The notes below the pieces were generated by a model. That model worked only from the letters and a program-made list of their open reading frames with translations, had not been told where the DNA came from and made no database searches. A DNA stretch of 64,000 bases from Octopus vulgaris (lineage: Eukaryota), in the NCBI GenBank assembly GCA_951406725.2, contig OX597821.1, forward strand, positions 69,378,001 through 69,442,000. The letters are read 5' to 3'. Each line of letters starts with the position of its first letter. The first letter of the stretch is position 1. Made by a program: the position numbers and the translations under genes. Shown one piece after another: positions 1 to 64,000 of the stretch.

Positions 1-180
1 CAAAGGGGATAAGTCAATTACATCAACCCCGATGCGTAACTGGTACTGATTTAATCGACCCTGAAAGGATGAAAGGCAAAGTCAACCTCGGCAGAATTTG
101 AACTCAGAATGTAGTGGCAAATGAAATGCTGCTAAGCATTTAGCATTTCACCTGGTATGCTAACGATCCTGCCAGCTTAC
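1..180 (-). mobile_element. tRNA-derived SINE family 1, partial
   Basis: Reverse complement of the element at 3012-3248 (GAGTTCAAATTC B box; GACTTTGCCTTTCATCCTTTC central block). Confidence 0.75.
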
Positions 181-424
181 CATTAAGCAACAACATTGCC
201 TCCCTGCCAAGGAAGCATCTGTATGTGATGTTGTCTTCAAAGCAACTTGGACAGGGCCAACTTAGGTTAAGTTAGAGCGGAAGTGATTTGCAAAACAATG
301 CCTAGCATTTTTATCATCACCCCCACCATACAGTATTATGAGTCAGTGAGGAGCTTTTATGCCATTGCTGGTGAATCAATGGCTCACAAATCTCATATAG
401 CTCTTGAAGCTACCATGTGAAAAC

Positions 425-675
425 ATCATCATCATCATCATTTAACATCCGTTTTCCATGCTAGTATGGGTTGGATGGTTCGACCGGGGTCTGGGAAGCC
501 AGGAGGCTGCACCAGGCTCCATTCTGATCTGGCAGTGTTTCTACAGCTGGATGCCCTTCCTAATGCCAACCATTCCATGAGTGTAGTGGGTACTTTTTAC
601 GTGCCACCGGCACAGGGGCCAGAGGAGGCTGGCAACGGCCACGATCAGTTGGTGCTTTTTATGTGCCACCAGCAC
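425..675 (-). mobile_element. SINE-like repeat with (GAT)n tail, 3' part
   Basis: Reverse complement of AAGGGCATCCAGCTGTAGAAAC...CCAACCCATGCCAGCATGGAAA..GGACGTTAAA(GAT)n also found at 21200-21836 and 31065-31540. Confidence 0.75.
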
Positions 676-798
676 AGAAGCCCTCAAAATAATATTTGAT
701 ATTGGGTTTCAGTGCTATTTTCCCTTAGACTATATTCTTTAGAAATACAGGAATGGGAGAAATTGGAATACTTTATAGACCCTGCTTTTCTCACTCTC

Positions 799-842
<44 letters not shown>

Positions 843-1306
843 TATATACATACATATAAATAATAATATTATAATTTTTAAAAAATATGTTGTGACTTTT
901 GAATTTAAGAAAAATTTATTTAGCTTTTCTAATCAAACAACATGGCTACCCCTGCTTCGTGCAGTCATTCAATCTAGTAAAAACAGGAGCCAAACCTCAT
1001 TCAAATCACACCCTACTGTCTTACAAGAAGAAAATTTAATGACACATTGGATAGTGTAGTATTTGACAATAAAGCTGAAAAAATAGTTGGGATGGTCATA
1101 GCTGGAATGCTTTTAAATCATAGATCTGTTCTTGAACTGAACAACTGGATTATTAATACAATGACCATTTCTCTTCATGTGCTATGCCTACATGGTTTTT
1201 TTGTTGGGGTGGGATACAGCAGTAGTTTCCTCATTGTCTTTTGCTGATTTATTTGCAGTTTAACTGCTCTTTCAAAGTAACAATTTAACACATAGACCCT
1301 AGTTAA

Positions 1307-1830
1307 CCCCTTGACGCTGGTATTACACGAAGCATGCAAGACACTGCTCTGGGTTTTTTTTTATCTAAAGAAGCCATGCAAACACACAAGTGCCAACGAG
1401 CTCACATCTATTTATGTTCACCTTTACAATAATATAGCGTTGTACATTTACGTCTACCGGTTTATGAAAATGAACTATGTGAAGCTATTTATCATAATAT
1501 GATATGCACGAGTTATTCTGCTCAAGTTAAAAAAATAGCTTGTGTGTGGGACAATCCAAAACACGTTATTATGCATTTAATGTATCTGCATGTCATTGGT
1601 CTACTGCTAGTCTTATGACTTGAATATAACCTAAAATAGGTAAGATAATGCACGGGACGGTGAGCGTGCACACTTTAAGAGATAAAGTACACGATAGCAA
1701 ATGTAAGCATATGCCAGCCGCTAAAAAGTCCGTAATAGATGTAGGGCAGCTCTACATCGTATATTTACGTTAACCGCTGGTAGGCAAACAAGAGTGTGAT
1801 CGCATATTTGCGTCAACCGTTGTCAAGGGG
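1307..1830. mobile_element. piggyBac-type MITE (524 bp)
   Basis: TTAA at 1303-1306 and 1831-1834; termini CCCCTTGAC...GTCAAGGGG (imperfect ~15-bp TIR); no transposase. Confidence 0.75.
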
Positions 1831-3011
1831 TTAACCTCTAGGCAGAGGGGCTGGTTCATGTTACTTCAGGGCATCCCCACACATTAACGAGCTTGCGTGA
1901 TAGATGTCTAGGAGTCAGCCCTCCTCCGGGATCTTGTTTCTATTAATCTCAGCATCATCTTCTACTATATAATCAATGATTAAAGTTACTTAACAGCTGT
2001 TTCCATCCCATGCCAAAGTGAACTGGAAGTAGTAGTGACTAGGCGGTAACTTGACATGCTCCAAAACCTCTGAACTTCTGAGCTGGAGCCATATTATCAG
2101 ATGCTGTTTAACCCTTACTGCACTGGAGCCAAGTATACCTGGTTCCATGCATGTGCACTTGTGACATGGGGGCCAAGTTAATTTGTTATTGATTATGGGG
2201 TACTTTCTGGAACTCTCCACTTTTCATATGACATAGTACACACATTTTATTTTTACTGGCCAATTAGTTCAGTATTTGCGTGTTAGTATGAAAAAATTTA
2301 ATCAGCTCAGTGAGGATTTAATGTCTTACCTTAGACCAAATATAATGACACAAAAACATTAAGACATTCATTGTTGACAGTAAGAAACTCAGGTGTATTC
2401 ACTGACATACATCTCACATATTAATGAAGAACTACAGTCTTAGTTGACAGTGTCATATTCCCCCTGGTTGCGTCAGCTGTTTCCCAGACTCTCAGATCTG
2501 AGTAAGAATAGAAAGTTGACTATTAAGATCTAACCAGCAGAAGATAAGGGAACTGTCTGACTCATAGAGCTAGCTAGTTGCTGCTGTCCTACTGCTAGTT
2601 GCTAAGGCTCAATGAAAAGTTATTTGGTCTTTGAAAATTTTTGGACCTCCAAATTACGGATTCAGTGTTGTCAGTTTATAATTGTATAGTTTTGCTATTT
2701 TTGTTGTTGTTTAACCCTGGGCCAGGAGTTCATTGTTCAATAAAGGGATATTTGCTATTTCTTGCAGTTCAAGCAACTGGTAAAGTTTTTTTCTCCCATT
2801 GGCTCATCTTTTTCTTTTGTTGGCTTTACCATCCATTTATCTATGATATTGATGATTGTGACATTAAAGTGCTTGATTACTGATTGCATACTCATGTGTT
2901 GAAGCAACCAAAGTATTGTGCCCCAGGGTGAAGCTCATATGTTTACCTGACTTAGTTTATCTAGATGACACACAGTCCCTACATGTCACTGTTGCATGGT
3001 TAGTGGTAGTC

Positions 3012-3248
3012 AAGGCAGCGAGCTGGCAGAAACGTTAGCACGCCGGGCGAAATGCTTAGCAGTATTTCGTCTGCTGCTACGTTCTGAGTTCAAATTCCGC
3101 CGAGGTCAACTTTGCCTTTCATCCTTTCAGGGTCAATTAAATAAGTACCAGTTACGCTCTGGGATCGATATAATCGACTTAATCCGTCTGTCTGTCCTTG
3201 TTTGTCCCTTCTGTGTTTAGCCCCTTGTGGGTAGTAAAGAAATAGGTT
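3012..3248 (+). mobile_element. tRNA-derived SINE family 1 (octopus OK-like; Meta-type central block), near full length
   Basis: A box TGGCAGAAACGTTAG, B box GAGTTCAAATTCC, central GCCTTTCATCCTTTC...AAGTACCAG; flanking direct repeat GGTTAGTGGTAGT (2998-3010 / 3245-3257) looks like a TSD. Family name is from recollection. Confidence 0.85.
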
Positions 3249-3916
3249 AGTGGTAGTAGTAGTAGTAGTAGTAACTCCAAACTCACTCTAAAATTCAGTT
3301 GCTGCAACAATACATGCATCTGAGAAAACCTTTCTCCCCCATACACTACCCCATTTATATGATTTTGGAACCATTTATATAGAACAGAGGGGTAAAAATA
3401 CATTATGAGCTAAATCTTTTGATGTTAACTTACTTTTATAAGAGAAACCACTTCTGCTTCTATGATACAAAACCATCTGTTTTGAAGAGTTTATATTGAA
3501 ATCTAAACCTTCTATTGTAATTTTTATGTAAGAACCTTTTATTATGTTCCAAATGCCAGCTTAATAATAGAGAAGTTAGATATTTTTCTAAACTCTTTGC
3601 AAATTCTTGATGGTTGAAACACCTGAATGGTAAAATATTATCACAAAAGGATTAAGTGGATTTATGAACTGACTGAATAAATTCGACTGTCTATTATTTA
3701 AAGTGAAAATGTATGAAGTAAAATGTAAACAAAAAATTTTGGCCTAGATATTTATAAGTACTTTTAGATATTAACAAAGTTTTATTTTGAAATAATTAAT
3801 GAATTGTTGTTTCGAGCTATTAATGAAATATTGATCTGCTTTTGAAAAACGTTTACAAAGTACTCAACCTCAATTATATTTTTCTTCAATATTTTTCTGT
3901 TTTTTTTCTTTTGCAG

Positions 3917-4006
3917 GCTGGCAGTGGGAAGCCAAAGAAAGGCCTACATTTAAAGACATCCACAATGCTTTAGAAAATATGTTTGAAAAATCCAGTATTA
4001 GTGAAG
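3917..4006 (+). CDS. Abl: Abl-family tyrosine kinase, internal exon (end of kinase C-lobe)
   Basis: Pyrimidine tract + ttgcag acceptor, G|GTTGGT donor, 90 nt, phase 1/1. Translates (C)WQWEAKERPTFKDIHNALENMFEKSSISE, matching the ABL1-type [30 protein letters not shown] segment. Upstream exons lie outside the window. Confidence 0.93.
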
Positions 4007-5574
4007 GTTGGTCTCAACTCTAAAAAACTCTCCAAATGCTTTTCTTCTAGTCTGTTGGCTTTATCAGGTTTTGTGGCAGATGTCATTCAGTATCTAGCTT
4101 CTTGATGGATTGTGTTGGTAACCTAGTTCCAATTCCTAGTTAGGGTCACTTCAGTTTCGTTATTATTTCTATTGGTAAAGGCATGAACATAATAAAATCT
4201 GATTTCAAATTTTCAAATCTTGTTATTTACAAAAGCACTATTTTATTACAATTAGATACTCCTTCCTTCTGATTGGCATTCAGCGAAAAAGTGAGGGCAA
4301 CATGTGTTTGTCTCATAAGCAGCTTGAAATGAGTAATGTTCCTTGTCTTAGAACACATCACAGTTTCTGCCTGTTTATAATAACTCAGAATCCTAAGCCA
4401 CTTTGACTGTAAAGTTATTTTTCACCTTACTGGTGTTAATATTACCCTTCACCCTTATCAAGGTTGATAAAATAAAGCAACAGTTGAATTCAGGGGATTG
4501 ATATAATCAACTAATCCATCCTCTCAAAATCACAAACTTTTTACCTAAATTAGAACAATTATATTAATTTAATGTCTTAATCAGAAGAAGATAGTGCATG
4601 TGGTCCTCTTCAGAGTCTCCAGGAACTGTGGAAAGAAAGGGAGGAATTTGTCCTCAAACCAGAGACTTACCCAGATGCTTATAACAAAGTGGTATCTACT
4701 AAGGCTTCCATGAGTCAGATAGGCTATCAAATAAATCCAGTACCCATAATCACATTGTCTCTTTACAAATTTCACTCCCAAAGCTTTGATTGCCCCAAAA
4801 TTACGATACAAGAGACTTGCCTAAGGAGTTATACAGTGGGATTAAATTTGAATTCAAAACAATGCAGTTGTAGACAGTCATGTCTGTATCTTTTTAAATT
4901 GCTGACAAAAGTTTGTCCTGGTTGTTGTTCACAACTGTTTTCGCTCTAGTAATCTGCAATAGTCTGAATGTTCGCTATAGATATTCGAAGTTGGCTTGAC
5001 TATTGTGGAATTAAATTACTTGACCGTTGACCGTGAGATTTTCATTGAAGCATTGCTATAATGTTTGTGTTGTACCCTTTGGACTATCAAATTTGATATC
5101 TTGTCCTGGCTAGGATCCTAAAATATATGTGAAACAATTTGAACCATTTTGATACCCATTCTCCTGCAACTACTTCTAATTCTAACATAGAAAATTTTCT
5201 GTTTCATCATCGTTAACGTCCACCTTCCATGCTAGCATGGGTTGGACAATAATGATGTTAATTAAATTAATGATACATTGTTGATACTTAAATGAAGATA
5301 TTTAAATTGTCTATAATTTTGTAAGAATATTTTATATTCCAAATTCTTAACTATTTTTTCAAAATTTATTCAAAATTGTATGCTGTATAATTCATCAGAA
5401 ATACAGTAACAAACTGGTTAAACAAATGTAGAAAACTTAAGAATGGTTTTCTCGCATTATGTTACCCTTTACTACTTGGTGATTTCAGATTTATTATTTC
5501 TAGAATTCTGCATTTGCTTTTTGTGGACTACTATATTTTATTACGTTTAACTATTATGCCAATCTTTCTTTCAG

Positions 5575-5694
5575 AGGTTGAAAAAGAATTAGAAAGTGAA
5601 AAGCGCCGAACTCCTGGATTGCCTTCTAAAAAAGCACGTGCTCAAAGTCTTGATAGTTGTGAACATCTAGGAGTTGAAAGTCGAACTAATACAG
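5575..5694 (+). CDS. Abl: Abl kinase, penultimate exon
   Basis: tttctttcag acceptor, CAG|GTAAAT donor, 120 nt. Continues in frame as EVEKELESEKRRTPGLPSKKARAQ..., like ABL EVEKEL...PELPTK. Confidence 0.9.
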
Positions 5695-6605
5695 GTAAAT
5701 ATTACCGCAATCATTGTACCTTACTTTTATTTTTGTAATTTCTCTCTTCCCCCATTGATGTCACCCCAGTTGTAATTAACCTCTCACTGTGGTAATCAGA
5801 GTCAACAACAGTAAATCTCATAGAACACATCTGGCATTAATACTTCTACATCTATGAGCCATTCTAATTCAGTCACTTTTGATGTTTTCCCTGTGGTTTC
5901 TAATCCTACCCAGCCAAGGATGGAACGCATGTCACAGATCGCTTGTGATTTCCGCTGAATATAAACTGTTACTAATAAACCACATAAACCAATAAGAAAG
6001 CTTCTAGACTGTTGCTCAATTCGCTAGAAATAGCAGCCATATCTCCCTCAAATTATACCTTACTGTCTTCACAAAAACATAGATAATTAAGCTGTGCGAA
6101 AGACCAGATTGTCACAAGGGGAATATCTTTGATCATAGATCTCAGTCAGGTCTAACCTAGGAGCTGAACAACAGGATCCTTACACATTACATATACTACT
6201 TAATGTAAATAATTATTACCAAAAACACTGAATGCAGGGCCCTAGTAGATAACGTATTAGATACAATAATGCAAAATGTAACCATACGATTCTAATAAAT
6301 ACTAGCGTTTTCATTATATTTGCCAAAGAAAAATTAATTTTCAAACTCACAAGAGTTAGGGTTTATGGGTTCAGGGGACATAACTCTTGCTTGCGTAGCA
6401 GCTCGTATCTCGTTGCTTATGACAGACCACTTGAATTAATTGAATATTTTCATTGACCATTTGAACTTAAAATCAGTGAACTTAAACGAAGCAAATTAAA
6501 TTAAATATCAAACAATCTAACATAATGGAAAACAGTTATAATAAGGAGATGTACTTGCATAGCGAGTGACTTGATCTGAGATTGTGTGCTGGAACGAAAA
6601 CAATT

Positions 6606-6951
6606 GCCTTTAGTCGAGCAAATCGACCCCTGGACTTATTCTTTGTAAGCCCAGTACTTATTCTATCGGTCTATTTTGCCGAACCGCTAAGTGACGGGGA
6701 CGTAAACACACCAGCATCGGTTGTCAAGCAATGCTAGGGGAACAAACACAGACACACAAACACACACACACATATATATACATATATACGACAGGCTTCT
6801 TTCAGTTTCCGTCTACCAAATCCACTCACAAGGCATTGGTCGGCCCGGGGCTATAGCAGAAGACACTTGCCCAAGATGCCACGCAGTGGGACTGAACCCG
6901 GAACCATGTGGTTGGTTAGCAAGCTACTTACCACACAGCCACTCCTGCGCC
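6606..6951 (-). mobile_element. tRNA-derived SINE family 2 (CORE-like block)
   Basis: Minus strand GGCGCAGGAGTGGCTGTGTGGTAAG...GGTTCAGTCCC...CTTGGGCAAGTGTCTT; homologous copies at about 15250-15560(-), 22155-22512(+), 23585-23940(-), 25460-25857(-), 28826-28982(-). Confidence 0.85.
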
Positions 6952-8306
6952 TCCTGTTTGGTGATAACTAATCATTCCTCTGTTTTCCTTTAGCTGGGCG
7001 AACAAGGTGCTTTCTTCTGTTTGGTGGAAATAATGAAAGGGAACATGTGGTGAAAAAAAATTAAAAGGATTGTTGACAGATAACATTTTTAGCAAGGCCC
7101 TCATCAACTTTTCAAGCTCCACTTTGAATAGGAGGCACTGCTATTCAGCAAATTTGCTGAGAAGTAGCTGAGAGTAACTAGTATGGCTTGAGAGAATGGG
7201 GCTACTTTTAGCATGTGCCTCTAAGCTATACAATACTACCAAGAAGGAAAACTTGCTTCCGGTAATCAAAGTAATTTTGCATCTATGAGGTTCCTTGATT
7301 AGTGCTTGGTGGTTGTTCCCCACCCTATTTTGGAACATCACATTGCATATCTTATATATGCTTTTGTTTTCCCTCCATGTTCTTTTTTTTTTTTTCCTTA
7401 ACCATTTTAATGTAACCCTCTTTCTGCTTTTGTATTGTGTCCTTGTAGTGTCTCCTCATTCATTGCTCTTGTAGCAAATAAAAGAAATTATTACTACTAT
7501 TAGTATTATGGCATACTTGGTCAACTGCCAGTTTTAATCTTGCCAGATTAAATTACCAGATTAAATTTACCATTAACCCCCACTGGGGTTGGTGGTGTCA
7601 TTATCTGGCCACACTACTCGCATGGATTCACATGACTCTCTGTCCAATTCTATTATGAATTTGGATTAGAAGCTTGAGTCACAATGAATCTTTCATTAGC
7701 TGATTACACACCCATGGATGCCACCCCTATGGGTGCGTTACAGTTTCTCTCTTGATAATGTCTGGTGATTCTGACCATTGATCTTCTAAGATTCTTCCAC
7801 TCAGCATCAATGTAGAAGCACCATTAGATCAGTTTGAGCTCTTCCACTGCCTCTTCACCACAATCTGCAGTACCGCAGTCCTGTGACTTTGCTGTATCCC
7901 TGGGTGTCTGAAAGGGTGCTATGCCTTGCCAAAGGACAGCCTCCATTACTATGCAGAGCACAGTCATCGCTCTATGAAGCATTTTCAAAATACATACCAA
8001 AATGACAAAAACTCACTTGGTTTCGAGTTTCTATGTGAATATGGTCTGTGAAAGCACGGCCCTCAATCCTTTCCACAGTCCGTATTCATACTGAAAATCA
8101 AGATGGAGTGAGCTTTTATCTCTGGTAATATAAGTATCAGTAATACACTGAAATTCAAGTCAAATAATTATATCCTTCTCTATAAATTTGTATCTTTGCT
8201 TAAAAATTTGAAACTTTGTGGCAGCGCATGTTATTATCAAATAAATTTTTTAAATCATCATCATCATCATTATTATTTATTATTGTTGTTGTTGTTGTTG
8301 TTTCAG

Positions 8307-10558
8307 GTGCTACCCCTCCAGCTGGTCGACGTGTTCTTCCACCCCTTGATGACTGTGACAAACGGCAGATGGAGATACTACAAAGGAAGTCATCAAGGAA
8401 AAAGAGCCCTGCACCAGTTCCTCCTCAGCGAACAACTTCATTTCGCGGTCCACCTGTGGATACTGCGTCAGAAATGGAGTTTGAGCTGAAGAACAAAATC
8501 AAACAGCAAAAGGCCAAAATTGAGGCCTCAACCCTTCACGAAGACTCAACTGAGCCTCAGGTCACCTTAGAACTGAGCCATCCAGATAATTATATTGGCA
8601 ACAATAGGTTTACCAAAACTAAACATTTGTCATTGAAGGGTAGCTCACCGAAATCCTTCCGACGCCATGACAATGATAAGTACCAGGGAAGCAAGGATGC
8701 CGACGATAACTTTCCTCGCCAAATGACGGAAAGTTTCAAAGGTTCCCATATCGATAAATCAAAATACATAATCTCAGATTTAGGAAATAAAAACCCCAGA
8801 CCACCACCTGGACATCTAAACCATGTGATTCCAGCAGAAATCCGACCCGAGCGTCCCAAGATTGACAAAGAGACGAGCACTAGCGAAGAAAGCATGGAAG
8901 CTGCAGCGGGACATGGTGGTGTTTACCCAAAGGTTGCCCTTTCTCTACCCCATAGGTCGTCCAGTTTTAAGAAGGGCAAGCCACTGACAGATAATCAAGA
9001 CTCTGAAGAAACTGTGGATCAAGAAAATTTTGTCAATGTCGGCAAATTAGATGCGGATAATGTGAAGACAATTGGCCGTTACGGGACTATTCCAAAGGGG
9101 GTGAGGATTGGAGCATATTTTAGGTCAATGGAAGATGAATCAAACCATACTGACCAACGTGAATCTAGCATTGATGATGTTGATTCTGGTACTGATACGG
9201 CCAGTGTGACTTCCTGTCCCCCATTACCACCGACTGCTGACACACCCGGAGATAGTGGTAAAGATGAAGAAAGCAACAATATTGGTATTAAACAGGAGCA
9301 TAATTTAAAGCCTTCTGCAGTTGTTAAATCACAGTCTTCTCAAATGCTTGTTGATAACCCAAAATCTTCATTTACAGGATTACTTCAGCGTCAAAAATCT
9401 GACCTAACCCATGGTAAAGTACAAGGAAGCAAACCCGACTATTCTCCTTCAAAACCTGACAATGGAATGCTTTCAAGTATTTCTCCTGGAGGATCAAAAT
9501 CTGATGATATATCAGAATTAAGCAAGTCAAGAATAAGCCCTCGATTTTCTCATGTGTTTGAAGATAATAAGAAAGAAGAGTTAAAAGAAAACAAAAAGTT
9601 CCAGCATAAACCTTTAAAGTCTCCTGATGAAGGTACATCTGAACTACGCAGCTTCCATAAAGTAGGCCAACCATTTCCCTCAAGGCCCCCCGGTTTGGCC
9701 CACGTTAATGACTCTAGTCCTACGAGTACTGAATCAACATTAGTGAGCAGTCCTGACTCTGTTGTGGAGAGATCCAAAAATGATATCCGTTCACCTCCTC
9801 CCAGACCACCCATCCGTGCACGAGTGTCGTTAGCTGATACTGATGATGGCAGTAGGCTATCAAAAGAAGTCAACGACAACAATGTACCACCTGCTGTCTT
9901 GTCCAAAATGGCCTCCAAAGTGAAGCTACCGTCTCTGCCCCCCAGCAGTGAGGCAGCATCCCTGAAACCCACCGGGCGAGATATAGACAGATCCAAATCA
10001 GATCAGTCCACTGATCGGTTTAGCTCTAATTCTGACTTTACTGCCGGGCACTTGACACCTGGCATTGCTCACAAACCTCCACCAGGTAACCAGAGAGATG
10101 AGCCTCCACCTAAAACTCTGTTTTCTAACTTCCGATCAGCCGCTCTGAGTCACCGCCACATTGATAACGATACGTCCGACAGCAAAAATTCACAAAACAA
10201 TCAATCTGTTGATGATAACTCCAAATCTGAAACACCTGTCACGAAGGATTCAATCATAGAGGCATCGAGCCGACTCGGAGGTCGCATTGATTCCTTGGCA
10301 ACAAGTAGCTCAAAGAGCTCGGGTGAGTTCATGGACTTATCGAAACAGGTGCAAACATATCACGAAATGTGTTCCCAGTTCATTGATTCCTTACCACCTC
10401 ACAGCAAGTTCCAGGGACGAGAATTGTTGAATCGGCTGCATCTGGAGTTACAAAAGTTGAAGACGTTGTCAGGAAGCTGTTTGACCAGCAGCAGCTCCAG
10501 CTTGTTGAATGAAATTCAGTCGACAAATAAAGAAATCCTGCAAGTCATTCAGCGATGA
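8307..10558 (+). CDS. Abl: Abl kinase, large terminal coding exon (PxxP/NLS region, low-complexity linker, F-actin-binding domain)
   Basis: tttcag acceptor, in frame with previous exon. RKKSPAPVPPQRTTSFR resembles ABL KKTAPTPPKRSSSFR; RYGTIPKGVRIGAY resembles the invertebrate Abl motif; C-terminal FIDSLPPHSKFQGRELLNRL...EILQVIQR matches the Abl F-actin-binding bundle ending VQR. TGA at 10556-10558. Confidence 0.93.
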
Positions 10559-12257
10559 GCAGCAAACTAGAAAACAGAGAATTTGGGTTATGGTTACAAG
10601 ACAGAAGAACAGACAGCAGATGGATGGACTCGCTGAAAAATTGCTTTTTTTTCCTATTCTCACCCCATCAACATATACATCTGTGAATGAACAAACACAC
10701 ACAAATACATACATACATATATATATATATATTTACATATGTACACGCGCTTTCACACTCATGCACATACACACAATCGTACATTCACCTACAAATGCGT
10801 ACTTTGTCATATTTTATCTTTTCGCTCACTTTCTCTCACTGTCTCTCTTTTTCCCTTTCACTTCTTCTTTCTCTATCTTTCTTCTCCCCCCCCTCACTTC
10901 AAGGCAGCCCCTTTCAGCCTGATCTGTAATCTTCATTTGCTGCGTTAAGTATTTTCATTTCTGTTGTGCACAACAGATCATTAGCATATGACATTTTGCA
11001 TGGACAGTTGGTTGCAGCTGTCCTGCCCAAGTCAAACACAGACGTTGATCTGCTGGTTCTGTTGAATATATTCCACACCCACTCACTTCTCATTCTCTCT
11101 TTCTTTTCTCTCGCTCTCTTTCTTCACATATATATATATATACATACATACATACATACATATATATATATATGAAGGACTGGAGTCTTGTTTTCCTGCT
11201 GTTCCTGGCGTTGTTGTTCAGCTGCACACAGCAGTCTTACAGAAGTTTGTGCTAACATTCACAGGATGTTTGCATTGTCTGCAAGGAACAGGGATCAAGA
11301 GTTCCTTCTAGCCGAACATTATAAATTGCAAAACTTTCCTCGTTTGTTGCTATGCAACTCGCGAAATCTATGTTTGACCAATGGTGAGCAGCTTGTGGAC
11401 GACTGAACTACCTTTGACTTTTGACCTAGCTGTGCATTTACCAATGAGCGATCCCTCTCTTTCTCCCTTCTCTTTCTTTGTTGCTGTCTCTTTCTCTCTG
11501 CCTGTCTGTCACTCTTCCCTCCTCTCTCTCTCAACTTTCTGATGTAAATTCTAAGAAGTACTTAACTCCTCCCTTTCAATTCTAAATATCTTTCCCTCTT
11601 TTTTCCTTCCTTCCTTCCTTCCTTCCTATGGGGGTTTCATTCCTCTGCACCAATGTTGACTTGACTAAGCTTTTTCGCTGTGTTACAAAGGTTGCCCTAT
11701 CTGTTGGTTTTGCATGTATGTAAGTGCATTTATGTGCATGTGTGTGTGTGTGTGTATGTGGATGTGCATGTGCGTAAATGACATGCAACCAAAGTATAGG
11801 ATTCTGCAGTTAACAATCAGGAAGCTGAGTATTTCTGCATTAATGTTACACCGTGCAACTATCAATAATTAAATATAATTTATAATATCTGGAAAAAGAA
11901 ACGAAAAAAAAATAGAATGTGAAAAAAAAAAATATAAAATTGGCAGAAAGCACCACCATCAAAAATAATAATAATCTTAACATGAAAAAATATCCAACAA
12001 AAAAAAAATAACAAAAACTTCATTAAATGAATTCAGATAAAAGAAGGAAAGCTAAAACAAAACAGCATTTAAAAAAATTTTTTTTTTTTTTTTGAAACCT
12101 GGAAAAAAAGATGTTCCATTTGAAGAGAACAAAGAACCCTGTTGATACATATTGCAACTAAATGTTCTCTTCTTTCCCACCTTCCTCACAATGGCAGGTG
12201 TTTCATGCACACATGCTTATATACACGCACACACATACATATAGCCATATGTATATA

Positions 12258-12305
<48 letters not shown>

Positions 12306-12314
12306 TATATTTAC

Positions 12315-12362
<48 letters not shown>

Positions 12363-13460
12363 ATATGTATATATTGTGTGTATATTTATATATATTTGTG
12401 TGCATATTTATATATATATTTATGGATGTATATATTTATATATATTTATGGATGTATATATTTATATATATTTATGGATGTATATGTTTATATATATTTA
12501 TATATATGTATGTTATATATGTGTGTATATATATATATATATACACATACATATATGTGTATATATATTTATGAGTATATGTATTATATACTTATGTGTA
12601 TATATATATATACCTGAGTGCATATGTATATTATATATTATATAATACACATTAGTGTATATATTTATATATATGCACACACATATGTATATAAATGTAT
12701 CTATACATATGCATACATATATATTTATGTGTGTGTGTTTGTGTCTATATATACATATGTGTGTATATATGTATGTATCTCTATGCGACGATAGGAAGAA
12801 TGAAGCTTCTTTAAGATGAACCGAACCTGAACAATGAAAAGCCCCCTCTCCCTGCGCCCAAGGCTCCTCCGTCTCCACCTCCTCCTTTTCACTTACCCAC
12901 TTGGCTGAAGTAATGTGCAACATACAGACAGGACAACCCTGGTGGTGACCCTTTCTGACACTGCTGGTTGTTTATAAAGATGTTTTAAGTGTCCACACTT
13001 CACCAATTTCCATCTGACTGATAAATCTCAGATGTTATAATAAAGAAATAAAATAAAATAAAACAAAATAAAAAGCAAAAAAAAAAATTTAGAAATCAAA
13101 TGCAAAAGACATTAAAGAAAAATAAACAAACATTAATGATAATACTAATATTAATGAAAATGATGATAATGATGATGATAAAATAAATTAATAAAATAAA
13201 AATTCTAAAAAAAAAGAAAACAATTACTAAAATTCTATTTAAAAAAAAACTACAAAAACAAAACAAAAGACATTTTTTCTTCCTGGGAATGAAATAGAAG
13301 ATTGGGTGAAATTAAATAGAATTTTCAAAGAAAACAAAAGGGAATTGAACAGAAAAATAAAAAAAAATTATTTAAAAAAATAAAGAAATCCTTAAAATTC
13401 ACTATTGTTATATCTTTTTTATCTTTCAATCTTCATTTGTTGGTTTTTTTTGTGAATATG
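10559..13460 (+). other. Probable long 3' UTR of Abl with microsatellites and clustered AATAAA signals
   Basis: Few interspersed repeats after the stop codon; several AATAAA from about 13039 to 13380 followed by U/GU-rich sequence near 13440-13490. True end is not determinable. Confidence 0.4.
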
Positions 13461-13519
13461 TATATTTTTGTGCATGTGTGTATGTTATGTATCCTCTGCT
13501 CACCAAAGTCTTGTTTTGT

Positions 13520-14200
13520 GTCTTAACACCTACCCCGCTTCTCACAACTGTCCCACCCTGTGTTGTCTGTCCTAACACCTGCCCATCTGACAACTGTCCC
13601 ACCTTGTATTGTTTGTCCTAGCAATTGCCCCTCTTCTCACAACTGTCCCACTATGTATTATTTGCCCTAACCCTTGCCCCTCTTCTCACAACTATCCTAC
13701 CTTGTATTGTTTGTCCTAACCCTTGCGCATCTTCTCACAACTGTTCCACCCTGTATTGTTTTCCTAACCCTTGCTCTTCTCAAAACTGTCTCACCTTATC
13801 CCAACTTGTATTGTTTGTCCTAACCCTTGCTCCTCTTCTCACAACTATCCTACCTTGTATTGTTTGGTCCTAACCCTTTCTCCTCTTCTCACAACTGTCC
13901 CACCTTGTATTGTTTGTCCTAACTCTTGCTCATCTTCTCACAACTATCCCACCTTGTATTGCTTGACCTAACTCTTGCTCCTCTTCTCACAACTGTCCCA
14001 CTTTGTATTGTTTGTCCTAACCCTTGCTCTTCTCACAACTGTCTCACCCTGTATTGTTTGTCCTAACCCTTGCCCCTCTTCTCAGAACTTCACAACTGTC
14101 CCACCATGTATTGTTTGTCCTAACCATTTCTCCTCTTCTCACAACTGTCTCACCCTATATTGTTTGTCCTAATTCCTGCACTTCTACTCACAACTGTCTT
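13520..14200. repeat. Minisatellite, ~41-42-bp unit, roughly 16 degenerate copies
   Basis: Repeated CCTTGTATTGTTTGTCCTAACCCTTGCTCCTCTTCTCACAACTGTCCCA-like unit. Confidence 0.9.
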
Positions 14201-14770
14201 GACTTATGTTTGCTTAGTCACCTGTCCTCTACATACAGCCATTCTATTCGTGAACTAAGGGGAACCTACTTATCTTAATCACTAGACCTGCTATAAATAG
14301 CTACCAGATCTCCCTCAACTTCCACCCAGTCACCTTAAAAATAAAGGCAGCACTGGATAATGAAATGCTGGATACATTATACAAGAAACAGAAAAAGGGT
14401 GTGATGAGCATATTTAGAAAGCCACGCATGTTACGACATTTTTTAAATTCCCAACTGTGATAATATCTTAGCCTTTATATATAGTGAAGGTAATAGAAGA
14501 CTCTTGAGTGTACCTTTCCTGGTATATTATAACACTGTTATAATAGACATCCGACGGTGTATTATTTATATCAGTATTATAGTGAACTTCTTCCTGATGC
14601 ATTATAATACTATCCTCCTCCCTTTTACCTTATGTAACTGTCATAGTGGACTTTATGAGTGGTTAAGTGCAAGTGGAGTGTCTAGTCGATAAAATACTTG
14701 CTCCAATGATATGAACACTTACAGGTTAACAAAGCCTTTGTATTTCTACTGATGACTTAGTGGTTCTTAA

Positions 14771-14992
14771 CCCTTTGCATTTCGATTTAGTCTTGACAGT
14801 CTATGGTGTGTACTGGTATTAAGCTGTTCAGTAACTGCATAATTTTACATACAAGGAACTTTACAGTGTATTTACAGATTGTTCTCAATGTGATATATTT
14901 GTAAACACGGTGCCACACAGAGCGAGACATCGCACTTCTCACACACACACAATGTTTCGATGCAGCCAGTACCACTTCCTGTCTGCAAGGGG
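14771..14992. mobile_element. piggyBac-type MITE (222 bp)
   Basis: TTAA|CCCTTTGCA ... TGCAAGGGG|TTAA. Confidence 0.65.
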
Positions 14993-17037
14993 TTAATCTA
15001 GGTTGTAGCACTCCTTTATGGATACTGTGAGTTTACAAGGAAGTGCTGCTATGTGTCTAGAAGAGTTGTGACTTTTTGGAAAATTTAAACCAAGAACAAC
15101 ACTTACGTTTTAAATATATTTTCCAAAAGCACCTTTGTCAGGATTAGTATATGAACCAGACATTGTGTTATCAGCTTGCAGAGTTATCACTGATGATGAT
15201 GCACCTAGGTCTGATACATTTTCGTTGTATAAGGCTTTGCCTTCTTTAGTACTTAAAGTCTGGTATTTATTATATTAGTCTCTTTTGTCAAAATACTAGT
15301 TATGGGATGTAAACAAACCAACACCAGTTGTCAAGCTGTTAGAAAGACGAACACAAAGACATACACACACACACGCACACAGACATATGCATATGTACAC
15401 ATATATGACAGGCAGCCATACAACTTCCATCTACCAAATTTACTCACAAAGCATCAATCAGTTTGGGGCTATTGCAGAAAACATTTATCTAAGGTGCTGT
15501 GCAGTGGGACTGAACCCAAAACCACGTGCTTGCAAAGTAAGTGTCTTAACCACAAAACTATGCTTGATGTTTAAAATATCTTAATATGATTAGGTTCCTT
15601 TTTTAGCTTGACCACAAAGTGGGGATGAAAAGATAGATGGTCATCATGTAAAAGGTTATTTCTTGGCTCCCTTCGTGTAGCCAGTTCTGGGTGTAAAGAA
15701 ATAAACCACAGTACATGGATGGTGCTTTATTCATCAACCCACAAAGAAATGAAAGGTAAAATTGGTCTTGGTGCAATTTGAACTCAGAAGGTCGTAACAA
15801 ATACTACATCTATCTATCTATCTATCTATCTATGTAATGTGTGTGTGTTTGTGCATGGTGCAGTTTCCTTGCCTTGACTTTGTGTGAGAGTTGCAAACAA
15901 GTGTCACCATCATGTAAGCAATGTCCTTCATTTCCAGTCTTATGTGAAAACATGTCTGGTCATGAGGAAATAATACCTTACTTGGAACACAAGAGATAAT
16001 TCATTACAAGGGCATTCAGCTGTAGAAAACCTGCTTCAACAAATTGTGTCTGGCCTATGTAAGCATTGAAAAGTGAACATTAAAATGATGATTCTGTCTA
16101 AATCTCAAATGATTTGTGTACAGATTATTATTATGTAAGCCTTTTTCAAATAGATATATGACATGTAGGTAATTAATTGAAAAACTAAGTACAAATATTT
16201 CTGTCTACCATTTGGCAGGAATCTTTAATAAGCCGCCCAAAATCTTCCTACAACTTCTACACTACTATACTATTTTTCATGTCATTCTCCTTTGTTAAAA
16301 TTACCTAATTTGAATTGTAGTATAAAAGTGATCAAATTTCTTCATTGTTCTTTTGCTCACTCATTTGACACAATGTACAAGCTACATACACTTACTCATA
16401 CAATACAGATAGAATCTGACATAAAAAAAAACCTCATTGAATGAAAAATTTCCATATAGAAACTTTTTAATTCTGTTGCTCTGCCCTCAAGATGCATGTC
16501 TTCTCTGCGTCTAAGCATGCCACACACTAACCTGAAATTTCTAATCCCTTGTACTATTGCTGGATAGTTGCTGGCCCCTCTGTTAGCTTCATCCATCCTT
16601 TTGACAAGTATTGTTCTAGTCCTGAGTTTCCAGCAACCCACCCCACCAGGTTAACTTAAGTAGGGGTGCCAGTTTAGTCATTAGCAACTTGGTTATGCAT
16701 CATACCAGACAAAAAGTTGTCAGTATCTTTTGTGAGTGACCTGATAATGTCTTACCATTCTGGGTTCAAATCCCAGTGGGGTCGACTTTGACTTTCTGCC
16801 TTTTAGAATCAATGTAATAATAACTAGCAATGACAAACTGTGATCGGTTCAAATAATCTTACAACCATTTCCTACAGATACATGTGACCATTGACCAAAA
16901 TTAAATAGCATCATTATTACAACTGTTATTAAAATAGAGACCAGATCCAATATGTGAGGAAGATATGTTGTTATGCTTACGACATTTCACCAAAGCAGCT
17001 TTTATGGAATTATTTAATCAGTTGCAATCAATAGTTA

Positions 17038-17490
17038 AAGGCAGCAAGTGAACAAAATTGTTAGCAGGTCAGACAAAATGCTTAGTGATATTTCTTCTAG
17101 CTCTTTGCATTCTGAGTTCCAATTCCACTGAGGTTAACTTGGCCCTTCATCCCTTTGTGGGGGGTGTGTATCAATAAAACAAAGTACCAGTCATATCACA
17201 AGGTCAGTGTAGTTGATTTTCCCCCTCTCCACCTTAAAATTGTCAGCCTTGACCTCTGCAACGAACCAGTGTCCCATCATCATCGTCATCATTGTTTAAT
17301 GTCCACCTTCCATGTTGGCATGGGTTGGACGGTTTGACTGAGGACTGGCAAGACAGGAGGCTGCACCAGGCTTCAATCTGATCTGGAGAGGTTTCTACAG
17401 CTGGATACCCTTTCTAACGCCAACCACTCCAAGAATATAGTTGGTGCTTTTTACATGCTACTGGCATGAGAACCAGTAAGGTGGTACTGG
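17038..17490. mobile_element. Degenerate SINE family 1 (+, ~17038-17250) and (GAT)n-tailed repeat (-, ~17277-17490)
   Basis: Similarity to copies at 3012 and 425. Confidence 0.65.
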
Positions 17491-19599
17491 CATCCCTGTT
17501 CAGGAGAAATGTAATCTCAGGTACTTATATGCCCTGGAACTCAGGCCTCGTATGAGGCCTAGAGCTTGCAACGAGGCAGGGAGAATCAGTAGTTAAAACT
17601 CCTTCAAAGCGCATCATGCATGTGTGTGGGACAAAGATAAAAAGTGGCTAAAGTACTTTTGATCGCTTGCGATTGATGTGAAGTGGACAACAACTAATAT
17701 ACAATATTTGAAACGAGCAATGAGCTAAGGCTGTGTTGGCTCATATTAATACAATTCCAGGTGCGCTAAAACTCCTATAATCTCTCTGATCCTACCTCAC
17801 TGAAATACGATTTTGGAAAAGATTCAACATGGAAGCCTCAACGTGGTCGTTTGGTCTACATGAAATGGCAACTCAGCATTCCTCAACGAACAAATGAAAT
17901 AATATAGTGATAGATATATTATGGCTGAAAAAAAAAAAGATTGATGGTCCTTGCTAGATCATTTTTTGATCATAGGGCTTTTGGTTAAGCAATTTTCAAA
18001 TTTTGATGCAAGGCCAGAAATTTTAGAAGGATGGCGTAAATAGCTTACATCGCCCTAGTACTTGACTAATGGTTATTTTCTTGACTTTAAAAGGATGAAA
18101 GGTAAAGCTTAGCTTCGTCGGGATTCGAACTCAGAACATAAGAAACCGGAGGAAATGCTGCAAAGTACTTCGTTCGCTGGCGATTCTGTCAAATTCACCA
18201 GCGCACAAAGTTATGAACCAAGGGAAGTAACTGTACGTACGAAGAGAAATAACTCGAACAAGTTTTTGTCAAAGATGTTTTGCAATGAAAACGAAATAAT
18301 TTGTATTTTTTTTAAATGGAGCCGATTTATTTGTTCGCAGATTATTACTGGCATTAAAATCACAAAACGATTTTGAGGATGAAAGCGATATAACAATGAC
18401 ACACAGAATCTGTTTTTTTCCAAAATACCCTAGTGCATATCCGATAATTATCAACGTAAACAACAAGGCCATGCATTAAGATCGGTCTCAGTATTTGACA
18501 CGTACTTCATTTTATACCCCTCAGATGGATGAAACGCAAAACAGAACTAGGCGAAATTCAAACTCAGAGCATAAACGAGACTCAAACGCTGAGTAATAAA
18601 GAAAACATAAGGTTGTTGTTTTTTAAATCTCACACATACACATGCAAACTCTTTAAAAGTAGATCCCATTAATAAGGCTAATTTTTTTAAAAAGTAGCTC
18701 AAAGATATAGCACCAGCAAATAGAGAATATAACTAATATAACGTAGTGTCAATTAGGGATTAGGTAAAATATCTGGAACCAGAGAGCTCTAATGACAATT
18801 TTCAGCAGTCACATCACTACACCCGATGTCGTAATTCGCTAGAATACTATCCATAGGGTCAAGAAAATCTGACCAATCACGACATGGCATGGGAATAGGT
18901 TCCAGCGACGATTTAATTTTTTTCAGGTTGAGTAGGCGTAGCTCTGGCCCTGGTAAAATTATAATTTCTTGGTTCCAATGAGTTAGGTATAACAGCAGAA
19001 AGAAATACAAGAAAACGAGTTGCAACTGACTTCCCCACTTTATTCAACCACTAACTGAATCGGTACAGAAAACTTTGGTACATACTGAATGATACTGTCT
19101 GAAGAAAATATACATATGGTTACCCATGCAGTTGGAACTTGGTAATATGAGCTTGACTAAACGGAACAGCAGCACGTCAAGGCTATCTACCAAATATCTC
19201 TCTTCTCTCTACCAAAATAGGAACTTAATTGTGCTTCCCATCTCACTGAAGGATAGTGGGAAAGATTCCTCTTTTTAAAGCTGATTAGGGACTCCAGTGA
19301 ACAAACATAATTTTCCTGTGCTAGGCTGGTCTGTCACGTGATTGGATGATAGCCCATGTAAAGTCAGAAAGACTTGATTGCAACCACATGTAGAAAACAC
19401 ACATGTGAGCTAATTTCTGGGTATTTAAAGCTAGACAGCTGAATGATAAATATACTTCTGTTACACATCTTTTGGCACACTTCCTTCTGAGCCTATCGAT
19501 CAGCATATATTTGGCACACTTTTTCTAGTTGACAAGGAGCAAACTAATTCCAAACACACATCCCAGACACACATTCATATACATGTACACGCATACAAC

Positions 19600-20478
19600 A
19601 TAGCTTTGAAGTGTTTTGTATTGGTAGAATTCACAGGTAATACCAAGATTTACTTGACAGAGATCACAACATTAATACTTCTAGCTCAACAAGCTGAATT
19701 CTAATCTGGCAGACCCACCATAAATCAACTTTTGAATCTCATTCAGCATACTGAGATGGGTTTCAGAAAGGACTAATAACAAAAGCCACCTTTGTTGATT
19801 TATCTGCCATGCAAGACACTGTGAATCACCACCTCCTTCAACAAAAGAGCTTGAAGTTGACAAAAGACCTGGTGCTTATGACCTTCATTGGAACCTCCCT
19901 GTAGATAGGTGACTTTTTGTTGTTTTGAACAACAAGCAAAATTACCAGCGACAACAAGGTAGTATACTAGGCTCTGTACTATATAACATCTATACTAATG
20001 ACCAGCCAATGAACCAGAAAACTGAGTGGTTTATTTATGCTGGCCACCTTTGTAGAAACAGTAGTAGAAGCAAACCTCAGGTGAACCCTAGATGATAACT
20101 TCTTTATTATGAATGCAACAGCCTATATGCCAACCCTGTGACTCAAGTCTGCTCATTTCATATTAAGAATCTTGAAGCCATTCATTCCTCTTAATGTCAA
20201 TGGTCTGGAAACACCCCTGCAGCACTATATCTCTCCTGTCTACTTTGGAGTAACCTCGAACTGCATTCTCTCTCTCCTTGTTGAAAACATGAAATTAAAA
20301 GTTGGTTCCCAAAGCAACATTCAGCAGAAACTAGTCATCTCCAAATGGGGAGCCACTGCACACACATTAGGGTCTCCTGATCTGGCCTCATGCTATTCCT
20401 CTGTGGAATATGCATGTCCTGTCTGGGAGAAATCAATCCATGCCAAGGAACTTGGCCTAGCATTGAGCAATATCTGCC
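19600..20478 (+). mobile_element. Decayed non-LTR retrotransposon RT fragment (Ingi/Vingi-like)
   Basis: Broken-frame motifs QGSILGSVLYNIYTNDQP...FIYA and KWGATAHTL...CYSSVEYACPVWEKSIH; interrupted by a SINE head at 20480. Confidence 0.6.
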
Positions 20479-20479
20479 A

Positions 20480-20604
20480 CTGTGGAGGCGCAATGGCCCA
20501 GTGGTTAGGGCAGCAGACTCACGGTTGTAAGAATACAGTTTCGATTCCCAGACCAGGCATTGTGAGTGTTTATTGAGCAAAAACACCTAAGCTCCACGAG
20601 GCTC
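20480..20604 (+). mobile_element. 5' part of tRNA-derived SINE family 3
   Basis: Same head as the full copy at 62964-63348 (GGAGGCGCAATGGCCCAGTGGTTAGGGCAGC...GTTTCGATTCCC). Confidence 0.8.
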
Positions 20605-20639
20605 AGTACAATTTATTTGGGAAAGAATTCATTTTTGAT

Positions 20640-20715
20640 GCTCTGATGAAACTATAAGGTATTAAGATGCTCAACTATGAGTCCACTGTACGCTGTAGCT
20701 GAAACAGCTGTAAGC
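20640..20715 (+). ncRNA. Type I hammerhead ribozyme motif (minimal stem III)
   Basis: GCT-CTGATGA-[AACTATA...TGTAGCT]-GAAA-C(AGCT)G-TA/AGC; predicted GUA cleavage after 20712; stem I only 3 bp. Confidence 0.6.
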
Positions 20716-20807
20716 TAATAAGATTCATAAGATAGTTATTTATTCTTTTGTCATCTCTCTTCCTTAAATATATATATATAAGGAAGAGAGATGACAAATA
20801 TATATGT

Positions 20808-21142
20808 GAAGGTGCATGGCTCAGTGGTTAAAGCGTTGAGCTTACGATTGTGAGGTTGTGAGCTCGAATCCCGGACCGGGCTGCATGTTGTGTTCTTGAG
20901 CAAGACACTTATTTCATGCTGCTCCAGTTCACTCAGCTGTAGAAATGAGTTGCGATGTCACAGGTGCCAAGCTGTATCGGCCTTTGCCTTTCCCTTGGAT
21001 AATACTGGTGGCATGGAGAAGGGAGGCCGGCATGCATGGGCGGCTGCTGGTCTTCCATAAACAACCTTGCGTGGACTTGTTCCTAGGAGGGTAACTTTCA
21101 AGGTGCAATCCCATGGTCTGTGCTGTGACCGAAGGGGGTCTC
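20808..21142 (+). mobile_element. tRNA-derived SINE family 4 (CORE-like)
   Basis: TGGCTCAGTGGTTAAAGCG A box, GCTCGAATCCC B box, TTCTTGAGCAAGACACTT core-like block; degenerate relative near 29735-29860. Confidence 0.75.
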
Positions 21143-21199
21143 AGAATATATATATACATATATAAAGTATGTGTATGTGTGTGTGGATATTTGGAAATA

Positions 21200-21836
21200 T
21201 GATGTGCTTGAGAAGACCCGGCAAACTAAGTGAGACCATAACCTGTGGCCTATGCCAGTGGTGTAACCAGCCCACTTAGGCATACCTTTCTTTCATTGGA
21301 CACTAAACTCTGCTTGCGAAGACCTGTTGAAGCAAGTGAAATCGAAATCAAATTCGGTGACAGCACTGCATGACTGGCATCCACGCTAGTGGAGTGCTAA
21401 GAGCACCTTTCGAGCATGATCGTTGCCAGTGCTGTTGACTGGCCCCCGTGCTGGTGGTATGCAAAAAGCACCATTTGAGCATGATCGTTACCGGTGTCGC
21501 CTTAGTGGCACTTGTGCTGGTGGTACATGGTAAACAACATTCGAACGAGGGCGTTGCCAGTGCCGCTGGACTGGCTCCTGTGCAGGTGACACGTAAAAAC
21601 ACCATTTGAGTGTGGCTGTTGCCAGTACCACCTGACTGGCCCTCATGCCGGTTGCATGTAAAAACACCCACTGCACTCTCGGAGTTGTTGGCATTAGGAT
21701 GGGCATCCAGCTGTAGAAACTCTGCCAGATCAGATTGGAGCCTGGTGCAGCCATCTGGTTAGCCTGTCCTCAGTCGAACCGTCCAACCCATGCCAGCATG
21801 GAAAGTGGACGTTAAACGATGATGATGATGATGATG
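21200..21836 (+). mobile_element. SINE-like repeat with internal tandem subrepeats and (GAT)n tail
   Basis: Internal repeats of GCTGGTGGCACGTAAAAAGCACCATTCGAGCGTG-like units; ends GGACGTTAAAC(GAT)n; second copy at 31065-31540. Confidence 0.75.
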
Positions 21837-22154
21837 TGAGTATGTGTATGTTTGTGCCTCTTTGCCTTGACATTGTGGGTTAAGTGTAAATGAGTGTCAC
21901 TATCATCATGTAAGCGGTGTCATTTCTTTCTAATATTCTGTGAAAACATGTTTAGCAATGGAGTAACATTACTTTACTTGCAAACGGGTGAAAGTTGATG
22001 ACTGGAGGGGCATCTAGCCATAGAAAATCTGCTTTAATAAACTCCATTCAATGCAACCATGGATGAGTGGATGCTAAACCAACGATGACGACGACGACGA
22101 TGATGATGATGATGATGAAAGTGTATTAAATTATTTTGTTATGTAGAAGAGGGG

Positions 22155-22512
22155 AAATTTTGGCTGTGTGGTAAGTAGCTTGCTTACCAACCACATGGTT
22201 CCAAGTTCAGTCCCACTGCGTGGCACCTTGGGCAATGTCATCTACTATAGCCTCAGGCAGATCAAAGCCCTGTGAGTGGATTTGGTTGACGGAAACTGTG
22301 TATGTATATGTTTTTGTGTCTGTGTTTGTGCCCCCAACATGACTTGGCAACCGATGCTGGTGTGTTTACATTCCCATAACTTAGTGGTTCAGCAAAAGAG
22401 ACCGATAGAATAAGTACTAGGCTAACAAAGAATAAGTCCTGGGGTCGATTTGCTCGACTAAAGGCGGTGATCCAGCATGGCCGCAGTCAAATTACTGAAA
22501 CAAGTAAAAGAG
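22155..22512 (+). mobile_element. SINE family 2, with LINE-shared 3' tail
   Basis: Ends GGCGGTGATCCAGCATGGCCGCAGTCAAATTACTGAAACAAGTAAAAGA, similar to the LINE 3' end at 49880-49939. Confidence 0.85.
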
Positions 22513-22534
22513 TATTCCAGCTAAGGCACTACAT

Positions 22535-22591
<57 letters not shown>

Positions 22592-22735
22592 AGAGAGAAA
22601 CAAAATGTTCATTAATTATGATTTATCTCACTTCTGTTTTCATGGTTTGTAATTAGAATTTAGCAGAAGACAACTAAAATAGCATGGAATCTCCAAAGTA
22701 ACGTTACTGTTTAGCCCTAGGCTTGCCATGATTAA

Positions 22736-22953
22736 CCCTTTAGCATTCAGATTAAATTATATTATAATTCTTATTTATCGACATTGTTTTGAATTAATCA
22801 GGCATTATTTTGTACCTTTGAGATTTTGATGGTGTGATTGTATATTCTTTGTATGACATTGTATGGTAGGTGTGAGAGACCCAATCTGGTTGGTTAGAAC
22901 ATGAAGCATGCAAAATATTTTGGTTGGACCTGAGCAGTTTCAATACTAAAAGA
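22736..22953. mobile_element. Degenerate piggyBac-type MITE
   Basis: TTAA|CCCTTTAGCATT ... AATACTAAAAGA|TTAA. Confidence 0.5.
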
Positions 22954-23547
22954 TTAAGCTGATTTATAACCAAAATTGTTCCAGCAGTAATTACCCCCAG
23001 CTTTTAATTGAACCATTTATTCAACAGGTCTTTTTTTTTATAAAGATGTTAGTGTTAACACTTCCAATGAGATTTTGGTGCTTTTTCTTGCAGATTAAGC
23101 AACCACATAGGGGCTTTTTTTTCTATTAATGCAACAATAATATAGTGAGTAGGTTGGAATTTCACAAATGATAATAAAAAATATTTTAAAGCACAGACTA
23201 TATAGGGACAATGGTTTCTTTATCTTGTCTCCATCACACAAATGTTAGTAATTGGGTAGTGCCATTTAACAAAATTCTAAATTTATTTCCATTGAAACAA
23301 ATTAGATGGCAGCAGTTGTTTTATTACAATTGTTGTTGCTTAACCTTCAAGTCAACCCCCAATGTGTAAACTTATCATCAAAAGCATTACATTTACGATC
23401 ATCCTGTCATGTTTTTCTTCTGACATAAATAGTTTATTCAGTGCTGCATTATTTAATGCAACCTTCTTTTATATCATGCAAACATGGAGACACTCTCATA
23501 TATACGAGAATGTATCTGCATGATCTCTATGACATCTGCTTTGGAGC

Positions 23548-23581
<34 letters not shown>

Positions 23582-24029
23582 TTTTATTTATTCTTTTTAT
23601 CTTTTACTTGTTTCAGTCATTAGACTACAGCCATGAAGGAGTACCACCTTCAAACGTCTAATCAAACAAATCGACCCCAATACCTATTTTTTAAGTCTGA
23701 TACGTACTCTATCAGTCTATTTTGCCAAGTTGCTAAGTTACAGCAACATAAACAAACCAACACCGGTTGTGAAGAAGTGGGTGGGAGTGGGGACACAAAC
23801 ACACATACACACACACATGTATACATGTACAAGATAGTCTTCTACAAAGTTTCTTTCTACTAAACCCACTCGCAGTGGAACTGAACCTCAAACCATGTGG
23901 TTGCAAAGCAAATTTCTCAACCACACAGCCATGCCTGTGCCGTATATATCTATATATGTTTGCATGTACAAATGAAGAGAAATATATTATATATGTATAT
24001 ATATGATGGACTCTCCAGTCAGTTTCAAT

Positions 24030-24745
24030 GTATGAGGCTCCAACAACATACTTTTTCTTTGTCAGTCATAATGCTTATGTCAAATGTGACATTTAAGTTC
24101 CACCAACAATTTGCAAAGAAGGCCACAATGTTGCAAGTATGAGGATTACAGATCAGTGCAGGTTGCATATTTGCAACTACTTTTCTCCTTTGGCTTGCAC
24201 CCTGAAGCCTGTTAATGCAGGTTGCAACAAAGTTTTTAATACCATTTTGACACATTGATCTCCATTTTGTTTGTACCAAGGCTGTTCGCTCAAAGGTCTT
24301 GTGAGCTATTTTCAGCACTAACAGGTTACTCTTCAGCTTGTCCTTATATCTGAGCCATGGTCAACCAGCATTCCTGTGTCCACTCTCAAACTGGCTGTAC
24401 ATGAAAACTTTGGGTATTCTTTCATCACTCATACTGATAACATGGCCTGCCCAGCACAATTTTGATTGTATAAGGAAGCTCTCAATTCCACCAATATTAC
24501 ACTTGCTAAACAAGTTGGCATTAGAGAATTTGTCTTTTAGTGAATAACTGCAGATAGTCCTCAGTCAGTCTTTGTAGAAGATGTCTAATTGGCTAATGTG
24601 TCATCTAAAGGGTATCCACAATTCTGAGCCACACAAGAAAATAGTAAGAATGGCTACTTTAAAGACCTGTACTTTGGTGTCAAGTTCGATGCCCCTTTCA
24701 TTCCATAGAGGATGACGGAGTTTGCCAAAAGCATTAGTTGCCTTT
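24030..24745 (-). mobile_element. RTE-clade LINE 3' remnant
   Basis: Minus-strand motifs WAGHVI..PKVFMYSQFESGHRNAG*PWLRYKDKLK typical of the RTE C-terminus; many stops. Confidence 0.65.
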
Positions 24746-25045
24746 GATGAAAATTTTCAAACAAATTTTTCAAAAATTTTGCTGAAAATTTTCAAAAGTT
24801 CTGATGAAAATTTTCAGAAATAGTCTCAAAACTTTTTATTGATAATTTTCAGGAAACTTTTCAAAAATTTTTATGAAAATTTCCAGAAATATTTTCAAAA
24901 ATTTTGATGAAAATTTTCAGAAACTTTTCAAAAATCTTAATAAAAATTTTCAAAAACCTATTCAAAAATTTTGATAAAAATTTTCAAAAAAATTTCCAAA
25001 ATTTTGATGAAAATTGTCAGAAAACTTTTCAAAAATTTTGATGAG
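24746..25045. repeat. AT-rich minisatellite (~32-33-bp unit)
   Basis: Repeated GATGAAAATTTTCAGAAACTTTTCAAAAATTTT-like unit. Confidence 0.85.
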
Positions 25046-26917
25046 TGTGTTAAATAATAAGGCACTAAAAGAGAATGACTCTCCCCAGAAACAACAGAAT
25101 ATACACTGTTTTCGCTAATTACTCTTTCACTCACTTTTGCTACTTTCAGTTATTTGACTGCGGCTATGTTGGAGCACAAACTATATATTTACGATAACTA
25201 CATATTGAGGGGAGATAACTACAAAATATCTTCTAGAGTTACTTCCCTTGGATATAATAATTTAATAACAATAATAAATATGTAAGGAAACTAGCTCAAG
25301 AATATAATTTGTAATTATATCTCTTAAATATGACGGGAGATAACTACAATATACATTCTAGAGTATGACTATATTAGTAACGTTATTCAATTATAATATG
25401 CAAGGGATGTAACTCTACAAGGTATTTTGTACTATAATGAAGAGGTGACGTACACAATTACTCTTTTCCTTGTTTGTCTCAGTTGACTGTGCCCATGCTG
25501 GAGTACTGCCTTTTGTCGAGCAAATCGACACCAGGACTTATTCTTTCTAAGTCTAGTATTATTCCATTTGTCCCCTTTGCCGAACTGCTAATTTACGGGA
25601 GCGTAAACACCACAGCATCAGTTGTGAAGCAGTTTTGGGGACACAGAAACATACACACACACACACACATACATACACATATATATTCATATATTCGACG
25701 GGCTTCTTTCTATTTCCATGTACCAAACCCACTCAAAAACTTTGGTCTGTCCGAGGCTATATTAGAAGACACTTGCCCATGGTGCTACGTAGTGGGACTG
25801 AACCAAAAGCCATGTGGTTGGTAAGCAAGCTACATACCACACAGCCACTCTTACGCCTATATATTTACATATACATATATACGACATTCTTCTTTCAGTG
25901 TGTGAGTGTAACTGTATTTTCATTTCTATGTGTGTGTGAGTCAGTGTTTTCATTTCTTTGTGTTCGAGTGTGTGCGTGTGTAGGTGTGTAACTGTGTGTT
26001 TTCATTTCTGTGTTTGTCTGTGTGTGTGAGTGTTTGTGTGTGTAGCTGTGTATTTTCATTTCTATGTGTGTGTGTGTGTGTTTGTGCGTATGTGAGTGTG
26101 TGTGTGTGTGTGTGTGTGAGTATTTTTTTTTTCAGTGTTTGTGTGTGTGGGACTCTTTTTATTTATGTGTGTGTGTGAATGTGTGTGTGGGTATTTTCAT
26201 TTCAGTGTTTGTGTGTGTGTGTGAGAGTGTTTTTATTTCTGTGTGTACGTGTGTGTGAGCGACTGAATGTTTTTATTTGTTTGTGTGTGTGCGACAATTA
26301 CAGCTACAACAAACATTTTAACCATCTTTAAGATACCCACAGTTGCAGATTACTAACTACTAAATGAAAAGAAGTTCAATTTATTCCACCTTTAGTGACT
26401 TCAGATGTTGCTCATATTTTTCTCATATGGCGACAATGTATTAATTTCACAAGTGGATAAAGGAAATTCTCATACTGGCGTGGAGGGGGCTGATATTCTA
26501 TTTGCGAGTGTTAAGCACCCAATGACCCCGTATCTACATACCTGGATAGGCCATGATTGGTCTCATTCGGAGATCTCTCGGGTGTGGAATATTTATGACT
26601 ATAGAAGTTAACTTGTTTATAAGGCTTCGTTTCTGGCCTCACTTTTGTAGATTTTGGGAAGTAATTTGTCTCCTTTTTTGTTAAATATTGTTGGAACTGG
26701 TGAATAAGAGTAAACAGTTTGGTCGTTATCTTCGATTGACTGTAGTTGTTGATGTTTTTAACCGATGCTGGTGTGTTTTACTTCCTGTATTTTAGCGGTT
26801 CGTCAAAAGAGAATAAGTTATAAGTTAGTATAAATACTAGGCTTACAAAGAATAAGTGTTGCGGACGATGTGCTCGACTAAAGGCGGTGCTCCAGCATTT
26901 ATATATACATATTTATG

Positions 26918-26997
<80 letters not shown>

Positions 26998-27507
26998 TAT
27001 ACGTGTATATACCCACACACGCATATATACTATCTAAAACAAAAAAGAAACTTGATTATGTCCGAAGGGTAGTACTAGATAACATTATTACTTTATATAT
27101 TTGTGGGGTGTAATGAAATGTAAATGATCAGCTAGTCAATGTTTATTTGTTAAAGGTACCAGCAGATTACTTGGATGTGTATGTATGTCTGTTGGTGCGC
27201 GCATGCTCGTGTCCCCTTTCGCAGGCGTAAAACGAACACACCTATTACAGAAATTACAACATGAAACGTATTATATGACGTTAGGGAAGTAACTCTAGGA
27301 GATATTTTCAAGCCAAGTAATATTGCAATAGTGACAGATACTAGTGTCACACAAACGGCACCCATGCCGATGGCATGTAAAAGAACCCATTACACTCTTG
27401 GAGTAGTTGGTATTAGGAGGGGGATCTAACCATAGAAACCTTGCCAAATCAGATGGAGTTTGGTATAGCCTTCCAGCTTGCCAGCCCTGGTCTGATGATG
27501 ATATATA

Positions 27508-28762
27508 TCAGGTCATTAAGAATGAAATATCTGATTCTCTTATGCACTAAGTTTGACAGACGTTAACTGTAATGTTTTATCCTAACAATTCTTTGTTTTA
27601 TAACATTTAAGAATTACATCATCACTTTTCGAAATGCAATTCATGATGTCTGATTATATTGTCTCTTGTAAATCAATTTTTTTGAAACCATGAATATATC
27701 AAAAATTCATGTTTATGAATATGAGTTCCATCATGGAACCAATGCATCTCAAACAGCTCGAAACATCAATGAGGTATTTGGTGAAGCTGTGGCGAGTGAG
27801 CGCACTATACATTGATGGTTTGAGAACTTCCAGTATGGTGACTTTACCCTCGAAAATCAACCCAATGGTAGACCTGAGACCAAGGTGGATAATGATGAGC
27901 TGGAAACTGGCGGATACATCTCAAACTACGCGTGAATTAGCAGCAAAGTTTGATGCTTTCATTCAAACTATATTGGACCATCTCAAATAAATTTGCAAGG
28001 TAAAGAAACTAGCCAAGTGGGTACCACATGAACTGAATGAGCATCAAATGACACGTCTTCAAAATTACTGTTCTTTGCTGTCATGGCATAAAAGCGAACC
28101 ATTTTTGCATCGTATTGTTATGTGTGATGAAAAATGGATTTCTTTCAACAATAGCAAGTGTTCTGCACAGTGGTTGGATAGAGACAAAGTGCCAAAATAC
28201 AGTTCAAAAAAAGAATATTCACCAAAAAAGCTAATTGTGCCTGTTTGGTGGTCCAGCACTGGTGTCCTCCACTGCAGCTTCATGAGACCTGGTTAGTCAA
28301 TTACAGCAGGCATATACATCAACCAGTACGATGAAATGATGAGTAAAATTGCAATTAAACAACAGGGATTGGTCAATAGAGACAGACCAATACCCTTGCA
28401 AGGCAATGCTCGACTACATGTTGCACAAAGAACGCTACACAAGTTACAAGAACTGAACTTGGAAGTACTCTGTCATCCACCATATTCACCAGACCTTGCA
28501 ACAACTGACTATCATGTTTTCCAGGCATTAGACAACTTTTTGCAAGGAAAAAACTTCAAAGATGTAAAAATAGCCTTTTGTGATTTCATAACCTCTTGCT
28601 CCCCAGAATTCTTCGCAGCCAGCATAAATAAGCTACCGATAAAATGGCAAAACTGAGTTGATAATTTAGGTGCATACTTTGATTAATTGTATTGCTTTTT
28701 GTTGAGATAAAGTAAAATAAGCTTTCAGTTCAAAATCAGACATTTCATTCTTAATGACCTGA
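27508..28762 (+). mobile_element. Full-length but inactivated mariner (DD34D) transposon
   Basis: 29-bp TIRs TCAGGTCATTAAGAATGAAATRTCTGATT (27508-27536 / 28734-28762, one mismatch) in TA context; motifs WVPHEL, IVMCDEKWI, QGNARLHVA (second D mutated), HPPYSPDLATTDY; stops and frameshifts. Confidence 0.92.
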
Positions 28763-28763
28763 T

Positions 28764-28826
<63 letters not shown>

Positions 28827-29231
28827 CAGGCTTCTTTCATTTTCCATCTATCAAATCCAACCACAAGGCTTTAGTAGGTCCAAGGCTGTAGTAGAACACA
28901 CTTGCCCAAGGTGCCACACAGTGGGACTGAACCCAGCATCATTTTGTTGGGAAGCAAGCTTCTTACCACATAGCCACACTTGCATCTGCTTATTTTATTC
29001 GCGTGCATTCTTACAGAAAAGACATAACAGTGAATGTGTTGTGCTATGTATCCACAAAATTTATCTTTACTATATTTTTATATCACAACACCTCTTATCT
29101 CCAAGTAATTGGTTTTAACTGGCACTAATGTTTCATATAGATTAGTCATAAACTGCTCTTAAAATGCTGGTACACAGTCAATTCTAAACTAACCACAATA
29201 TTTTTAGTAGAGATAACGATTATGTTACTTA

Positions 29232-29630
29232 ACTAAACCCTCATTTCTTATGGAGCAAAGGCCATCAACAACTTTTTTCAACTGTTCGTCATTCTGAGAT
29301 GTCTTTTCTGCTTCTCAACATTTGGATCCCTGTTTTTCCTTGCAACTTCTTTTTCAGTTTTGCTGCACCACGTCACATATTTCCCTGAGGGGAGCTCTTC
29401 CTCTCTCAGGTTTTGCAGGTTTTAAATTGTTGTCGGTGCTTCTGAAACTTTGTTTCTTAGGTAGAGGTACCCTATGCATATCCATTTTTACCTCTGTGAA
29501 GAGGTGGCCTTTATCAGCCTGGCCTCTATCCTCTGAGCTGTTTAGCATGGTTGATCCTGCTAGGAGCTTGTGCCCTGCTGGTATAGCTCTCATGGTCAGT
29601 GAGGTATGCAAGCTACGACACCACAACAAG
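29232..29630 (-). mobile_element. Internally deleted (bipartite) RTE-derived non-autonomous element
   Basis: Minus strand starts CCTTGTTGTGGTG..GCTTGCATACCTCACTGACCATGAGAGCTAT (RTE/Bov-A-like 5' UTR, from recollection) and ends GTTGATGGCCTTTGCTCCATAAGAAATGAGGG (RTE-like 3' end). Confidence 0.5.
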
Positions 29631-30692
29631 GACAGGACATCTAACTAGAAAAAGCAAAAAAACAAAAAAAAAAACTACCACTTTTGAATAAATAAATGAT
29701 GATGCAAAATAACTATTGATGCTACTAGTGAAAGTGTGTAGACTAGTGGTTAGTGTGTTTGGCTCATGCTCATGAGTTCAGTATCTGAAACAAATGATGC
29801 ATTGTATCCTTGAGCAAGGTACTTTATTTCCAGTTCTCCTTGGCTCAGTTGAACATTGGAATATCAGTCAAGAGCTGTTGCAGGTCACACTCTCGGTATC
29901 ACATCCTTGATATTCTGCTGGGGTAAGGGCAGTAGGTCGAAAGAATGTCTATGTCTGCTCACAACTACCCAGGCACCTAAACCAATTAGTGAAGGCATAC
30001 TACATGTTACGAAGGCATATTTAATTGCAAGTGATAGCTGACTGTAGAATTGTTCTATAGCTGCTGCTGATACTAATTCTCAGATATTACAACAGTCATC
30101 AGCATCATTATTATTTTTATTTGGGCAGCAAGCTGACAGAGTCATTACTGTGCTGGGCAAAATGTTTAGCTGTATCTTTTTCAGTTTTATGTCTTGAGTT
30201 CAAATTGCACCAAGGTCGACTTACTTTTCATCGTTTTGGAGCTGATAAAATAAGTAGTAGTTGAGCACTGGGCTCAAAGTAATCAAACACATTTCAGGAT
30301 TTATGCAGAAATTGTTAGTTGCAGTATTTGTTCTGACCAATTACATTCTGAGTTCAAATTCTGTTGAGATCAACTTTGCCTTTTATCCATTTGGGGATCA
30401 ATAAAATATGTACTAGACGAGTCTGGGGTTGATGTAATTGGCTCCCCACCATACACATCTTAAAAACTCAAGGCCTTGTTCCTATAGGAGAAATGATTTA
30501 TTTGTATCTCAATTTAGGTGGATTAGCTCTTGGATAACAAGTCACCACTTGTCACCTCAACCATCCCAGAACTTTCAAATGATCTTCACTGGTCCTAACA
30601 AGCAGACCAGTTGTATGTATTCTATGTGCTTCTGCAAGCCAATCTTTTCCGTTCACTCCTTGAGCCTCTTCCTCTTACCCTAACTCTAACCA

Positions 30693-30872
30693 CTAAATCT
30701 AAAATAGATTGAAATGCAATAGATCGATACTAGGGCCATAATTATGGGTGACATTTTCATTTGACACCGCTAGAAAAAAATCCCATTTTCCGTAGCGGTG
30801 TCAAATGAAAATGTCACCCATAATTATGGCCCTAGTATCGATCTATTGCATTTCAATCTATTTTAGATTTAG
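30693..30872. repeat. Perfect 80-bp inverted repeat with 20-nt spacer, flanked by telomere-like TTAGGG units
   Basis: Arms 30693-30772 and 30793-30872 are exact reverse complements; CCCTAA-like units on the left, TTAGGGTTAGGGTTAGGG on the right. Confidence 0.92.
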
Positions 30873-31064
30873 GGTTAGGGTTAGGGGTTGGGGAAGGGTA
30901 TCTTTTTTTCTTCACAAATGTAAATAAACCCAATCTGTTTCTTAAACGAGGGACATATTCATACAGCACGGAATGTTGTTTACGTCGATGGAGGTAATCG
31001 ATTGGTTAAAATTGCTGAAACGTTCGAAATTTCAACCGAAATATCTTACAAACTATATATTGAT

Positions 31065-31540
31065 GACATCACCGCATGACTGGCATCCGTGCTAGTGGAG
31101 CGCTAAGAGCACTATCCAAGTGTGATCGTTGACAGGGCCGCTGACTGGCTCCCGTGATGGTGGCACGTAAAAAGTACCATTCGAGCGTGATTGTTACCAG
31201 CGTGTCCTTACTGGTACTTGTGCCGGTGGCACGTGAAAAACAATATTTGAGCGAGGTCATTGCCAGTGTCGCTGGGCTGGCTCCTGTGCTGGTGGCACGT
31301 AAAAAACACCATTTGAGCTTGGCCGTTGCCATTGCCAGTACCACCTGACCTGCCCTCGTGCCGGTGGCACGTAAAAGCACCCACTACAGTCTTGGAGTTG
31401 TTGGTGCTAGGAAGGGCATCCAGCTGTAGAAACTCTGCCAGATCAGATTGGAACCTGGTGCAGCCATCTGGCTTGCCAGTCCTCAGTCAAATCGTCCAAC
31501 CCATGCCAGCATAGAAAGCAGACATTAAATGATGACGATG
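31065..31540 (+). mobile_element. (GAT)n-tailed SINE-like repeat
   Basis: Homologous to 21350-21836. Confidence 0.75.
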
Positions 31541-31603
<63 letters not shown>

Positions 31604-32070
31604 CTCCTTGCTTATCAAGTTGTCCTTTTATTATATCTTTTCTTTACAGATGTTTGGATACACCATTTGGTCTGTTCCACAGCAGCAGTCTTGGATCCTC
31701 TCCGTTGTTCCGGGTAACATTGAAGTGGCAATGTGGAAGGTGGAGACTGGATCCAAACAGAAGGCCCTCTTGGCTTGTAATTCTCCTGCTCTTTCTCACA
31801 GAGACGTACATAACAACACCAACAGCATGAAATTATAACTGTTTCTTCTACCACTAGTCTTGTATATGATCTTCAGATTTTGAGTGTCATGGAGACAATG
31901 ACAAGTAATGGAGGCCTTTAGCGATTTGCTGTGCTTGAGAAAACACATCCAACCAAGTGAAATCCTAGCTGTGGTCAGTGCTGGTGACATGTAACAGTCA
32001 CCAACAATGTTAACATTAAACAATGTTAACATTAATACAAATGCAGGTATAATCATAATTTTTATTATTA

Positions 32071-32540
32071 TGATGGTCAGCTGAAATGTTCATAGGCTGA
32101 GCAAGACACTCTCATGGAATGTGACCAAATGAAGTTCATTTTTTGACATAGTTCCCTTTACTGTCCATCAGTACTTGGATGGCACCGGTGAAGAAGCTCT
32201 CCTGTTGGTCAAAATAGTCATCAACAGCAGATGACATCATTATCACAGTGATACCGGTGCCCAGATGAGTGTTTTTCATGTTGAGAAACAGATGATAATT
32301 AGATGGAACCAAATCACTAAAATAGGGAGGCTTAACAAACACTTCAAAGCCAGTCACACACAGTAGCCATTGAAACCAAGGACTTGTGTGCTGAAGCATT
32401 GTCCTAATGAAACAAGACCTCTCCCCATTCATCGGTTTTTCTGGGTGCCTTGGTCTTGATAGTTTTTTGCAACTGCTTTAGCAAGTTTGCATTGAACTTC
32501 TCATTGTTGGTGTGATCATTTTGAAAATAGTCAATTAACA
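32071..32540 (-). mobile_element. Old mariner remnant (3' half)
   Basis: Minus-strand KPPYFSDLVPSNYHLFLNMK (degenerate HPPYSPDLAPSDYHLF); TA|TGATGGTCAGCTGAAATGTTC TIR-like end. Confidence 0.65.
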
Positions 32541-33313
32541 CTATATTTTGCATGAATATATACTATATATAATAATGTGAAGTATATTTTGTATATTAAA
32601 TTTCGGAAATTTATCAAGTGAAGCAAACATATGTAGTAAAAATACAAGTTACAATTATTTCAAAATGTGGTACACTACATGACGAAAACTGACAAAAGAG
32701 ACAGAAAACAGTGGTGCTTGTCTTCCAAAGGTATGATGAGAAGACCCAGGAGAAGGATAGGAAAATGGGACAAAAAGGAAGAAAGATAGAAGGAAAGAAA
32801 AGAAAAGAATGAAAAGTGAAAAGATAAACTGGGGGTCTGAAGTGAATTCTAGGCAGGAGATGAAACAAAATATGTCTTACTTATGCACTGGTCAAGTACA
32901 AAAAAGATGAGTGATAAAAGATTGGATGGTCTTTTAGTATCAAATAGTGAAGAAAGAGAGAGAGGGTGGGATAGAGTAGGTAGGGTAAGAGAAAATAGAA
33001 TGAAAGAGGGAATGTGGAGAAAAAAGGGAATAAAGATAGACCGTAGGTAGTTCACAGATGGATAGAGGAAGAAATGGAAGGTAGTAAAGAGAGAAAGACA
33101 GCAGATAGGTAGAGAGACAGTTTGAAATAGATGGGGAAGATTTTGTGCACAAGAGGGGAAGGATAGAGAGATGGATAGAAAAGAGAGAAAATCTCGCACC
33201 AAATATTGAACATTGTGTGGGGTGACAGTGAGTGGGAACAGAAATGGGGTGTGTGACATTACATTGACTAATAACCGTAAAATGTTGTACAGAAAGTTGA
33301 CGTACACACACAC

Positions 33314-33600
33314 ATATATATAAAACTGAGAAAGTGTCTGTCTGTATGTGAGCATCACTAAATCTCGAGAATTACCCAAACGGTTTCATCCAAATTTTAC
33401 ACTTGTCTTACTTAGGATCGATGGCGTGTCATGAGCCCAAAAACTTTTCAACTTCTAGCCTAATGCGAGCCCGGAGTAATCTCTTATCTCTTTCACTGTT
33501 TCGGTATTACGTGTCAAAAGTGAAAAAATAATGTAATGTGATAATAAAATAATGCAATGTGATTCACTATTATATGGTTTCAATTTCAATTACTTTCACT
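33314..33600 (+). mobile_element. Probable non-autonomous Helitron 5' fragment
   Basis: TATATATAAAACTGAGAAAGTGTCTGTCTG...CGGTTTCATCCAAATTTTACAC; same layout as the 5' end of the element at 62151-62534. Confidence 0.45.
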
Positions 33601-33677
33601 AGGTATATATATATGTATATAGAGTATATGTATATTATATATATATGTCTGTATGTACGTGTATATATGTATATATG

Positions 33678-33728
<51 letters not shown>

Positions 33729-33732
<4 letters not shown>

Positions 33733-35130
33733 CCTTTGCATTTGATTTTTTGATGTCTTTACCCCCAAACTTTCGTGAGTTGAGTTGAGCAAACACTATA
33801 CGAGAGAGGTTTTCTTTAAGTATTAGAAATAATTTTAAAAAAGTTTTTTAGCTGCTATTTCTAATGAGTTCAGTATGCGGTAAAGTAATTTATTTTACTA
33901 AGCCCTTTTATATAATGTAATAATTTGAATTCGCCTTAAATGGTCCCTTTGCATACTGAACACTTGGTGAAATTGATTAATAATTAATTAATTTTACCCT
34001 CAATTGTTGAAATTATAATTAATCTCCCTCTAATTAATGCTTCGGATTTTACCGAAATAAGCATAGTGTTTGCTGATTTTAACCCACGCTGGTGGAAAGG
34101 GGAGAACAGAAATTCTTCGCTTGCATATTTGGGTTTGTTGGCACTGTTAGTTACGAGCAGATCTTCGAAAGCGATGAGAAGCCGAAAGGGTATGCTCTCA
34201 CTTTCAGTGTTTTCAAATCCAAACCAAGGAGTTTCTGAGCTGATGATAGAAGTGTCGTGTTGACTAATCTTGAAACGTACGTTCTCAAATAACCTTTGCA
34301 TTTGATTTTTTGATGTCTTTACCCCCAAACTTTCGTGAGTTGAGTTGAGCAAACACTATACGAGAGAGGTTTTCTTTAAGTATTAGAAATAGTTTTAAAA
34401 AAGTTTTTTAGCTGCTATTTCTAATGAGTTCAGTATGCGGTAAAGTAATTTATTTTACTAAGCCCTTTTATATAATGTAATAATTTGAATTCGCCTTAAA
34501 TGGTCCCTTTGCATACTGAACACTTGGTGAAATTGATTAATAATTAATTAATTTTACCCTCAATTGTTGAAATTATAATTAATCTCCCTCTAATTAATGC
34601 TTCGGATTTTACCGAAATAAGCATAGTGTTTGCTGATTTTAACCCACGCTGGTGGAAAGGGGAGAACAGAAATTCTTCGCTTGCATATTTGGGTTTGTTG
34701 GCACTGTTAGTTACGAGCAGATCTTCGAAAGCGATGAGAAGCCGAAAGGGTATGCTCTCACTTTCAGTGTTTTCAAATCCAAACCAAGGAGTTTCTGAGC
34801 TGATGATAGAAGTGTCGTGTTGACTAATCTTGAAACGTACGTTCTCAAATAACCTTTGCATTTGATTTTTTGATGTCTTTACCCCCCAAACTTTCGTGAG
34901 TTGAGTTGAGCAAACACTATACGAGAGAGGTTTTCTTTAAGTATTAGAAATAGTTTTAAAAAAATTTTTTAGCTGCTATTTCTAATGAGTTCAGTATGCG
35001 GTAAAGTAATTTATTTTACTAAGCCCTTTTATATAATGTAATAATTTGAATTCGCCTTAAATGGTCCCTTTGCATACTGAACACTTGGTGAAATTGATTA
35101 ATAATTAATTAATTTTACCCTCAATTGTTG

Positions 35131-35138
<8 letters not shown>
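33729..35138 (+). mobile_element. Tandem array of 560-bp units (2.5 copies), one hammerhead per complete unit; retrozyme-like
   Basis: Near-identical units starting 33731, 34291, 34851; (TA)n on both sides; hammerheads at 34236-34287 and 34796-34847. Confidence 0.85.
34236..34287 (+). ncRNA. Type I minimal hammerhead ribozyme (copy 1; copy 2 at 34796-34847)
   Basis: TGAG-CTGATGA-T[AGA..GTC GTGTT GAC..TCT]T-GAAA-C(GTAC)G-TT/CTCA: 4-bp stem I, palindromic stem-III loop, GUU site after 34283. Confidence 0.78.
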
Positions 35139-35176
<38 letters not shown>

Positions 35177-35179
35177 TAC

Positions 35180-35228
<49 letters not shown>

Positions 35229-35229
35229 G

Positions 35230-35281
<52 letters not shown>

Positions 35282-35565
35282 TATACATATATATATGCAT
35301 ATATTTATATCTTTGTGTGTATATATATATATATAGCTGTATGTGTGTGTATGATTGAGAAGTCATGACAACTTGATTGAGAAGACCCGGTATAAACTTG
35401 ATGATGGATTCAGCCGATAGCTGTACTCTTTCTGTATCCGACATCAGCTGTTCGACATAGGCTATCAGCCCCCTCTCAATTCCACACACTGGAATGAATG
35501 GCTGTGGGCATAAGGGGGGACGTGGGATGATGCCAAAATCGTGCCTTGACAGCTGTCTCGAACTG

Positions 35566-37300
35566 GTAATGGTTTTATCCCTGAATGTTAGATCCAGTAC
35601 GACCAACTCACCTTCTGAGTCCACAAAGATTGTACGTATCTGCAGAGCCAAGCTTTTTCGGAGCAAAACCACAACGCCTCCACCCCCCCGGTCTGTCTAG
35701 GAGACATGATTTTCTTATAGCCATTCAGGAGAGTCGAGAAGGCATGTAGCTTGTCAAACTCGGTCTCTGTAGCCACCATTACATCTATACTATGTAACCT
35801 GAGGTCGTTGGGGAAACAAGTTTGCTTCCACTTCGAGCTCAGATCACGCACATTCACACAACCTATGCTGAATGTAGCCATATCAAAAAAAGGTAAAAAA
35901 AAAGAAAAATTGGGCTTACCTGCCCTTTTCGTCTGTAGAGGGGAATTGATCTCAGTACTACTGGGATATACTCCCCTTCTCCCTTCCTCTCTTCCATGTT
36001 TGGCTCAACCGGCGGGTTAAATATTTTTGGGAGTGTCTTAAGCTCTGTAATATCTCTAGGCTGTCTTGTCTTTAATTCTATATAAAATTTATATGAAATA
36101 TTTCCAATCGTGTTGGTATTTTTCTCATTGTCCTGATAGAAAACTTTGGATTGGAGGTGGGGCCTAATCACCCCTTCCAAATAACGGTTGGTGTTTTTAT
36201 ACACCACCATAACTGTGTCTGGTTTATAATTTTTCCTCCAGGTTTTGCATCTTGAATTCCTTTTTCCCCCCTTTTTCATCTCTTTATTTTTGTCACTGGG
36301 TATCTCTGGGGACTGCTCCAACTTTGTTTAATCCTTTTTTACATGTTTTATTTTCGGAGTCGCCTCTTGTGACTTGGTTGGCGACTCCGTCTGTCTCTTC
36401 GTTCTTTTACGAGGCACCGTCTGAAAATCCATGTTTTCTCTATGCCCTTTACTGGCTCCTTTTTTTCATCCGCCTCTTTCGACTTTTTCTCGTTGGTGGT
36501 CGCCCTCTGAGTAATGGCCTCCTTCACCAGGACTGCCGCATCTTTTTCCTCTTTATGGGTCTTTTCCTCTTCGGTCTCCTCCTGGGGAGGCAAGCGCTTG
36601 GACCTCGGGTGCCGCTTCTTCCCGCACCTGAAGCATTGAGGCTTCTTCCCCTCCACATTCACTATTAACACTGTCTTCTCCCCAACATGGATCTTGTCCG
36701 GGAGACTTCCAAGGTTGTTGGAAGTGGCTTGCGCCAGTATTTCCAGAGTCTGCCCCTTCTGTGGGGCATATTTGGAAATCTGGATGAAGTTAATTTTATC
36801 CCCTCTTTGAAATAACAACGTGGCCACAACTCAAGCGACCTCTATTTCTGATGGATGTGCTTGATTCAAATCCGGGAAGTTCTGAGTCCCAGATACAATA
36901 GCAGAAGTGAGATTTGCTCGTTTTGCAAGATTGGAGTCAAATACTTACGAGCCTTCTCTGCCTACTCGAACCTTACCTCCACCGTTGCGTCCCTGGTGCC
37001 TTGGTCCAGATACATGATTTACTTCATCACCGGACCGAGGCATATTTCGATAGGTCCTTCTTCAAAGAATTCCAGTTTTTTTATTTACTATGTCATATGT
37101 TTTGTAGATTATGGTTTTCTCTTTTTTGTTGTTGTTGATAATTCTACTTGGGATGGGGGGGGGAGCAACTTTACTTCCTCTATCCCGTCTTCTGTTATCA
37201 TTCAAAGAATGACTGAATTTCTGCCTTTTCAAGCGAAATGATTTCCTGTTGCCCTCCCACAACGGAGGCAAATTTTTTTATACACTGGCGTTCTAAAGAA
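35566..37300 (-). mobile_element. 5' part of an L1/Tx1-like LINE (ORF1 with zinc knuckle, start of AP endonuclease), decayed
   Basis: VEGKKPQCFRCGKKRH (CCHC-like); IGCVNVRDL...IDVMVATET...GGV..LLRKSL...[11 protein letters not shown] (APE N-terminal motifs) across frameshifts. Confidence 0.7.
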
Positions 37301-37643
37301 GACATTTTGTTTTTTTTTTAAACAAAAGTTCTAACACAGGAGCAAAAATAGTCACACACAAAGTTGAAAATCTTTCCCTCTTAGGGAAGGATAACAATTC
37401 AACAAATGAAAAAACCTTTCAACAACGTTTCCCATACGGGAAACCAACAGAAAGCAAAACCTGCAATCAGGTAACAAGATTTAACAAACAAACCTTACGG
37501 TTGCAACGGTGTGACTGATAAAGCCACTTGCCAAAGACAGAGATGATTTAACAACGGTAAAAATAAAATCTATGTTAATTTATTGATGCATTTGGAAAAG
37601 TCTATGTTTGTATTATCAGACAATTGCCAAAAATGTCTAAAAA

Positions 37644-37723
37644 TTCAGAACTCTGCAAAAATCATGTTCAAATTCTTCATAGTTAAAAACGTTGCCTATT
37701 TTTTTACTTAACCTGGTATATAT

Positions 37724-37764
<41 letters not shown>

Positions 37765-37842
37765 CATATATACCAGGTTAAGTAAAAAGTAAGCAACGTT
37801 TTTAACCATGAAGAATTTGTACCGGCTTTTTGCAGAGTTCTG

Positions 37843-37844
<2 letters not shown>
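37644..37844. repeat. Imperfect ~83-bp inverted repeat centred on (TA)n
   Basis: Arms 37644-37726 and 37763-37844 (TTCAGAACTCTGCAAAAA...ACTTAACCTGGTATATATGGT and its reverse complement). Confidence 0.88.
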
Positions 37845-37913
<69 letters not shown>

Positions 37914-38247
37914 AAGCAAAAAGCCAGTTCTAGAATTTCTTATTTCTCTTAGAGATGAAGACAGTAGTTGTATTAGCAAGTAATGTTCATAGTCACTTCA
38001 ACATGGCTGCTCCGTTCGAACGGACTTTGCTGCAATTTTTAATCCCAAGAGGACATCTCCTGTAGTTGGTTATCGATGCACAGCTGCATATATTGCAAAC
38101 AGTAGAGCGTGAACCCCTACCTCCTTTTAGCGACGGAATCAGCAGACCTGTCTCATTTCGGGCTATTTCTGCCTCTCTTTAGTACTGGATACCACGTCTG
38201 TTAGAGATGCCAGTAGCTCGCTTCTGCTCGCAATATATATAAATTCA

Positions 38248-39096
38248 AGACGGCGAGCTGGCAGAAACGTTAGCACGCCGGGCGAAATGCTTAGTGGTAT
38301 TTCGTCTGCCGTTACATTCTGAGTTCAAATTCCGCCGAGGTCGACTTTGCCTTTTATCCTTTCGGGGTCGATAAATTAAGTGCCAGTTACGCACTGGGGT
38401 CGATGTAATCGACTTAATCCGTTTCTCTGCCCTTGTTTGTCCCCTCTGTGTTTAGCCCCTAGTGGGTAGTAAAGGAAAAAGTATTTCGTCTGCCGTTACG
38501 TTCTGAGTTCAAATTCCGTCGAGGTCGACTTTGCCTTTCATCCTTTTGGGGTCAATAAATTAAGTACCAGTTACGCACTGGGGTCGATGTAATCGATTTA
38601 ATCCCTTTGTCTGACCTTGTTTGTCCCCTCTATGTTAAACCCCTTGTGAGCAATAAAGAAATAAGAAACGTTAGCACGCCAGGCAAAATGCTTAGCGGTA
38701 TTTCGTCTGTCTTTACGTTGTGAGTTCAAAATCCGCCGTGGTCGACTTTGCCTTTCATCTTGTCGGGGTCGAGAAATTAAGTATCAGTTGCATACTGAGG
38801 TCGATCTAATCGACTTTCCCCACCACCGCCAAAAAATTCAGGCCCTGTGCTTAGAGTAGAAAAGATTATTCTCTTTGCATTTTAAGGCAGCGAGCTGGCA
38901 GAAACGTTAGCATGCCGGGTGAAATGCTTAGCAGTATTTCGTCTGTCGACGTTCTGAGTTCGAATTCTGCCGAGGTCGACTTTGCCTTTCGTCCTTTCGA
39001 GGTCGATAAATTAAGTACCAGTTGCGTACTAGGGTCGATCTAATCGACTGGCCTCCTCCCTCAAAATTTCGGGCATTGTACCTAGAGTAGAAAAGA
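38248..39096 (+). mobile_element. Head-to-tail cluster of four SINE family 1 copies
   Basis: Copies at about 38248-38480, 38481-38660 (5'-truncated), 38665-38866 and 38884-39096; two different 3' tails. Confidence 0.85.
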
Positions 39097-40039
39097 ATAT
39101 ATATATAAATTCAAGCAACACACAGTCACTAATCTTGCAACAAGCAATACATACATACATACATACATACATACATACATACATACATACATACATACAT
39201 ACATACATACATACATGCAAGCATGCCTGCATACATACATACACGCACACACACACTCACACATACACATACACTCGCCCCTCTCTCTCTCACGCACACA
39301 TGATGGACTCTCACGTCGATGACAACGTATGCGGTTTAAACCTATTCCGAACAATCTGTACAAATGATTTGCACACTATGTCACTCTCTACATTAAATCG
39401 ACATTCACTGTCCCACACGTCAGGGGTCGGAGAGATCGCAGAACAACGTGAAGTTAAGTAGTTTGCTCAAGAACACAACGCACCACCTAGTCTGGGAACT
39501 GAAATACGATTGCTAGGTCGTGGGTGCTACACCCGGTTGGATTTGTAATAATTTTCTTCGACCCCTTTAATTCACGATATCGTTTCTATTCTGTGTAAGT
39601 CCGACCTTTTTGTATATAAACATATAGATGGTCATGGTCTCACGAGGTGAAACCATTTAATAATGACTCCGTTCAGAAGGCTGTAACATGTCATTCGATA
39701 AGGGAACACTGTACATTGAATTCATAGAACCATGCTGTAACTTTTGAATAACTCACAAATATATGCAAGTTGAATAATCATAGAAAGTGTTTACAAGTGA
39801 AGGCCATGTTCATCTTCTGTGTATTACCTCATACTTGCTCGATGTCTGCTTGCTGCCGCGTGTCATGTCCTCACTCTCTGGCGTCACGGTGACAAAGAGA
39901 AAGGGCTAAGTGTTGGAACCTTAGCGTTACGTGTACCACCTAGTGGCGAGGTCAACGCAACAACGTGCTTATTCGGAATAAGTTGTTACCGAAATGCAAT
40001 TCGAAAAAGCCCGCTATTTACATAGATATATAAAGGGTG

Positions 40040-41027
40040 AACAGTTCTAGATACTACGTTGGATACGATGGTTGTTCGTCTGGTATGTTGATTTTGTTCA
40101 TTCATTATAAATCTTGAATTATGCTTGCACTGATGAATAAAGAGTGCACGCCACTACACTGATTACGAAATCACAGGTGATCTGCAGCTGAATTCTGTTT
40201 TTAAATGACTTGCTTCAAGAGTTGCATTCGGTACGATATGTTTATTTATTTTAGTAGTTTTGTCTTTAAGAGTCCCTCCTAGAGTGTGGCATTTTTGTGT
40301 ATTAATGCCCTCTATATAATATTTAAAAAAAATTATTTAAGTGAAGAAATTGGTGGATTTTTTCTCTTATGAGGTTTTTCACGCTAACTACTTGATAAAT
40401 TCTTATGAAGATTTTATCCTATTTTTAAATTATAAATTTAACCGGAGTATATTCTACACTGAATTTTTATTCCGAATAAGCATGTTGTTGCCAACAGTTC
40501 TAGATACTACGTTGGATACGATAGTTGTTCGTCTGGTATGTTGATTTTGTTTATTCATTATAAATCTTGAATTATGCTTGCTCTGATGAGTAAAGAGTGC
40601 TCGCCACTGCACTGATTACGAAATCACAGGTGATCTGCAGCTGAATTCTGTTTTTAAATGACTTGCTTCGAGAATTGCATTCGGTACGATGTGTTTATTT
40701 ATTTTAGTAGTTTTGTCTTTAAGAGTCCCTCCTAGCGTGTGGCATTTTTGTGTAATAAAGCCCTCTATATAATATTTAAAAAAAAATATTTAAGTGAAGA
40801 AATTGGTGGATTTTTTCTCTTATGAGGTTTTTCACGCTAACTACTTGATAAATTCTTATGAAGATTTTATCCTATTTTTAAATTATAAATTTAACCGGAG
40901 TATATTCTATACTGAATTTTTATTCCGAATAAGCATGTTCTTGCCAACAGTTCTAGATACTACGTTGGATACGATAGTTGTTCGTCTGGTATGTTGATTT
41001 TTTTCATTCATTATAAATCTTGAATTA
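40040..41027 (+). mobile_element. Tandem array of 453-bp units (2.2 copies) with hammerhead ribozymes; retrozyme-like
   Basis: Units start 40040, 40493, 40946; followed by (GATA)n; hammerheads at 40123-40188 and 40576-40641. Confidence 0.85.
40576..40641 (+). ncRNA. Type I hammerhead ribozyme (copy 2; copy 1 at 40123-40188)
   Basis: GCTTGC(A/T)-CTGATGA-[GTAA..AGTGC..GCACT..TTAC]-GAAA-TCAC(AG)GTGA-TC/TGCAGC; AUC site after 40635 (40182 in copy 1). Confidence 0.8.
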
Positions 41028-41060
41028 GATAGATAGATGGATGGATCGATAGATAAGTGA

Positions 41061-41091
<31 letters not shown>

Positions 41092-41137
41092 TACAATATA
41101 TATATCATACATATACAAATGTGTATCGTCGTCGTGG

Positions 41138-41482
<345 letters not shown>

Positions 41483-43255
41483 GCGTCTGGCAGGTTATTT
41501 ATCAGTCTGTCTGTATGTATGCATGTATGTATAAGACTTCGACCGGTCTTAGACCAGAACTAAAACAATCAGTATCCGGGCTATTTAACGGTAGGTTAGA
41601 GAAAGAAAAACACACACATTTAACTTTCTTTGCATTTTCTGTTTTATTTTCGATTAGTTTTCAATCTACCCTTCTCTCTTTTCATATCTTTTTTTTATTC
41701 ATAGTATTTTTTTTTTAGTTTTAAATTTCATTATATTTTGTTTTATGTTTATTTATTGTCAATCTAAATAAGACCAGCTGCTTCTGGAATACGTTGGTTG
41801 GACAGACATTTTAGTAATGAAATGGAAGAGATGAAGAAGAAGAAGAAGAAGAAGAAGAAGAAGAAGAAGAAGAAGAAGAAGAAGAAGAAGAAGAAGAAGA
41901 AGAAGAAGAAGAAGAAGAAGAAGAAGAAGGGGAAAATGAAGACGTGAAAGTGGTGGATGGGGAGGAGAGTAGTATGTATGTATGTATGTATGTATGTATG
42001 TATGTGTATGTATGTATGTAACTTCGACCGATCTCAAACCAGTACAACGACAATCTGCATAGTAGTAATAGAGGGAGGCAGAAACCAAAAAAGAAGGTGA
42101 AGAAAAAAGAAGAAAAAAGGGAGAAGGAGGGGGAAGAAAAAGACGAAAAGGAATGAGGAGGAGGAAGGGGCAGAGGAAGAGAAGCGGAAGAAGAAGAAGA
42201 AGAAGAAGAAGAAGAAGAAGAAGAAGAAGAAGAAGGAGAAACGGTGCATATAATATTCCCTTTTTTTGTTGTTGTTGCTAATTGCTTTTACCTTAATTAC
42301 TTGGATTAGTTACTGAAATGCTCTGAAACCGGATTTGGCTAATTATTAAATAGACTCACGTTCGCATGTACATACGTTTTTTTTTTTGTTTTTTTTTTGC
42401 TTGTGTCTGTGCGTGTGTGTATGTGTGTGTGAGTGAGAGAGAGAGAGAGGGAGAGAAAGAGAGAGAGTGAGTGTGGAAAATGATCGAGTGAGAATATATT
42501 TATACATTATTACAAGCTGAAGTTCACTTTGTTGCTTCTGCGATTTAGACATTCCTGTAGTGTAAAGTTATTTGAAGTATTGGATAAGGTGAAGAGGTCT
42601 ACGTGCCTTTTTGGTTGGTGGTCCACGTGGAGAAAGCAATTGTTGTTGTTGTTGGTAGTGGTGGTGGTGGTGGCGGTGGTGGTGTTTAGTTCCAGGTCTG
42701 TCTTGATGGAACTGATATACGATCAGAGACGTCCTAGCCGTGGCCATCATCACGTCATTTTAGCTCAACCGACTCTACACAGAATAGCTTGCTTACCTGT
42801 TGTCGTTGTTGTTGCTGTTGTTGATCATGATGAGAAGGATGATGCTGATGCTGATACTGTCGCTGTTAATTGTAGGATTTGTATGAAAATGTTTCACGAT
42901 TGATGCTTTTCATAGATATCAATAACTGGTGTCCCTACTCTATTGAAGAGTGGGGATCTCAGGTTGTGGTTTGGAGTTTTATATCTTTATCAGTCACTAA
43001 ATCGCAAGCAATTTTAAGGAGAGCCACTCTGAATTACCAGCCAAACTCTAGGTAAAAAAAACCCTGGAAAAATGGACGGAAAGTGATAGATGGATGGATG
43101 GATGGATATAATTATAACAGCTGGCACATAATATCAAGTGGATCTTGTGAAATGTCTTCCATGCACTTGAATTTTCAACACTTCTCCAGATTATCTTAAA
43201 AATTGTAGTTCTGGTGTAGTTTTGCATGTCGATGGCGAAAACAGCATTCATTTTT

Positions 43256-43297
<42 letters not shown>

Positions 43298-43436
43298 GAG
43301 AAAAAAGCAACAAGAATGGATTAGTTTTTTTAGTACAATTGTTTCATACAAAGACAAGCTTTATTAAAAGCTGCAAATATTGCAAATACCGCATTCAAGT
43401 GAATTCATTAGAACTGACTTGAATCTTAATTGCTTT

Positions 43437-43483
<47 letters not shown>

Positions 43484-43569
43484 ATTTTATTTGTTAGGGA
43501 ATAAACATTCCGGCATAACAGGGGTTCAAATTATTCTCAATGAGAAAATATATATTTTCATTTAGAGAT

Positions 43570-47732
<4,163 letters not shown>

Positions 47733-48308
47733 TAAGACGAAGAACGCGATTCGATTGTAAGATATTTTATTAGTTGAATGATATTTCAACAGTACCTCTG
47801 TCTTTGTCAAGTTCAAAATAAGAAGTGATAAAAATTCAAGATTACAGAAATTTAAACGTAAAGTATGAACGAGAGCTACAAGCGTCTACACGTTGATGGA
47901 ATGACATCGTCAGTTTTTAGTAACAATTTTATAACAGGTGAAAAGAAAAAGATAGAAAAAAACAGAAAAAAAAGACGATAGAAAAAAGGAAAGAAAAAGA
48001 AAGAAGAATATTTAATCAAACAGTTTTGTATAAATATGATGATGTTCCCCTGCATGTAATCTTTTCACTCCCTTGCATGTAATCTTTTCACTCAGGTACC
48101 ATTAGACCCGACACCGTTTGGAAATCGGTGTTCATTCAAAGTCAGTGTTCAGCTCTGACGATACCGGTATGACTTTGAATAATGATTTTTATACTTCAGA
48201 ATTCCACCTAAACTCATCAAATTGTATTATATATCTTTGCTTTTCTTAACAAAGCCTTTATTTTTTTATATCTAATATTCATTTTCTTTGTTTTCTTTTT
48301 AATTTTAT

Positions 48309-48342
<34 letters not shown>

Positions 48343-48343
48343 T

Positions 48344-48381
<38 letters not shown>

Positions 48382-49149
48382 CTAAAATGAAATGCGCGCA
48401 CACACACACATACACACTCACGCAATGTTCTAAAACATTCCGGGGAATACAATATATTTTTGCCTCTGCCGCTAGTCAATAATTTCGAGAAAAAGAACAA
48501 AAATAAAACAAAATAAAAATTTGTATTGTATGAAAGTAATGTTTTTCATTCTAAGCCTTAAATTAGATATTTTATTATTACTTTTTTTAAGGTAAATTTT
48601 TCTCTCTAAGCCTGGTCGCTTCAAAACTATATATGTATTTATTTTTAATAATATATATGATCATAATATATAAATATTAAGGCCCTTTGGCAATTTTTAC
48701 ATTACCAGACCCTCTGATACCAAAAATATATATTAAAAAAAATATGAACCCCCTCCATACACCTCACTACACATAAGCATACATGCATACATACATACAT
48801 ACATACATACATATACTTACATACATCCACATATGTGTGTGTGTGTATTATACACACATACACACATATATGCATATATATTTATAGCTACCAATCATCT
48901 ATTTATCTATGTTTCAAATATATATATATATATATATAATATATAAAATATAGGTTATATTTAAGATCAAAGAATAGATACGGAACTTTAAAATGTAGAA
49001 TCCAAACTTTGTTTTCGGTATGTCTCTAGTACTGTGCCTTGAGAGCACGTTTACCACCTACAGCTACCAAGCTCATACGCGATGCTGCACTTTAGTCGCA
49101 GGATCTACATAAGGAATTCCTCGGTGCGCGTTTAGTATATTTTGAATAA

Positions 49150-49939
49150 TTGATAGGAAAGACAACTCGGCAACGGGCCCTGGTGGATTCCCTGCAATCC
49201 TCCTAAATAAATGTAAAAGAGCTGTAGCTAGACCGCTTCAAATCTTTTTCCAGGAGTCCCTCAGGATGGGGAAACTCCCCCCAAAAACGAAAAGAGGGAA
49301 TAATATGCCCTATCCATAAGGGAAGAAGCAGGACTACTGCTCTCAGCTATGGTCGCCTTATACTACAAGGACGGTAGCAGAGCTTGAAGCAGTCCAACGA
49401 CGTTACACAAAGAAAATTGCATCAATGGAACGATTGAGCTACTGGGATAGATTGACAGAGCTACGACTCTATTCCCTTGAACGAAGGCGGGTGAGGTATG
49501 CAGTGATATATATATATATATGGAAGATACTGGAAGGACTGGTACCAAACTTTGGAACAAAGAGCTATACCAGACAAAGAACAGGACGTCACTGTGTTGT
49601 CCCCCACTGTGCCGACTGCTTCATCTCGGGCAAAGACGATGTACTGCAATAGCTTGGGTTTCAAGGGCCCACAGCTGTTTAACTGTCTGCCGAAGCATCT
49701 GAGGATCCTCCATGGAGTGAATGTAGACGTTTTCAAACGTGAACTTGACCTCTGGCTCGCCGAGATCTCGGGTGAGCCAATATCTAAGCAAGAAACTCAA
49801 AAGAGGGCAGTAGCATTGAACTCCATCCTTCCCCAAAAGCCGATCCGACAAAGGTGGAAAGTGGAAAGATGATTACAATGGCGGTGCTCCAGCATGGCCA
49901 CAGTCATTGGACTGAAACGTATAAAAGAATAAAAGAATA
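49150..49939 (+). mobile_element. CR1/L2-group LINE fragment with internal deletion and intact 3' end
   Basis: GPGGFPAILLNKCK..ARPLQIFF...IICPIHKG joined to QLWSPY...LEAVQRRYTKKI...LSYWDRLTELRLYSLERRR; ends GGTGCTCCAGCATGGCCACAGTC...(AAAAGAAT)2. Confidence 0.8.
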
Positions 49940-49989
49940 TGTGTGTGTGTGTGTATTTACGACTCTCACTTTATATATATATTTATTTT

Positions 49990-50126
49990 CTCTCCCTGTT
50001 TTTTTTCTGTGTTCCTTTCTGTCGAAGAGCATAGGCTCGAAACGTTAAAGACTTTTCCACATCCCGAGCGTTATACTAATACATCTATTTGTTGTCCACA
50101 CCACCTGTCCTCGTCTTTTGTTTTTA
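49990..50126 (+). mobile_element. Penelope pLTR-like short repeat with variant minimal hammerhead (50015-50050)
   Basis: CTTT-CTGTCGA-A-GAGC(ATAG)GCTC-GAAA-CG-TT/AAAG; relatives at about 59085-59225(-) and 61278-61466. Confidence 0.6.
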
Positions 50127-50777
50127 TACTATCGGGGCTATTTTTAGCACTAGAGTTATCCACATAGTGGTTAACTCTCTAATAATTTATGTATAAATTT
50201 GTATTTTCTCCGTAGTTTTTTTGTGCTAAGCCACTCGGTGTTAAATTAATGGTATTGTTAAATTAATATCAATTTTTCACCCTCTTTTATAAATTTATAA
50301 ATTTAATTATGCAGCAGTAAATATTTTATTTGATGCAGCATACGTTTCCAAAGAGTCTTGGCATGCTTTTGGCGGGGAATTTGAGGCATAACTAAAAATG
50401 CAATTCGTTAAATCGCACGTATTTTTGACGCTCGTGTCGGTCTAATTAATTGTATTTAAGACAAACCTCTGTTGATGATTTATAGATGTTTATGTAAGTA
50501 AAATTACATATTACATTAGTAATGAAACAATTTGTTCAGGGTCAATCTATTTATTCGTTATATTTCACTTTCCTTCCGTTAAATGTATGTTATTTCTAAT
50601 TGGAAGCATCGTTTTCTGTGGCTGTACTATCGGGGCTATTTTTAGCACTAGAGTTATCCACATAGTGGTTAACTCTCTAATAATTTATGTATAAATTTGT
50701 ATTTTCTCCGTAGTTTTTTGTGGTAAGCCACTCGGTGTTAAATTAACGGTATTATTAAATTAATATCAATTTTTCAC

Positions 50778-50780
<3 letters not shown>
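50127..50780 (+). mobile_element. Partial tandem repeat of a 498-bp unit (1.3 copies) with hammerhead motif; retrozyme-like
   Basis: ~157-bp direct repeats 50127-50283 and 50625-50780, then (TA)n; hammerhead fold at 50467-50541 (CTCTG-TTGATGA...GAAA-CAATTTG-TT/CAGGG). Confidence 0.75.
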
Positions 50781-50842
<62 letters not shown>

Positions 50843-50852
50843 TGTGTGTGTG

Positions 50853-51000
<148 letters not shown>

Positions 51001-51001
51001 A

Positions 51002-51480
51002 AGGGCTAAAAACCACTATGTGATCAGCCATATGCTTGAAGTAATGCTTGAAGTAGATCACCTGCGATCAAAATATGTTCTCTAATAGGCAGCATTAACT
51101 GCAGTAAATTATTTTGTTTCCGGAATTTTAGCGCGCCAGAACTCAGACATTTGAAATTAACACAATGTAATCGGTGAAACTAAACACGTGTCTGTTTTTA
51201 TACGGAAAATTAGTGGTTAGTTTTACAAATTATATTACCTGTGAAACGATCGTACTGACGAGCCCTACAGACGATGGATTGCGTAAGTGATTCGTTCGTT
51301 AATAGGCGAAACCTAGGTCTGCGATTAATTCTTGTTTTTTATATAATTTTCATCTGTCTTGCGCGCATATTGTTCTGGTGTCCGCTGAATTTTTTCTCTA
51401 GAGAACATTCTTTTCTTTGTAGTTTGATCGCAGGTGATCTACTTCTAGCATATGGCTGACCACAGTGGTTTTTTAGCCCT
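51002..51480 (+). mobile_element. 479-bp element with ~58-bp inverted termini, TTAA flanks and a central hammerhead ribozyme
   Basis: TTAA|AGGGCTAAAAACCACT...CCTGCGATCAAA (51002-51072, with a 12-bp duplication) versus TTTGATCGCAGG...AGTGGTTTTTTAGCCCT|TTAA (51423-51480). Confidence 0.85.
51248..51326 (+). ncRNA. Type I minimal hammerhead ribozyme, canonical core
   Basis: GATCGTA-CTGACGA-GCC...GGC-GAAA-C(CTAG)G-TC/TGCGATT: 7-bp stem I including G.U pairs, G10.1-C11.1, palindromic loop III, GUC site after 51319. Confidence 0.88.
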
Positions 51481-51600
51481 TTAAATATACATATGTATTA
51501 GAATTTTGTCTGATTCTTCAGATTTTTGTATGCTAGGCTACTGGTTTTAAATTGATATTAATTAAATTAATATTCAATTTACCTCCCTCGTTATTTAAAT

Positions 51601-51669
<69 letters not shown>

Positions 51670-51672
51670 GTA

Positions 51673-51729
<57 letters not shown>

Positions 51730-52469
51730 GACTCTCTCTATTTCTCTCACTTTCCATACAAATATGTAGCTCATGCTCAGTGTGTGTGTGTCTGAGAGTG
51801 TGTATGTGTGTGTGATTTTAAAATATTTATGTAAAAGTTAATCTATCTTCATAGCATACTTTTCTGCTTACAAATATGATTTTTCTTACTCACACACGCG
51901 CGCGCTTGGTACAGGGTGGGGGATTGAGAATTTTAATTACAAAAATTTTCTTGTTGCTTAAATCCCATCAATGGACCACCGATCAGCATTTCATAAAATG
52001 CGTTTATCGGGAAAAATATTAAAGATATCAATACATGTAACAAAGAAACAAGCAAGATAGAAGGTGGCCGTGAAGTATGTTAGTAACAACAGCAAGATCT
52101 CCCTTAAATCACACATGTTTTCATCGAAATTGCTTATTCAGGCTGTCCATATCTTAAAAGAATGATTTATGAGGGCAGGACAGAGTTAATGAAAAAGTTT
52201 TATAATTCATAAATGAAAAAAATATATTTTATAAAAAGCATTCCCCTATCATTAGACTAGACTGTAGTGGGAAAAAAAAGAAAAAATTGAAAAATCCCCG
52301 TCAAACAGAGAAAATGCAACTTATGTGGGGGTGCTATTCCGAAAGTCCAGCAAGGCATTCTAATGCGAAATCTCTCGGGTAACGACAGGATTCTCAGCTT
52401 ACGTCATTACTTTGCTTTTCTCTCTCCTTTTTCTTTTTCTTTTTTTTCTTTTTCTCCTTTTTCCAGCAT

Positions 52470-55240
52470 GCCCGATCACAAATCCTTCTTCCTCCACCTT
52501 CACCACCACCTAAAGAAGCACCTTTCCACGCTTCCTTTCCGCTGCTTTCAACCTTCTACTAAAATTTCCCTACTGATTTTCAAAAACACGGTTCTGTAGC
52601 CACGTTTCTTTTCTTAGTCGCTGCCTTCAGCACCACCTCATCCCCAAAGGTTCCTACCTCCATTTCCACCCCACTTTCAACTCTGCTTCTACCATCCTTC
52701 CTATACTCCGTACTACTTCCTACCGCCTTATGCGTATCACCATTCGTTTTAATCTCTCCAAAATACACACCCGCGGCTGCCTTCTCCTCGCTTATTCCAC
52801 CTTTTTCTCCTCTCTTTCACTTTCCTTTACACATTGCAACTTACGCTTCATAATCCATTTAAATCCTTTTTTCCACTAGTTCCTCGCTCGTACTAAGCAA
52901 CATAAACTTCACTCACTCCTTCATTCTGTCCCACCCGATGCCATTACACCCCTCCCCCATAAACTTGCCCCTCATCTTCACCCTAACCCTTCCGTTACTC
53001 TAACCCTCCTACGTACTTACTCCTCCTCTCTCTCCTCCCAGCCTTCCACTATACCCACCACCTCTCCCACGTCTAACTCATCCACCCCTTCCCCCTTCAT
53101 TCTGTTATTACCATCCCTCCTGATCTTCTCTCTGAGGCGGAGCGCTCTCTTCTCAGTAAGGTACTGCGCTTCATCCCCCTCACTCCATTCAGTAACGAAT
53201 TTCAGACTAGTGCCGATATTCATAGCTTTGTTCGCCGCGTCAGGCTATATGCACTATTCCACAACACTCTACCTGCATCTAATGAAGAGGACTGCCTCAC
53301 CAACCTGGGCCGCCGACCATCCCAATGGACACCAGCTCCTGGCCAGTTCCAAGCATTCGATCAGTTTGCAAGCATATGCCAACGTGTTGTGGGCTGGTTT
53401 AACTTTCGCAGGCGTCCCCGATATTTTAGCATCTCCTCGCCCCTACTCTCGGCCCTTCAATTTCTCCGACACCGCAAAAACATCATCATAAAACCGGCTG
53501 ACACGGGTGGAGCCGTAGTGGTGTGGCGCGCAGATCTCTACAAAGCTGAAGCTTCCCGCCAACTTCAAGACACCTCCCTCTATTGCCCTCTGCTCTCCAT
53601 CCTCAAGTCTAACTACCAACAGACTGTGTCCTCCACTATCCATGACCTCATCTCCTCCTCCCGTCTCCCTCTCACCGCCTCTGACCTCAAAGCTCGCACT
53701 CCACGCACTCCCACTGTTTACTTCCTTCCCCAAATCCACAAGCCCAACAACCCTGGCCACCCCATCATCTCCGCCTGTAACTGCTTCATGGAATTAATCT
53801 CATAATACCTCGACTCATAATGTCCTTGCCCCTAGTGGCTTCCCTCCCCTCCTACATCCACGACACTAACCTTGCTCTCCATCTTTTCAATTCTTTCTCC
53901 TTCCCTCCTGGCCCCTCTGAACTTCTCTTCACTCTTGATATCAAGAGTCTATACCTGGTGATCCCACTCAACGAAGGACTTCTTGCACTCAAACACTTCC
54001 TAGACCTTCGATCCAGCCCCCAACTTGATACCTCCATGCTTTTTCGTCTGGCCGAACTTGTTCTCTCCCTCAACTGGTTTTCGTTTGCGAAGGATTTTTA
54101 CCAACCACGGGAATGGCCAAGGGAACGAGAATGGGCCCCAACTATGAGAAACTGTTCGTTGGCTACGTTCAGACCCAGATATTCTCATGATTCACTGCTC
54201 CCACTCCCAAACTATGCAGTCGTTATATTGTTGACTGTATCGGTGCGGCCTCACTCTCCCGCGAACAACTAGATTCCTCCCTCTCTTGTCCAATCCTTCC
54301 ATCCTGCCCTCAAATTCTCCTGCACTATTTCCAACACTTCCGTTGCATTTCTTGACATTTCGGTCAACATACACCACTCAGCTCTCACTATCGCCATCCA
54401 CTACAAGCACAACGATTCATACTCCTGCCTTAATTCCCCCTAACCCCACCCTACCCACATCAAGCTCTCCATCCCCTACTCCCACTCTGCGCAGGAATTT
54501 TGGCACTCAGTTTCGACTCATGAGTCACCACATCATCCTTCGTGGATATCCCCTCACCACTATCCACACAACCCTTGCTAGAGCACATTCGGTGGATCGT
54601 GCCTCTGCTCTCTTACTCCGCACCCGCCCCGCCGTTACCCACCCGTGTTTCCCCTCACCTACGACCCCTCCACTCTGCCCATCCAACGCACCATTCTCCG
54701 CGCCTTCCAGCGACTACAGTCCGACCCCTCCACCTCGCCCATCTTCTCCAACCTACCCCTTCCCTCCACCAAACGAGCCCACAACCTGCGTGACCTCCTG
54801 GTCCACAGTTTCTTCCTAACCCCACCGCCCAGCCTGGCTCGTTCTCCTGCTCCCGCTCACACTGCTGCACTTGCGCCACCTCTACAACGCCACCATCCCC
54901 ACAGGCACCCATCATCGTCCCTATCATCCTTTACCTGCACTTCTAGCAACGTCATTTACTGCATCTCTTGTTCTTTCTGCCCTTCTTTGTACATCTGTCA
55001 AACGGGACGCCGCTTGACCGACCGGTTTACGGAGCACCTACGAGACCTCAGACGCGGCAATGACACACCGGTCTTGCACCATTTCTGCTCTACCAGTCAT
55101 TCACTACAACACCTGTCTGTGTTCGGATTGTCTTTGTACAGGGTCCATCCGGATTTCCGCCTTCGCCGTGAACAATAATAAATCCTCTCTCTTCGCTTTG
55201 AATCACATGGGCTCAACTCCCCCTCCTCTCCGCATCTGAC
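52470..55240 (+). mobile_element. Penelope-like element (RT + GIY-YIG endonuclease), decayed
   Basis: IIIKPADTGGAVVVW, YFLPQIHKPNNPGHPIISACN, LFTLDIKSLY..IP, GTRMGPNYEKLFVG, FTCTSSNVIYCISC..C..LYICQTGRRLTDRFTEH; C-rich strand; stops and frameshifts. Confidence 0.9.
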
Positions 55241-55926
55241 TCTCCTCCTCTCTTCATCTGACACCTACTTCCTCTCTTCACTCTTACCCACCTCTCCAAT
55301 CCTTTCTTCCTCTGACACCTACTTCCTCTCTTCACTTCTACTCACCTTTTCTCTTCACTGATACCCTCTCCACTCACACCCCACAACTCAATATCCCACA
55401 TCTCACCCTCTACCCTCACACTTCCACCCTTCCCCCGATACCAAAATCGCCACCCCGCACCCCTACCAACCCCTGCACGTGTCTATGAATGAGAGAAGGA
55501 AAGAAAGAGAGAAAGGGAAGGGAGAGAGACTGAGAGAGAAAGGAACAAAGAGAAAGAAAGCTGGCAGAATAATATACAACAGCAAAGTGAGAAACACTCT
55601 GACATTCAAGGTCTTGTGCAAGAAGTTGTGGAGCATCGTACGATTCTTGGAAGAGGCGAATCACTCGCCATATCGGTATTTTCAAAGTTAAACACGCCTG
55701 TACATATTATCAGAAGAGTTAAAGCCAAGTCACTGTTATGTTTTTGCTCAGTATCAAATACTGACCACCAATTACCAGGTATGCTCGATGTTTAGAAAAT
55801 GAGTGGCTACTTACAATTTGCAAAGCGCTCGGTGCACACACACACACACACTCACTCATGCACATACACACAAACACGCACACGCACGCACACGCACACA
55901 CACACACACATACACACACACACACA

Positions 55927-55988
<62 letters not shown>

Positions 55989-56271
55989 AACATATCAGCA
56001 CACACATATATGAGGTCTCCCTCTCCAAAGATATTTCCTGCAGAAATGAATGGGAATTCATCGGTGCCTGAGCTTGTTCAATCTCTCCATCAACAGCCTA
56101 AGAGAAGAATTCCTGATGATCAGTGCTGGGGAGATATAATACTGGAACTCCTGTAACCCTAAAGACTCCTAGGCTGGTAATGAACTTGGAACAGAACGAA
56201 AGAGAACAGCGAAGGCTGTAAAAGCTACTGAGTCACGGCTAAGATACAGATCTCTATGTATGCATGTATAC

Positions 56272-56678
56272 ATTAGGTTGGAAAACAAAGTCTTGTCGCA
56301 TTTCAAAATGAAGAAAAATGAATACTTCTTTGGTCTTAATTGATACGCTGAATCAAGCTAACATTTTTTTTTCGACTTATTGATTACGTAATCACATCTA
56401 TAAGGTAAATTGTTGATTCACCGGGCTTAAATTCTTCAAGTTTCGAAGCAAAGAAACACTCAGCTTTTTACCTCGTCACAATTAAACTGTAATTTCTGAA
56501 AATGATATTTGCAATGATCTACCAAAGATCCAGTCAGCTGGAATGAGGCCAGTTGATGAAGGAGGATGAAGCAGAAATTCCCTTATTTGATGCCATTGTC
56601 TTTTCCCGAGTGACTTGGGCAATATGTGCTCTTGCCGTGTAATACCATAAAAAATAAATTCTTCATTCAATGAAACTA
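56272..56678 (-). mobile_element. Old mariner remnant, host of the Tc1 insertion (continues after 58304)
   Basis: ATTAGGTTGGAAAACAAAGTC TIR-like end; minus-strand EFLLHPPSSTGLIPADWIFGRSLQ (degenerate HPPYSPDLAPSDYHLFRSLQ) and VSLNEEFIFY (degenerate VTGDEKWILY) ending at the TA. Confidence 0.6.
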
Positions 56679-58302
56679 CAGTTGCGGCCAAAATGTTCAG
56701 AACGACATTGTTTTCGTCATAAAAGTAAGTATAAGTTTTTATCAAAGTTGTTTTATATTCTATAATTTTTACAGAAAATAAATACAATATTAATTGTTAT
56801 TGTCTGAGATTTTGGTGTAATTTGAGAGGATAATACAAAAGGTATGGATGATTTAGTGATTTACTGCAAAACCCATGGCGGCCAAAATGATCAGAACGGT
56901 TGAAAAAATAACAAAATAATCAAAAATGACAGAGAATACTGGAATTATTTAATATTTAGTGTGCAGCCCTTTAGCTTCAATCACACTCTGACATCTTCGA
57001 CTGCATGAGGAAATTAAATTTTCAATTTCTTGCTGGGTGATCTTATTCCATTCTTCCTGAAGGGCATTCCATAATTGCTCAGTTGTTTTAGGATTTCTGG
57101 CTTTCGAACGTTCTCCAAGAATATTCCATACATTTTCAATAGGATTGAGATCTGGGCTTTGAACAGGCCAATCCATAACATCAACCTTTTCAGCCTTGAG
57201 GAAGTTCATGACCACCTTAGCCTTGTGACATGGGGCATTGTCCTGCATGAATATGGGTGGTCGTTTAGTTGAATTTCTCAGCACAGGCAAGACATGATCT
57301 TTTACAAGTTGTTTATAAACTCCTGCATTTACCTTTCCCTGTAATCGCACCAAAGGGCCTACACCATCTCCAGATATCATCCCCCAAACCATGACACTTC
57401 CTCCACCGAATTTAACACTAGTCTTAAGGCATTTAGGCGACAATTTTTCACCTACTTTTCTACGGACGTACCTTTTCCCATCTGAGCCAAATAACATAAA
57501 CTTCGATTCATCACTGAAATGCACCGTTTGCCATTTTTCTTGAGACCACAACACATGTTCGGTTTCAAAGGTAAGACGACACTTTTTATTCTTGGAGCTG
57601 ATCAGTGGCTTCACTGCAGGTGCTCTTGCTTGTAGGTCATGTTCAACTAAACGACGAGACACAGTTTTTCGAGATAAAGTTTTCTTCAATACAATGCTCA
57701 TTTTCCGAGAAACAGCAGCAGCAGTTTTAAATCTGTCCTTTTTAACCAACTTTACCATAGCACGATCTTCTCTCTTGGTCGTTTTTCTTGGCCTACCTGT
57801 AAACTCTCTTGCTTCACACGAACCACAATCATCGTAGACCTTAAGAATACCGTGTACAACACTTTTTGACTTGTTAACAATTTTTGCAGTAGATCCAATA
57901 CTTAAATTATCCTTCCTTCGAAGCTTAATAATCTGCTGACGAATTGGTAACGGAGTAAGTGGCATTATATTAACAAAGTACACTGCAAATATTCTTACTA
58001 ATGTTTAGTAAACGAACCGTCACGTAAACAAATTCAAAACATTATCGCCAGTTAAATATACTAAAACACGGAGTAAAAGCAACCGTTCTGATCATTTTGG
58101 CCGCCATGGGTTTGCAGTAAATCACTAAATCATCCATAACTTTTGTATTATCCTCTCAAATTACACCAAAATCTCAGGCAATAACAAATAATATCGTATT
58201 TATTGTCTGTGAAAATTATAGAATATAAAACAACTTTGATAAAAAAGTATATCTACGTTTCTGACGAAACCAATGCCGTTCTGAACATTTTGGCCGCCAC
58301 TG
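56679..58302 (-). mobile_element. Complete Tc1-family transposon, IR/DR type, 1624 bp
   Basis: TA TSD (56677-56678, 58303-58304); CAGT...ACTG ends; ~223-bp TIRs (56679-56902, 58080-58302), each with outer and inner GCGGCCAAAATG(T/A)TCAGAACG direct repeats. Confidence 0.96.
56949..57965 (-). CDS. Tc1-like DD34E transposase, uninterrupted ORF (338 aa from the first ATG)
   Basis: HTH-like N-terminus, GRPRK motif, FSDESKF, MVWG, QDNAPCH, SPDLNPIENVW; 34 residues between the second D and E. Confidence 0.93.
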   Translation of the reverse strand: MPLTPLPIRQQIIKLRRKDNLSIGSTAKIVNKSKSVVHGILKVYDDCGSCEAREFTGRPRKTTKREDRAMVKLVKKDRFKTAAAVSRKMSIVLKKTLSRKTVSRRLVEHDLQARAPAVKPLISSKNKKCRLTFETEHVLWSQEKWQTVHFSDESKFMLFGSDGKRYVRRKVGEKLSPKCLKTSVKFGGGSVMVWGMISGDGVGPLVRLQGKVNAGVYKQLVKDHVLPVLRNSTKRPPIFMQDNAPCHKAKVVMNFLKAEKVDVMDWPVQSPDLNPIENVWNILGERSKARNPKTTEQLWNALQEEWNKITQQEIENLISSCSRRCQSVIEAKGLHTKY

Positions 58303-59084
58303 TATATTCCCTTCGATAAAAAATAAAGAAGCGTTTGTCGGCAATTCTAACTGATTTGGGGTGAGAAGTGAAGACAACCTTAAGTAATTCCGGAGAATTG
58401 TTATTTACGTGTAGAATTTTTTTTTGTTCCTAAGGACAATCACTCAGAACGGTCACTCTGAGGTGTTTCTTTTTGCTCAGTTTCGTTTTTAATACTATAT
58501 ACATAAATATAACCTAAGCGTAAATATATATTTAAAAATTAACTATTTGATTTGGTCCTTAGTCATCAGAAAATATTTTGACAAAGATTGGCATAACAGA
58601 CTCAGCATCAAATTAAAGGCCAATTAGAATACCTGAAATTTTCGGAAATACCTGCTGAGCTATTTTACCAAACAGGTGTGTTGGCTTTGGTTCGCTGATA
58701 AGCTCCGATCTAACCATTAAGACTGAACATGTCTGTTCCTGTCGCCGTTACTGCCAACAAAAATTAGATTTTCCATTAGGCATGAGAATTGTTTTCTAAA
58801 TTATTAAAGCATCAAAATTATCTTCCTTCTTCATTGTAAGTCTCTTATAGATAACAAGTAGGTTGTTATTTTCGTCCACAAATTAAGCGAAAATTTTCTA
58901 TTAATTAATTAATAATTCCCTGCTAATGTCATTCAGTACATCCTTGTATACTTGATTTATCTCAGTTCAAGCCGTTGGTATATTTAAGTTATTTCCCTTT
59001 CCTCAATTTCGAATTTTTATTATATAAATTATTTCTCGCCGAAACATATTTTATGAATATAGACTTTCCTAACTTGTTTAGTGT

Positions 59085-59480
59085 GAATTTACAAAAACAA
59101 AAGACGAAGACGGGTATGTAAACAACAAACAGATATATTAGCTTAACGATCGGGAAGTGAAAAAGTCTTTCACGTTTGAGCTACGCTCTTCGGTAGAAAG
59201 GAACACAGAAAAAAAAAAACAGGGAGAAAAAATAGGAAAGCTTTATATATATATATATGTATATAAAGTTAATCCAAACATGAAAACACAAAGAGAAAAT
59301 GCAACTACGCGAGGACGTGGAACAAGTATAGTGTTATTGGACGCTCAGGAAAGGAAAGAAAGAAGGGGGATCTAACGTTTCGAGCGGAACTCTTCGTCAG
59401 AAACATAGGAAAAGGACCAAGGAAGGGGTGATGGAGGAAAAAAAAATCGCCAACGATACAGACGCGGTCACATATTGAAT
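59085..59480 (-). mobile_element. Two Penelope pLTR-like short repeats separated by (TA)n
   Basis: 59085-59225 is the reverse complement of the 49990-50126 family; 59255-59480 carries a minimal hammerhead. Confidence 0.6.
59370..59404 (-). ncRNA. Minimal type I hammerhead (Penelope type)
   Basis: Minus strand GTTT-CTGACGA-A-GAGT(TCC)GCTC-GAAA-CG-TT/AGAT; stem III reduced to palindromic ACGT. Confidence 0.65.
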
Positions 59481-59482
59481 GA

Positions 59483-59541
<59 letters not shown>

Positions 59542-60397
59542 CATATACAATGCACTGCTTTATTTTGAGTTTGCTAGTGTTAACAATAGTCGCAAATAAA
59601 ATACAGACACACATACAATAGAAACACATTCTCCCTTCCTCTCTCTCTCTCTCTCTTTCACATTCTCCCTCTCGTTCTCGCTCTCTCTCTTCCCTCTCAC
59701 ACAACTCCTGATAATTCACCTAGGTGAGGTATCTGATGTTGAAAGAGCCGAAACATCTTATGATCCCAGGATGTGTCCTGGTGTATTATTGGATGATATA
59801 TTGAAAAATACGTACAAACTTGATTTCTCTGAATCTATGCTATACCTGAGTTAGTTATAGTTTATTTCGAGGCCTGCTGAAGTCATATTCCTTATACAAG
59901 GCCCAATTCTAGTAGTGCTTCTACTCTCTAATTTCATAAATCATTTTATGAAAGCCTGTGAACGTAGCTGTACCTAACCTTAATGTTCTCCGCTGCTAGC
60001 ATGAAGAAGAGAAGCATGTGAAGAATACAAAAACAGGTTACAAACACACACACGTATTATGACAACAACTTCTAAGTTTCACCTAAAAGGGTTTTTCAAA
60101 CTATAGCGACATATAAATATGACAAACAGGCATTCTTTCCTCACATTTTCATTCACATATTTGCATTTCAAAAATTTAACATAATCTTTTCCATAAATCA
60201 ACTATCGTGGAAATTTTATACGATGGCCTCACATTTGACCTCTATGTATGTCTGTCTACCTTAAAGGACGTCAATCATCACGACACACACATTCACTCAC
60301 TCACTCACTCACTCACTCTCTCTCTCTCACTCTCTTTCTCTCTCACATACTCATGCGCAAGCACGCACGCCTGCGCACGCGCACACACACATTCACA

Positions 60398-60464
<67 letters not shown>

Positions 60465-60860
60465 ACACACACACTCACATACGTCCATTTCATATATCTT
60501 TCAATTTCTGCTCTCTGCAAATAAAAGTTTTTACGGATACAACTGCTTACAAAAATAGGGATTAATGTATAATTTCTTTCTATGTTCATAATTAAATCAA
60601 TGTTCTAATGATTAGGCAAAGGTCCAATAGAATAGCTCCCAGAAACAGACTACGTACAAATTCGTTCTTCACAACTGAAGCTATTTTCTGACAAGGGTGG
60701 GGGAGTCAGGAAATCTTCATACAGCTGGAGGCTCCAATCGAAACAGGGGACCCGAAATGATAAGGTTGAGAAACGCTGTTATAGATTATGCCTAACCGAA
60801 AACGATCACACCCACATCATCTAAACAGACCGGGTGAAACCGGGCTTAGCTGCTAAGACA

Positions 60861-60932
<72 letters not shown>

Positions 60933-61175
60933 ACACACACACACACACACATATATATATGTACTTATCGCACGTGTGTCTACGTATAATTCTCTCGTTG
61001 GTGATGTCCTGTACTTGATGTATTATATATATATATATATATACGTATGTATGTATGTATATATATATGTATGTATACGTATGTAAATATATATATATAT
61101 GTATATGTATGTATATACATATATATTCACGAACATATATATATATATATATATATATACATACATATATATATG

Positions 61176-61248
<73 letters not shown>

Positions 61249-61277
61249 GGTTTAAGTAATTGAGATTCGTTTCCCTC

Positions 61278-61466
61278 CTTGTTTTTTTTTCTGTGTATCT
61301 TTCTGTCGAAGAGCGTAGGCTCGAAACGTAAAAAACTTGTTCAATTTCTATTCCTGAGCGCCATACAAATGTATTAGTATGGCGCTCAGGAATAGAAATT
61401 GAACAAGTCTTTTACGTTTCGAGCCTACGCTTTTCGACAGAAAGATACACAGAAAAAAAAAACAAG
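61278..61466. repeat. Foldback (~89-bp arms, 10-nt loop) of the pLTR-like repeat, a variant hammerhead in each arm
   Basis: Arms 61278-61366 and 61377-61466, near-perfect; an outer inverted pair 60961-61024 / 61542-61605 brackets it. Confidence 0.88.
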
Positions 61467-62150
61467 AAGAGAAAAAAATGCGTGTAGGAGCTAACGATCT
61501 ATCATGGCGTTCTGACCATATATATATATATATATATATGAAATACATCAAGTACAGGACATCATCAACGAGAGAAAAATACGAAGACACACGAGTGATA
61601 AGTACATATAATATATAAGTACACACACAATACAAGTACACTCGACCCCCTTTCTCTCTCACACACCCTCTCTCACGTTCTCGCCCTCTCTCTTCCCTCT
61701 CACACACAGTTCTTCAAACCCTTTATTACGTTTTTGTGTCTCTCATCTTTCTGTTAGTTATCGCGGTCACCTCACACAGTCAATCTCTTCTTATACTCGC
61801 TTACACATATACGATCATGCCGAGCATTCTAGATAGACAGTTGTTACCTAGCAACTCGCTCTTCCTATTCCACCACGCACACTCATTTACAAACACAGAC
61901 GCACAGAACATAAGCATTTTCATTCATAGATACATTCATAAACTTATTTATACGTTCATGTACAAAAATATAATATACACGTATATGCGTGCACACATTC
62001 ATACTAAGTCACGCACACACACGTTTATATTCAAATATGAACCAGAAGTAGCTTGCGGTATATAAACAAAATCGAGCACACACACATAAGGTAAGTGTGT
62101 GTAATTAATTCGTGGGTCGGCTGCATTTTTTTTTAAGGCTTAAGAGATTA

Positions 62151-62534
62151 CTAGCGGTATCGCCCGGCGTTGCTCAGGTTTGTAAGGGAAATAACTATAA
62201 TGCATTTTTAGAGAGTTATAGCCAAAAAATAGCAAAAAAATGGAAAAAAATGATGGTAAATTTTTTTTTGAGATTTAAAAAGGTGGAGTTGTGTCCCCTA
62301 GACAGTTTGTGGTTCGTGTTTCTGATTCTCGACCCCATGTCGAATTTATCGATTTTTTTCAGAACTGGGGGAACTTTTCAAAATTTTCGCTGCGTTAGTT
62401 TTGAATTATGACATTGGGCTATGTGTGTGTCAAGTTTCATCAGAATCGGTTGAAAGCCGTGGTCAGGGTGAGGGTACAAGCAAACAGACACACAGAAACA
62501 CGCACAGACAAACTGCCGTTTATATATAGAGAGA
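62151..62534 (-). mobile_element. Non-autonomous Helitron (384 bp)
   Basis: Minus strand A|TCTCTCTATATATAAACGGC ... CCTGAGCAACGCCGGG hairpin ... CGCTAG|T: 5' TC, 3' hairpin + CTAG, inserted between A and T, no TSD. Confidence 0.85.
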
Positions 62535-62963
62535 TATTCTCAATGCACCTGGTGTTAAAATCATCTGAGACTAAGTCCTATGCAAGCCAGACAACTCACT
62601 CTAGGTCCCTTTTTGGAGTGACAGACATCGACATTTCGTCAATGTAGTGACCCTTGAATGCCGGGTACCGAACAAGGCCTACTGCTACTCATTTCACCGA
62701 TTATGACCATATGCTAAATGGTTTGAAAACCAACGTTTCATGCCACGGAAAAAAAAATTCAAATATCAATTAGAAGCATCTCGAAGTAATATGAGCAAAA
62801 TTGAACCAACATAATTAAGATGTGGGTATTGTTTGTTCGTTGGTCGGCTACGTTTTGCTTTTTAGCCGTAAGAGAATATAATCTCAACGCGCCTGGTGTT
62901 AAAACACCTGAAAGTAAATCATGTGTGTGTGTGAGTGTGTGTATGTGTGATTAAAGGATAAAT

Positions 62964-63348
62964 TGGAAGTACTCCGTCGGTTACGACGATGAGGGTTCCG
63001 GTTGATCCGAATCAACGGAACAGCCTGCTCGTGAAATTGAAGTGTAAGTGGCTGAGCACTCCACAGACACGTGTACCCTTAACGTAGTTCTCGGGGATAT
63101 TCAGCGTGACACAGAGAGTGACAAGGCCGGCCCTTTGAAATACAGGTACAACAGAAACAGGAAGTAAGAGTGAGAGAAAGTTGTGGTGAAAGAGTACAGC
63201 AGGGATCACCACCATCCCCTGCCGGAGCCTCGTGGAGCTTTAGGTGTTTTCGCTCAATAAACACTCACAACGCCCGGTCTGGGAATCGAAACCGCGATCC
63301 TATGACCGCGAGTCCGCTGCCCTAACCACTGGGCCATTGCGCCTCCAC
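62964..63348 (-). mobile_element. tRNA-derived SINE family 3 (octopus OR-like), full length with TSD
   Basis: Head TGGCCCAGTGGTTAGGGCAGCGGACTCGCG...GGTTTCGATTCCC; 12-bp TSD TAAAGGATAAAT at 62952-62963 and 63349-63360. Confidence 0.88.
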
Positions 63349-64000
63349 TAAAGGATAAATACCCTCTATTTGATATAACTAGGCAATAAATACATTTTCC
63401 TATGAAATGGGTGCATCGATAAATAATCAAAGTTATTGATCTTTTGCCCGAAAACTTGGCCCCTTTTCCGTATAGATTTTATTAATTCCAGTGATTGCAC
63501 TGCGGTATATATGTGTATGCGTGTGCATGTGCTTGTGTATGTGTGAATATGTGACTGGATGTGTATCTATGTATATGCGTGTGTGTTCCACAGAACTTGA
63601 CATCTGGTACTAGTTTGTTTACGTCACCGTAACTTAACGGTTCGACAAAAGAGTCCGCTACGATAAGTACCAAGCTTGAAATGTAAGTAATGGGCTAGAT
63701 TTGTTCGGGAAAATCCCTTAAGATCGTGCTCCAGCACGGCCGCACTTATATGACTGGAAAAAAAAAAAGAATATATTTAAAATGTTTGATCATTATTAGT
63801 TGAGAACTATTAGAGAGAGTGTCAAGCTATCAATCAAGACTTCCAGGTGAGGTGATGAGGTCAGTTGGTGACTTGCTGGTCTATATTTCGTTCACTAAAC
63901 TGCCAACTGTCATAGAGCTGCCTTAGAACACATTGCTAGCTAAATGAGTAACAATATCCTCCTCCTCTTCCTCCTCCTCCTCTTCTTCATCATCATCATC

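What the first reader, a model, noticed from the sequence alone, without database searches (positions are those of the whole stretch)
33729..35138. 560-bp hammerhead array whose 5' end nearly coincides with the self-cleavage site
Seen: 2.5 almost identical units (only about three differences by eye) with (TA)n on both sides. The predicted cut is after 34283; the equivalent first downstream base in copy 1 would be 33724, and the array begins at about 33729. Inference: the inserted template was a ribozyme-processed RNA, either a partly cleaved multimer or a circle copied by rolling reverse transcription, and the insertion is recent. The hammerhead has an atypical U10.1-U11.1 position and a GUU site.
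Basis: partly seen in the sequence, partly recalled or inferred. Interest (0 to 1): 0.85.

Follow-up and report, generated by a model that had tools for sequence, protein, structure and literature searches.

The report
Retrozyme array copied from RNA circles
This 2.5-copy repeat is one recent insertion of a large family of non-coding jumping elements that carry a predicted self-cutting RNA motif and land in TA repeats; across about 100 copies the fixed ends lie at two internal sites and not at the cut, which likely means a Penelope-type reverse transcriptase copies a rejoined RNA circle round and round.

Summary
The array and its two type I hammerhead motifs are real. The family is large: 805 exact 3' junctions, roughly 2,000 insertions by extrapolation. 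In 97 consecutive insertions the 5' ends are scattered: 3 arm ends lie within 6 nt of the cut against 3.5 expected. The near-coincidence is therefore not the family rule, although a weak, about twofold genome-wide excess remains. What is fixed are two internal 3' ends, about 196 and 294 nt after the cut and joined to (TA)n; 60 of 64 inverted insertions carry one of each. This is the Penelope-like 'tail' signature, and autonomous Penelope-like elements in this genome show it too. About half of the arms read through the cut, and all 205 crossings are in register. The ribozyme core is nevertheless invariant in 72 of 72 insertions, and long insertions share their own variants in all units on both arms. 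Best reading: a non-LTR retrozyme whose ribozyme-released monomer is circularised and copied by rolling, target-primed reverse transcription. Cleavage, circles and the partner enzyme were not shown. It is a new member of a known kind, and it gives unusually direct genomic support for a step proposed but not demonstrated in the papers I read.

The parts
33604..33731 (.). Left (TA)n tract, likely the insertion target
   Evidence: TRF; 26 of 33 direct and 61 of 64 inverted family insertions have a TA-rich left flank
33729..34283 (+). Unit 1, 5'-truncated (unit positions 6-560; position 1 = first base after the predicted cut); 5' junction has ATA microhomology with (TA)n
34236..34287 (+). Type I hammerhead motif 1: stem I 34236-39/34284-87, CUGAUGA 34240-46, stem II opening with U.U, GAAA 34272-75, palindromic stem III, GUU; predicted cut after 34283
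   Evidence: motif scan; core invariant in 72 of 72 insertions; activity untested
34284..34843 (+). Unit 2, the complete 560-nt monomer that two cuts would release; non-coding, strongly structured (z -7.0)
34796..34847 (+). Type I hammerhead motif 2; predicted cut after 34843
34844..35138 (+). Unit 3, positions 1-294, ending at the fixed long 3' end
35030..35040 (+). Short fixed end site (unit ~186-196, TATATAA); not used as an end here but is the outer end of inverted arms and the end of solo copies elsewhere; inferred second RT start
35041..35138 (+). 98-nt 'tail' between the two fixed ends; part of the conserved 127-294 module (31 of 168 sites variable vs 93 of 206 in 300-512), inferred RT-recognition region
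35133..35138 (+). Long fixed end site (unit 289-294, ends TATA) joined to (TA)n; inferred RT start used for this insertion
   Evidence: 805 exact junctions, control 0
35135..35335 (.). Right (TA)n tract
   Evidence: TRF

Best explanation
The array is a recent insertion of a non-autonomous, hammerhead-bearing retroelement (a non-LTR retrozyme) that is likely copied from a ribozyme-made RNA circle by the reverse transcriptase of a Penelope-like element. Steps: (1, inferred) an array with two hammerheads is transcribed and the weak motifs, probably acting as dimers, release a 560-nt monomer; (2, inferred from other animals) a host ligase closes it; (3, inferred) a Penelope-like RT/GIY-YIG protein cuts a (TA)n tract and primes at one or both of two internal sites, ~196 and 294 nt after the cut, each of which has a TATA word matching the target (the fixed ends and their (TA)n junctions are shown); (4, read-through shown, circle inferred) RT runs past the sealed cut site for 0 to 12 laps and stops at a scattered position; (5, shown as structure) one primed strand gives a direct array such as this one, and two give a head-to-head inversion with one long and one short end. 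This copy started at 294, crossed the cut twice and stopped at position 6.
For: Fixed 3' ends: 805 exact long junctions, control 0. 60 of 64 inverted insertions have the other arm ending at 190-207 and 1 of 64 is long-long. Of 20 further short ends, 13 pair with a long end, 6 are solo, 1 is unclear and none is short-short. Autonomous elements in this genome show the same two-end, (TA)n, inversion pattern, and two internal RT starts bounding the tail were shown in vitro for an anole element (PMC11167929). Read-through: 45 of 97 long arms and 32 of 60 short arms pass the cut; all 205 crossings are in register, 4 of them with U17>A, still a valid NUH. Selection on catalysis: inherited variants at 0 of 11 core and 2 of 18 stem sites against 93 of 206 elsewhere, Fisher p=3e-5; N7 varies freely. 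Monomer bottleneck: the six longest young arrays (L173-L178, 7-13 units) each carry a different set of variants fixed in all units, on both arms where the site is covered; 31 variants are private to one insertion and fixed in it, 16 of them on both arms. The 583-nt sister family shows the same two ends and read-through.
Against: No RNA, cleavage or circle was observed. The family's hammerhead looks weak (U.U or A.A at 10.1/11.1, GUU, 2-bp stem III), and the best two-copy fold is a duplex that pairs A14 with U17 rather than the active form. In the anole element ribozyme mutants did not affect insertion in vitro and uncut RNA was the main substrate. Units within an insertion were closer to each other than to the nearest other insertion in only 32 of 60 cases (medians 0.33% vs 0.58%). 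Some arrays carry variants recurring every 2-4 units (L173-L176), which a single monomeric circle does not predict. Fifteen loci start at the cut against 6 and 12 in controls, and two of them (this one and L222) stop at the third encounter, which fits partly cut linear multimers. No autonomous element with DNA similarity to the unit was found in 92 loci from three searches. An earlier unchecked scan note (e1-7810660) reports similar arrays without any ribozyme.
Confidence: 0.62

Rival explanations
1. Same element and same Penelope-like machinery, but the template is a linear, uncut or partly cut multimer transcript of an existing array; this copy's 5' end is then a real ribozyme-cut end.
For: Uncut RNA is the main substrate of the anole element in vitro; weak-looking ribozyme; periodic variants within arrays; about twofold excess of 5' ends at the cut, with two 2.5-unit copies starting at position 6.
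Against: Only a few arm ends lie at the cut against 93 crossings in the unbiased set, so templates are almost never cut there, yet the core is under strong selection. Each long array has its own fixed fingerprint, which would need its own long homogeneous source array.
Confidence: 0.24
2. Short insertions (one unit plus an overlap) are made by Penelope-like RT, and the multi-unit arrays grow afterwards at the DNA level by slippage or unequal crossing-over, as suggested in the 2026 preprint.
For: Period 2-4 variants look like local duplications; no strand bias of RT-error type in singleton variants on the stricter test; the model is discussed in 10.64898/2026.07.22.740005.
Against: Arrays of 7-13 units at 97-99% identity with few singletons; both inverted arms are often multi-unit and share the fingerprint; the stop rate per kb stays in the same range before and after the first crossing (2.3-5.0 vs 2.4-3.5 per kb). 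It still needs a template longer than one unit.
Confidence: 0.11
3. The tandem units are an assembly or polishing artefact of a single-unit insertion between TA tracts.
For: Near-identical units; homopolymer-type differences; no long read of this locus was seen.
Against: Hundreds of independent loci share the structure with locus-specific fingerprints; contigs from unrelated public runs cross both the cut and position 294.
Confidence: 0.03

Closest known systems
Metazoan non-LTR retrozymes (Cervera and de la Pena 2020, PMC7229834; results and discussion parts 2-4 read; Li, Clavereau and Pollet 2026 preprint 10.64898/2026.07.22.740005, parts 1-3 read)
   Same: Non-coding, low-GC head-to-tail units with one type I hammerhead each; dimers to multimers; structured monomer; U.U at the base of helix II and a 2-bp helix III as in axolotl HHR_Amex2; Penelope-like elements present in the same genome.
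   Different: Unit of 560 nt (170-400 nt in the 2020 paper, within the 51-972 bp range of the preprint). Here the insertion ends are mapped: two fixed internal ends, (TA)n targeting, head-to-head inversions and read-through of the cut. In the parts I read, the circle-to-tandem-cDNA step is a hypothesis. Circles and cleavage were shown there and not here.
EN+ Penelope-like elements and their pLTR/tail structure (Frangieh et al. 2024, PMC11167929, main text read; Arkhipova et al. 2013, PMC3846280, passages; Craig et al. 2021, PMC8557442, passages)
   Same: 5' truncation, partial tandems, head-to-head inversions with palindromic junctions, an optional tail bounded by two RT start sites, microsatellite targets, hammerhead in the repeat.
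   Different: No ORF. Tail of 98 nt rather than 30-40 bp (autonomous families in this genome have tails of about 58 and 71 nt). Both start sites carry a TATA word matching the target, whereas the anole start sites were reported as non-homologous to the cut DNA.
Non-autonomous Chlamys elements such as MRC1 (Craig et al. 2021, passage read)
   Same: Non-autonomous Penelope-like elements with multicopy head-to-tail insertions in microsatellites.
   Different: Those generally resemble an autonomous family at the 3' end and mostly lack canonical hammerheads; here no autonomous homologue was found.

Membership tests
Metazoan non-LTR retrozyme | Tandem head-to-tail units each with a type I hammerhead motif | tested here: met
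   Rfam itself gives no hit; conservation and covariation support the motif
Metazoan non-LTR retrozyme | Non-coding, no LTR/PBS/PPT organisation, GC under 50% | tested here: met
   GC 0.34; longest sense Met-ORF 29 aa; a 105-aa antisense ORF is broken in older copies; PBS and PPT were not scanned for separately
Metazoan non-LTR retrozyme | Dispersed multicopy family with signs of retrotransposition | tested here: met
Metazoan non-LTR retrozyme | Self-cleavage of the transcript | not testable with these tools
   only indirect: core invariant
Metazoan non-LTR retrozyme | Expressed as linear and circular monomers | not testable with these tools
   only assembled contigs of runs of uncertain type were available
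Non-autonomous Penelope-like element | Two fixed 3' ends bounding a tail; inverted 5'-truncated arm; scattered 5' ends | tested here: met
Non-autonomous Penelope-like element | Microsatellite/AT-rich targeting like co-resident EN+ elements | tested here: met
   for the family; for autonomous elements
Non-autonomous Penelope-like element | Sequence similarity to the pLTR of an autonomous partner | tested here: inconclusive
   none in 92 loci of a few families; each search scored only 150 of 6,136-21,563 candidates
Autonomous Penelope-like element | ORF with RT and GIY-YIG endonuclease | tested here: not met
   no ORF in the unit
Plant LTR retrozyme | Type III hammerhead in paired LTRs with 4-bp target duplication | tested here: not met
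   type I topology, tandem arrays; duplications cannot be read inside (TA)n

The most novel reading that the evidence does not exclude
This genome records rolling-circle reverse transcription in vivo. A Penelope-like RT dimer cuts both strands of a (TA)n tract and primes two RTs, 98 nt apart, on one ribozyme-made RNA circle; each runs several laps by strand displacement. Dimeric or larger circles leave the period 2-4 variant patterns, and the slow U.U/GUU hammerhead is kept slow so that the circle survives as a template. This would give a concrete function to the hammerheads of Penelope-type elements.
Probability: 0.35. Interest if true: 0.8.

Novelty: new member of a known kind. Interest (0 to 1): 0.55.

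Why it matters
Retrozyme circles have been shown in coral, mussel and axolotl, but in the parts of PMC7229834 that I read their copying into tandem DNA and the identity of the helper are proposals, and Craig et al. 2021 call hammerhead function in these elements unclear. This family links the two at the level of insertion structure: it uses the Penelope two-start-site signature, reads through its own cut site, and still keeps the catalytic core under selection. With thousands of young copies, several sister families and active autonomous elements in one genome, the circle-template question can be tested directly. A natural rolling-circle, microsatellite-targeted RT would also be of technical interest.

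Tried and rejected
5' end at the cut as the family rule: rejected. Rfam: no hammerhead hit. Expression: no RNA holder listed; contigs of runs guessed to be RNA hold the unit but may be DNA. A contig in run X9 starts exactly at 34284, but neighbouring contigs overlap it by one word length, so it is a graph break and not an RNA end. A-to-I editing of templates or RT-error strand bias: a first test hinted at it (fixed A>G 7 vs T>C 3, p=0.20; singletons A>G 5 vs T>C 19, p=0.02), but it did not hold on retesting (T>C 16 vs A>G 6, p=0.13; inherited A>G 12 vs T>C 16); rejected. Antisense 105-aa ORF: broken in older copies; rejected. Compensation at 10.1/11.1: none, since the variant is A.A in 12 of 72 and the mismatch is kept. 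Simple snap-back as the source of inversions: disfavoured because long-long palindromes are 1 of 64, but not excluded for the 29 perfect palindromes. Autonomous partner: not found. Literature: searches listed no paper that, from its title, abstract start or the passages I read, maps retrozyme insertion ends or reports cephalopod retrozymes; PMC13282606 has 0 occurrences of 'ribozyme' or 'retrozyme' in its main text. I did not open any supplements (bioRxiv ones are closed), and repeat libraries were not available, so the family may already be catalogued under another name.

Full report
Observation. The array spans 33729-35138 between (TA)n tracts. With position 1 as the first base after the predicted cut (34284), it reads [6-560][1-560][1-294], with two substitutions and one C-run insertion among units. 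Two type I hammerhead motifs start at 34240 and 34800, with U.U at 10.1/11.1, a palindromic stem III and a GUU site. Rfam does not recognise them, and the isolated motif does not fold into the hammerhead as its best structure. The monomer as a whole is strongly structured (z -7.0, 0 of 100 shuffles as stable) and non-coding.

Family. A DNA search of the own genome (G000, 2.8 Gb) gave 1,672 candidates, of which 40 were scored, with arrays at 97-99% identity. An exact pattern for position 294 joined to (TA)n matched 805 times, control 0. A pattern for the second end matched 626 times on the + strand; its reverse count is inflated by overlaps. Extrapolating from the first 55 Mb of contig 1 gives roughly 2,000-2,500 insertions; this is my estimate. 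Contigs of public runs labelled with four further coded organisms also hold the unit. No call named the host; my guess of an octopus is recalled from the look of nearby repeats.

I fetched the first 100 of the 805 places in genome order and dropped three: L093 (same flanks as L092), L054 (5' end at an N gap) and L074 (pattern hit an internal unit). Of 97 insertions, 33 were scored direct and 64 inverted; the script simplified a few complex loci (L080, for example, has an inverted arm but was scored direct). 5' ends spread over the whole unit. Among 97 long and 60 short arms, 3 end within 6 nt of the cut (3.5 expected) and 10 within 20 nt (11.0 expected), against 93 crossings. Genome-wide, distinct loci with a TA-joined 5' end number 15 in the window at the cut, 6 at 541-549 and 12 at 126-134 (counted by me from overlapping rows). 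This is about twice what I would expect, but position 6 offers ATA microhomology. Of 11 of these 15 that I viewed besides the window, 10 are shorter than one unit and one (L222) has the same 2.5-unit form as this locus with a different fingerprint. So a cut 5' end is possible for this copy but explains at most a few percent of arms.

What is fixed. In 60 of 64 inversions the second arm ends at 190-207, at an internal TATATAA; one is long-long and three are other. Of 20 short ends lacking the exact long pattern (20 of 25 such places listed), 13 pair with a variant long end (two of these, L239 and L240, are duplicates), 6 are solo and 1 is unclear. In 29 of 60 inversions the two arms meet at the same unit position (permutation mean 6.9, maximum 17). 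Both fixed ends coincide with TATA words, of which the unit has three sites. This matches the Penelope-like pattern: inverted 5'-truncated arms with palindromic junctions and an optional tail (PMC3846280 and PMC8557442, passages), the tail lying between two internal RT start sites (PMC11167929, main text). The genome holds young autonomous elements of this kind: a 781-aa ORF with RT and GIY-YIG matches and (TA)n ends, a family with ends 37 and 108 nt after its own hammerhead site, and a family with two ends 58 nt apart. Pfam gave no family for the last two ORFs, so calling them Penelope-like rests on recalled motifs and on their end structure. None resembles the unit in DNA.

Circle or multimer. 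Forty-five of 97 long arms and 32 of 60 short arms pass the cut. In 120 loci all 205 crossings are in register; 4 carry U17>A, which is still a cleavable triplet. Yet the 11 core positions are invariant in 72 of 72 insertions while N7 varies (T 56, C 11, A 5). Across 148 insertions, inherited variants touch 0 of 11 core and 2 of 18 stem sites against 93 of 206 sites in 300-512 (p=3e-5). A ribozyme that must work but whose cut ends almost never appear in templates is most simply explained by re-ligation. Twenty young long arrays chosen show fingerprints fixed across all units and both arms, for example nine linked variants in L178; 31 variants are private and fixed, 16 on both arms, 8 in three or more units. 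Against this: within-insertion distance was below the distance to the nearest other insertion in only 32 of 60 cases; L173-L176 carry variants recurring every 2-4 units, which could be larger circles, later duplications or polishing errors; and the anole element does not need its ribozyme in vitro. A palindromic short stem III is described as allowing cleavage in multimers but not in monomeric circles (PMC4209133, passages), which fits, although the best two-copy fold here is not the active one.

Replication in a sister family. A 583-nt family (2,187 candidates, 40 scored) aligns with the unit over its length (348 of 629 columns). It has fixed ends near 196 and 299, the same stem III, compensatory changes in stem I, and a canonical G10.1-C11.1 pair with GUC. 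This supports the hammerhead reading and shows that the U.U/GUU form is one lineage's variant.

Comparison and verdict. It works like, and meets the testable criteria of, a metazoan non-LTR retrozyme, and it carries the insertion signature of Penelope-like elements. Circular RNAs and ligation by RtcB were shown for coral, mussel and axolotl families, and tandem cDNA synthesis on circles was proposed (PMC7229834, parts 2-4); a 2026 preprint links retrozymes to pLTRs by phylogeny. The element is therefore a new member of a known kind. What is added is end mapping, read-through and selection evidence that favour the circle as template (about 0.6) over uncut multimers (about 0.25). Cleavage, circles and the helper protein remain untested.

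Noticed in passing
window 40040-41027: Second hammerhead array (453-bp unit, 2.2 copies, motif at 40130 with GUC site) ending in a (TAGA)n tract. Its family has 2,968 candidates and recurring ends at about 196 and 311 of the query; this copy ends elsewhere and its unit is about 45 nt shorter than that of relatives.
   Followed up: partly
window 50998-51490: TA-flanked element with inverted ends and a type I hammerhead motif at 51255 (stem I 6 bp, GUC); probably a third family of the same kind.
   Followed up: no
window 37690-37846: Short inverted-repeat arms on both sides of a (TA)n run, followed by another (TA)n.
   Followed up: no
window 35400-35895, minus strand: Frameshifted start of a LINE endonuclease-like ORF beside the right TA tract; the L1/Tx1 label is recalled, not from a call.
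   Followed up: no
L173, L174, L175, L176: Variants recurring every 2-4 units inside long arrays, two of them linked in alternate units of L175; unexplained.
   Followed up: partly
unit positions ~180 and ~275; L119, L255, L291, window 50775 and 51475: A CCCT word lies a few bases upstream of both fixed ends in this and several other hammerhead families, a possible RT recognition signal; seen by eye, not tested against chance.
   Followed up: no
L089, L243-L272: Very young, abundant Penelope-like family (21,563 candidates, 727-aa frames) whose hammerhead has an A.A mismatch at 10.1/11.1, like the minority variant of the 560-nt family.
   Followed up: partly
L164, L168: The 781-aa Penelope-like ORF is preceded by an overlapping 479-aa frame with only a weak, sub-threshold Pfam match.
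   Followed up: no
L028: A 560-nt family insertion is joined directly to the short end of a 453-nt family element, either nested insertion or template switch.
   Followed up: no
window 38297-39080: Cluster of 184-bp related SINE-like copies; the SINE label is recalled.
   Followed up: no

What the first reader, a model, noticed from the sequence alone, without database searches (positions are those of the whole stretch)
40040..41027. 453-bp hammerhead array with complementary defects in its two ribozymes
Seen: copy 1 has a fully paired stem I (TGCA/TGCA) but A at 10.1 and a stem II mismatch; copy 2 has G10.1-C11.1 and the paired AGTGC/GCACT stem but a U-U at the base of stem I. Their consensus is a complete hammerhead with an AUC site and a stem III (TCAC-AG-GTGA) whose 2-nt loop suggests dimeric folding. 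The array stops just before a third ribozyme and runs into (GATA)n. Inference: an older retrozyme insertion from a second family.
Basis: partly seen in the sequence, partly recalled or inferred. Interest (0 to 1): 0.75.

Follow-up and report, generated by a model that had tools for sequence, protein, structure and literature searches.

The report
Decayed, locally duplicated hammerhead retrozyme copy
This is an ageing copy of a common ~500-base jumping repeat that carries a predicted self-cutting RNA and was likely pasted in by a Penelope-type enzyme; its 453-base period likely comes from a local deletion plus duplication, and the two "complementary" flaws are likely ordinary mutation.

Summary
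The array and both hammerhead defects are real, but the 453-bp period and the "complementarity" are local accidents. The element starts at ~39,957 with a short inverted arm. It belongs to a dispersed family with a ~500-nt unit; the 50 nt at 39,990-40,039 are missing only at this locus's two internal junctions (2 matches genome-wide, both here). The family's type I hammerhead is intact at the majority state and shows compensatory pairs against a 76%-identical sister subfamily. 56 of 68 sampled family ribozymes carry a defect. The window's four ribozyme changes are each confined to one unit, and the two named defects lie 5' of GAAA, so a stem III-swapped dimer could not complement them. Family insertions are 5'-truncated partial tandems, often with inverted arms, ending in (TA)n at two internal unit positions and mostly reading through the cleavage site. 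That is a Penelope-like (Neptune-type) footprint, most simply on a circular RNA. An intact TA-targeting Neptune-type element exists in the genome but shares no real sequence with the unit. Verdict: a new member of the known animal non-LTR retrozymes; this locus is a decayed copy. Cleavage and circles are untested.

The parts
39957..39981 (-). short inverted arm of the insertion (unit positions r478-502; r1 = 39990)
   Evidence: blastn hit on the minus strand; 33 of 69 family loci have a 5' inverted arm
39982..40039 (+). 5'-most direct piece, including the 50 nt (r1-50) that the family unit has and the two internal junctions lack
   Evidence: present between units in family loci; 43 of 69 loci show the r503-r1 junction; the same family junction is seen in contigs of the 4 runs laid
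40040..40492 (+). unit 1 (r51-503)
40116..40195 (+). type I hammerhead, copy 1; predicted cut 40182|40183; A at 10.1 (40137) and stem II mismatch (40156)
40478..40502 (+). locus-specific deletion junction r503|r51 (repeated at 40931-40955)
   Evidence: pattern found 2 times in 2.8 Gb, both here; a contig of run X17 and one of run X18 cross the second junction with 0 differences
40493..40945 (+). unit 2 (r51-503), likely a later local duplicate
40569..40648 (+). type I hammerhead, copy 2; predicted cut 40635|40636; U-U at the base of stem I (40582) and opened loop-closing pair (40601)
40946..41027 (+). partial third unit (r51-132), the 3' end of the insertion; an atypical end for the family
41028..41089 (+). 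GATA-type microsatellite at the 3' end (likely target, or end point of a later deletion)

Best explanation
The array is a decayed copy of a dispersed, protein-less ~500-nt repeat family with a predicted self-cleaving type I hammerhead, likely copied from a circular RNA into TA-rich microsatellites by a Neptune-type Penelope-like element, and its 453-bp period likely arose at this locus by a 50-bp deletion followed by a tandem duplication. Shown: family, unit, insertion anatomy, locus-specific junction, private defects. Inferred steps: (1) copies longer than one unit are transcribed; two ribozymes likely pair through the self-complementary stem III and cut out a monomer, which a host ligase would circularise; in the monomer the core is predicted to be paired and off. 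(2) A PLE endonuclease would nick (TA)n, and the free DNA end would prime inside the RNA at one of two TA-like sites (r~333, r~445); RT runs through the ligated cleavage site and past one unit, and a second priming gives the inverted arm. (3) Here a deletion left an 82-bp terminal repeat (r51-132), unequal exchange likely added one 453-bp unit, and each unit then mutated neutrally. Both ribozymes are likely impaired and would not rescue each other.
For: Family: 3394 first-look candidates, best other copies 87-93% identical; 280 exact matches to a 25-mer. Of 69 unique loci, 63 run into a microsatellite at the 3' end, 59 end at r324-336 or r440-451, 33 have inverted arms, 68 span the cleavage site (sample chosen by hits, so the last figure is biased). 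In a sample anchored just 3' of the cut, 75 of 84 matches extend >=15 nt upstream, 37 of 84 reach >=203 nt upstream (to or past the unit junction), 3 matches in 2 loci span two or more cuts, and 75 of 84 end at the two sites. Compensatory stem II pairs between subfamilies A and B (U-A/C-G, G-C/A-U). Circular folds of 8 natural units z -1.7 to -6.5 on the ribozyme strand (14 shuffles each). Monomer P(A15.1-U16.1) <=0.02 in 11 of 11 copies, stem III duplex gain 11-12 kcal/mol. Intact 781-codon RT + CxxxxCxxC + GIY-YIG elements ending in (TA)n, 6 of 6. Local duplication: junction unique; 5'-most turn keeps the 50 nt; about 8 rare states shared by both units plus 7 and 8 private; the inverted arm has the family C at r494 where both units have T; arms of other insertions differ by a median 6.7% (4 of 31 below 3.5%) against 3.0% here; units 2 and 3 share A at r81, as unequal exchange predicts.
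Against: No autonomous element sharing the unit's sequence was found in 30 + 30 + 6 PLE loci; the only strong hit was a family copy inserted next to one of them. Cleavage, circles and expression are untested. 9 of 84 copies stop within 14 nt upstream of the anchor, 4 within 2 nt of the cut (about 1.4 expected on a rough hazard, p~0.05), which hints that some templates were linear. 4 of 31 other insertions are as little diverged as the window's units, so a young single-step insertion is not excluded. The r132 end is unique among 69 loci and unexplained. Nearest-neighbour energies ignore tertiary contacts and often miss active hammerhead folds.
Confidence: 0.7

Rival explanations
1. Same family and same PLE mobilisation, but the template is a linear, uncleaved transcript of partial-tandem copies (like non-autonomous Chlamys/MRC1 elements), with no circular RNA; the ribozyme only trims transcripts.
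For: Autonomous PLEs form partial tandems and inverted arms without any shown circle (PMC8557442, passages). The intact PLE here also has two alternative 3' ends. A weak excess of 5' ends lies at the cut.
Against: No unique 5' or 3' end of the unit. One insertion spans about 2.7 units (L224) while no array longer than 3 units appears among the first 100 listed of 280 or of 199 pattern matches. Selection kept both the ribozyme fold and a strand-specific whole-unit fold.
Confidence: 0.2
2. The 453-bp array was written in one reverse-transcription event, from a 453-nt deletion-variant circle or by repeated template jumps at the same point, with no later DNA duplication.
For: Two identical junctions in a row; 4 of 31 other insertions are as little diverged; states at r55 and r61 are shared by all three turns.
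Against: The 5'-most turn keeps the 50 nt; the junction exists nowhere else; the inverted arm has the family base at r494 where both units share the derived one.
Confidence: 0.07
3. The two defects are functional and complementary: the two ribozymes make one active heterodimer.
For: Stem III is self-complementary and predicted to dimerise.
Against: In a stem III-swapped dimer each site keeps its own 5' strand (stem I 5' half, core, stem II, GAAA), where both defects lie (inference from the topology in PMC4209133 Fig. 1A legend). The defects are rare or absent in the family (A10.1 2 of 51; U2.1 0 of 51); 56 of 68 copies are defective; no enrichment or depletion of change in the ribozyme (p=0.33).
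Confidence: 0.03

Closest known systems
Metazoan non-LTR retrozymes (Cervera and de la Pena 2020, PMC7229834: coral 220-240 bp, mussel 350-390 bp, axolotl 330/350 bp; Li, Clavereau and Pollet, 10.64898/2026.07.22.740005)
   Same: Non-coding, AT-rich, a few hundred bp, one large type I hammerhead per unit, dimer-prone stem III, no LTR/PBS/PPT seen, co-occurs with PLEs, mostly monomer-to-dimer copies.
   Different: Unit ~500 bp, above the 150-450 bp range given in PMC7229834 though within the 51-972 bp of the preprint; insertions end in (TA)n at two internal sites, with inverted arms and no large target duplications noted; circles and cleavage not shown here; no homology to a PLE pLTR found.
Neptune-type Penelope-like elements and non-autonomous PLEs such as MRC1 (Craig et al. 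2021, PMC8557442)
   Same: 5' truncation, partial tandems, adjacent inverted copy, microsatellite targeting, alternative 3' ends.
   Different: No ORF; a large canonical-type rather than minimal hammerhead; only a ~12-nt resemblance (seen by eye, untested) to the 3' end of the intact element in this genome.
Dimeric hammerheads of newt satellite 2 / axolotl HHR_Amex (as described in PMC7229834 and PMC4209133)
   Same: Self-complementary stem III that favours a two-ribozyme fold.
   Different: Stem III here can form 4 bp as a monomer; stem II is longer (4 + 6 bp with an internal loop).

Membership tests
Type I hammerhead ribozyme | CUGANGA / GAAA / UH core with three stems, open at stem I | tested here: met
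   core intact in 50 of 68 family copies and in both window copies
Type I hammerhead ribozyme | Compensatory base changes in the stems | tested here: met
   4 pairs with changes on both sides in 14 hand-picked copies; 2 are subfamily-wide and count as single events
Type I hammerhead ribozyme | Rfam hammerhead model match | tested here: not met
   no hit at gathering score or E<=10
Type I hammerhead ribozyme | Self-cleavage after UH | not testable with these tools
   needs in vitro transcription
Metazoan non-LTR retrozyme | Short non-coding repeat unit with one type I HHR, in tandem | tested here: met
   longest open frame in subfamily A units is at shuffle level
Metazoan non-LTR retrozyme | Dispersed multicopy family with signs of retrotransposition | tested here: met
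Metazoan non-LTR retrozyme | Stable self-paired fold of the unit as a circle | tested here: met
   z -1.7 to -6.5 in 8 natural units; window's 453-nt units -2.3 and -2.4
Metazoan non-LTR retrozyme | Expressed as monomeric linear and circular RNA | tested here: inconclusive
   only contigs of runs guessed to be RNA were available; they hold mixed family variants and cannot show circles, strand or level
Active retrozyme (definition of 10.64898/2026.07.22.740005) | [quoted passage not shown] | tested here: inconclusive
   both cores are complete but each has stem defects at the junction; their descriptor was not run
Non-autonomous PLE | 5' truncation, partial tandem, inverted 5' copy, microsatellite target | tested here: met
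   against PMC8557442
Non-autonomous PLE | Sequence homology to the pLTR or 3' end of an autonomous PLE | tested here: inconclusive
   none in 66 PLE loci taken from 14119 and 6136 candidates; other PLE families not sampled
Autonomous PLE | RT + GIY-YIG ORF between the repeats | tested here: not met
   units abut directly

The most novel reading that the evidence does not exclude
The family's insertions are a genomic record of a Neptune-type PLE priming inside a covalently closed ~500-nt RNA at two TA-like sites and running round it, with a ribozyme that is switched off in the monomer (core paired to its own stem III strand) and on only as a dimer; hundreds of dated copies in two subfamilies would make the proposed circle-templated route of animal retrozymes directly testable.
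Probability: 0.5. Interest if true: 0.55.

Novelty: new member of a known kind. Interest (0 to 1): 0.3.

Why it matters
The locus itself is an ordinary fossil and a warning: a tandem period at one locus need not be the element's unit, and defects that look complementary are expected when two copies decay apart. The family matters modestly: PLE mobilisation of animal retrozymes is proposed in PMC7229834 and argued from co-occurrence and pLTR homology in the 2026 preprint, and this family adds insertion-scar evidence (TA targeting, twin arms, internal priming, read-through of the cut). Other agents of this scan reported the same picture from younger copies in this genome, so this locus adds little beyond an older subfamily and the local duplication history.

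Tried and rejected
Rfam gave no hammerhead hit; the two weak GlsR7 snoRNA matches (E 0.05, 7.8) are rejected as chance. A cluster of three sister-family ribozymes 3.3-3.5 kb apart (L167) looked like a full-length PLE but is a segmental duplication without a PLE ORF. The abundant PLE family related to window 53-55 kb shares no sequence with the unit (0 hits below E 0.01 in 30 loci), and a simple pattern found a hammerhead-like string downstream in 2 of 30 only. An antisense frame of 139-172 codons in sister subfamily B (0 of 200 shuffles for 2 of 4 units) was rejected as coding: 8 synonymous against 21 other diagnostic changes, frame not kept in subfamily A, no Pfam hit. Expression: no RNA holder on record was listed; contigs of runs guessed to be RNA hold family pieces but say nothing on circles or level. 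A direct energy calculation of the swapped dimer crashed and was replaced by separate stem III energies. One alignment held a wrong stretch and was redone. Look-ups of earlier findings by place (near) and by sequence returned nothing. Paper searches listed no description of this family or of cephalopod retrozymes; the library lacks most subscription papers, and supplements of the four papers were not opened, so family lists there may bear on novelty.

Full report
Observation. The array is at 40040-41027, period 453, 2.2 copies, 96%. Units 1 and 2 differ at 15 positions without indels. Each full unit holds a type I hammerhead (core at 40130 and 40583, AUC site, predicted cuts 40182|40183 and 40635|40636). 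Copy 2 has one more change (40601) that opens the loop-closing pair of stem II. Rfam does not recognise the motif.

The element is larger than the array and its unit is ~500 bp. A genome search with unit 2 gave 3394 first-look candidates, 40 scored, other copies at 87-93%; candidates are not copy numbers. In these copies about 50 more bases lie between the end and the start of the window's unit, and the window carries them once, at 39990-40039, preceded by an inverted arm at 39957-39981. I number the unit r1-503 from 39990. The window's r503|r51 junction matched twice in 2.8 Gb, both here. One contig each of runs X17 and X18 (different organism codes, same study; X17 may be the source sample) crosses the second junction with no difference, so it is not an assembly slip.

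Family anatomy. Among 69 unique loci end 3' at r440-451 and 22 at r324-336, 63 run into a microsatellite, 33 have a 5' inverted arm, 43 show the r503-r1 junction and 68 span the cleavage site. These samples were picked by best hit, so I drew another with a 25-mer just 3' of the cut: 280 matches genome-wide, 100 listed; 84 matches were measured in 79 loci, most listed places already held from earlier calls being left out, and four loci (L171, L186-188) look like duplicates of one insertion. 75 of 84 extend 15 nt or more upstream, through the cut; 37 reach 203 nt or more, to or past the unit junction; 3 matches in 2 loci span two or more cuts, one about 2.7 units; 49 end at r320-359 and 26 at r440-459. 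Nine stop within 14 nt of the anchor, four of them within 2 nt of the cut, against about 1.4 on a rough hazard (p~0.05): a weak hint of some linear templates. Truncated partial tandems, inverted arms and microsatellite targets are the described marks of PLE insertion (PMC8557442, passages).

The ribozyme was under selection in the lineage but not at this locus. The family majority has A2.1, G10.1 and a paired stem II (49 of 51, 47 of 51, 48 of 54). Of 68 family ribozymes 50 keep the core and 12 pass all stem tests. A sister subfamily B (199 exact matches to a 21-mer; about 76% identical over the whole unit, unit 492-497 bp) differs by compensatory pairs in stem II; on 14 hand-picked copies 94.6% of cells pair, against 23-46% for slid controls (related sequences, so two events, not 11). 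Eight natural units folded as circles give z -1.7 to -6.5 and are more stable on the ribozyme strand. In the window 4 of 15 unit-specific changes fall in the ribozyme, as neutral change predicts (p=0.33).

Dimer question. Stem III is predicted at +0.4 kcal/mol as a 4-bp hairpin and -11.2 as an intermolecular duplex. In 11 of 11 copies the monomer's active fold is predicted rare, and in several intact A copies the core pairs with the 5' strand of stem III. This fits the known rule of cleavage in multimers and silence in monomers (PMC4209133, passages), but it is a prediction without tertiary contacts. In such a dimer only the strand 3' of the stem III loop is exchanged; both named defects lie 5' of GAAA, so each site would keep its defect (inference).

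Origin of the 453 period. A 453-nt circle would also skip r1-50 in the 5'-most turn, which it does not. Units 1 and 2 share about 8 states rare in the family (e.g. r274 0 of 60, r466 0 of 26, r494 1 of 24; I set aside two subfamily-level states, two gap columns in an AT run and one unit-3-only column) and have 7 and 8 private ones. The inverted arm has the family C at r494 where both units have T. Two pieces of one insertion differ by a median 6.7% in 31 other loci (4 below 3.5%) against 3.0% here. Units 2 and 3 share A at r81. The simplest history is insertion, 50-bp deletion, unequal exchange between the 82-bp repeats, then decay (inferred). The r132 end into GATA repeats is unique in the sample and unexplained.

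Partner. The genome holds intact elements with a 781-codon frame (RVT_1 and GIY-YIG, CxxxxCxxC linker, hence Neptune-type by PMC8557442), which end in (TA)n in 6 of 6 fetched copies, two of them about 40 nt further on. They share no significant sequence with the unit; neither does the other abundant PLE family. The partner is therefore a candidate by target and anatomy only.

Comparison. It works like, and by the testable features is, a metazoan non-LTR retrozyme (PMC7229834, parts 2-4 of 6 read; preprint 10.64898/2026.07.22.740005, parts 1-3 of 5 read). Cleavage and circular RNA, both defining, are untested; run contigs could not decide. Searches listed no paper on this family; supplements were not opened. 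The host looks cephalopod-like (recalled repeats; earlier notes say the same). After forming this reading I found that 249 notes of this scan in the same genome fit the words, and the 8 shown reach the same picture for 360- and 485-495-bp families; these are unchecked AI notes, not support, and I could not tell whether any is this same family (one search gave no sequence match).

Verdict. Real, a new member of a known kind, and at this locus a decayed and locally duplicated copy. Interest 0.3.

Noticed in passing
window 33729-35138 (+): Young 560-bp hammerhead array, about 2.5 units at 99.6% identity, palindromic stem III, flanked by (TA)n; distant homolog of the finding's unit (66% over 102 nt) with the same TA-rich 3' end; its 5' end lies a few bases after the predicted cut.
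   Followed up: partly
window 50997-51485 (+), core at 51255: Third hammerhead-bearing element with a long stem II, palindromic stem III and inverted ends, next to (TA)n.
   Followed up: no
window about 59340-59400 (-): Minimal PLE-type hammerhead-like motif.
   Followed up: no
window 53077-55178 (+): Frameshifted Penelope-like RT and GIY-YIG remnant; its family has 14119 first-look candidates in the genome.
   Followed up: partly
L279-L284 (e.g. L281:1342-3687): Young intact Neptune-type PLE family, 781-codon frame, ending in (TA)n; about 100 nt before its 3' end is a minimal hammerhead-like motif with a variant UUGAUAA core and palindromic stem III, seen by eye and untested.
   Followed up: partly
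L118:1241-1759 (+), sister subfamily B: Antisense frame open for a whole unit (172 codons; 139 and 152 in two other copies), longer than 200 shuffles, yet without coding-type constraint or Pfam match.
   Followed up: yes
window 8204-10558 (+): 784-codon exon ending in an F_actin_bind domain, likely the last exon of an Abl-type kinase (name recalled).
   Followed up: no
window 56949-58004 (-): Uninterrupted 351-codon Tc1-type transposase frame (DDE_3, HTH_Tnp_Tc3_2).
   Followed up: no
window 44761-47885 (-): Broken non-LTR retrotransposon with RVT_1.
   Followed up: no
window 40485-40497 and 40938-40950: The locus-specific deletion junction is the centre of a short perfect inverted repeat at the first junction, and the base two places before it differs from the family; possibly a fold-back-templated repair.
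   Followed up: no
L167 (G000:C8:100865500-100875400): 3.4-kb direct and inverted segmental duplications whose breakpoints fall in subfamily B copies.
   Followed up: partly
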